From the NCBI RefSeq assembly GCF_964355755.1, contig NC_092673.1:6448001-6512000 (forward strand): a stretch of 64,000 bases of DNA, read 5' to 3'. The stretch is from Antedon mediterranea (lineage: Eukaryota; Animalia; Echinodermata). Each line of letters starts with the position of its first letter. The first letter of the stretch is position 1. The notes below the pieces were generated by a model, which saw only the letters and a list, made by a program, of their open reading frames with translations, was not told the origin of the DNA and ran no database searches. The translations under genes and the position numbers were made by a program. This document shows, piece by piece, positions 1 through 64,000 of this stretch.

Positions 1-235
1 ATGTATTCAGTATGACAGAAAACTGGGTTACTTTCAGGCACTTTTAGGATAATTTAACTGACAAACTGACCAAATTTCAATAGAGAATTATATATAAAAC
101 AATAACTGATTCCTGGCTACAACATTATGGAAGTATGTTTCCATACATCTTTTACTGGGGTATTAATGTGAAAGGGTCATATAGAATTTGCGCTATATAA
201 ATGAATACATTATTGTACTGGTTAGATGATGATAA

Positions 236-1880
<1,645 letters not shown>

Positions 1881-2523
1881 ATACCTCTCACAATGCTGAT
1901 ACAATGACAGACAATACCAAAAAGACTTTATCTGTTTTTCTTACAACAACCAATACTTTTGATATAGGCCTCTTGTCAAACATCTGTTAATTAATGCAGT
2001 ATACAGTAGATAGTATGAAGGTTTGGTTTTCTTTCCTTATGAAAAAAAACTAGACGTACTAATTTAAAACTGTTGTATTATATTATACAGTATAGCGAAA
2101 GGACAGAACAGTTTTCTGTACTTTATAACGATCATTGAAACATGATTTTGGTATAGCAATTCCATGACTTTCAATTCTGCAATTAATAATCTGTACACCA
2201 CCAACCTTCAATGCAAGGATCTGGTATATTTTCCCATTGTACCGCAATATGGCTATAGTTAACAGTGAGAATTATGTTTATGTTATTACATTATTAGCTC
2301 CACCTACAAAAATAGTAGTGTGAGAAGGTTAGCATGCTTGGTTACCAATGGTGAGGTCCCATATTCAAATCCTGGCTATCACATTAAGTACCAGATTTTT
2401 TTTCCTGCCAAAATCAGCAACACTACCCAAGCCCGATAGGTGACTTTATTTACCATCCTGTAATTTCATTTTAATTCTGGTAGTGTGTGTTCAAATAAGA
2501 AGGGCATGTTAGAAAAATTACAG

Positions 2524-3000
2524 GGGCGGATTGCTATAAGTGGTCTATAAACGGTCTTAGCCGGCTCTAATTTGTGACGTAGCAAGTAGTCTTTATTATA
2601 GACCATTGCTATACAGCGGTCTAACCTGGAAGCGGTCTTTAAAATTAAAGCCTACTCGAAGGAGTCTTAAAACAGTCTGAAACCTCTATTTTTAATTATA
2701 TGTATTATTGATCGTGAAATGCAACCAATTGAACAAAGTTTTAAGTGGTAAATCAAGTAATAAACGGTGATCTTATCTTATATGGATCTAAAGTAGATTT
2801 TTTTGCATGGAAATGTAATAATAATAATAATAATAAGATTTATAGAGCATTACCTTATTTGGTATTCTCTGCAGTCTGCATTAGTCTTGGCTAACACTGT
2901 TTTATAGCAATGGTCTAACAGGGGTGGCTTTAGTAAGACTGTCTATCTGATAAAGACAACTTTAATCCGGGAGTTAAGACTGTTTTATAGCAATCCACCC
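2524..3000. mobile_element. Harbinger-like non-autonomous element with CAG target duplication
   Basis: CAG-GGGCGGATTGCTATAA...TTATAGCAATCCACCC-CAG. Confidence 0.7.
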
Positions 3001-5114
3001 CAGTTCTCTGTAAACTATTTTTGGGGTTGTCATACGGTAATCCCACAATGCAACTGACTGAACTTTCACATTGAATCGTTGGTGGAAAATAAATTGTAAA
3101 ACGGGATATGGGTGTATTCAATTTGATATTTATTTCACTGTTCCTAATGAAAATGTTAATGACTGGTCATATATATTAAATATGATTTCTGAATTTCTTT
3201 TACAATATTGTGAATATTTATTGACATTTAAACATTAAAATTATTGTATAATGCATGTGTATAAGCCATGTATTGAAATCAAGATGTATGGACTCACCAT
3301 GCCTACTTTAAGTTTGAGGTGTTTTTAAAAAAAACCAATCAACTTCTCTTTATTATGTAATAATTAATGCTTTTTGTATTATTTAAGAATTTATTCACTG
3401 ATATGTAAATCATGTGTTATGTTATCTAAGATTTGCTGACAGTACATATTAGAGTGTTTATCAATAGAATATGTAGTTTTACATAGATAATTTGTGTACA
3501 TTAAATCCTTATCTTGGTAACTTATTTTTCTGTGTAGTGCAGTTATTGTGTTTAACACACTAAAGCGTAACCTTGCCTTTTGATTGGTTCATACATATTC
3601 ACATGGCATGCATTTCTTGGTTCCATTCTCATGATTAGGGTGGTACATTGCATTCAAATTTTTTTTTAAATGTAATTTTTTGGATTGGCTTAAGGTCGAG
3701 CCTTCAACATTCACAGTAGGAAAGACAGACCATCTCATTGAGTTCATGGCCCTGGCTTGTCGTAGCAAGAAGTTAAAAACAGAAGAGAAAAAGATGCTTT
3801 AAATAGAATCATTAATATAAAATATCAAACTTGCTTAGCTTGCCTTAAATCCTTGATTTTGCCTAAATCAGATTATTAATATATCTAAGCAAAAATATTT
3901 GCTTAATTTTGTCTTAAATTTAAGACGAACAAAACCCTGCCTTAAGATGAAAAATTTCTTATTTCTGCAATAGAAACATTCTTTTTTTGACAACGCGAGC
4001 ATGCTAGGCCAGAACATTAAATATTCGGAAAGGCTACACTATTGCGTTTTCCGCTGTACTACGAACGCTAAAATAATGGTCTCAATCACGCAAAAAACAC
4101 ATTATAATAATATGAAATGGTAGAAAATAATCACATAAAATTATTTTTCTTTTAATATGAAAACCAGATATTTACACAACACAAAATACATTAAAACATC
4201 ATAAAATGGTAAACACATTTTAGATAAAACAGTTCTTGCATGGGTACATCTCTAAATCATTATGTAACATGTAGATTGTAGAATAAAATAAAGTATCTGT
4301 TCTTACAAACTAAAACAAGAAAATGTTTTCACAATGAAATATAACTGAATGTTGTAAAATAGTCTAAAATGCTTTCTTTCCTATACTTCATTATTATTAT
4401 AATTACATATAAATATATAAACAAAAGCAATCAAATAAATAAAACAATTTGCAACAGTAACATTCTTCGTTTAAAATGTTGGAAAATCTGTAGTGAAAAA
4501 AATAAATAAATTTTGTGCATAAAATAACACTGTAAAAATAATCTGTATTTCCAGATTTAATGGACAGAACTAAAATTTCTTTCATTTTTTGTTGTTGGGT
4601 TGTGTAACATCTTTTAATCATTGACCAGTATGCAATTTTAAAATGGAAACAGTTTTGAAATCAACAAATAATCCCATAATTCAATTGTACTGTAAATCAG
4701 CTCCAAAATGTCTTCAAAATTTAAAATATTTGCATTTAATTCAACTGGTGACCGCATCAGATTTCATGTGAATTGACAAAAGGTCTACAGACCTAATAAG
4801 CAATATATGTAAGTAAATTTCACTGACTAATTTATACTGACTTATACACAAGCTTTTAAAATGCAAATGTCATATTCAATGTTGTGTACACCAGAGACTC
4901 AGTCAGAACATACACTGGCAGACCTAGCATTTGGAATGTAACATTTTCATTTAGTACAAAATGTCCATTATAATGTGTCATTATTCATGTTGTGTAGACC
5001 AGAAAATCTTATATTCAATTGTACACTAGTGCAAGTCTCTTCAAAGAACATACACTGTTATTTTGGAATGTAAAATATAAATTTCAATACAATACAATTT
5101 CTATAATGTTACTT

Positions 5115-8100
5115 TCAGTGTTGTGTAGACCAGTTATTCCCATAATTAAATGGTACACCAGCGGTAGGCTGTCCAATGAACGGTGTATTTGTTGAAGGGT
5201 TGGATTGGCCTATGTAAGCATTATTATAGCTATGGCCGTGTTGATTGCCGTAATATTGGCCTGCTGGGAAGTTATACATGTTTTGATTCAATGAGTGGTT
5301 AACCTGAGATTGCATCATATACTGCAACCCTGGTTGTACACATGGAAGGTTTGGTTGCACATTCGGTTGCATGTTTGGTCTTACATTTGGTTGCATATTT
5401 GGTCTCACATTCGGTTGAATGTGTGGTGGAGGCATACTTGATTGCATGTGTGAGTTAAAGGTCGGCTGGATATGTGGTGGATTCCAGCTTGGTCTATGCA
5501 TGCCACGTTGTGGTGCCTGTTGAATTCCTTGTGGAGGTGGAGGCAGTCCTGGTGGTGGTCGAATCATATTTACTTGTGGTTGCGCTGCATACACCTGTTG
5601 AGGTTGTGACCCGTAAGATTGAGGATACTGGAGACAAGGCCGGAAATGATGGGTATAAATTTGCGTAGCTGAATTTACATGGGAACTTGGCGGATATTGC
5701 GGAGCCAGACTATAATACGTTGTTCCTTTTTGAGTGACAGATGCAGACGGGATGAATTCTGTACTTGCTGGAATGTTGAAACTTTCCAAATCTTCGCAAG
5801 GCTTAAACGGTTCAACGACGTTCATCTTCTTACAGGTGTCACCCAGAGTCAGTATTTTCTCACTTTTGATCGACACAGGACTTGTTAAATTCTTTCTAGT
5901 ATCTGAATTGGAGATTTGATCGTCGTGAACTGATGCATGCCTTGACGTGGACGATGTGTGGATAGACATTGTGGATGCATGCCCCTGGGAAACCAGGTCA
6001 TTCACTACACCTGTGAAAGTGGTATTACGAATAAAGGTAGTTTTATTGATAAACGTATACTCATACTACAGTAACAGAAAAAACAGTGATTTCTGTGTGT
6101 TATTTATAATATATTTCACTTTAAAACATATAAATCTAATTACTGTACAAACAATTCGTAAACAGAAACATAACAAATTAAACATTGCTGTATAATTAGG
6201 CCTTAAAAAATCTAAGGGTCAGAAAATAAATTATATTTTTTTCAAAAACCAAACCAACCAAATGATTGAATTAACAATAAAATCTCATTTACATTTTTTA
6301 TAATTACTGTATTAAAAATTAATCTATTTCCCTATAAAATAACACTAAATTCTACTATTTTAAGTCACTACCTAGTTTAAAAAGAAATATTGAAATTCAA
6401 TTTTTTAAACATTGTTAAATAGAAATTTCACAAAATCACTAAAACAATATATTTTTTTCATCAGCTTAAGTAGGCATATCAACTGTTTTCCCATCAGCTT
6501 AAGTAGGCATATCAATGTCGGTCTTATTAACAAGATATTGTATACCTCTTTCAATTTCTTCTGTTTGAATCTGCATGTTTTTCACTTTAGCTTTCACAAA
6601 CGCTATCTGCTGCTCAATTTCTGTCAGTTCATCCACCAAGCCATTTCCACCATCCTCCATCATCGCAATGAGTATCTTTTGCCTGAAAAACAAACATTTT
6701 GAAACAATCATTTACAGATGTACATATTTGTAGTTTGACAATAAAGAACCTCAGCGGAGGATCCAGGAAGATCCAAATGCCTAAAATTGTGAAATTAAGT
6801 GTTAAACTTATTTAGTAACCTGTCCTATCTTTTGCATTGCAATTCCCGAAATTTGTATTATGTCATGAGTTGTCTGGCAAATCGCGAATTTTTAGTAAAC
6901 ACACTTTGTAAATAAATCGTAAAAAATGTAAATGTTGATTTTTTTAAATTGTTTCTTTTGCTTATCTGGACTCATTAAATAGATATTGCAAATGCACCTG
7001 TGACGTCACACCAATTTACGGCGAGTGCGTGCGATTGTTCTGAAATCATATGTACATCCCTAATACATTGTAAAAATACTGTCCTCGGTCAAGTTGTCCT
7101 TTAACATTAAAAAATGATTCTATCTACAGGGAAATCTTTACTCGAGTTTAATCAGTGATTATGACATTGACAACTGGGTTCAAACACCGCCTCTATTTGT
7201 GTCAACTTTAAATTAGTTTTCTGTACTAGTTTTTGAATATTTATTTTTAATTATTTATTTTTAATTCTTTAAATAGAATTTTTGGATATTTGCACGATTG
7301 GCGTGCCATACGTGACTTGTTGAAAGCCTGTAAAACCATGGTGTTAACACAATTGAGTTGATGTAAAACAATTATTACTGATATTATTTGTTGTCTACAC
7401 TATCAAACTTTATGTGACAAAAAATGTGATGTGCCAATATATGGACATGATGATGTCATATCACTACCATATTTGGGCACATCACACTTTGTTTAAAACT
7501 AGTTTGATGCTAATTTTCTTCTTCCTTACATTCTATTTGTTAACTTGAGGGCATTTTGGTACAGTACTTATTTTACAAACCTTTTTCTTTCTGATACTTG
7601 TAACATTATTTTTAATAGATCCAAGTCATCACTAACAGTTTCATCATGTGGCTCCACAGGTGATGTTTCTCCCTGAAAAAAATGATCAACAAAATATTCA
7701 CTGTAACAGTTAAACACATCATTAATCCTAATGGGATAATTGTGTACCCTGTGTCATTCAATGGTAGTTCTCTACATGGTAAAGCAGGGATGTCACCAGC
7801 TTTTTGGAGTGCCGGTCGGCAAATTTCCGGGGGGGGGGGGGGGGATACACCGGGGTTCCCCCCCCCCCCGGGGTTTGTCGTTATTTCAGCGAAACATAAA
7901 GAATTATGAAAATAAATAACAAATTGCGTCAGGTCTTGGCCTAACCTTGTACCACCGGGGAGTCGCCGTTATTATTCGCGAAAACAAAAAAACGCTCACG
8001 AAATGAATAGCAATAGATCGCGTCAGGCTTAGGCCTAGTCTTGTAGACACTACGACCACTAAGGCCTAGCCAAGGCTTAGATAGATGCCCCAAAACCCAA

Positions 8101-11100
8101 AATCTTAATTCCACAAAAACGGGCGCTTCTTTATTTAGGCCTAATCCCTAATCAAATAATGTAGATAAATTATTAGCCTATAGACCTTACTACTTGTTGC
8201 TCGATATAATGTTCGTGTTCTTTTGCGCGAGAGTTTTTTAGCGTATTCGCGAATTCCGGATTTTTTGTTTCACAACTGTGCGGCAAGCATGTAGTGCATG
8301 GCCGGCAAGAACAGAGACACGTGTTTATGGGTTAACTGAAGTTCAGCAACCTGAAGTTATCCCAGGGACGTGTAATTATTGTACCATGCTCGGCGATCAT
8401 AAACGAACGAACTTGCCCGGTCTCACTGAACCATGCGCATGTTTTTTGTTTTTTTTTAAATAGTTCGTAGAGTACAAAAATGTAAAACTAGTAACATAAT
8501 ATAATTAAAGCAGGGTGACAAAACATTCAGCAATTAAAAATGATTTTGTTTGGGTCTATGTAGTTATACATTATTAATTACTGCGTACTTGTTTGTATTT
8601 TTAATCTGTGCAAAATAAAACGCTTGAATGGTCGCTATGTGAACTTTAAACTTGTACACTGTGCTGTGTAGCATGTTGTTCGCCATGACTCACAAGCTGT
8701 ATACAATGAATACCAGGGCAGGGTAGGCCTGGTATTGTGTTACAAATAAAGTAACGTACGTAACCACGGAAACATTTGCTGTAGTCTTTTGTCTTATCTA
8801 TATGAGGCTAGCTTGTCTGTTATTAACGATGTGCTAGGTAAAATGTTTTAGTACGAATTTTAGTTAGGCCTAGGCCTAAGAAATATCGTAATGATTAATA
8901 AATAATAGTGGTGGTCGGCAGCCTGTAAATCCTGGTCGGAAATGTTGAGTGCTGGTCGGGGCCGACCAGCGCCGACCAGCGTGGTGACATCCCTAAAGTA
9001 TAAAGTATAATATGATAACATTGTTTAAAAAACACTCGATTGTATTCTTGCAATTTGATTGGTTAATTACGAATCATGTGTCATTTGGAATTAACCTTAA
9101 CTAAAGTGATATCTAATGGTGATAATTAACAAGCTCTAATGCACATTCAGCTTTTTGTAAACATTTAAATAACTTTGCCAAGCGACGTTGTTGACTGATA
9201 GCATTTTAAGATCAACTTGCGAGCCATAACTGTTCTACTCCGCGACTAAAGTTGGAAAGATTCCCGGCCTAGTATTTCTCAAAGATTTACGATGGATAAA
9301 TTTTAAAAAAAGTAGTTTTTTTTTATTTGTTTAATGTAGAGAATATTTCATTCGATGAAAAGTTGACTGGACAGGACAGAACTAATCGGTGATGGTTACG
9401 ATGTTTGTTTGATAAATTAGAGAGAATATCTACCTTCCAGTAAGGATCTTCCGCACTAAATTCTTCAAAAACTTGTGTTAGTATTGAGGATAGGTCAGAT
9501 GACTGATCCTCAAATACCGCTACTAGACTTGGAATTCTATTTAAAAAACCATTAAAAACACATAAATTTCAAATTCGGACTCAATAATTATAGCAATAGC
9601 ATAATCAAATAATTCAAGGAATATTAAATAAATAGTTAAATGTATCTGTGAAAAGATAAAAATATTTAAATAAAATTGTTTTAAAAATACATAAAGCTAA
9701 GTGCATTTATTTCAAATTTATTTCAATCTTACTTTGGAAAGATACTGTAAACATTCCTAATTATGCATCCTCCTGTTAACAAGTACAAGTGTACACAATT
9801 TTCACTTACTTTTCAAGTGGATATAATGTGATATAGGGGCTTGGATCCGATTGGTCATCTGCTGGCCCTCTAGTGACTTCATACCTTTAAATTCAAAGAA
9901 ATACCATCAGCAGATTGTTACATTTCTCCATTATTTTTCTCAATTGGGTTAAATACTGTTACTCATTTAGTAATCCCAATACTACAATTATTAGCCTGAA
10001 TAGATGCATTTTGCTAGCCCCAACTACTACAGTATTGCCTCAACTAGTCATATCTCTCGGTGTCCGAGTCTTGTGAATGATTCTACAGAAAACAACAGAC
10101 AACTACTGTAGTTCCCCGGGAATAATCCCACCCCCTTGTAAGTGAAATTTCTCCAAATTTTGGAGGTGGCTACAATTTAAACTAGCTATATATTCCGATG
10201 TAGGCCTAGTAATTAAATGGTCTGGTCATCTAGGCCTAGACGGCCTAATTGGTCATACCTGTGCTATGTCTACCGTATAGACTTTTCCCTAGATTTCTAT
10301 TTAAAAAATATCCTAAAATGTGATCTAGGCCTATAGCTTCCTAAATAATATCGACACGAACTTGTACAATTTCTCCAGCGGTTCCACACGCTTGAGCTCT
10401 GTCTAAATCTTGTTGCATTTCAAGCAATTTAATAGTGATAATAATCTTCTGGTATAGAGCAAATCTTGATATATTGATATTATATAAAAATTGTAGTAAC
10501 AAAGTATTCATACTCATCTAGCTCTGCAAATACATCTGGATATTCTTCCCGTGAAAGTGAAATGGATTGGATACCAAGTTGCTTAATCTGCATCTAAAAT
10601 AAAATACAGATAATTTGTTATTAATTACAGTAATAGTACAGTCCATATATTGTCTGCTAACTTCAGGAGGCCTCCTTAACGCAACAACGTATCACATATG
10701 TACAACAACAGTGCTGCAAACATCACTAAAGGAAATAGAATTACTGTAGTTTGATTTCATGCAAGAACATTGGAAAACATACAGCACATAGTCAAACGTA
10801 TGCAAGCTGAACCAGGTCAAAGGCTGAACCAGGTCAAAGGCTGAACCAGGTCAAAGGCTGAACCAGGTCAAAGTCTACAACAACTAATAGACGTGCAAAA
10901 AGCAGGTTTGATTTCATGCAGGCGGGGCAAACACAATTATTGGAAGGGCATTTTCTTACATTGCTGAGGTAACGATGCGTTACTAGTGGGAACCACGACC
11001 TAAGTATAAGAAGACTAATGACAATTAAATCCTAACCAAAGTTCGCAGTTTACAATGAGCTCTGCAAAATGGTTGCAAACAATTAGATAGGCCTACACCT

Positions 11101-14100
11101 CTACACCCACCACTATGCATCTGTTACATCAATTAGAGTATATCATTTTCCTATACAATCCTCATATGGGAAACATTTTTTAACAAAAACTTTATTAATT
11201 TTAATGCTACAAGGAAATAGAGTTAAAAGTGTAATTTTAAATAAAATCATGTGGTACACATTGTTCTCCCAATATAGAAGTCAAGTCCGGCAAATTGACA
11301 AAATATACTGTAGCCTTTGATTGCTCTTGTTTGTGTTTAATGTTTTGGCCTAACCTACCACTAGTAGATAAGCGATTATTTTATGTATAATATTCTTGCA
11401 CCATTTTTAATACTGGTTGGAGCCAATTTAGTAATTTAGCAAATCCTGCTGGCAAAACGGGAGAACACTGGGTAAATTATAGTATTTGTAGTTAAATAAT
11501 ATATTTATTTGGATTCCCTGTCTGGTTGGCATCACTTTGCATTCACCTTCGTTCAGTTCTTGTCTATGCAAATACTTACAACTTGAGTGACAGCATCCAC
11601 ATCAATCAAGGTTCGTAGGTTTGCACTTGGCAAGTATGGAACGCCGATGTGATTGATTAGGTGAATTGTACGGTCATTTCCAAGATCAAGACTATTAAAA
11701 ACAATACAAAATGATTATACAAATAATGATCGTTTGTGAGTGCAATGGTACAAATGGTGAAAGATGCGAAAGACTTCTAATTATTAGCGAGTCAAAAGGC
11801 CAAGCGGTTTAGGCAGGGCACCATTAACTGTACCTAAAGAGCCAACAATAACAGCATGGTTGCAGTCTCCCCTAGTTCTGGTGATGCAACAACAAACTGT
11901 CATCTAGTGGACACTGTTTACCTCTGTCTACTTAGAATCCAGTTCATCATTATTCGGGACGAGTAGGGGTTTACCCCTGTAAATTGGTTCAAAAAATAGT
12001 CCTGTACGAGGGGGATTCCTACCTATTTGATGGTAATGTAAGTAACTAATGATAATACTTGGCGACATGTGCCTGAAGATAAATAAAATAAAACAAAATT
12101 AAAAAAATAAAATGTGAATGAGGCACTTACTACATAATAAACCGATTGCTTTCAAGATCATCCAAATCACCACCCATTTCACGATTCATCTGTTCCATCA
12201 ATTCTTCATCATCCAACTCCTCGACAACCGGATAAATTCTAACATCTTCAACGAACTCTGGAGACTCCTCTGTTCCTGTAACCTTTTCTAACATTGGTGG
12301 GCCAATGCTCAAGTTATTGAACTGGGTGTCAAGTCCGGTTGGAGAGGCTAAGCTTAGCCTAGGAGGGGTTAAGGAGCTTGATCCAATGACCTCTTGACCA
12401 TCTTCTTGCATTGCAGTAGAATTGTCATACACTAGTGTTGGTATGTCCAAGCCGTACCCAGTCATCAAACTGTACTCTGAATACTATGAAGGTATTTAAA
12501 TAAAACTATTAATATAAATATACAAAAGTAAGATATACACTCCATTAGTTATATGCATGTTGTTGGGCGACACATGTCACATTGATGTATAATGTACTGA
12601 AATACTGTTTCAATTAGTGTTCATCAATTGGTAATCATCTGGAATAGCCAATTGTTTTGTTGTAAAATGCCATCCTCCATTTGCTAGTGTATCATAGAGT
12701 AATCATATACTAGTTGTATATGCATGTACGTTGAGCATATATCCTCGTAACCACAAAATTAAAACCAGAATTTTACACAAATTTTTCAAATTATCTTTAT
12801 CACTAATTTTATGTATGGATACAGTGGCCATTTGGAAGAGTGATCCCTGCCCTGTTTTAGGCTGCCTGTTTGTATAACTGTTGTTGCCTCTTGACTCTTT
12901 CTAGTTTTAATAATTAATGATTGCAGCTACTAGAATACTATTAATTCAAATTTAAATAAAATGAAATTTCCAATAACACAATAAAACAACATACTGGTTT
13001 GTCTTTGTCCATCAACGTGTCGAAGGTCGCAAAGTTCTCGCTCACCAGGACATCATTGATGTGTATATCCTCTTCAGTGCTCGTGTCTGTTAAGCATACA
13101 CACAAAACTCTCTCCTAAAGTAGACAAATATTTTATTTATACTATTGTTTATAGTGTACTATTTTTTTGGAAAGAAAGCGATATATATATAGCAATCTCA
13201 GAAATGTAGATAGATTGTTGGGATATCAATATTATCAATTGGGAACATTTGTAGTCAACTTAAAGATTCGTTACTTTTTACATTCGAACAATAAACGGAT
13301 TTTGCTCAACAGAAAATCATTTGAATAGAAAATGACAAAGCAATCTTTTTCGTAAAGAACAATCTCAACGGTAAAGTCCCAATCGAATACGACAAATAAG
13401 TTACCATACAAAATATCCCTTTAATAGGATGTTATGTCCTCTTAATAGGAGTTAGCCATAACATATTGCCATAGGAAAGTAAGATTAATTTATTAGTCCA
13501 ATAGTTACAATTGGAAAATCTTATTTGGCGAAAAGTTAATAATGAAGTTGTCTGTGAAGCGCTTCTGTGTAAAATATTGAATAAAAAAAAGGTTGTCTGT
13601 AATTTGTTTTACCTGAATACCAGTTACCAAGGCAACTAAAGCTTTGTCAAGACAAAGTTGTAGAATTCTATCTTGTACTGGCTTTGTCCATGTTTCCTGA
13701 AAGAAAATAAATTTATTTTCCATAATAATAATTGTTGTTGTTGATTAGTAACAATGCAAACAAGTTGAGTGATTCTTGTTGAGTGAAAAATGGGGTGGTA
13801 AACAGTTTAAAAAAAATTAAGAAAAATCAGCATTGCCAAGTAAAATGATTGTAGGAAACTATGTAAATATTGAATATAAAACAATAGAAATAAATTTCAT
13901 GGTTAAGAATTATTCACAATTTTCTAGGTGAAAGAATTACAAGATAGCAGCCGACCTACTTCCTAATTATCACTTAACCTAATCCTTTATATAATCTCTC
14001 TTTTACTATAAAGTAAAAAGAAGCTGCTCATGGGATTGAACCCCATACAAGTCTAAACCATTCTACACAAACAAATCGATAGAAAGTGTCTGCATTATAG

Positions 14101-17100
14101 TCAATTCTTATTTCACACCTAATGCATATTCAATAAGGTAGCAGTATATGACTAATAACTAATGTTTTCTGCATTGCTTACTTACAAATAAACAATGCAG
14201 TATGTAAAATGAGGATTTATGGTGCTATCTATTGTAACATACCAATGATTAGAGTTGTTGTTACTACTTGTTTGTCTATGTAATTTGTATGGTATATTGA
14301 AATAAATCAAAAACTAAATCTCCGTCCACACTATCACATTTTATGTGACAAAAAAAGGTGATGTGCCCATATATGAACATGATGATGTCACAGCACTACC
14401 ATATATAGGCACATAACATTTTTTTGTCACACAAAGTTTGATAATATAGACACAGCTTAAGCCTACCGCTACAGGTTTGAGGAACGAAAGCTTTGCATCA
14501 TAGCCTTGAACTGGTAGGTGAAACATAGATGATCTGGAAAACATTAAACAATACTTTAAGTAACAAGACACTATTAATTAAAGCACTATATAACACTAAA
14601 ATTACACTTCAGCACATACAGTAGGAAAAAACTATAGACGATAAACAATATTATATACAACACAATAATTTACTCTATGCAATGTTGCTGCACTGGTAGG
14701 CGCTACACTGCTGGCAGCCTTGGGTTCGTAGAGGGCCTAATCCAAATTTCCTCAGTTTCCAGTTAAGCTTCAGGGCCCAGAATAAATACATTTAACATTC
14801 AACACTCCTCACATTGAGATTCGAAAGTAGAAATGGTATAACATTCAAATTGTCTACTATTTTCAAATGATTAAGATTACGGTTAAAAGTACACTTTAAA
14901 AAATCTATTGCTTTTCCGGTTTTGATGTACACAATGATAATGGCATGAACTCCGATAGAAATGATGGTATGATAGAAAGATTTAACATACTTGAGGTATC
15001 GTAAAAGACCTTTTGGTACGCAAGCTACTGTTCCATAATCGACATACTTCACCTGTAAAAAAAGAAATAAATTAAAAAATCAAAAATATCTGTCATAACA
15101 CAGAGTTAACATTGTTACATATAAAAAAAAGTTTATATAGTAGAACCTGTTCCTTTGGGAAATGCTTATTCAGGGGACATCTCTATTAAAGGACACGCCT
15201 ATTCAGGGGACACTTTCCTGTGAAACAAATGATACAAAGTATCTTTAATACTACAGCCAACCTCAATTCAGGGGACAACATATTCAATGGGAACTTTTTT
15301 GGGTCCCGAGTGTGTATGCCTTGTTTGTCCTTTTATCAGTTATCTTTGTTTTTACACCTTAAGTTATAATTGTTTATCAATCTTTACTTGCATACTTGTC
15401 ATGTTTATTATTGTCTTTCTGTGGATTACTGTTATTATTATTATTACTGTTATTCCTGATGATTAAAATGTTGAATCATGGCTTTTAATGCTTTTCATTG
15501 TTTAAATTTAAACTATATTGGCTATTGTATTCAAACAGACGTAACAAGCTTTTCCTACCTCTACAAAATCCATATTAGTAATTCCTGTAATAATTGCACG
15601 ATGCCAGTTGTGATCTTGTTGATAGAGGGCAGCACACACTTGATTAATTGCGATCATAGATTCGGCCATTTTGTATTTTTCTCCAACATTTGAACAATAC
15701 ACTTCTCTGGTAGTAGCAAAAGAAAATAAATTATATTCAAATAGATTTACACTTGGAAAAAAAACAATATCTTTTCATTGTCAAAAAACACAAAAGAAAT
15801 AGTTGCTACTACCCCAAACACTAGAGGGTACTATATAAATGTTACATTTTTAAAATAATCAAATCAAGCTGAAGCCAAGCACCATATTGGACGACCCTGG
15901 AGGCCAAAAATGCACAATACTTACTCTAATTCATCCATTACTGTTTCGAGTTGTAATAATTCATCATTTTTCAGTTGTAGTGTTAGGTTAGCAGGTGAGG
16001 TGACATTGGATACATAGACTTCAATGTATTCTTCTAAGGGTGGTAAATCATTGTACTTATAACAAACTCCACTGCCTATTGCATCGCTTGGTACTTTACT
16101 ATATAACGGTTTGTATACCTATTAAAATAAATATCAATATGTCAGTAAGTTAGAGGGCGCTGTTTTTCTTAAACATGCAGAACGTGATGATCGTGGCGAT
16201 GATAGCCTTGTTTTTATTCAACTTTACAATGACCAATGTCCTGGTTTAAACAATTTGATGTCAGCTGAATTCAGAAAAATTACTCTATTTTTGGTGAGAA
16301 TTGGTTTTTTTTCAAAATTTATAGTCTAGACCTCTAGGCTAGGCCCACTCTGTCTAAATAAAATGCTAAATTATACACTGGGACTTTGCCCAGGGATATG
16401 CTTGTATGCGAAGGTGATCGTAAAATCAGAGGTGGGATTATACTTGGGGTGGGACTTTACCAGAGGAACTACGGTAATGGTAAAGATTATTAAGCGCAAC
16501 AAGCATACTGGGGATTTCAAAATAATACTTATTTGGCAAATTTCATAACAACATTATATTATGGTTAATAACTGGACAAAATATCATACACAATACACAA
16601 AAAATAGTTTAATAAAAAAAATAGGTTGTTTGTTTACCTCAGGTACTGTGCCTAGAGACTTATTCTTGGAAGGGTATAGGTGAAGGCGACCTGAAAAGAA
16701 AGTTGAATAGTCGTAAAATATTTATTCAATGTAAGAAAGTATCTTTCTGGAAGATGGCATTGAAAAATAATTAGGCAAAACTTAGGCAAACAGCTTGCCA
16801 TTTTCAACAATTCTCTCTCTTCTTAATTGATAAGCCACCACCACTACCTTGATTGTGTCGAGCAAGGTTGAAGCCAACTTGGTTCTGATATTTTTCAAAT
16901 TTTCTGATATCATATGATATGACTTACCTCTTCCTTTGTAGACCACATGCAGTACATCAGGTAGCATTACTATTAGAGTGTCAACATCCATGAAACCATG
17001 GTCTTGCAATGCTAACTCCTCTCCAAATATTTCCTACAAAATTATTTAAATTATTCCAAAAAAAGTGTAAATAATAATGTTTGTATGTTAAAATAATACT

Positions 17101-20100
17101 CGTATACTAGTGCATAATGGTATACAAATAATAAAATAAAATTGTTACAGCGGATGACATGTCTAACAGAAATGTTTTCAGTTTGAATCTGTTTACTATT
17201 AATTGCATTTCATTTTCACATACAAACTTATAATTTATAACAGTGAATATTTGATTTGATTTATAACAGTGAATATTGATTTTTTGTCACATAAAGTTTG
17301 ATAGTGTAAACAGGGCTTTAGTGTTGGAAAAAGAAGGATTTAGGTAAATTCTTACAAAAACTTTCTCTAATGTTTAAAACTTTCCAAGAACAAGGTATCT
17401 AATATATCTGAAGAAAGACCATTTCAAAGTAGAGGAGAGATGAAGACAACAAGTAGAAGAAAAGACCAATAAAGGATTGTCTATACCTGATAAGCACTTT
17501 CCAACTGTTGTACAACAATCCCCGGTTTCATCACAAGAACTTCTCGTATTTTCACCTTTAACTGGTCAAAGGTTAACTTTGGTATGTTAGGAACCACAAT
17601 TTCATTTGGTCTGTGCCTTGGTTCTTTTGGCCTTGGTTCTATAGTAACAAGAATGTTATCAATATACCTTATTATATTATTTATCAGGCTCAATGACCAC
17701 ATAAAAGGACTCTACCATTGTTACAATGGGTCTGGGGGGCAATGTTGGGTGGGGTTGTTTTTTTATCTAGCTCTTCAATAGAATTAGGTTTAAACTGGTA
17801 CTACTGTATTTCTATTATATGCCTTTAATTTTTTCATATTCAACATTTGAGGCTTGGCATAACAAAAGCGATGCAGAGTCACAACCCCAACTGTTAAGAT
17901 ATTTAGTCTTGAAGTTTACAATGTGAAAAATGGCCTAACTAAGGCCAAAAACCATTCTATAAACACTTATCTTTGACAAATATCAGAACTATGTATATTT
18001 TGCAATTATTTAAGTCGTTTCCATGGAAAAAAAGGAAATTGTATTTGTGTTTACTAAAAAATAGACATTCTTTATTTGGTGTCTGTTTCTTTTTATTTAA
18101 TCTTAATTTTTAACAAACTAAAATCATGTAAATATAAATTGGTTTTAATAAGGTGTTGATGAGAATCTATGACTGTGATTGGCTATAAAGATTAAATACG
18201 CTCTCTGATTAGCCGACACTTTTGTTTACCTGGTGTATGAAAACGAGCATCAAAAAGCAGCCAATCACCAGTTGGATTTGGTCTTTCGATCGTGATGACA
18301 TCCGGCATAGCAGATACCAGGTCAATAACGCTAAAGAAGCCATACTTTGACAACTTAAGCTCAATGCCTGTTAATTTCTGTGAAGTCCAACATATTGTTA
18401 GTTTATAGATAAAAGATAAACTATGGTATTGGTTAAAGATAAACAATATGCATAAAATAGGTTATATAAGTTTATCTGAATAATGCACTTGCCAATTGTA
18501 TGACCCACTATACGACCCCGAGAGAGGTGCGTCATGGACGAGTCATTTTCAAATAATTATTGACACGGTTGCGTCAAAAAACCTAGATGGTACGTCACAT
18601 CAATGAACAATGGTGTGTCAATGTCCGTCACTTTACCGTCCACCATATCATGAACAACATGGTCACAGTGCATCAAAATGGATGTCATGGTCACGTAAAG
18701 TGGTCACGTTTTTGACGCAGGGGTGCGTCATAGTATTCATAATGTATGAAGAACAAAGGACAAATGCATAAAGTTGACAGTCATCTTTAAAATACATTAT
18801 TTATAATTTTACATTACTTATTTCTATTACAATTCAATTTCAATTCAACTTTTATTTCAGACAATTGTCCATATGGTATACATTCTTATTCATAATACAT
18901 TACAATAATTATATCCATCAATTAATATCATGATGTACGTAGATAGTTCATTAAGATTTCACTTACACAGTATGTATATGGTAGTTTGTTCGCCCATAAA
19001 CCATTGGTGTTTTTACTCAAAATCTGTGAAGAAAAGATATTAAATTTGTTGTATAAACCTATACAGACAGGATTGTTATGTACGGTGGAGAGGAAGAGGT
19101 GTATGTTTTAAGACTATGGTCAATCCCTTTGTCAGGGGACAGAGGACAACTCTATTGAGGGGACACTTTGTAGGAGGTTGTACTATGTGTAATATATCTA
19201 ATTTCTGTTTTCATATTAATGGATTGTTATTTTGTGGTTGTGGGGAAGGGGGGGGGGAGATGGGGTTTGTATATGTTTTAACACTATAGGGGTCGCTTTG
19301 TAGGAGGTCCTACTACCGGTACATGACATATATTGTATTTTTATCTTCAAATTACTGCATTTTAGATGTATAGAAATATTAAAATATACAATCTAAAATC
19401 AACAATTTTAGTTTAAAATTGTTCTCACCGTTCTAATGTTTTTAACGAAGGCATCGTCGAAGTTGTCCGATCGTTTTTGCTTGTTGCGAGTTTCAACTTT
19501 AGAGTTCGATACCGGATCTTGGTTTATAACTGGCTCTTCTGAAATATTACAACATTAATTATTAATATTAAAAAATTAATGAATATGTATTCATGTTTTT
19601 TTTTCATTTGTAAAATCATTGTTGAATGAATAAGTATGTGTACACACACACAGTTCTGTTAAGAGGGTCTAAACATAGAGTGGCAGGAACAATTAACATG
19701 TACATTCACAACCGTTTTATGTTTTACACTTGAATTTTTAACGTAGTGTATACTATAGAGATACTAAGGTCGATAGGTCATAAGTACAACATAGCAGCCC
19801 GAGTCTGTTAAGCCTGTTTTCCAACTGGCAAATGTGTTTGTGCCGTGCGAATCGAAAGCGTCAGCTTATACGCAAATTTAGCAAAATTAGTACAGTTGTT
19901 TGAATTGTTTCAACTGTTTCCAAAGGAAAAAATTGTGCAACCAATCAGAGCTCAAGAAATGACGTCGTTCATGAGCACTCATTTGGAAAACTATACAGAG
20001 ACATGTAATGAACATGAAATAGCAGCCTTCGCTCTACAGCAGTGGAAAGTAGCGCATTTTTTTTCTCCTCTGCAAAACCTTAGACTCAAGCGAATAAATT

Positions 20101-21159
20101 CGCCTAGTGGAAAACAGTCTTTATGAAACTTGAAGTTCAGGATAAAACTGGGTAATTAAATTGGATTTTTAATGGTTCTCGGTCTGGATTTAGCAGGCTT
20201 GAACAGAGACTGGTAATTTGGGACTGATATAATATATAAAAGGATGATAATTCTATGCAAATCAAGTTTTTTTTGTTCAGGCCAGCTGAAATGATCTATT
20301 ATATTATCCCTTGACCAGATTAATTTTACTTGGCCCAACGGAATAGATTTTTAAAAATTGAGAAGATACAGGTTTGAAATCGCTACATCTATGTCACCAA
20401 TCGGTTATGATTAATCAATTGACGTTGGTGGCGCTTGTGAATTCACTCACTTTGTTCTGTAACATTTGCTCTTGACAATACTGGCTGGTTATGCTGAATT
20501 TTCGCAAAAATTTTGTAACCCCCCGAACTTAATCTCTCAACTTCAATGCCAGGTATACAATTAAACAATTCTTGTAAACTTGAAAAACTCAATTTGTTGT
20601 AATCTATCATGTAACCATATTCATCGTTGAAAAGTGTTGGAAAATTTGATCCGTGAATTCCATTTGTAAACGAAGCGAGAAGTTCTTTTATTTCAAATTG
20701 TAAATGCGAAGGTACCACAGGTTTGTTCACCGGTTTAACTTGTTTCGGTTTACTGTCATAACTTGAATTTTGTCTTGTGCTAAAACTTGAGTTATTATAC
20801 ACTGGTACGGGCCTTCTGCTGGGGTTTTTTGGCGGTGCAGTAATTTTAGAAGTTCCGCCACGCTTTCTTGTGTCAATTTTCTGCCTCATCACCATTTTCT
20901 GTATGTGTCGAGTTGTGTCGTCACATATGCCCATAACTTTCATCTGACCACGATCCCATACAGGTTTTACAACGTCCTTCATGTCTCGAAATAGTTCACT
21001 CGCACTGTCATAGCCTAACTTCTGGTACGGCAACCTGTAGCCCATTACCGCCTGAAAATCCTCCTCAACTTGCCTGACAGTTAGGCCCAAAGGTGCTGAA
21101 ATGAGTAGGGCTCGCACTAACTTCTTAACATCCTCTTTTAATGCCGCTTTATCAGTCAT
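5115..21159 (-). CDS. TDRD5: TDRD5/tejas-like LOTUS-Tudor germ-granule protein. Coding exons: 21159-20451, 19538-19429, 19023-18967, 18377-18230, 17638-17488, 17033-16928, 16690-16638, 16118-15925, 15706-15559, 15052-14991, 14533-14467, 13696-13613, 13114-12995, 12483-12131, 11691-11580, 10593-10514, 9884-9810, 9536-9434, 7672-7581, 6682-6546, 6010-5115
   Basis: N-terminal extended LOTUS (VKKLVRALLISAPLGLT...LPYQKLGY...TTRHIQKMVMRQK), three further LOTUS-like segments, and a single extended Tudor (YIEVYVSNVTSPA...NWHRAIITG...VEVKYVDYGTVACVPKGLLRYLK...LTDTSTEEDIHINDVLV); all 20 introns join in frame at GT-AG sites. Confidence 0.88.
7391..7509. mobile_element. MITE family A, degenerate copy
   Basis: tgtctacactatcaaactttatgtgacaaaaaatgtgatgtgcc...actagtttgat. 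Confidence 0.75.
7785..8995. mobile_element. hAT-like non-autonomous DNA transposon (about 1.2 kb)
   Basis: TIR AGGGATGTCACCA...TGGTGACATCCCT; subterminal GGTCGG/CCGACC repeats; CpG-rich; no clear 8-bp TSD. Confidence 0.7.
10806..10873. repeat. 17-bp tandem repeat, four perfect copies
   Basis: gctgaaccaggtcaaag at 10806, 10823, 10840 and 10857. Confidence 0.95.
13262..13394. mobile_element. Family C element fragment
   Basis: Shares tgctcaacagaaa.tcatt.gaatagaaaa...ctttttcgt.aagaacaatc and the terminus cccaatcgaatacgaca with the insert at 21597-21805. Confidence 0.65.
14318..14457. mobile_element. MITE family A copy directly beside a TDRD5 splice donor
   Basis: Same internal sequence as the other family A copies; ends agtttgataatatagacacagct. 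Confidence 0.75.
18484..18750. mobile_element. MITE family D, copy lacking the right TIR
   Basis: Colinear with 26297-26560. Confidence 0.8.
19811..20120. mobile_element. Harbinger-like MITE
   Basis: TTA-AGCCTGTTTTCCA...TGGAAAACAGTCT-TTA. Confidence 0.75.
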
Positions 21160-21421
21160 GATTCTGATATGTTCGTCTTAGAATTGTGATTTAAAAAAAT
21201 GAAAATTACGCTACGATTAAAGGATGTTTATAACAAATCTTGTGAGAAACATTTCAAGAAGCACATGTAAAATTGTCACACGGATTCTTTTTTATAATCA
21301 TAAAAAAGGTTATGACGATACGGTCGAGTGCACACCAGGTCAGGCACGTGTTTTTATAGAGGGCGACATAGTCATTTTCTATTATATCGAAGAGAATCCG
21401 TCCAATTGCACTCTTGATTTG

Positions 21422-21935
21422 AGGCCCATTTACACTAGGATGATAACTATCGACGATATTATGATTATTCCTACATAAAACAAAAGATATCTTAAAGGTT
21501 TTCGTTCTAGGATAATCATCTATGCTGCCTTTGATGAAATATTTTCACATGTCCAATCAAATGAGGTCATGATTAGTGAGAGCAATAATATTTGTCATTG
21601 TCGTATTCGATTGGGAACTTTCGTTGTCAACGTAAAGATTCGTTGAGTACTTTTTGTATTCGAATTGTAAATTTGTGCTCAACAGAAAGTCATTCGAATA
21701 GAAAACGTTGACAACGGAAGCTTTTTCGTTAAGAACAATCGCAACGCTCAAAATACTCCGTTAAAGAAGTACTCAACGGAAAAACTACTCAACGAATACG
21801 ACAATTGTGATAATACAATGATAATTGTTCTTAATATTGATCATGACATCATTTGATTGGGTTTAAAAAAAAGACTTTTTTCTAATTTCTTTTATTTCAT
21901 GTTTTTATCGTTATCATCCTAGTGTCCATGGGCAT
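21422..21935. mobile_element. Harbinger-like MITE family B with a nested family C element (about 21597-21805)
   Basis: TIR AGGCCCATTTACACTAGGA; uninterrupted relatives at 24834-25099 and 43614-43974; the insert has TIR ATTGTCGTATTCG...CGAATACGACAAT. Confidence 0.8.
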
Positions 21936-22648
21936 CTATTTAAATGTATATAATTTGACTGTCCACTCGATATTTATTTGTTGTAACAGTATGGTATCCA
22001 GTTTATTTGCTGATGGGCAGTTTTCCAAAAACAAAAGATTATATTTATTATTACAAATCCTCTGCCTATAGTTAGAAACAATAGAGGGTATGTACTGTAA
22101 CAAAAGCCGAACTGACTGAGAAATAAACAATTCAATACCATTGATGTTTAAATTACTTTAATGTTCACTTTTAAGTATCTTAAAAAAAAACAAAAATTAA
22201 AAACAAAAAGGTGTTGAAATGTCCAAGTGATAGAATCATGTGAAAATGTCCAAAGTTAAATTAACAAAATTTATGTAAATAATAATTTGCACAACTTTTA
22301 AGTCGATATGCAATACAATTATTTTATCTATTCTCTAAAAAACAAAAATGTGTTATAAATTTCATCTATAAATATGTGTAAAAATATACCACCAATTATG
22401 AGTAATAGTTTTGACATATAATATTAGTCACTCAGTTTGTTTATAGCCCAATAAAGTTAATAATTAACATTTGTTTACTAACAATGATTACTTAAACACT
22501 CAAAAGTAAACAAATATTAGTCATGTTTACACATGGCAAGAAAAGTACTTTCCTCATTATTTTGTTATTATGTTAAAGGCACAATTAGAGGGTGTACGAA
22601 TGTGTTAAGATTCTACTGTCAACAAAATAAAAAAAAAGAAATGGCTAA

Positions 22649-22746
22649 AGCTTGGTTCCCACTAGGATGCAATTGAAATGCAAGGAAGTTGACCAATCAC
22701 AGGCCTCAGTTTGGAAAATACATGACATCATAGTGGGAACCAAGCT
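22649..22746. mobile_element. Very short MITE (about 100 bp)
   Basis: AGCTTGGTTCCCACTA...TAGTGGGAACCAAGCT perfect 16-bp TIR with TWA flanks. Confidence 0.75.
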
Positions 22747-22806
22747 TTAGTGTTAATATTGCTGTGCTTTGTTATATAATTCAAACAAAAATGTGTTATA
22801 AGTTTA

Positions 22807-22921
22807 AGCTCTGTCTACATATCAAACTAGTTTGACAATGTGCCCAAATATGGTAGTGATATGACATCATCATGTCCACATCACATTTTTTGTCACATAA
22901 AGTTTGATAGTGTAGACAGCT
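22807..22921. mobile_element. MITE family A, internally deleted copy
   Basis: TTA-AGCTCTGTCTACA...GTGTAGACAGCT-TTA. Confidence 0.8.
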
Positions 22922-23251
22922 TTAGTTTTCCAATTCTCATGGTAGGCCTAAACATTCAATGTGACCACCTTAAATATATGCTAATGTGTGAACACCTGGA
23001 TCTGTATTTAAAGATTCATTGCGAAAAAAAGCTACATAGTTTGTACAGTGTTTTCTTGTTTTTTTAAAAAATCCAGTGCCATCATTTGAATTGAAGCAGT
23101 TCTAATATTTATGTGCTGTAGGTAAATTCAATATTTCAATACATATTCGAAGATAGCAAACTTAAATGTTGCCGATGCGTCAGAAAGGTATGTATTATTT
23201 TAATGGTAACCAAGGTTACATGAATTACAGTAAACTACACTATACACAAAC

Positions 23252-26200
23252 TCATTCAAATTCTGCTATAAGAATCATAAGGGCGATTCCGGTTAAAATA
23301 GCTACAATTTCCATGATTGAGCGCAAAATTGTTGACTCTTCTTCTAGCAATTCCGGAATGACTGAGACGGTAGCTATGTAAATGAAACCCCCGGCTGTGA
23401 ATGGTAGAATCCATAATGTTCCTGCGTCGCCTGCTCCTTCAGCAAGTAGTCCGCAGACGCATCCTGCGAGAGCTCCGACAGCTGTTACAAGCTGTAGCAT
23501 CATAGCCTGTGAAGAATAAAGAATACAAATTGAAGTTAAAAACAATTTAATTCAGGTACATTTTGTACTTCTATGTTGGGCAATTTTAATGTAATCTTAG
23601 GTTGCATTCAGATGCGAATGACCAACTGTGTATGGGCTAAAAGTTGTATGCTACTCCATAATAAATATTGCAAAAATCATTCAAGTCATGGATGCATTTA
23701 CAGTGTTTCTCAATAGGGTCCTTTCAGTGTCATAGGTATTATAAAATTACTCCATTGCATAGAGTTCACTGCCTAGATAATTTGCAATAATCGTTAGCTA
23801 CAATACAGGTATGTACATGTTTAACCACCTCCTTATTGTATGTGTTAAACGTGTTATCATTTTAAATCTAGGGTTAGTAGCCATTATTTGGAAATAATAG
23901 CAGAATTTCTGAACTGTTATTACTAGGAAAAAAAAAGGAAATGTTTACAACACAACATTATCACTTTCAGGTAGTTGCTTACGATAGGTAGGCTACATGT
24001 ACAAAAAATGATGCATGGTCCAGACTGAGTTGGCATAAACTTAAATAATAAATCTGCTTACCTTTCTTTTAGTGCATCCTGATTGGACGAGAATTGCGAA
24101 ATCGCCTATTTCATGCGGTACTTCATGTAGAAGGATTGTTAGTGTGGTTACTATGCCAACATTAGTACTGATCAAGAACGACGCACCAATCGCGAGACCA
24201 TCTGTGAAATTATGAGTGCAATCCGCGGCCAGGTTGAGATAGCCGGACACTTTGATTTCCACTTCTGGGGTTTCTTCTTCTAAAAACAAAAGAATGATAT
24301 TGATAAAAAAATATACTAAATAATAACTGTATTACATTTCTAGCTACCGGTAGTTGTCATTGTTACAGTTAAGCTCTGTCTACACTATCAAACTAGTTTG
24401 ACAAAAAAATGTGATGTGCCCAAATATGGTACTGATATGACATCATCATGTCCATACAGTATATGGGCACATCACATTTTTGTCACATAAAGTTTGATAG
24501 CGTAGACAGAGCTTAAAGTTAATAAGGCCACAGTTGCAATTAACCAACCATCCCTAATGACCTATTAATAGTCAAGTTATTCCAGGTCGCCACCCATCCC
24601 TCTCAACTTCTCCTGATTTCGCAAATCCTTTCTACATAACAAGTTAACCATAGAAACATAAAAAAAAACCATTAAAACAATAACAAAATTGCAAAAGAGT
24701 AAAAAAGGTATAACAAATTTATTCAAAAACAAAAATAAATTTAAAGTTAAATCCAGGCCATGGAAAGCTAATAATAGCATGGAGGCGGGCTTCACTGTCA
24801 ACTTCTTCAGCAGCAGCAATTTGAATAGGTTAAAGGCCCATTTACACTAGGACGATAACGATCAACGATAAAGAGATACAGTAAGCATGCATTTTTCATA
24901 CATAAAATAAAAGTTTTCATTCTAGAACTAAAGGATTTATGCTGTCTTTGATAAAAATATTATTTTTTTAAACCCAATCAAATGACGTCATGATAAATAA
25001 AAACAATAAAATATTACAATATTAGTGCTCTTAACTATTCTTTTTTTTTTGTATGAACAATTAATCGGCGTTCATTATCGTCCTAGTTTAAATGGGCCTT
25101 AAGCGTGTTTATATTCAACATATTGAATTGAGCACAACCCTGGATCCTTTCCTGGCTTTAGTTATTTTTTGGACCAATTAACTGCTGTTGCTGTATCAAA
25201 ATATTATCGTCACCAAGCATGCATGCAAAAACCAAAATAACAATGTGCTTTGACACAATACAATTTATTAATCAACAACATACAGTGACATAATAGACTA
25301 AATGTGGCCTTTGTTTTGGGTCTATTGTGTATTCTGTTGGTGTAATTTCAGTGTTTATATATTTGGTTGAAGTGTTAAAAATCAATTTAGATTTCTCGGA
25401 ATCTGTCTACTTTTCATAATTATCGTGAGAACTTACAAATAGTTACGGTACGGTAAACACATTGGAATTGGCTGTGATTTTAGGAAGGCTTTTTGGGAGT
25501 TACAGCACTTTAAATTGGAGTTTGATTTGATTTTAAAAAGAACAAAACAGAGAGAAGATATAAATGGAAACACAATTAAAAAGTTAAGAAAAAATTATTT
25601 AATGCCTGAACCAAATTAATCCTGGTTATCCTTAACCAGATGTACAGTATTTTCAATGGGCTCCAAACGTCCAGAGAAATTATTGAGTTATTATGAATAA
25701 TTATATCATATGTATGGTTAAAAAGCTTGATTCATAATTAAAATAAATGACAATATATTATAAAGTTAAAAATTTTTCAAATAATAAATCGGGATTTCAT
25801 CGAGAGCTATAGACGATGACTTGAATAAAAGAATATAAAACTTTACAATTTTTTTTATCATCAGTTCAGCGTATGTTGGTGTTGAGTGGGTTGGTATTAT
25901 AATTCATTACAGTAGTATATTAACAAGGGTAGAGTAGGTATCACAAAGGGTTAAAAAACAACCACCAACAAACGCCCAAAACACTTGCGTTTTGCTACTT
26001 CCGCTTCTTTCTTCGATTTGCTTTTTACAAGCCCTTTCAAACCTGAAGAATATTCAACACTACATTGTAGTACTGCAATTTGATCATGGAATTGTAAATA
26101 AATCAGTTTTACTTTTAATAATAAATTATTTGATAATAACTGTAATAATATGACCAGGGGTCTGGGTATGAAATTTAGCGGTGGGATTATAATTGGATTC

Positions 26201-27515
26201 CAAAATCAGAAGTCCAAATTTAGACTAGAAAATAGAAGATGGCATTAATTGTACATACTTGATTATACTTGCTCATGCGTTGTACGATGGTAGTAATGCA
26301 CTTGTCAATTGTATGACTCACTATACGACCCCCGGGAGAGGTGCGTCATGGGTGCGTCATTTACAAATAATTACTGACGCAGGGGTGCGTCAAAAAACCT
26401 ATATGGTACGTCACATCAATGAACAAGGTATGTCCGTCACTTTACCACCCACCATATCATAAACAACATGGTCACAGTGCGTCAAAATGGGTGCGTCATG
26501 GTCACCTAAAGGTAAGTCACCTTTTTGACGCACGGGTGCGTCATGGTATTCAAAAGTATGACGCACATCGGACAAATGACGCACCTCTCCCGGGGGTCGT
26601 ATAGTGGGTCATACAATTGACAAGTGCATAATAAAACTTACTTTTTGTTACTCCTTTTTTCTCTTTTTTGTCCTCCTCATCTTTCGATACCTCTTCTTTT
26701 GATTCATCTTTCTTTGACTTGTTCAGATCTTTTTTAACTGGTGGAGAACCATGGGAATGACCGTGACCACCTTTGACTAACCGGACAAACTTCTCAACGA
26801 CCAGGAAAGCAACAATGCCGCCAAGGACCCAAAGACCTACGGACATGTCATGCGCATGGCCCTCTGAATCATGCGAATGTTCATGATGGCTGTGTCCATG
26901 ATCATCGCCACCATGACTATGTGGATTGACGGCGTGTGGAATGAGGTGCAGAAAAGCATCTCCGAGAAGACCTCCAGAAGCAAAGGCAAGCAGCACTTTC
27001 AGAAGAGGTCCTTGTGCGTTGCTCTGGTCCAGTGGAATCACAAAGAGTATGGCAAATGGTGCAGCACTTATCAAGACAGTAGCGCCGATAGCCTGCCACC
27101 ACATTGTGGCAGTGTCTCTATCTGGTTTTCTTGGTTCCTCTTCATGGTGATGGTGTTCTTCTGGGTCATGCTTAATGGCTGGCTCTGATTGTTGTGTAGG
27201 TGGTTCAGCAATTGGAGGGGGAGCATTAGCTTCTTTTGAATATCTATTTTTTGTTGCTTGTTTGGGGTCTGCATCATGCCCATGTCCGCCGTGTCCACCG
27301 TGACTGTGCCCACCGTGACTGTGACCGTGGCCTTCGCCATGGCTGTGAGCATGCCCGCCTCCGTGGCTGTGAGCGTGCCCGCCTCCGTGGCTGTGAGCGT
27401 GTACGCCGTGGCCTCCGTGAGAATGACCATGGCCTAGCACAAAACTAGCAACGCAAAGTCCAATAAAAACAAAACTGACGAACCGAACGGTAGATAAATT
27501 ACCAACAGACGGCAT
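23252..27515 (-). CDS. SLC39A7: Zinc transporter ZIP7 (LIV-1 subfamily, Catsup/HKE4). Exons 27515-26642, [optional 26042-25989], 24279-24062, 23506-23252
   Basis: Signal peptide, His/Gly-rich ectodomain, [57 protein letters not shown] and [23 protein letters not shown] motifs. Confidence 0.96.
24372..24513. mobile_element. MITE family A, near-intact copy
   Basis: AGCTCTGTCTACACTATCAAACT...AGTTTGATAGCGTAGACAGAGCT flanked by TWA. Confidence 0.85.
24834..25099. mobile_element. MITE family B copy
   Basis: TAA-AGGCCCATTTACACTAGGACGATAA...TTATCGTCCTAGTTTAAATGGGCCT-TAA. Confidence 0.85.
26297..26628. mobile_element. MITE family D with long (about 50 bp) TIRs and TAA target duplication
   Basis: TAA-TGCACTTGTCAATTGTATGAC.CACTATACGACCCCCGGGAGAGGTGCGTCAT...ATGACGCACCTCTCCCGGGGGTCGTATAGTGGGTCATACAATTGACAAGTGCA-TAA. 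Confidence 0.9.
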
Positions 27516-29780
27516 TTTAATATGAACTGGTTGTTTAAATTCCTAGTTAATTAATAATCCTGTCAACACCCAATTTGTTATTTCAACAAGAGCCCTCGAT
27601 CAATCACTCACTCTCTCGGCACAAAAAAGTGGTAAATACACGTGGCATGAAATAGAGGGCGGCAGACAGGATTTTAAATCAATCATACGTGTTTCAAAAC
27701 GACTTACCGGTTTACCGTATTATGTATTACTGTACAGTATTATGTTTTGAAAAGTTAGTTAGCCCAACTGGTAAAAAGTATGTAGCCTATGATCTTTCAC
27801 ATGAATTTTCGCGGATATAGTACCAGTATGTCTCAATCACTGGAGGCCGTTTTGGAATCATAATTTGTTTGACCTATCTATCTATTTCCTTGTAAATTAA
27901 ATGCCTTTTTAATATTAATTATATTTTCACTAATTTCATTCAATCTCGATATTATCTCAAATAACTTGAAAAACTTATATATCTCAGTGTATTGCTAGGA
28001 TCACAAACAAGGCAGTGAGCATGAGTATTGGTTCCCTATGTTTAGACACAACTAATGTCATGCGGATGCAACCGAAGAGCTCAGTTACAAAGTAAAGTAG
28101 GACACTACAGCACTTTATCCAACAATTGTTAAATGTAGTGCGTTAACATAATTTTCTTTAAATATAATGTATGTCACTTAAAAATTGCAAGAATGCATGC
28201 ATTAAAAAAATAATCACAAATATTCACGTGTTACTTGCATGTGGCAAGCAAAGAGGGAGAACATGTCTTTTATAATTGATATTGTTTTTAATAATACAAG
28301 AACATATACAAATTATGTGTGTCGAATGTTTTTAGAGAAAAGAGAGAATATATAACGTAAATAAAATAAAAGAAAAAAAACACAGTAGGCTATTCAATTT
28401 AAAGAAATTGTTGTATTATTTAAAGAAAAATATCGTTCAAATTAATTATCATAAACAATTGCGTGATTCATATCGTCAGTTTAATTTTCGAGTAGGCTAT
28501 AAAACCAATAATGACATGCGAAAACGTAAGACAGGTTAAATATACATTTTCTAGTTTGTGGAAAATGATAATTAATAAAGTAAAGTAAAAGTCATAAAAA
28601 AGTAGAAAATATGGATCTTTTACTTACTTATGCATGATTTGATTTGACCTTATACATTGTTTTATTGGGTTAGAAACTTAATTGTTCCCCTTTTGGCTAC
28701 TAGATTGAACACACTCTCTAAACCTCATTGACTTATCATCTCCTACACTTACCTATTTTAATGTATTTTGTATTACCAACACTCAGGCTATAGTACAATG
28801 GAGCTGTTTTAACATTATCATTATCATCGAAGAGCAGAGGCCGGATTTATCGAACTTGCTTAGAATAAAAGAAATCGTCTTATGCTAACAACTATAGCAG
28901 TTTCACGAATAAGCCTATATTGCTTTGGCGGTTCTTACTATTTTAGTTAAGCAACAATATAAGACAATAAAATACCAACTCAGAAAACTTTTGTAAACTA
29001 AAATAAAACAAGTAGGGTTCTCTTCCCTGGTATATCATTATCTTTCTTTTCTCACTCTAAATGTGGTTGGAGAAAAAATGTAACTAGCTAACACCATACA
29101 TTCTCATTGCTACCATTTCCATACCGATCCGAGTATTTTCATTTAAGTTTCGAGGCAAATGTTATTTTATTAGAGTTATTAGAGTATTTCTTTTTAATAT
29201 ATTATTTTCTTTCTAAAGCCAAATATAAATTAATATTGTTCTTCTCTTGTAGATTTTCTTTAAATAACTAGAAACACAAATTCACAGAGATTCATACGGA
29301 AATTGTGCACGTTTTTGTTTATTAAAAGATTCACATTTATTGTATTGGCACATTATTAAAATAGGCATAAGATTAAAACTAGGTCCAGGGCCTAGACTAG
29401 GGCTACTTACTTCTATTAAAGAAAGCATAGGGACCGAGTGATTTTTATTCGGAATCGGAAGAATTACCGAGAAAGGGTCAAACCTAGCCCTTCCTAAAAT
29501 TGAGATCCTGCCGTTTCCTCTCCTGTTTTTTGCCATATTTATTATGTATTCCACTGTTAGCAGGTACATGTTAGGACATTTTGGTAGACTAAGCCCTTTT
29601 TGACAATTTAAAAATGAAACACTAGTAGGCCTACTTATTTTTTTTAGCATAGGCCTACTGATAAAATGATAGATGGAATTTCGAATACTGTATCCTGGCA
29701 ACCATGGAACATTTCGACCGCGTATATAGAACAAAAAGATGCATTTCGAACATGTGAACGCACACGCGCTCAAAATCATC

Positions 29781-29927
29781 TATATAAGCAGCGCATCGAT
29801 CACCTAAAAATCGACAACAACTTGAGATTTCTCTCTCTACCAGTTGTTTTTAACGTGCTGTATAGTATTCACATAACGTATTGCTAAGCAAGTTTCGAAT
29901 TCGAAAACATTCACACGAAGAAGAAGG
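29781..29927 (+). promoter_or_regulatory. Candidate TATA box and non-coding first exon of the kinase gene
   Basis: TATATAAG at 29781 in a CpG-containing patch; donor AGG|GTAGGC at about 29927; acceptor ttttttcaattaagtag at 30642. Confidence 0.45.
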
Positions 29928-30642
29928 GTAGGCCTAACTAGGCCTCCTAGTAGGCAGGCTTTTTAATGTTTTTAGGACTTTCTAAAAAACAAAGAGTTTG
30001 TTTTACCAATAATACATAGGCCTAGGCTAGGCTTAGTTTAGGTAGGCCTAGACTATAGCCTAGAGGCTATAGATAGGCTAGGCTACTCTAGCCTCTAGGC
30101 CTTAAATAAACTAACCTAAGGCTAAGCCTTTTATTTTAGTTTTAGTTAGACCATATCCTTTTCATTTAGGACCTACCTACTAGGCCTACCTAGGCTGAAC
30201 TACTACAACAATAGCCTAGTTACCATAAGCTAGCTAAATGCTACTTCTATTAAAATAGGTAGGCATTTACAGTAAGCTATGGCCGTAGGGCCTAGACTAC
30301 AGTAACTCTTTGAGTCTTGGTTCTCCCTGTAGTAGTAGTAGTAAGCCTCTAGGCCTAGTAGTAGTAGTAGTATCAGTACTAGTAGGTAGACAGCTTACGT
30401 AAGTTCTAACTAAGTACCACACACAAGACTAGCTTTAGTTGTAGACCTACCAAGCTAGCAGAGGAGCTTATTCTTGCAGTTGTGCTAAACAGCGCATAGC
30501 GACTATTTTGTATTTTGCGCTATATTAATTTAAAACCATTATTAAACCATTAACTATTATCGGTACTACTACTACTACTACTAGCCTATTTAAATTATTA
30601 TTAAATAATTAATGTGAATTATATATTTTTTCAATTAAGTAG

Positions 30643-32125
30643 ATCTCAACAAGATGCACACCAGCAAGCAAGAAGAAAGTCAGTATTTACAAGGATTTGG
30701 ACAGCTGTGCTTCATCTTCTTTGCATAAGAGGAATTGACGAATCATCGGATAGCAACTTAAGTTCGTCATCGTCATTATTATCATCATCATCACCATCTA
30801 TATTATTGCAACCAGCGGGCACAGTGTCGGCATCGCTGTCAGGGGTACAAGAAGTATCAGTACGACAGGTATCATCAAAGTCTCTATCAAAGTCATCAAG
30901 ATCACATTCGTCTATGTGGCCAATGTCATCCACATCGTTTGCGCTTTCTCCTAGCCAGATACTTACCACACCAGGTCTATCACCCGGGGAGGTGATTCTC
31001 CCAAGGCAACATGTTTGTAGCTCATCCTCATCATCTACCGCTCCGGTCCAGCGCATTTTTAGAAAACCAACATCAGAGTTATCACCCGGTGAGATACCAG
31101 AAAGGAAAGGTCTTTGTAGTGTGCCATCATCGTTGTCGTCACAATGGCCATTGTCACCTGCCAGTAGCTTCAATGGTTCTTCCCGTTCTTTGAAAAGTAA
31201 CACTACCACTTCAGCACCCATATCCGTCTTTAACGATAGAGATGCTACAACAAAACTTGCTGAAATTCTGCCGCCTGCTCGGTTATTAGATAGTTCAAGT
31301 GTAACCGACCTTTGTAATCCTGTACGCCTTGGACAGGGAAGTTTTGGTCGTGTTGACCTGATGTCATCCAATCTTTTGCCAGGCCACTATCACCTTGTCG
31401 CCGTCAAGACGGCTTTTTTGAACAATTACAGCAATCCTGATGAAGCATGGGGCAAGATGGTAGTAGAAGCGCGTGTTATGAAATTTTTAGACGATCTTCC
31501 ATCTGTTCCTCGAGTCTTTGGCGTCTTTCGCCAAGGTGACGTATGCTGCATGATACAGGAGTTTATCGGAAATACCTTCACCCTTTCCAGCACCACCTTC
31601 CTGGATGTATTGCTAACCGGGCAGCCGTCCTTGAGCGCGCTTGAATGTATCTCTATGACATCAGAGGTTGTCATTGCGCTCAACGACATGCACAAACGTG
31701 GGATTCTCCACAACGACGTAGCTGCGAGAAACATCCTGATCCACCACGCTGGAACCAGCTACAGAGCGAAGCTTACAGACTTCGGGATGGCATGCAGAGT
31801 ACAATATCCAAGAGCACATAGAGAGTTAACCTTTTCATCGTTGGACGAACTACTCCAATACAATCAGGATCATCCGGAGGTAGCACCAGAAAAATACCTT
31901 GACGGTGCTTGTGATTCTGTTAACGGTGACGTGTATTCCATCGGTTATGGTATACGTATTGTAGGAGTGGCAATTAGAAGCAGCGAGATGGTTGAACTTG
32001 GAAAGTCTTGTACATCTTTCGACGCAGAAGATCGACCATCTCTAGATTGGGTAATCAACATCTTGGACATCATTAAAGAAAATGAAAAGAGCAATCCAAC
32101 ATGCCGGGGTATCAATGGCCCTTAG
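30643..32125 (+). CDS. Protein kinase with intronless catalytic domain, Ser/Pro-rich N-terminus and HND catalytic loop; true start uncertain (splice acceptor at 30642, first in-frame ATG about 30914)
   Basis: LGQGSFG Gly-loop, VAVK, alphaC Glu (EARVM), HNDVAARN, DFG, APE, DVYSIG and DRPS motifs in ORF 30614-32125. Confidence 0.88.
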
Positions 32126-34955
32126 TTTTTTTTTAAATATAGTTTTAAATTATTAGGCTTAACATATAAAAAATATAAACAAACAAAGCACAGACATAAT
32201 TATAATGTATAAATAAATTAATAGTAATTATAATGTAAGTTTCAGTAATAAAAAGAATAAATACTTTAAAATATTGATAATTAGGCCTAATAATATTTAA
32301 ATGACAATCCTTTTTATCTAAGTGTTTCTCCCTCTTATTTACATGTGTTTCTTGTTAAGTTTATTCTTAATTAAACATTTTAAATAAAATTACAAAAAAG
32401 ACGACACTAACAAAACATTATTTTAAAAAAAACGAACATTTTAAGTTGCTATTGGTAAGTATTGTAAAAAGGTAAGTATACTCAATTTTAACATTTTCTT
32501 TGTAATGTATTTCAATGTAAGGCTTATAGTTTATATTTTTAACATTAATAGATATGTATATAAAAGTAATAACAAAAAAACCCTTGTAATTTTTTAAACA
32601 AGGTTAGATGTCCTATAAATTTTAATTATAATTCTTTATCATAATTTGTCTATTTCAATATATTATAATGAAAAACATACAAAGAGCTCTCGCGTTTATA
32701 AAACATAATTTTTCTTATATTAACTATATATTTCTGTCCTCTAGGTTTAGGTTGTCATGATACAGTCTTGCTAAGAACTACATGACGTTTATTGAAGACA
32801 ATCATTTAACCAATTAAAGGTAAATCATTACTGTATTGTATTTAAGTAATAAATCGATCTATATATTTTTGATATTATAAAAATGTTTTCCCTACCAAAA
32901 TACCATTTTATTATTGTATAACATAACCTTTTTTTCTCTTTTCATGCAAACCTACCACGATTATCAAATGATGATCAAGAGATGATATATATCATCATTT
33001 CAGGTAAAAGAAAATAATCAAAATTTATTTTGATACCGCTAATTAAATCGTATTTCTTTAAATATTTGTGTGGAAAATCTGTGTATCTTATTTAAGTTTA
33101 TCTAAAGTAAATATAGCTAAGTAATAAAGTGTTTTCTTTACTGTTATCATTGATACTTGTCGAGTAAACTAAAATCAACAATCGATATCAAGCTGATGTT
33201 ATCAACATATATTATGTAAGAAGAGTCACAAATGTTATCTAAAACTCTATCCACCAAAACATTAAAACAAGTTAAATTGTGTAATACAGTAATTATTATT
33301 TGTGTGGCCTGTATTAATACATGTAGCTACAATAAATAACTAAAGTGTTTATTTTTTTAAATTTTGTTTACAATCGATACCAAGCTGATTTTATCAACAT
33401 TTTAGGTAAGAAGAGTCACGATTGTTATTTACAACTCCAAACCATTAACAGAAGTGACATTTATTTGTTTATAACTGTATAATAATTATTGTTTTTCTTT
33501 TGATGGCGATTCGACATAATCAAGTCAATATCAACATCTTTGGTATGAACATTTAATCACTTTGTATGACTCTAGTCTAGCCAAGGCACTTGAAGTTGCT
33601 AGAGTCTCGATCGAGGTATTACAAGTTCAACCAACATTTGTATTGTTTAGTTTTGTTATGTTTAAAACTTCTATGATTTCTTGTTTTCATTAATTGGCGA
33701 GAGCACTAATACTACGACTTATCAACAAGACATCGACATGATGATGATGATGTTAGCAACATTTTTCAACATTTTAGGTAAAGATATTACATTTTTTATA
33801 ATTCAAGTCTGACTTTACCTAGTTGAATTAGCCTAAGCGTTTTACATACAAATAAAATTTGTAATTCTATTTTTTCCTTTCATTTCGGTAAGTACCACAA
33901 CTCATCACCAAGAAGTTAGGCCTAATATTAAGATTATTTTTCTAATATTTTAAGTAAAAATAACCAATCACAGTTGATGTTTGAAAATTCCATTTTTATT
34001 GTTTTCTTTTCATAAATAAGGTGGGAACCATCACAATGTCAGGTAAAAACAAGGAATCGCAATTGTTATGTAGGTAGGCCTACGTACGACTCGTATATAG
34101 CTACTATACAGTTTCACCAAAATATTAAAGTTATAAAACGTGTTTAAAACGTGTTTCTTAAGACGATGTAGCCTAACTAATCATTTTGTACATGACAAAC
34201 TTTTTTATTCTTTTTTAAATGACAATCGGCCGAAGCACCAGAACATGTACAATCAAGCATAATCAAGAGCACATTTAGTTATCTATAACATTTGAATGTG
34301 TTCATTTAGGTGATCTAAGTGAGAGAATGAAAGATGATAATTCAGAATCGGGGTAGTTTAGCTAGTATGCTTAAAAGTATTGAATCCTCTGGACATTTTG
34401 ATCTGTCAACTCTCATTCCTTTTAAACAACTTAAAATTAGATCGTGGAGAGAGTGAACCGTCTCTCGACATGCGGCCTGTGTAACGACTGGTAGATAAAT
34501 GCTATTCATGAAGAATGCAATAATAACGTCATTTAACTGTACTTTATTGACAATCTAATAGATCTCAGATAACTATTTAAATGAAATAGTAGTTTTTATT
34601 AATATTAGTAAATGTGTTGCTATGACTAATGAACTTACTTATGTTATTAAATCTAGGCCTAACTTGTTAATTTAAACAATAATATAAATCTAACACTATC
34701 ATTACTACTAAGATCTGCCGTTTATAGTAGTTTAATATTTAAATAATAACAATAATAATGTTTGCTCGGCAATTATTGTACTGCAACCAGGGGAAAGTTA
34801 ATAGCCATGCTTGTTTAAAAAATGCTCTTACTCTACCATTGTTATTATATTGCTGCTATTATTACAAATAAACACATTTTATTAATAAATATTAAAACAC
34901 AAAAGATTAAAATGAAAGTGTAAATCACTTTAATGTGCATTAAAATAATATATAT

Positions 34956-35987
34956 CTAACACCTACTATCGTGTGTTTTGTTACTCATTTGTAAAACTAA
35001 TTCGTCTGTAGTGTTAGTAGAGCGATTCCCAGTATCCTGAACACTAGAATCTTCAATCACCACTGTTTGGCGGAAACAACATGATTTTTCATTCGTGCAA
35101 CACCCGAACAATTCCGAAATTCCTTCTCGGAAATCCGGCAACCTTCGCCAATATATAACCGGATTCACCGCGGAGTTTAGCAATATCATTGCAACGCCAA
35201 TGTAGAAAACCAAACTCGACACTATACAACGATCCTCTTCCTCAAAGCCATAGTACATTGTGAACATAATGCGAAGAGATTCAATTGCCCATGGCAACCA
35301 GCAAATAGCGTAAACCACCACTATTACAACATACGCCCTTAACACAAGTTTTGTATACTTATAGTTACCTCCTCGGTTCAATCTAGCGGACATTCGTTTA
35401 TCATGTGAATGTATTTTTATAAATATTGAAAAGTAAAGTATTGAAATCCCAATCATTATTACAACAATGCACAGAGGACCAAGAGTGAAAAATATAACTC
35501 GATGTAGGATATAGTCATAGAACGAAATTGGTAAAAGAACTGATGACGTTATCAACCACATGATGACGGAAATGCTTAGAAGTTGACGCGTTGTTCCGAT
35601 GTGAGTTTTGCTACTGTTGGTGAATACGACGATCTTGAGAAATCGTTCGGCAGCGATTGCGAGGATCGTAAAACCCGAGACAATGCCGACAATCAGTCCG
35701 ATGCTCTCCATATAGGTTTTGTTGAAAATCACAATACAGGGGTAAATTATACCGGCCATTAAGTCCGTTAGTGCTAAGTTAAAGATAAGAATATTGCGGC
35801 GTTTATGCAGCCGCTTTACTTTGATGATTGCCGCCAGAATAATTGCATTTTCTACGATAGATAAGATGCATATCAAGAAGAAATAAATTGAAAAGATTGC
35901 CAAGCCTGTATTGCTGCTACCAAAGACACCGGATTCCATAATGTCAACAGGCTCCACTGAGCAGTTTATAACAGCAGTGCGATCCAT
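34956..35987 (-). CDS. Class A (rhodopsin-like) GPCR, S1P/LPA/cannabinoid/melanocortin (MECA)-like orphan, single coding exon
   Basis: Seven hydrophobic segments; TM1 ENAIIL, TM2 NLALTDLMAG, TM3 LAIAAERF (DRY variant), TM6 CWLP, TM7 NSAVNPVIY; N-terminal NCS sequon; short ECL1 and no TM3 Cys, as in MECA receptors. Confidence 0.9.
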   Translation of the reverse strand: MDRTAVINCSVEPVDIMESGVFGSSNTGLAIFSIYFFLICILSIVENAIILAAIIKVKRLHKRRNILIFNLALTDLMAGIIYPCIVIFNKTYMESIGLIVGIVSGFTILAIAAERFLKIVVFTNSSKTHIGTTRQLLSISVIMWLITSSVLLPISFYDYILHRVIFFTLGPLCIVVIMIGISILYFSIFIKIHSHDKRMSARLNRGGNYKYTKLVLRAYVVIVVVYAICWLPWAIESLRIMFTMYYGFEEEDRCIVSSLVFYIGVAMILLNSAVNPVIYWRRLPDFREGISELFGCCTNEKSCCFRQTVVIEDSSVQDTGNRSTNTTDELVLQMSNKTHDSRC

Positions 35988-37750
35988 CGTCTTGTCGAAT
36001 TATCTTCCTGTTGAATTGGCCTAAATAGATGATCGAAACATGATAATTAAAAAAACAGAAACTGATACAGCAATGCAACCCACAATTGCCTTTAACAAAA
36101 CATTCATTAGTTTACTTCAAGCAATGCAACCCACAATTCATTAGTTTACTTTATGTTTTAGTAATAATTAAAACACAATTAAAAAAAGCATACACTTTAC
36201 TTTATTGCCATAAAAAAAGTCTGAGAATATAACTGCTACATTCTGCAGTTATGAAATATTATCTACCTGATAACATGTATTACAAGTATTTACTACACTT
36301 AGACTTGTATCTCACTGACTTGCGGTAGTCAGTTAGATAGTATATCGTGAAAGCTGCAGAAATTAAAACGAATACTTATAAATATATTGTATCCAAACAA
36401 CTCACCAGATAGGCAAAAATGATAACCCTTCGGTTTTACAAATTAGAAAAGTTAAACTTTAATTGCATAGTTTTTTTGTTTAAGTCGAATGACCCACGTT
36501 AATCACGAAACTGTAAGAACTAATTAATTGCGAAAATATTTCTCTATCATTTTATAGATGTCCACGCCGGAAAATAGAATTAATCGGTGGATCACTGGTG
36601 TGCATGAAAAATCAAACCGCACACGATATGCCCTTCACAAATAGTTAAAGGATAAACTTTCATCATGTTCAAGGAACTTATTATATTACGACAGTATTAC
36701 TCATGATATACTGAAAGAGGCGCATCACTTTTAACAAAATATTAAAATTTAGCCTAATAATTCCAATGTTACTACACCTTACCAAACATTTAAAACAATG
36801 GTTTTATGCCATATTTTGTTCGTCTATTGGCTTTTACTTATAGTAATTGAAAGTATGATGAAACTTAAGTGAAAGTACGTGGTAGACCCACTTAACACAC
36901 ATAGCCTTGATGATGAGTGGTTTTACGTACGAACTGATGTCATGACTTACTAGCTTCCTAGAGGGATAGGCCTACACAGAATGTAGCTGGCAGTACACGT
37001 TCTAGTACTAGTGATGTTAAGCTAAACTACTGCTCGTTTACCGTCACTTGACCAAGAATCTGGAACAATTTACTAACTAGTTACATTAAACATTTGAATG
37101 ACTATAAACAGCAATACTTTTTATTTTAACTAATGCTATGAATGAAGAGTCGCTGATTCTGAGCTTATCATAAATGGGCGCTATAATGTTAATGTTAGCT
37201 CAACGAATAATAACGGCACTTATTAAATTAAATATCAGTTACATTGTCTCTTTAAAAAAAACAACAAATTGATAGCAACACTTTTTGTGTGTATTTCGAT
37301 TTTCTTTCAATTGATAATGACCCCAATGGGAACTAATTCTTCCTGTAAGGATTAATTTGGTCGCCAATAAAAACAAACATCTGATATTGAACATTTAACT
37401 AACCAGAGGCCTGTAGAATAGAATAATATTATACAATAACAAGTTTTGTTTTTGTCTTTTCTGTTTTTATCCTTGTACATTAAACTTCATATTTTTTTCC
37501 GGTTCAATAACTTTAATTTTTCACAACAACAACTCACGTCAGATTGATGATGATCATCCGGGTATTCCCTCTTTCATGAGTCATAACAGTTCAAGTTCAT
37601 GTATCGAATAAATGATTGGTCAAAATTATCGAGCGTGTTAATAACTAAACCTAATATAAGGTCATGTCCAGTTTTTAAATTATGAATGGGAAAGAAAGCC
37701 GAAGAAAATTTCATTTGGTTTTTTTAATGTCATAATAATGTTCAGAATTT

Positions 37751-38628
37751 AGGCCTAATGATGACGTGCATCTTTAATACACCTCACTGTGTATAATAAT
37801 AGCTCTTTTGACAGCAAGGATAGACAACAAAACTAAACACACACACAAAATATAACATGTAGACCTATTGTAATTTAAAACTATAAAATAGGCCTAATGA
37901 TGACGTGCATCTTTTATACACCTATCTGTGTATATTAATAGCATCATCCTGGTTAGTCTTTTGACAGCAAGGATAGACAACAAAACTAAACACACACACA
38001 AAATATAACATGTAGACCTATTGTAATTTAAAACTATGAAATAGGCCTAATGATGACGTGCATCTTTTATACACCTATCTGTGTATATTAATAGCATCAT
38101 CCTGGTTAGTCTTTTGACAGCAAGGATAGACAACAAAACTAAACACACACACAAAATATAACTTGTAGACCTATTGTAATTTAAAACTATAAAATAGGCC
38201 TGATGATGACGTGCATCTTTTATACACCTATCTGTGTATATTAATAGCATCATCCTGGTTAGTCTTTTGACAGCGAGGATATACACCAAAACAAAACACA
38301 CACACAAAATATGACTTGTAGGCCTAGTGTAGGCCTAATTTAAAACTATAAAATTAGGCCTAATGATGACGTACATCTTTTATGCACTTATCTTCGTAGA
38401 TTAATAGCAACATCCTGGTTAGTCTTTTGACAGCAAGGATATAGACAACAAAACTAAACACAAAACACACGCACAAAATATGACTTGTACTGTAATTTAA
38501 AACTATAAAATTAGGCCTAATGATGACGTGCATCTTTATGCACCTATCTGTGTAGATTAATAGCAACATCATGGTTAGTCTTTTGACAGCGAGGATAGAC
38601 ACCTAAACAAAACACACACACAAAACAT
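37751..38628. repeat. Tandem satellite, unit about 153 bp, six copies
   Basis: aggcct(aa)tgatgacgt starts at 37751, 37890, 38043, 38196, 38356 and 38513. Confidence 0.95.
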
Positions 38629-41600
38629 ATTACTCGGCTTGAATATTGTCTTGAATACAGAATGCAACAACGGATATTTATTACAAATACACATTCTTCA
38701 TTTTCATTGTTTAGATGGAAGGCATATCTTATAATATTAGACCTACCCTGAAATTAATTTCTAGGACTACTATGGTTACATCTTTTCACCTCACAGTTCA
38801 TCTCTTTTCACCTCACTGCATAATCATATGGTGATTATTGCATGACGCCAGCAAAATATCAAATTGCAAATTGTCTAGAATGAATTTACTATTCTGTGAT
38901 AATGTCCGCAAAGTCCATTGCTAAAAGTGTTAGGGTAATAAATGGGTTAAATTGAAACATAGATTCGCAAAATGTAGCACCAATTGCAGAACTGTGAGTC
39001 TGAAAAACTTTTTGAATTTACTTCATTTTACTAACTAGATGGTACGCGAGCGAAGCGAGCGTACCATCTAGGTCGTGCTCACAGATGGTTCTCGAATACA
39101 TAATAATTTCAGCGTTAAAGAACTGGCGATTTCAAATGTACGTACCGCAGGACAATAATACATGTCGTTTACAGGAACGAATAAATAGACACTGTGATTT
39201 ATGTACTCAACTAAAATTAGCACCCTGGGAATTACTTCCGAAAGAGAAACTTGTCACAAAATGAGACAAATTGTTTAAGTCAAATTTAAACAAACTTAAT
39301 TTGTGTTTTGTATGTAACATTAGGGTTGAGGGATGGGGAAGAGGATGGGTGCAAAGAAGAACAATTTTTAAATATATTCTTTATCTATTTAGTAACGAAA
39401 TATTAATTGTTTTCATGTTTTACAAATAATATACCACTATACACAGTAAAACATTGCGATTTAATACTTTGTTGAAACTATCACCGTCGATTGAAATACA
39501 GTACATATAACGATACATCACTACGACGTGTATATGTTTATATAATTTAAAACAATTTGTGAAAACCACCTTTATTCGAGCAAAATCATAAATTCGATTT
39601 AATGGTCAATAAATATTAAATTATCTAACTCAACTTAATTAGTAGGCATAATGGTTTTCAATTGTTTCTTAGAGCCAATTCATACTTAAGTTGGTTCCTA
39701 CCCTACCCTCCAAAGTTGTTCTGCGTTTAGGGCATGTGATGTACCGTAGGCCCATCCTCTACTGGTTTTACAACGCTACTCATGCCAGTGAGGGAAGGGT
39801 GGTGATGTGGGTGGTTTAACTGCAATAATAAAGATGTGTACATAATATACGGCGAGTGAAAGCGCTAGCTCATTATCTGTTTAAAAAAATGTATATCCAA
39901 CCTCTGCAGCACAGATTGAAATGGTTGGGTTGGTTGAAAAAAAAATGGATCGAATTATACAGTACTTGCCTTTACGACGCCTGAGGGAATAGACACTTGT
40001 GGAACAGAGATTGGAATGTTCCATTCATCGCAAATCAATACATTTGTATAAACGTATATTAAATCTATCAAAATAGTATAAAAAAAAAAATCGGCCTGTC
40101 TTCAACATTATGATGCTGTACTTGAGCTGTTCAACCGGTTTTCAGCCATTAAAAACAATTATCGTAGGAGGAGATAGGAAAATGCGAAGCATCCTCGTAT
40201 TATTGTCTGCGGGTATTTTTCAAGACGGACATCCATTAGACAGTGTATACCACGATCGAAAAACACCCCTATTTGGGGCAAATCGTTGAACCTAAATTCG
40301 TTTTAATCGTCAATAACTAATTATCGAAATCAATTTAATTAGTAAACAGGGTTACATCTGGTGGTTAAAATCAGTACCGAAAGTACGAACCAACTTTATA
40401 TACCATCGAGTAAACATTCTAGCAATAACGCACGATTTACCAAATTTTGCCCTTACGTAAATTTATATATAGATACATATAGGCCTAATTATAAAGACCG
40501 TATAATTTCTTGAATTCCAGAAAAAATCGTATAATCATTATTTTGGCTTCCTTAAAATTAGAAAATGAAACCTAACCATCAGTATCAATCTGTTCCTCAG
40601 GCATATTGTACTTGTTATTATCAATGCAAGGTTATATTTTGTATACACAACAACAGTTTGTATTATACATATTATGTATTGCGTGAGAAGTTTGATATGC
40701 GTGAATGATTATATATAAAATGTCAGGTACCTCTATTTCTATACTACCATTTATCGATTTGTATTTTTTAAAGGGTTTTTCTATTTTGGACGGACGACAC
40801 AATACATTTACTTACCTTATGTTCTCGTACATACAAGGGATAATATTCATACTGTATCATGATGCACTTTTTTTGCACATGACACTTGTTGATTGTGTTG
40901 ATTAAACGGATAGTCCAGCAGTATTCTTAAATAAATAAGAAAGGCTGTTCGTTAGGATACACATTTTTGCTACTACGCACATCCATGGGATATAGATTGT
41001 ACTAATGTTTAGAGTACATTTTAAACCCGTGCCGGGAGTTGGATTAATGAGGTCAACCAGGGTAATGGAAATGTTTCAAACTTCATTAAACCTGCCCAAG
41101 GTGTGTGGGAGCGGGGGCGTTAGGAGTTTGTTCATACTGTAGCCTACGTGGCACCAGTCACCACTCTAGAAGACGGTCTCTCTTAAATACCTGGTTATTG
41201 TACAAATAATTTATTTCAAATCTAACGACAAACCAATATATTTATTTATTGCGAAAAAACTTGGGGCGCGTTTATACAACACGCTATTACACGCATATTC
41301 TACACGCCTACGAGAAGTGTGTTGTATAACAACAAAGAGATTCCGTGTAATGAGATTTTAATTGCAAAAAAGGCTACTTGGCTGAATCCTAAAATTTGGT
41401 GGATTCCCGGTCACCGTTACCGTGTTGGAAGTGTCCTCAGGGTATATTTTGACCTCTCGTTAAAACAGGTCGTAATATCAATCATGTCATGCGACGTCTA
41501 ACAAAATTGGGCCCATTTATTGCTGCTTCGCTGCCAGCAATCATCCTCCTACCACGTCTTACGCCTAGCCTGGTAGGGCCAACTCGTAGTGGTAGTAGGC

Positions 41601-42164
41601 CTCTATAGACTATCGTTTCCCACTCCAAACAGAATAAACAAGAAATATTTCTTACAAAAAACGCCGCGTAACTTTTTGACTGGACAGTCTTCATTAATCT
41701 AATATAATAGGTCGGCCAATCAAAACGCAAGTGAACAATTGGGACTTTACTTGTGATTTATGTCATTGGCCTGTCAGCACAGTCGTTTCTTTCTAGAATT
41801 AAACGCACAAACTTGTATTGGGTATAATTTATGTTTATGTGGTTATTACTATCGCATTTAGGTATTGATAATAATAATAATATGGCTTTTGAATATATAA
41901 TTACTGTCTGTAGAATAACATTTATACATTTTCGGTTCGCGATGAAAAGTTATATGAATGGATTTGTAATAGGTATTTATAATAATAGTATATGGGTTGT
42001 ATTATTGATAAGCTATCACCAAATCGCGTTATACCATTATTTCTCAGGGTTTTTTGCACCATTGATCAATACCAAACGCGTATCGGTATTATAGTTTTTA
42101 ATGAATCATTACATTAATAAAAATACCCAATTAAATCAATCGCGTCAGTCCAATTCCGACTTAT

Positions 42165-42311
42165 GTGTCTACACTGTCCCAACTAGTTTAACAAAAAAAG
42201 TGTGATGTGCCCAAATATGGTAGTGATATGCCCGAATATCGTAGTGGACATCGTCATGTCTATATAATAATATGGGCACATTATATTTAGTTTGATAGTA
42301 TAGACAGAGCT
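42165..42311. mobile_element. MITE family A copy
   Basis: tgtctacactgtcccaactagttt...agtttgatagtatagacagagcttaa. Confidence 0.75.
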
Positions 42312-42329
42312 TAAGGATTATATTTAAAA

Positions 42330-43425
42330 AATGTTTTCTTACATTTTGAAAAAAAGTATTTATTTGTTTATAAGCCCAATTTTCCAGTCTTAATTTTACA
42401 TTTTGAAAAAAAAGTATTTTATTTGTTGATAAGCCCAATTGTGCAGTCTTATTTTACATTTTGAACAAAAGTATTTATTTGTTGAGCCTAAGCCCAATTT
42501 TGCAGTCTTATTTTACATTTTAAACGAAAGTATTTATTTGTTGATAAGCCGAATTTCCAATTTAATAATAATGACCCCTTCCACAGTGCTTATACCATAT
42601 ATATTTTACATGATATTGACCGTGGGTTCTTTACGCCTCTGATGCATTTGTTTTTATTGTACCTTTTTAATAAATTATTATGTTTAGGCCTAATCACACC
42701 CAATTTAATGAAACGGTCAGATTCCGATTTCAATTGAACAAAAGTAGTACTGTATTTATTATTCATTGATAAGCCAAGGGTCCCATGGCGTTAGCCGATA
42801 TCTTGAGCATTTGACTCATGTGTCAACCTGTAACACAAATCATTCTTCAAAATCTAAAGAAAGAACCTCACACGTCTTTTTTGTGAGTGATGGATATGCC
42901 CACGGAAATAATATGTGGACATTGCAAACAATCATAGGCCTACAGTAACAAACATAACATGGCTAATAAGCATAACATTCAGACTTGTTTGTTTTCTAGT
43001 GGATTTTTATTTACTTTAGCATGTAGAATAAAACTAGTAACAGTGGCTATATTAATAATTATACTGATTATCCTTGATGTTATCGCGTCTAATAATAAAA
43101 TATTTTGTTGTTGATAAGCCCAATTTTTCAGCCTTGATTTTACATTTTGAACGAAAGTATTTATTTGTTGATAAGCCCAATTTTGCAGTCTTAATAATGA
43201 CCCTTCCACAGTGCATTTTACATGATATTGACCGAGGGTTTTTACGCCTCTATAGCCACTGATCAATACCATAATTAATGTACTTTTTTAAATGAATATT
43301 GAAATGTTTCAACATACCCAATTAAAAGAACGGTCCGTTTTCGAGTTCAATCTTTTAGAGAGGTTGGAGTTTCATTTTGAACGAAAGTATTTATTTGATT
43401 GTGATAAGCCAAATTTCTAGTCCTA
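42330..43425. repeat. Composite repeat: blocks of a 59-bp minisatellite embedded in a larger degenerate duplication
   Basis: ttttacattttgaacaaaagtatttatttgttgataagcccaatttt(g)cagtctt repeated about 4x at 42335-42560, 2x at 43100-43195 and once at 43370-43420; flanks aataatgaccc(c)ttccacagtgc...tttacatgatattgaccg are duplicated. Confidence 0.85.
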
Positions 43426-43613
43426 ATGATTTGAGATTCAACGGGTTTTGCTTTCAATTGTATAATAACAGCCACATGTTAAGGAATATGAATCTCTTTA
43501 TGATTTTAATATGGTTCGAAATGATATTACACAACGATTAGACAGCAACTGTGCAAGAGTCCAACTAATAAAATGAAAACGGAATGATCAATTAATTGAA
43601 CATTTACAGCATA

Positions 43614-43974
43614 AGGCCCATACACTAGGACGATAACGATCGACGATAAATAGACAAATGTGCATTTTTAATACATAAACCAAAAGAAATATAAACAATT
43701 CCTTTGATGAAAATTATATTTTCACACGTCCAATCAAATGACGTCATGATTAGTAAGACCAATAATATCGTGACAATACAGCGATTTTATTGTTTTTATT
43801 TATCATGACGTCATTTGATTGGAATTTGAAAAACATTATTTTTATCAAAGGCAGCATAAATGATTATCCTATAGGTCTAGAACAAAAACCTTTCTAATTT
43901 CTTTTGGTTTATGTAAAAAAAATGCATGCTATATATTTATCGTCCGTCGTTATCGTCATAGTGTAATTGGGCCT
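43614..43974. mobile_element. MITE family B copy
   Basis: aggcccatacactaggacgataacgatcgacgata...tatcgtcatagtgtaattgggcct. Confidence 0.8.
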
Positions 43975-44688
43975 TTATACAAAAAAAAATAAATTGATTA
44001 CGAAGTTACATGTCATTTTCACCTATCACCAAAAAACTAACCTTTTCAACACTAATTAATTGTTACGAAGCCAATTTATATTATATATTTCATTAATGAA
44101 CTTTACGGTAAATGAAGAGTAAGTATCAGTTAATATGAATAATATAACTAGTAGGTCTATGAAGTTGCGTTCAGACACAGAACTGTGACATTACTATCAT
44201 AAATGTTGAAACCACTTATAAAACCTTTTTTTAAAGAAAATATAATTGTGTTAGGAGAAGGCGAATAAACAAATAGATAATGTACAAACCTTTTTCTGGA
44301 TTAATTAATGGAGCAGGTGTTCCTAATAATCTTCTGCTGCTACCTAGACTGATTGTTCACCTTCTGACGATAATTGATTGGACCCCCCACGGCATCTGAT
44401 AACCAACAAAAAATGTACCAGGACTGTTTCAATGATTTAATATCTGACGGCGTATTATTATAACATTGGCCTAGATTGACAGTCAAAAGGAAGTTATTGT
44501 AAATACCTCCCTTTATGTTGACAGAGCCAAAATAAAGTTTTGACCATTATCGAATGATTATTTGACAGTGATTTATTATAATACCGGCCTGGTTGACAGC
44601 AAAAACGAAGTTATTATTTATTGAACAAGATTTTACAGATTTCCGTCTACATCTCAATAATACTGTATTATCAGCAGAGGCTTTCATA

Positions 44689-45498
44689 GGGCCTGTTTCT
44701 GCTGCAACTGCTTAAAATACGGTATAAAATACGGTATTTTTTATACCGTATTTTTTAGTACCCCGTTTCTGCTAACAATACTTCTTGGGTGGTCGTGTTA
44801 AATTTCATCTTTTTTTACCCAAATTGCCATTCATTTATTTGATCGATAATTAAAAGTAACAATAAAGGAAGTTTTACGTCTCACTTTCAACAGCCTAGCC
44901 CTAGTGATAGAGATGTTGTGAGAGCACAGAAAACATCGTAATGTGGACAATTAATTCGTTCCCTCCCCGAGTTATTGTATTTTGCAATGTTCTACTGCTT
45001 TCGCAGGCTCTTCAGCTTTGAGTTTACTTGCTTTGGAGACCAGTCTATTCCATACTCCTGCTTTATTTTTTTGAAATGTCTTTGTAATGTGGTTGTCCCT
45101 TTTATTACCTTTTAGTTGGCCAGACATTTTAGCTTCCCCACACACATTTATTTAGTAAAATTGTGACGTCTTCGCTCCACATTTTCGCCGAATATATCTA
45201 TACACGTGTGTAAAGCAGCTGACAGCGACAGAAAATAAAAACACGAATGTTGACCTTTTGTCATGTAAAAAAAAAAATACGGTATTTTTTATTGGCAGCA
45301 GAAACGGGTACAAAAAATACGGTATAAATTTGTAAATACCGTATTTTATCCACAAATTTTGTGGGGAAAATACGGTATACAAAATACGGTATATTTTTTA
45401 TGAGCGCAGTTTCTGCTGCCAAAAATATACCGTATATATACGGTATTTAAAAAATACCGTATAATATACGGTATTTAGTTGGCAGCAGAAACAGGGCC
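44689..45498. mobile_element. Non-autonomous DNA transposon (about 810 bp) with iterated subterminal motifs
   Basis: ATA-GGGCCTGTTTCTGCTGC...GCAGCAGAAACAGGGCC-ATA; many AATACGGTAT/ATACCGTATT copies near both ends. Confidence 0.8.
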
Positions 45499-48084
45499 AT
45501 ATAGACTCTCTTCTCCCAGACGTTTTTTGGGTCCAGCAGCTACCTATAAATTATAGTCGAGTTTCCAAATTCACAAAACTGTCAGCCTTAGATACTAAAG
45601 CTACCGCTATGAAACAGCTTATTAATGAATGTGTCCTCCTGGGACATAGCTGGCTAGAGCCGCGGCGCGAAAATAACATCGCAAAAATGGCATCTTCTTC
45701 CATAGTGTATAGATGAAACAATGAAACCCTTAAAATAACTTTTATTAATTTAAATGAACCGAGAACAAAATAAACAACAATGCAAACGTGAACGAATACA
45801 ATAATGAAAATGGTAAAAATCGCGCGAATACATCGGACAGCGAGGAGGCGACGATGATTTGTTGACAACAACCCAGCCAACAATTCAATTCAAGCGATCA
45901 ACGATTTGACCTTTTATCCTAGCATGCACTGCGTGTTGATGAAACTTCCGGTACAACACGGTATCGTGATTTCTAGTATAACAGCAAACGTTAAGGTGGG
46001 TTGACCTCGGTCCGAACAACACGCTAACAATTTAAGACGTGTTCAAATTTAGGGTGTTGTATAAACACGACCTTGGTTCTGGGTTGGAACGATTTTAGAA
46101 CACTGGAATGCCATAATACAAATTCACGTTCACCCAAAACAATATGAATCTTTTAATTTAACAATCCGCTAATTTAAACGCCTTGAACATCGCTTTAAAT
46201 ACATATGAATGCAACAATAGAGAGTTATTACAACTACAAGTCTTTTATTGTTTAGTAGAAGGCCTATTGTTATTATATTATACCTAACCCAGAAATTATT
46301 TTCTACAGGTAGGCGAATATTGTTTTATATAACAAAACTGTAATAATTGCGTCGGTGTAAATAATGGGGGAAGGGTGGGGATTAAAAATTTCCATAAAAA
46401 ATGACCTGAATCATAGAATTAATCCCTTATTCACTGGCCTGCAGCTAATTCGCATCCAGTGTGATTTTTAGTTGTATTGGTGTGGATCAATTTTATATTT
46501 TGTCTAAATGGTCCATATTCTCACAATGGTGGCAAGAATTTATCACTAGGCCTACTACAAAATCCTGGCAGCACCATATCCGCTACCTATATCCTAATCA
46601 ATTTTTTAAAATTTGCTCGATTGACTTTGCATTTTCAATCAATGTATATCAGGTATTAGTTCTCTTTTTATGTGTCTAACCCAGCGGAAGTGTCCTTTGA
46701 GTTCATTTCAAAACTTTTACGAATTTTAAATTTCTTCAAATAATGTTTACCTGTTTTGAAGCACAAAAAAGTGAGGATTCTGCGTTTTTGGTCTTGGCAT
46801 TTTATGCCTTTTATTGACACACTTTATTTGCCCACAATTTCTACATTCATATTGTCATGTAAAATGTGTTTCGGATATTAGTACATTCAAATCGTGACCA
46901 TACCCACTCAGTTCTGTATCTCCAAATACTTTAGTATTTGCCAAGAATCATATGGACATTTGGTAAGTAGCATCTCATCTGTATCTATAATTATGTGTGT
47001 GCCTGTATTATGTAAGGTTAAGAGTAAGGTTATGGTATATGATATTTTTTATTAAGTATTCCTATATACTGGAGACATCTATCAGAGGCCTACGAGAATC
47101 GGGTGAAATTACAAAAACACAAAAATTGCACCAAAGTGTCGTGTTTGGTTTTACTATATTTATGTCAGTAATAAAGCTCAGCAGTATGATGTGTGTTTTA
47201 ATTTTATTATATTTGGACATTCCCATGCCATTGGCCAAGTTTCGTAAAAGAGAGATATGAGTTAACAACTCTCTTAGTGCCACGGGCGGCGTTTGAAACC
47301 CCCGGGGACTGTCTAAAGCTAACTGTTTCACGCAATTGAATTTGACTAAAACTCAACAGAGAGTTTGTTGCTTATTATATTTTCTTTATATATTATTTTT
47401 TTGTACAATAAACACAATCGTTGGGGTGTGCCGAGAAGGAGGTAGGCCTACTTTTAAAGTATACGAAAAATTGTAAGCACCATATATATATTCTCCTGTA
47501 AAGCTCAAACTTTTCGACGCCATTTTAATACCAGAAGATCAGCAACAAGCTTGTTGTTTATTATATTTTATTATTCATGCATTTAATCATTCGACTATTG
47601 CTATTATAATAGTCACGTTTGATTTGTTTAGTCTATTATTATAATCGGTCAAGGGTTATATTGCAATTATATCCCGGGTTAGTACACTATAGTCACTGAC
47701 CTAATCATAAGAACTCATGACACCAGGAACGGTTGATGTTAAACCACGAAGTAAATTGTGTTCCACGCAACCAGCAAAAAGGGAAGATAGGGAAGAGTGA
47801 GAGTGAGGTAGGTCTCACTCTTCCCTGGTGAGTTTATAGTTATTATTCTACATACTCGTCAAGCATAGAAGGTTAGTAGTCTAGATTTAGCATAAACATA
47901 GCAAAAATATTTGGACATTCGCTTATTCGATTGAACATTTATTTGAGCTATGGAATTACAGAAACTAGTTTAATATCATTTCATATAATTTATTTTGCCT
48001 TTAAAAATTACAGTACATACAATAATAAAAAGAATAAAATTTAGTTTATTATCTAATAATAACAATAATTCTATTATGATACAT

Positions 48085-48200
48085 TTGGTGGGCGAGAGGT
48101 TAAGACAATGTAACCGTAATCCATAACCGTTATGACAAGGGTTCGAGGTTCACTTTGGCTCTGATTCTCAAAATGCACAATAGTGTACTTGGACAAAACA
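48085..48200 (+). mobile_element. tRNA-derived SINE head
   Basis: A-box-like ggtgggcgagaggttaagac, B-box-like gggttcgagg, followed by gtgtacttggacaa; no cloverleaf. A similar remnant lies at about 2320-2380. Confidence 0.5.
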
Positions 48201-49574
48201 GTACTTTCGAGTCGAGGCATGATGTGGGAATACAAAAAGAAACAAATAAACAAAAACCTTCATTAGGATATGAATTCTTCTTATTCAGACAATGTACAAT
48301 GCGCACTTAAAGTGACTATGATGTTTATTTCAACGGAAAGACAGACTAAAAATCACCCAGCAATAAACCGTAATAACAATAATTAGGCATATGTTGGAAC
48401 AAAAATAGTTTTTGATTTGAAAATCAAATTTACCACTTATCTTTAGCATGAGTTAACAGAGAAATAATCTAGTATTGAATGTTTCCCGAAGACGTGCAAC
48501 GTAAGCAGTAGACTAACCAACTGTTACAATCTCCACGTCCTGGATTTTGGTTCAGGACTTGATTATTTTAATTGATGTTTTATTGGGGAGGTGTTCCGGG
48601 CATTTATTCAAATAAACACCATCCTAATTGGTATAATTAATACATTATTCCGCGACACAGTGAGCCGTTTTGGCCTAAGAAGGAAGACGTTTTAGACGGC
48701 TTGCAACATGGGCAGGGTCCTGACGGGACACAGATAGCGCACAGTATACATAAATTCCTGGCAGCTATCGGGGTTTCATTCGATTTCAAACAAAAGACAT
48801 CAATGACATCAATTCTCTCGATGTCATTTTATATAATTATTTCCCACAATTTACTCCTATGTTTTATGAATATATTTAATTTGATCTTTATGTAATTACT
48901 ATACTTTCACATGCGCGGTCCGAAAACAAACAAAAAACCAAAATGGCTATCGCCACCAAACACCAACGGCCAACTTAGTTGCATGGCGGAGATTTGTACC
49001 GAAGTTTTTGCATTGTGCTCGCCAATGTCAGAATTAACCATAATTTATATATAGATTAATTTAGCAAAAAACCCATTGGCCAACAGACAATTTGATTATT
49101 TTTCTGCTTTAACTTACAGTTTTTCAGATAAATAATTTGTTTCGATCCAATGGTTGGTCCAAGTGGATACCGTAACTATTATGTGACATTAAATTGGCAT
49201 TACTGTATATCGTTAGTTTCTTAAATCGAACATATAATTACTATAATAGTTCAGCAGTATCCTCTATTGTATGACCATTGTCAATGCAATAGTTGTTATT
49301 ATAATGTACCTACCCTAGAAGTAGGAATTTGATATGCGTCAATGGATATAATTTAAGGTATGATTTTATTTTTCATACGTGACATCAGAAAACCAAGTCA
49401 ATTGTTTTTTATTACCATTCTGTCGCCAAAGTAATGACCTGATGGGGCAATAAAAAAATTATTATAGGGGTTGCGGAAAGGTGGTTGCTATAATGATGGA
49501 TCAATCGAAACAATGCAATGAGTATAGTCTAAATACAATTTTTTTTTTGCAGACTGAATACATCATTTTGAAAA

Positions 49575-52500
49575 ATGGCAAATCTTAAAAATGAGTTTGA
49601 CTACTTGAAATTTGAACTCAGTAAATATTATACTGGTGAACGCTACTCGTGGTTGAAATTTTGCCTTTTCGATAATTTAAGTCTATCAGACCTTACCGAT
49701 AAAGAGTCAACTGGACATACTTTATTCAATGAACTTGAAAGAATACATGTAGTCACAGCTAATGACGTCAACCTACTCTTGGAGATTACTGCGCTAACAG
49801 GTTCAGATGATGCCAGAAAACGTGTAAATCAGTATATTGAAGATAACAACATTCAAAACACAGACAAACACAAGTTGACAACTTATCGTAAACAACTCTT
49901 TAGGGCTGTGAGAGAAGCTGAACCAGTTGCATTAAATAAGGTTACTGCTATGTATAAACTAACTCATCTTAATTTTACCAACCTTTGGGATGTAATATTT
50001 CACCTTGAAACCAACGGAATTTTACCAACCGAAATAGACAAGTTTGGAAGTCTACTTGGAAAACGCGCAGAGAAAGAACTACTAAGTACCGGTAGGCCAC
50101 TGTAAATGTTGTTTTTTTGATTGATAGAATATTTTGTAATATAAAATTGTGAATCTCACACACGAATTGTGTTAACATCATGTGCAACAGATTGCATTAA
50201 GGCATACATTGGTGTTACACCATCGTGATACGTGCGAATGGTTTACCAATCACAAATAAAATGTATTTATAACAGTCCATCGAACGCTTATTATAATTTA
50301 AACATTACCGTATTTGTAAGTCAATGCAATAATTATGGTTAGAATAACGTTTTTATACATTGCCATAACCGCACAACATTACCACATAGATCCACAACAT
50401 TCAAAATAATACCACTAGAATATTCACTAGATATTCCAATAACCTAACGAAAGATTGGAATATTTGATAAATTTAGTCAAAAAACAAAAAACGGTTCGTG
50501 CAACAAACATTTCTTTAGTTAGTAATAATAGTGATGACGATAAAAGTGGCCAAACCTGTCAAAAGTAAAAAAGAAAACAACTGAATATTTGTATAGTAAT
50601 GACGACATCAATAAGCTTCTCACATACAACTATTTAAATTCAGCAGGCTTGCATGGATGTGCCAACGCATTCCGACGTCGCTCCACCATATACCTGCCAT
50701 AAAAACGGTGGGACACGTCGAAATCATATGTATGCGGTTTTCACCTACACATTTACTTAATCGTTCTTATAACGTAATACTGATTAAGTATGGCAAGTAT
50801 TACAGTAGGTAGGGCTCCAATAAAAAACGCTTTAAAGTAAATAAATTAACATAAACACACTTTTTTTCTTTATTCAGATAAAAAAACAAAAAGGGTTCGT
50901 GAAGCAAACATTTCTTCAGGTAGTAATATTGATGACGACGAGATAAGTGACCAAACTTGTCAAAAGAAAAGGAAAATAACTGAAGATTCTTATAGTGATG
51001 ACGACATGAATGCCCAAGCATCTACATCAGCTCATACAGGCCATAAACTAAAGAGAAGACTAAAATACAAATCTGACAAAGGTACAATTGATGACAATTA
51101 CTATATAATTGAAATTAAGGGATCTGCACAATACAATATGTTATTTTTAAATGACGTCGTAATTTTTGATAAGCCAAAATTGTTAATTAATTAATCCTAT
51201 CTAAAATTTATCCGCTTTCATATTAATTTGACGTGCACGTGTGTAAATATTTCACGTTTACAGTTTAGAAAAGGTACGCGCGATGCAAAAAGTTTAATAC
51301 TTTTGAAATGTTCAATATAGCCTGAAACGTGTTCTATAAATTTAGCTTAAGCATTTCCAACAAATGTTTGTCCAGAATGTTTCAATTTCATTTAAAGGAC
51401 ACCAGTCATCTTCTTTACAATAATTAACTTCCACATTTATCTAGTCCACATTGGTCGCTTTCGGACACCGACCTCTTGTACCAACCTGTATCTTCTCGTC
51501 TTCCTTTTACTTTCCATTTCCTTTAAAAAAGAAGGTCCGCATAATCTCAAGATGGGATGAGTCTAGTGTGAATCATTGTCACCATTTTAAAGTTTGTTTA
51601 ATTAATTAATATCGCAATGTTTACAGTTACGAATTGTGTTGTGTGAATATCGTTTACTCTTTATACATTTTAATTAATTTCTAGAAAATGTTGATGAAGA
51701 TAGAGCACCGAAGTCAAAGAAGATAGTTTCGAGAGAAGGTAAAACCATATTTTTGGGCAGGTACATTTTTTCAAATGCGTTATAGCAAGTCAAAGAACAT
51801 TTTTATTTAAATAACGTAAATTATTAAATAATACCTTTCTATAATTACAATTGTTTTTTCTTATATTATAATTGAAAACAAATAGACATGGTAATTTTAA
51901 ATAGGACATTAAAGAAGTCTGTGCACATATGACCTTGTGTAAAAAAGCAACGTTTAGTGGCATGTTTAATACTTTTTCATTAATTTATTTGATTGATTGT
52001 CTTGTTTATATATTATAGAAAAAATCAAAGATTATCTTCTTGATAGACAAAGATTGGTGTGCGGCAATAACAATAAGAAATTTACATCATCAATAATGAA
52101 TAACAATTCTTATTTCAACATTGAAATATTCACTGAATTGAAATTGCTGAAAGAAGATGAGATAAATGGCAGTCAACCAACTACATTACCAACAATGTTA
52201 GATGATATCAAATCCATGCCAGCATGTAGAGTTCTTATATCTGGTGATGCTGGGATTGGTAAAACAACATTATTAAGGTACTTGGCATACAGTTCAACTC
52301 TTGGAAAACCAATTGCATTTGAAGGTAAAATTGTATTTTTCTTGAATGTTAAAGATTTAGAAAAAGGGCAAGACATCTTTGATTTGATTGAAACACAACT
52401 TGATATGAACGATTTTACTAGAAAGACAAAGCTTCCAAGAGATGATCCATTGTTAATTCAAAGATTTATTGATCAAAATGACAGCAAGATTGTGTTGTTA

Positions 52501-55500
52501 TTAGATGGATTGGATGAAATCAGTTTTGAGAATAAAAGCTTGATAAATCTTTTCACAAAGAACACATTGGGAAATAGTGTTGTGCTGCTAACATCCCGAT
52601 CAGATAACTTAAAATGTTTAGATAAATTTAAAATGATGTGTGACTTGCATGTTAGAGTGAGTGGATTTGATAAAAATAGCATTAGAAAATACATTGACAA
52701 ATTTTTTAATCATTTTGGAAAAGCCGAATTTGGAAAATCACTTAGGCGGAAATTGGAGCTTGACGAGAAAAAAACTACAATTGACCGCAGTCATTCAGAA
52801 GCATCTGTATTGTGTAAAAATCCATTATTACTACTTTCAATTTGTCTTTCCTGGATAGAAAACAGACGTCTTCCTTATAGTGAGTCTGATCTGTTCAAAG
52901 AATTTTTTCTTTGCCTATTTAACCAATTCAATAAAACTAAAAAAAAAAAGTTTACTAAATTTGAAGATGCTCCATCAGAATATGTAAATGCTATGCTTTT
53001 GTTAGGGAAGTGTATGTGTAATTCTGTCTTAACGTTAGCTAAACTTTCAATAAGCAAACATGATTTGGAAGCATCGACAGAAGACCAAGGGTTGATTGAT
53101 CTAGCCTTAAAACTTGGATTTGTTTCTAAAATGTCACCGATTTCAAAAAAACCCACAAGTGATATGTACATACCTCCGCACAACTTGATAGGGGAATCAT
53201 TGGTGGGATTCTACTTATACAAACTTTATAACAATGAAACGTCGAATGAATGCACAAAGCATGAAAGACAGTTACTTAAGCCATTGAATGAAAATGAATG
53301 GAAGGTAATAAGAGAACGTAGGAGATTTAAGAAGGTAAATATGTTTGTAGTAGGGTATCTTGGTGGAGATGCTGGTAAATTTTTGAGATATTGGGTTACA
53401 AATAAATTTTCAACATATCGTTCTTTAGGTATTTACTTAAACTGTGTTAGAAAATCCGATCTGAAAGTAGTGAATACATTCTTGGAACCATACACAAACA
53501 GCGCGACGTTAAACCACACTCATGTATCTAACTCTTTAAAACAAGGTATTTCCTACTTTAATCGAAACTCTGAAGTAGCTTTAGGCGAAGATTTTACAAA
53601 TCTTATCAGGCAATTTTATAGCATGGATTTGAGCAAACTTGATTTGAGAACTTTTTTAAATGAATTATCAACATATGATAATCCTCAAAAAGGAAAGATT
53701 CTGGCCCACATTGTTTACTTTTTCACCTTTCAACTTGACTTAAGTAATTGTGGCATATCAGGTGATGTAATGAATGATATGATTAGAGAGTGTTCTAAAA
53801 TGGGTGGTGAACTGGAATTATACAATCTTAAAATCAGAAATAATAATTTGAGCAACATTAAAGCTACATTAATGAATTCTTTGATTAGGATGTCTCCTTT
53901 TTGTCGTCTATTTGATATAAGTAATTGTAATCTATCAGGTCAAGTAATGAATGATATCATTAGGTGTGATAGAGAAGCTGTGCTGAACATAGTCATCCTC
54001 AGAATCAATGACAACAACCTAAGTGACATTGATGGTACATTACTGGGTAGTTTCTTGAGTAAGTTCCCTAGGTTGATTTCACTTCAAATGAGGGATTGTA
54101 AAATTTCAGCTGACGTAATGAATGACATGATAAGAGTGTGTGCAGGAAAAAAATTAAAGTTACAAGTGTTTGATATTAGGGGTAATGATTTACGTGGCAT
54201 TAATGGCTCCTCACTTGGTACTTTCTTGAGTAAATCCCCTAAACTACTCAAACTTCATATGGGTAGTTGCAAATTATCAGGTACCGTAATGAATGACATG
54301 ATCAGAGTGTATGCAGAAGATAAGTTAGAATTACAAGACATTTATATGTGGAATAACGATTTAAGTGGCATTAACGGTTCCTCACTTGGTACTTTCTTGA
54401 GTAAATGTCCTAAACTACTCAAACTTCATATGGGTAGTTGCAAATTATCAGGTACCGTAATGAATGAAATGATCAGAGTGTATGCAGGCGATAAGTTAGA
54501 ATTACAAGAGTTTATTATTAGTGATAATGATATCAGTGACATTAATGGCTCCTCACTTGGTACTTTCTTGAGTAAATCTCCTAAACTACTCAAACTTCAT
54601 ATGAATACTTGCAAATTATCAGGTACCGTAATGAATGACATGATCAGTGTGTATGCAGAAGATAAGTTAGAATTACAAGAAATTTATATGTGTAATAACG
54701 ATTTAAGTGGCATTAATGGTTCCTCACTTGGTACTTTCTTGAGTAAATCTCCTAAACTACTCAAACTTGGCTTGCCTACTTGCAAATTATCAGGTACCAT
54801 AATGAATGAAATGATCAGTGTGTATGCAGAAGATAAGTTAGAATTACAAGAGTTTATTATTAGTGCTAACGATTTAAGTGGCATTAACGGTTCCTCACTT
54901 GGTACTTTCTTGAGTAAATGTCCTAAACTACTCAAACTTCATATGGGTAGTTGCAAATTATCAGGTACCGTAATGAATGAAATGATCAGAGTGTATGCAG
55001 GCGATAAGTTAGAATTACAAGAGTTTATTATTAGTGATAATGATATCAGTGACATTAATGGCTCCTCACTTGGTACTTTCTTGAGTAAATCTCCTAAACT
55101 ACTCAAACTTCATATGAATACTTGCAAATTATCAGGTACCGTAATGAATGACATGATCAGTGTGTATGCAGAAGATAAGTTAGAATTACAAGAAATTTAT
55201 ATGTGTAATAACGATTTAAGTGGCATTAATGGTTCCTCACTTGGTACTTTCTTGAGTAAATCTCCTAAACTACTCAAACTTGGCTTGCCTACTTGCAAAT
55301 TATCAGGTACCATAATGAATGAAATGATCAGTGTGTATGCAGAAGATAAGTTAGAATTACAAGAGTTTATTATTAGTGCTAACGATTTAAGTGGCATTAA
55401 TGGTTCCTCACTTGGTACTTTCTTCAGTAAATGTCCTAAACTACTCAAACTTCATATGGGTAGTTGCAAATTATCAGGTACCGTAATGAATGAAATGATC

Positions 55501-58500
55501 AGCGTGTATTCAGGAGATAAGTTAGAATTACAAGAGTTTATTATTAATGCTAACGATTTAAGTGACATTAATGGTTCCTCACTTGGTACTTTCTTGAGTA
55601 AATCTCCTAAACTACTCAAACTTGGCTTGCATACTTGCAAATTATCAGGTTCCGTATTGAATGACATGATCAGTGTGTATGCAGAAGATAAGTTAGAATT
55701 ACAAGAAATTTATATTTGGAATAATGATTTGAGTGGCATTAATGGTTCCTCACTTGGTACTTTCTTGAGTAAATCTCCTAAACTACTCAAACTTCATATG
55801 GATACTTGCAAATTATCAGGTACCATAATGAATGAAATGATCAGAGTGTATGCAGGAGATAAGTTAGAATTACAAGAGTTTATTATTAATGCTAACGATT
55901 TAAGTGACATTAATGGTTCCTCACTTGGTACTTTCTTGAGTAAATCTCCTAAACTACTCAAACTTGGCTTGAATACTTGCAAATTATCAGGTACCATAAT
56001 GAATGACATGATCAGTGTGTATGCAGAAGATAAGTTAGAATTACAAGAGATTTATATTTGGAATAATGATTTGAGTGGCATTAATGGTTCCTTACTTGGT
56101 ACTTTCTTGAGTAAATCTCCTAAACTACTCAAACTTCATATAAATACTTGCAAATTATCAGGTACCGTAATGAATGACATGATCAGAGTGTATGCAGGAG
56201 ATAAGTTAGATTTACAAGAGTTTATTATTAGTGGTAATGATTTAAGTGACATTAATGGTTCCTCACTTGGTACTTTCTTGAGTAAATGTCCTAAACTACT
56301 CAAACTTCATATGGGTAGTTGCAAATTATCAGGTACCTTAATGAATGAAATGATCAGAGTGTATGCAGGAGATTTGTTAGAATTACAAGAGTTTATGATT
56401 AGTGCTAACGATTTAAGTGGCATTAATGGTTCCTCACTTGGTACTTTCTTGAGTAAATCTCCTAAACTATTCAAACTTGGCTTGCATACTTGCAAATTAT
56501 CAGGTTCCGTATTGAATGACATGATCAGAGTGTATGCAGAAGATAAGTTAGAATTACAAGCAATTTATATTTCGAATAATGATTTAAGTGGCATTAATGG
56601 CTCCTTACTTGGCACTTTCTTGAGTAAATCTCCTAAACTAATCAAACTGCATATGAATACTTGCAAATTATCAGGTACCGTAATGAATGAAATGATCAGA
56701 GTGTATGCAGGAGATATGTTAGAATTACAAGATTTTATTATTAGTGATAATGATATTAGTGACATTGATGGCTCCTTACTTGGCACTTTCTTGAGTAAAT
56801 CTCCTAAACTAATCAAACTGCATATGAATACTTGCAAATTATCAGGTACCGTAATGAATGAAATGATCAGAGTATATGAAGGAGATATGTTACAATTACA
56901 ATATTTTAGTATTAGTAATAATGATATTAGTGACATTGATGGCTCCTTACTTGGCACGTTCTTGAGTAAATCTCCTAAACTAATCAAACTGCATATGAAT
57001 ACTTGCAAATTATCAGGTACCGTAATGAATGAAATGATCAGAGTATATGAAGGAGATGTGTTAGAATTACAAGATTTTATTATTAGTGATAATGATATTA
57101 GTGACATTGATGGCTCCTTACTTGGCACTTTCTTGAGTAAATCTCCTAAACTAATCAAACTGCATATGAATACTTGCAAATTATCAGGTACCGTAATGAA
57201 TGAAATGATCAGAGTATATGAAGGAGATATGTTACAATTACAATATTTTAGTATTAGTAATAATGATATTAGTGACATTGATGGCTCCTTACTTGGCACG
57301 TTCTTGAGTAAATCTCCTAAACTAATCAAACTGCATATGAATACTTGCAAATTATCAGGTACCGTACTGAATGAAATGATCAGAGTATATGAAGGAGATG
57401 TGTCAGAATTACAAGAAATTCATATTTGGAATAATGATTTAAGTGACATTAATGGCTCCTTACTTGGCACTTTCTTGAGTAAATCTCCTAAACTAATCAA
57501 ACTGCATATGAATACTTGCAAATTATCAGGTACCGTAATGAATGAAATGATCAGAGTGTATGCAGGAGATATGTTAGAATTACAAGAATTTATTATTAGT
57601 GATAATGATATTAGTGACATTGATGGCTCCTTACTTGGTACTTTTCTGAGTAAATCGCCTAAAGTGTTGAAACTTGGCTTGAGTACTTGCAAACTATCAG
57701 GTAATGTAATGAATGAAATGATCAGAGGGTATACAGGAGATATGTTAGAATTACAATATTTTAGTATTAGTAATAATGATATCAGTGACATTAATGGCTC
57801 CTTACTTGGTACTTTCTTAAGTCAATCTCCTAAACTACTCAAATTGTATATGAATACTTGCAAATTATCAGGTAATGTAATGAATGAAATGATCAGAGTA
57901 TATGAAGGAGATGTGTTAGAATTACAAGAATTTATTATTAGTGATAATGATATCAGTGACATTGATGGCTCCTTACTTGGCACTTTCTTGAGTAAATCTC
58001 CTAAACTAATCCAACTGCATATGAGTACTTGCAAATTATCAGGTACCGTAATGAATGAAATGATCAGAGTGTATGCAGGAGATATGTTAGAATTACAAGA
58101 ATTTATTATTAGTTATAATGATATTAGTGACATTGATGGCTCCTTACTTGGTACTTTTCTGAGTAAATCGCCTAAATTGTTGAAACTTGGCTTGAGTACT
58201 TGCAAACTATCAGGTAATGTAATGAATGAAATGATCAGAGGGTATACAGGAGATATGTTAGAATTACAATATTTTAGTATTAGTAATAATGATATCAGTG
58301 ACATTGATGGCTCCTTACTTGGCACTTTTCTGAGTAAATCACCTAAATTGTTGAAACTTGGCTTGAGTACTTGCAAGCTATCAGGTAATGTAATGAATGA
58401 AATGATCAGGGTGTATACAGGAGATATGTTACAATTACAATATTTTAGTATTAGTAATAATGATATCAGTGACATTAATGGCTCCTTACTTGGCACTTTC

Positions 58501-59463
58501 TTGAGTAAATCTCCTAAACTAATCAAATTGTATATGAATACTTGCAAATTATCAGGTACCGTAATGAATGAAATGATCAGAGTGTATGCAGGAGATATGT
58601 TAGAATTACAAGAATTTATTATTAGTGATAATGATATTAGTGACATTGATGGCTCCTTACTTGGCACTTTCTTGAGTAAATCTCCTAAACTAATCCAACT
58701 GTATATGAGTACTTGCAAATTATCAGGTACCGTAATGAATGAAATGATCAGAGTGTATGCAGGAGATATGTTAGAATTACAAGAATTTATTATTAGTGAT
58801 AATGATATTAGTGACATTGATGGCTCCTTACTTGGCACTTTCTTGAGTAAATCTCCTAAACTAATCCAACTGTATATGAGTACTTGCAAATTATCAGGTA
58901 CCGTAATGAATGAAATGATCAGAGTGTATGCAGGAGATATGTTAGAATTACAAGAATTTATTATTAGTGATAATGATATTAGTGACATTGATGGCTCCTT
59001 ACTTGGTACTTTTCTGAGTAAATCGCCTAAATTGTTGAAACTTAACCTGAATAATTGCAAACTATCAGGTAATGTAATGAATGAAATGATTAGTGTGTAT
59101 GCAGGAGATAAGTTAGAATTACAAGAGTTTAATATTGGTAATAATGATATCAGTGACATTAATAGTAATTTACTTGGTACTTTCTTGAGTAAATTTCCTA
59201 AACTACTAAAACTTGGCTTGCATTCTTGCAAATTGTCAGGTAATGAAATGAATGAAATGATTAGAGTATATGAAGGAGATACGTTAGAACTACAAGAGCT
59301 TTATATTAGTAATAATGATATCAGTGACATTGATGTATCCTTACTTGATACTTTCTTAAGTAGATTGCTTAAACTGCGTAAAGTGTACATGAACAATTGT
59401 TCATTATCAAAAAGTGTGACCATTGGTTTGTGTTCAGTGAGGGAAATAGAATTCTTTACATGA
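49575..59463 (+). CDS. NLR immune receptor: tandem death-fold (DED-like) domains, basic/acidic linker, NACHT, giant LRR array. Exons 49575-50091, 50878-51081, 51685-51738, 52019-59463 (all introns phase 1)
   Basis: DED-like exon (LKFCLFD...TLFNELERIHVVTANDVNLLLEI...YRKQLFRAV...DVIFHLE); Walker A GDAGIGKT; Walker B VLLLDGLDE; sensor LLTSR; CKNPLLL; ribonuclease-inhibitor-like 28/29-aa alternating LRRs; exons splice in frame. Confidence 0.93.
50478..50625 (+). pseudogene. Decayed duplicate of NLR exon 2
   Basis: Aligns to 50881-51020 (ggttcgtg..aaacatttct..tagtaat..gatgacga..caaac.tgtcaaaag..aactgaa..tatagt.atgacgacat) but carries an in-frame TAA. Confidence 0.8.
53740..59410 (+). repeat. Coding tandem repeat, 171-bp (57-aa) unit, about 34 copies, of which 30 are near-identical
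   Basis: The CKLSG Cys codon occurs at 54268 and 59227, exactly 29 x 171 bp apart; the period extends to 53926, 54097 and 59398 without net indels. Confidence 0.97.
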
Positions 59464-62400
59464 TAAGTATATTATACATTTTTTACTCTGTTTTTTGTAG
59501 TGATTATTTTTAATTTCTTCTTATTATTGCTTACTATGTATGTAAAGCTGAGGGCTGTATTGTGAGCTAAGTATTAGTTTGAACCAAAAATAGATAGTAG
59601 ACACCCATCTGTCATTTAAAGAAAACAATCTGAAAAACTTTATTTAATGATTCTGTAAAAATAAACCAAAATGCATCAAATCAAATACATCATCAAATTG
59701 AGAGTAACGTTGGAATATAGCTGATCAGTGTCAAATAAAACCCGCAGTCAAATCAAAATCCATTTATATGAGCGACGTATTGAATAAACAACACTACCTC
59801 ACGCCATGTAGGCCTATCTTATACTCTTACTGAGGACTTTCTAAGAATTGAATTGTTTACGTTTTGTATCTTGTTTTGTTATTTGTAGGTCTATTGCACA
59901 TGTTTTCTCTCAATTTCTGGAGCCTCTTTCAAAAAATTATTATAGAAATTGAAATTATTCGGACCTTAAAGAAGGCAAGCTATTAAGTCACTTAATTTTT
60001 ATTGTTATGACATTAAATAAAAATGTGACTTAATAAAATAATAAAATACTGTAAATTATAAAGCTTGACTTTGTTCATACAGTTCAAGTTCTCTAAACAA
60101 TGTACTTATAAAAAGCTGTAACTATTGTTTGTTATTTGTAATTCAAATTAAATAATAGTAGGCCATCGTTTTTTCTTCAATTTTCATTGTTAAAGACAAA
60201 TATCTGTTTATGAAGTATAAGCTGTAATATGCATATTAATAGCACATTGTTGATTGTTAACACATTCCACATTATTTAAGACAACCTTGAACGATTAAAT
60301 ATTATTATATTATGATATAGTTTATTTCAATTACATGTAAGATGATATTATGTTTTATTCTCACATATAACTTGCGTACCACGCGTGCTGACATTAATGT
60401 GTTCGCCAAATGCTTACAACAGATTTTTACCGTATATCTTAAGGTACTGTAGTTTGAGGAAAATGTTAATGTATTGTTCTTTTGTCGCACGAACATTCAC
60501 TTAAATAATGACATAATCCTAAAAATGAAACAATGAAATTAAGAATAAGCATGTAATGAATGACAATGAATTTATTTATAGACATTACAGAGTATAATTC
60601 GAAGTCTTTAAAACAATTCAGTAGTAGATACAAATTAGATACTTCGTTTCTTAGGAATTTATGGTTGTGTACCGCAAACAATATTAACAAGATAATTTAT
60701 CATTTAATCTGTAGAGCATATTATAATATATGTGTATCATTAAAACGTATTAGACTTATAGAATTTGGATTGTAAATTCAATGAAAATTACTAAGGTTTG
60801 TGTATTTAGCTTAAATTAATTATAGTGTCGATGGTCATACCGGATTGTTTGTGTACATTAGTTTTAATTAGTATACTGTAGTTTACATCAATTATTATTG
60901 TTTATCAGGGAAGAGTAAAATTGAGAGTTTACTAATTCAATAAAATGATTTAAACATAATACATGATTGACTACAGTTGTATTTGTTATTTGTACTTCAT
61001 AGACAAACACTGACAACATTATTATCCTAATTTATACCAAAGAAAATTATCAGACTTGACAGAATGACATCTCTCAATAATTCCAAATGCGTGCATCCTA
61101 CCAGGCAGCCAGACAAAGCACTATCCTTCCACACCTAAAAGACAGAACATTACACTCTCATTATTCTCTCAAATAAACGTTGACGATCTGGAGATGATGA
61201 GGATGATATGACGATGATGATAACGATGAAAATGACGATATCAACGAAGGTGGTGTATTCACTGTGGTAATGAAATCATAAAAAAGGCAAAATGAAACCT
61301 CATGACTACAACCAACGAAGATGATGACGCTAGTAACACTCCGTTATGCGTGAGTAATCAAAGAATGATGTATTGCATAAACAGGCGTAATAAATAGAGA
61401 GAAAGATTTATAATTATGTGTTGATTATACGAGTACGGATTATAGACCAGTGTACGACTTCATGTCACAAGCCAGAGATGTGTACGCAAATAAAAGTACA
61501 ATATAACTGATTGTTGTTGTTTTGTACATCATATATATAACGAACACGGTTGATGACAAAGATGATAATGGCGATCATTTACAGTGATGCCGCATGTCGA
61601 ATAACTGTGTTGAATTGAAATAAGTAACTAACCAAAAGTATAGTATTTATATGATGACATGACAATGAGAACGATAGTTCTGATTAACAAAATATAAAAC
61701 CAGAAAAATGTATACTAATTATTAGTGATATCAGGGAGTTTTTCTAACCACAACGATGAATATGCTGGATCGATTGCACATGCACTTTTTGATTGGATAG
61801 TCTTTTATGATTAGGAGGATGATAAATGAAAAATATTCAATATGATGACGCTGATCGTGCGACTAGATGAGACTGGAGTTTTGTGAGGTTAGAGTGCGGA
61901 TGATGATCCGGTGTAAACTACTAGGCCTATATATAGGTTTGTGATGATTGAACATCATATGATGAGGAGGATTTTGAAAATAAGGATAATAATAAATGTA
62001 AGCTTAGTAATAAAGACACACTTTAATAGGTCGTTTTGCAGTTTTATAAAGTTATTGATTTAGAGTAAAACAAAAAAGTAAATTTATCCAAAACCTGTTT
62101 GGAGGACAATTTGTTTTTGCTTTAAATTACAGTTTTTCAGGTAAATAAAAATATTCGGGAGGACCAGGGATTTGTCAATTTTAATTAGATGTTCGGCTGC
62201 CCAAAACATCACACAACAGATTACTTTTTAGGTCTTAAAAGCAAAATGTTGGTATTTTGGGATTGTTACTTTTTTGTATGTTTTCATGTTTATTCCCGAG
62301 TATTCTTTAAAAAACTTTGAAAGTTGGCTGCTGCCCTCTATCAAATTAAAATCACGATGTTTTTGTTTGTGTGTGAGACACAAGTGTCAGAAGGATCGGA

Positions 62401-63016
62401 GAGTGCCCCAAGCAAAACAAAACAGTCACACAGACGGATCCGGGCCAGGCGGCTAGGTAGGGAATTTTCCTATTTGGGTAGGCCTACTATAGTAGGCCTA
62501 GGATTTTAACGATAGAAAGTGCCGCTTATTAACGTTAATTAAAGTTAATGCATTTGAGTTTTTGGTTACTTTGTATCTCCCCCTCCCTATAGACTAGCTA
62601 GTACTATATAGGGCCTAGAGGTCTACTGTTTAGTCAGGGAAAACAAGGAATATCTTATCGTGTTGTAGTGTAGAGATGTAGCCTAGGCCTAGTGTAGAGA
62701 TGTATTGTAGTAGGCCTGCCCTACTAATACTACCTACGGTAGGCTAATTGCTTACCTACTTACTAGTCTAGGATAGACCTAACTAGACATACAAGGCGGC
62801 TATCTGGGATAGCCTAAAGTAAGGAAGGCATAGTAAGCACGTCTATCATGCCTAACTAAAGTAAAACATTCAATCAAAAGAGCTGGACTTTTTGCAAAAA
62901 GAAGCTTGACAGTATGTAGAGTACCATACCTTCATATAACGTTAATAAATAAATAAAATAAGCCTAGCCTAGGCCTAGGCCTAACCTTTGTTTTTTCTTC
63001 TAAGGCGTACATTATT

Positions 63017-63122
63017 ATGGCCGACATTGTTGTCGTTGGTGCAGGTATCTCTGGCCTAGTTTCATCATATTATATTTTAAAAAAGAATCCTGATGCCAAA
63101 ATTACCCTTCTTGAAGCTTCAG
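63017..63122 (+). CDS. First coding exon of an FAD-dependent oxidoreductase (flavin amine oxidase or protoporphyrinogen oxidase family); gene continues beyond this exon
   Basis: MADIVVVGAGISGLVSSYYILKKNPDAKITLLEAS is a Rossmann GxGxxG...E motif; upstream acceptor ttcttctaag ends at 63004; donor CAG|GTAAGT at 63122; candidate non-coding exon ending about 62457. Confidence 0.85.
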
Positions 63123-64000
63123 GTAAGTATATCATTCAACTGGCTAGTTTGTACGTAATTATGATGGACAAGTTCAATATTTGACTCTCTGTGACCCTAT
63201 ATATACAGTATGACATAAAGTTCTGTATATGGCCAAGAGAATTTTGAGGTTTTTGGGTGTTTGTAAATAAGGGGTCAGTCTAATTACAGAAAACAACCGA
63301 AAACAACCACAAACAACCGAAAAACAAAATAAAAAAATCTAAATACCGACAACAAATTTGTATAATATTTTGGTTAATGTCGCCCTCTATTGATGGGTGT
63401 TTCTAAGACCATACAGAGAGAAAACCGCGCGCGCAAAAGCCAAGGAAGACCCTACGAAATGGTAGTGTGCACAAAATACAACTCAAAATCGTACAAATTC
63501 AATGATATACACCGTAGACTACATTTAAGTCTTACAAAATATTTATTTATAACACATTTCGTTTTTAGTCTTTCGATTTTCAAAAACAAAGCATGATTTT
63601 ACCTAACTTTGCATTTTTGTCACTGAAGTTAATACTGAAGTGATTGAGAATAAAAACGTTACTCGACTACGGTAATTTTACTGAATAGATGTGAAATGTG
63701 AACTTGTTTTAAGTATACTTTATAGTCCCTAATATTATCAATATTCTTAAAATATCATTTTTGTATTATTATCTTTGAAAATCTATAATTAAATTGATCA
63801 TGATTAACCATAGTCAATTTACTTTCTATACTATGGATTAACGTAGTCACAATTATTGTGAGGAGTAAATGCGTTGGTTTCTGGATCAAAAATCGAAAGA
63901 CGAAAATTAAAATATTTTGATAGATTCTGTAAGTAAATGCGATGTTAACATTGATTGATTGTACGATTTTTAGTTGTATTTTGTGCACACTACCATTTCG

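Follow-up and report, generated by a model that had tools for sequence, protein, structure and literature searches.

A crinoid NLR gene with a homogenised and recombining single-exon array of leucine-rich repeats whose variation is concentrated at predicted concave strand positions

Gene structure and domain content

The window, by which we mean the whole 64-kb stretch of DNA analysed here, contained a gene for an NLR with a long LRR array (Table 1). Four coding exons, assigned from GT/AG ends and reading frame, gave a product of 2739 aa with a single terminal stop; the stop-to-stop ORF at 51997-59463 (+ strand, 2488 aa) was without stop or frameshift. Splicing was observed in contig 25 of X9, from a related species (organism B), which joined 49652-50088, 50875-51079, 54 letters and 52017-52483 in one contig. 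Because these 54 unplaced letters fell between exons 2 and 4, we infer a 54-nt exon 3 at that place. This related-species contig thus supports the splice junctions, and its spliced state indicates that the gene is transcribed in that species.

Table 1. Features of the NLR gene and its repeat array, in window coordinates
Feature	Position	Strand	Basis or remark
Coding exon 1, tandem death effector domain (172 aa)	49575..50091	+	weak Pfam DED match, AlphaFold fold; GT donor next
Coding exon 2, charged linker	50878..51081	+	AG/GT ends, frame kept; X9 contig 25 joins it to exons 1 and 4
Coding exon 3, 54-nt linker exon (inferred)	51685..51738	+	AG/GT ends; length matches X9 contig 25 gap
Coding exon 4 (7445 nt), NACHT, helical domains and entire LRR array	52019..59463	+	open frame
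NACHT domain	52231..52710	+	PF05729, E=7e-18, above gathering score
Walker A and Walker B, intact-looking	52246-52272 and 52489-52518	+	read from translation
Divergent N-terminal LRRs, units 1-3	53728..54267	+	unit 2 differs from others by 61-71 nt, unit 3 by 22-50 nt
Homogenised core of 28 units (171 bp each; 24 are unique)	54268..59055	+	variable strand cassettes at codons 24-29 and 51-57
Recent three-unit block duplication	54354..55400	+	534 bp exact match, offset 513
Recent two-unit duplication	56717..57366	+	308 bp exact match, offset 342
Recent one-unit duplication	58539..59006	+	297 bp exact match, offset 171
Divergent last units (32, 33), C-terminal cap, stop codon	59056..59463	+	

The NACHT domain was recognised with 65 bits (PF05729, cutoff 26.7), and the LRRs were detected by Pfam LRR_4. 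For exon 1 the Pfam DED match (E=1.4e-4) was below the gathering score; its AlphaFold model had a pLDDT of 93.6 and gave the caspase-8 tandem DED as the top fold match (TM 0.72), and a sequence search of the PDB with this exon gave no match. A NACHT domain, a C-terminal LRR solenoid and an N-terminal death fold were therefore all present in the same transcript, as linked by the organism B contig. The initial annotation had called the gene an NLR, which the presence of both NACHT and ribonuclease-inhibitor (RI)-type LRRs bears out; the array lay at the coordinates it gave, but the gene reaches further upstream, with three more coding exons that include the tandem DED. A GPCR gene neighbours the NLR gene, and a 100% identical protein is present in the database collection. 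The NLR product itself was absent among the protein matches listed (30-4332 aa).

Homogenisation and recombination of the repeat units

The array comprised 33 Cys-anchored units at 53749-59397, of which unit 1 encoded 59 aa and units 2-33 each encoded exactly 57 aa (171 bp) with zero indels. It contained 34 A-type and 33 B-type strands, that is, 67 LRRs of the RI type. Several claims made from a first reading could be compared directly with these counts. The estimate of 65-68 LRRs and the placing of the array in a single exon, here one uninterrupted frame, were correct; the exact 171-bp unit held for units 2-33 but not for unit 1. All of the listed strand variants (12/12 A and 11/11 B) were found, and the differing A-B combinations described were present, since among the 28 core units 13 variants of the B strand and 15 of the A strand were paired within units in 22 different ways. 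In the core (units 4-31) the mean identity was 87.8% and 24 of the 28 units were unique. The description of the scaffold as nearly identical even at synonymous sites could not be upheld: pairwise pS in helices and loops was 0.13, and the scaffold displayed a 5'-to-3' gradient in which divergence grew with distance (Mantel rho 0.45, p=2e-4).

When the ten leading units (628 aa) were modelled from a single sequence (pLDDT 79, pTM 0.72), the fold was alpha/beta, with ribonuclease inhibitor as the top fold match and further matches that included oocyte-lattice and NLRP14 complexes and NLRC4. The modelled beta-strands occupied unit codons 24-28 and 52-56, and the helices codons 5-15 and 37-45. As the predicted fold is of the RI type, alternating strand residues would face the concave side.

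Recombination among the units was assayed in several ways. PHI gave p=5e-5 with nucleotides, codon states, collapsed sites and shifted register, and site incompatibility increased with distance. In 200 simulations without recombination, in which the observed site rates were kept, the largest incompatibility drop was -0.06 as against -0.19 observed; 8.5% of these simulations gave p<=0.05. The four-gamete test was failed by 186 of 561 biallelic site pairs (Rm=9), and 9 of the 24 unique units were perfect single-breakpoint chimeras (Bonferroni, 12,144 tests), with p-values that are optimistic because adjacent changes were treated as independent. In 8 of the 9 chimeras the breakpoint lay between the B and the A strand, at codons 32-43. 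Synonymous-only sites numbered 7, too few for PHI, and 6 of their 21 pairs were incompatible. Taken with the exact duplications in Table 1, these results strongly support recombination among units, and the recombinational reshuffling proposed for the array in the initial annotation stands, with breaks mostly between strands so that whole cassettes are reassorted.

Contigs from other samples were compared with the window, although the array was spanned by no contig and uncovered bins (9 of 30 for X5, 11 of 30 for X6, and 4 of 30 for X1 at 97%) were excluded as evidence. X1 matched the flanks with zero differences over 2456, 2320 and 475 bases. For the 8 listed array pieces of X1, contig depth relative to flank depth, which is a soft measure, was at least the window copy number in 8 of 8: the four 5' pieces were near the window copy number and the four 3' pieces reached 3.4-12 times the flank for 1-4 exact copies, which argues against over-expansion and hints at further copies. 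On the three-unit block an X1 contig had about twice the depth of single-copy units, and an X1 contig carried an extra base at 57448 relative to the window. X5, from another sample of the same species, had 22 differences in 1418 bases of the NACHT region and included a contig in which a unit-23-type helix was joined to a strand cassette unique in the window to unit 22; its assignment as RNA is by guess only, the first intron bin being uncovered and none of the matching runs listed being recorded as RNA. X6 (organism B) was about 2-4% divergent in the flanks. Its 356-base contig passed from unit 2 to unit-12/13-type sequence in register, 1710 bases (exactly 10 units) further on, and a cassette with one or two window copies occurred in X6 at about 12 times flank depth. 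Array content in this related species, as read from short contigs, differed from that of the window. The X5 and X6 contigs are short and may represent alleles or close paralogues; their junctions hint at fast turnover of the array.

That the great length of the array is an assembly artefact, produced by over-expansion of the repeats, is in our view scarcely credible. The missing spanning contig and the X1 base at 57448 that the window lacks are what such an error could leave behind, but 24 of the 28 core units are unique, the X1 depths run the other way within the limits of that measure, and database homologues reach 56 units.

Variation at the concave positions and in the crinoid family

To locate the variation we used ten concave positions set beforehand from the LxxLxLxx motif. 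Of 61.5 minimum nonsynonymous changes, 31 fell in these 10 of the 57 codons (permutation p=5e-6), the others lying off the concave codons, for example at codons 6, 16, 19 and 21. The initial claim that variation sits on the strand face was thus right as to concentration but not as to confinement, half of the changes being elsewhere. The 10 concave positions had 3.1 nonsynonymous changes per codon and 25 polar or small positions elsewhere had 0.68 (p=2e-4); substitutions at the concave positions were also more radical (mean BLOSUM62 -0.88 versus +0.35). N/S ratios were 1.8-2.3 at concave codons; helices and loops had 0.4-0.5 and the strand core about 0.2. Likelihood estimates of omega, which are approximate because we fitted a GY94-type model of our own to FastTree trees whose branch lengths were scaled, were 1.36-1.54 at concave positions versus 0.29-0.33 elsewhere, with a difference significant at p<=1.2e-8. 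The contrast in variability between concave and other positions is certain.

The excess over neutrality was less clear. Concave omega was not significantly greater than 1 (LRT p=0.13-0.21), site models did not reject neutrality on either tree set (M1a/M2a p=0.24 and 0.63; M8a/M8 p=0.16 and 0.33), and count tests were borderline (p=0.06; p=0.03 against the non-strand synonymous rate). These selection tests had low power, there being only about 28 synonymous changes. Positive selection on the concave positions is suggested, with omega not significantly above 1. Of the dN/dS check proposed at the outset, therefore, the contrast was obtained (1.4-2.3 at concave codons versus 0.2-0.5 elsewhere) but a value significantly above 1 was not.

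The close protein matches listed were from crinoids only and numbered at least 61, isoforms and partial models included (at least 30 from Antedon mediterranea and at least 31 from Anneissia japonica); among the matches listed the closest was at most 51% identical over the searched region. In a tree of 57 sequences with at least 300 aligned residues, the NACHT of the window gene formed a clade with P0004 (12 units) and P0002 (56 units), with a support of 0.99. We then asked for the nearest neighbour of each unit. It belonged to the same gene for 31 of 32 profile-detected units of the window gene, 11 of 12 of P0004 and 47 of 56 of P0002, and for 231 of 359 units over all proteins with at least 4 units, those with fewer being excluded. 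Since units were closest to units of their own gene, homogenisation has proceeded gene by gene, in agreement with the homogenised array first described. Apart from one B cassette in P0006, practically no strand cassette recurred exactly in other family proteins, which gives no support to exchange between the database paralogues.

Long arrays also occurred in several Anneissia branches (up to 26 units); Antedon members were mostly short, with a median of 4 units among 30 proteins. A concave excess of variability was found in 9 of 10 testable homologous arrays out of 18 matches, P0012-P0016 having been dropped for fewer than 5 usable units and P0017-P0019 having yielded no units. Protein-level PHI gave p<0.05 in 6 of 9 homologous arrays, and P0002 contained block repeats of 7 and 5 units. 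P0007 displayed neither a concave excess nor a recombination signal. Several members of the family have thus grown homogenised arrays of their own, the largest with 56 units, in which the face that varies is the same.

Interpretation and comparison with known systems

The gene structure, the fold type, the duplications, the recombination and the concentration of radical changes on strand positions are observations. On these we base a model that we consider probable, though well short of established: a spliced crinoid NLR gene has had its single-exon array expanded, homogenised and recombined in register, leaving a conserved scaffold with reassorted strand cassettes, and its product is likely an innate sensor that would shift specificity by germline shuffling and would signal through its DED. 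The cause would be misaligned crossover or gene conversion between 171-bp units, and as the array has no introns, whole and half units can be exchanged in frame anywhere in the scaffold. Selection may maintain the cassette diversity, a ligand would be bound on the predicted concave face, and repeat shuffling in the germline could change or broaden what is recognised. By analogy with known NLRs, NACHT oligomerisation followed by DED-DED signalling, perhaps through a caspase-8-like DED partner, might then lead to cell death or inflammation.

Much of this pattern might be produced by neutral turnover of a minisatellite-like exon in which the scaffold is constrained, the concave residues are unconstrained and no selection for new specificities operates. 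The site models, which leave omega<=1 unrejected, and a concave omega compatible with 1 agree with such turnover, and a long tandem repeat of any kind would be expected to give duplications and chimeras. We nevertheless regard it as unlikely, though worth keeping in view: variability at the concave positions is about 4.5 times that at other polar or small ones, the same face is variable in 9 of 10 homologous arrays, 5.7 kb of repeats have kept the frame intact, and every point estimate of concave omega exceeds 1. If the receptor is indeed diversified, its targets need not be microbial; it could serve self/non-self or symbiont recognition, guard a host protein, or form part of a large scaffold like the maternal oocyte-lattice NLRPs. 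The fold matches to oocyte-lattice and NLRP14 complexes, which stand beside that to NLRC4, point in this direction, as does the role in allorecognition of the characterised fungal analogues, so far as the available part of PMC13449251 describes them. The predicted caspase-8-like tandem DED, however, suggests death or inflammatory signalling, a large family with fast turnover is typical of immune receptors, and variation on the concave face would be unexpected in a pure scaffold; we judge a non-microbial role improbable.

More speculative, and in our estimation very unlikely, is an anticipatory LRR system within single exons, in which arrays would rearrange often, possibly in somatic immune cells, so that cassette order would be particular to an animal or a cell and would be coupled to a caspase-8-type death signal. 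The excess 3' depth and the variant base in X1 are compatible with frequent or somatic rearrangement; simpler accounts of them are a second allele, a different locus or collapse in the assembly. In lamprey VLR, an incomplete germline gene is completed from flanking donor cassettes. The crinoid germline frame, by comparison, was complete, and no flanking LRR or NACHT pieces were found within the 64-kb window (tblastn with five family proteins gave none outside 49500-59500).

Vertebrate NLRPs have far fewer modules than 33, and these are not known to be homogenised. The module itself is the same, as the initial annotation correctly noted in its comparison with 171-bp NLRP exons: in the accessible text of PMC6642158, NLRP3 and other vertebrate NLRPs have a 57-aa (28+29) two-LRR module of 171 bp with an RI-like fold. 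There each module occupies one exon and is subject to alternative splicing (PMC6642158), whereas all crinoid modules lie in one exon as one uninterrupted frame, and the arrangement of one 171-bp exon per LRR pair was not found.

The nearest parallel in design is fungal. Repeats count as HIC (high internal conservation) when their identity exceeds 85% over 100 aa or more (PMC4986451), and 27 of the 32 profile-detected units had a twin at 85% or more, with exact blocks of 297-534 bp; both concerted evolution and repeat shuffling were found. Like the fungal HIC NLRs (Podospora het-e/het-d/het-r NWD), as described in the portions of PMC4986451 and PMC13449251 available, the crinoid gene combines a NACHT with near-identical repeats under concerted evolution; there repeat gain, loss and shuffling are ascribed to unequal crossing-over, and a few positions per repeat are hypervariable on the binding surface. 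The fungal repeats differ in being WD40, ANK or TPR, with no LRRs in the available part of PMC4986451; length polymorphism and positive selection are demonstrated in these sources for the fungal genes, whereas we have hints only. As far as these sources go, the tandem DED effector and the breakpoints within a two-LRR unit also set the crinoid gene apart. The novelty of an animal counterpart of this design was overstated, as available text already reports HIC NLRs in animals, plants and bacteria too (PMC13449251, a 2026 survey of ANK, TPR, WD40 and LRR proteins) and single-exon NACHT+LRR genes in sponge clade C, Lottia, Capitella and Nematostella (PMC3879445).

Other systems share single elements, again in such parts of the sources as were available. 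Soybean Rps11 and related giant NLRs likewise grew as unequal recombination duplicated LRRs in tandem (PMC8571336), but Rps11 is a plant NB-ARC protein of proven resistance with highly divergent LRR regions, and no homogenised fixed-length array appears in that text (PMC8571336). The Ectocarpus genes for LRR-ROCO and for NB-ARC-TPR proteins resemble the crinoid gene in shuffled repeats, diversifying selection and a proposed change of ligand specificity, and somatic recombination has been hypothesised for them; they differ in having one repeat per exon, in belonging to a brown alga and in not being NACHT-LRR (PMC3341825). Lineage-specific families with death-fold N-termini are common to sponge clade C (PMC3879445), sea urchin and amphioxus (PMC2858798) and zebrafish NLR-B30.2 genes (PMC4852459). 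Some zebrafish groups have more than 20 LRRs and gene conversion, but the LRRs lie on separate exons and are not particularly variable (PMC4852459). In the available text on these invertebrate and fish expansions, homogenised arrays with reassorted concave cassettes are undescribed (PMC3879445, PMC2858798, PMC4852459), and our search of openly available full-text literature, judged from the entries listed and the openings of their abstracts, found none that describes such arrays in crinoid NLRs.

There is thus good support for an animal LRR-type NLR in which units have evolved in concert and cassettes have been reassorted, a state common to part of a crinoid family; the design, a shuffled homogenised repeat array, is known mainly from fungi. 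The locus applies the fungal route, in which the scaffold is homogenised and binding cassettes are recombined, to the 57-aa LRR module, which in vertebrate NLRPs is distributed over separate exons, and it does so in a deuterostome family with several independent array expansions. It therefore bears on the open question of how receptors are diversified in long-lived invertebrates without adaptive immunity; recombination of the binding face, a predicted surface, would allow recognition to change quickly. At 5.7 kb the array is short enough for a single amplicon, so that long-read sequencing can show how diverse the alleles are, how fast they mutate and whether change is somatic or germline, and the array would itself constitute a natural library of predicted RI-type LRR binding faces on one scaffold.

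Divergence at the effector exon and among family N-termini

When the contig of a related species (run X9) that was spliced across the NLR exons was compared with the window, the DED exon differed at 84 of 437 bases (49652-50088), whereas exons 2 and 4 were far closer, with 8 of 205 and 10 of 467 bases different, respectively. One of the listed DED variants was common to X9 and X5, a run from another sample of the same species as the window. These patterns of mismatch suggest that the effector exon may have been exchanged or, alternatively, that very divergent DED alleles may exist. N-termini also differed among five members of the crinoid family (P0020, P0024, P0027, P0022, and P0056); some were non-DED and, as judged by eye, TIR-like, some had repeated DED blocks, and PF02338 was present in one. 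These differences point to probable effector-domain swapping within the crinoid NLR family.

Other long LRR arrays

P0002 (Antedon mediterranea, 3951 aa) is a larger relative of the window NLR, with 56 units (~112 LRRs) that include identical block repeats of 7 units and of 5 units; it is a better target for the tests done on the window array. The NACHT proteins P0017 and P0018 (2361 and 3535 aa) carry long LRR arrays of 28/56-aa period with large internal block duplications. The two proteins look sponge-like, which suggests that the same design may have arisen in another animal lineage.

Surroundings of the NLR gene

Neighbouring genes and repeats in the window
Feature	Position	Strand
LOTUS-domain gene	20443-21177	-
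ZIP zinc transporter, His-rich	26550-27542	-
Protein kinase frame, intronless, 506 aa	30605-32125	+
GPCR, S1P-receptor-like	34956-35999	-
Tandem repeat, non-coding, 153-bp unit, 5.3 copies	37804-38629	

The kinase frame has a long, Ser-rich N-terminal part and a GC content above that of its surroundings. With five family proteins as tblastn queries, no further NLR pieces were found in the window outside 49500-59500. Intron 1 of the NLR gene contains a partial, degenerate copy of exon 2 (50479-50612; 83% identity over 134 bp).
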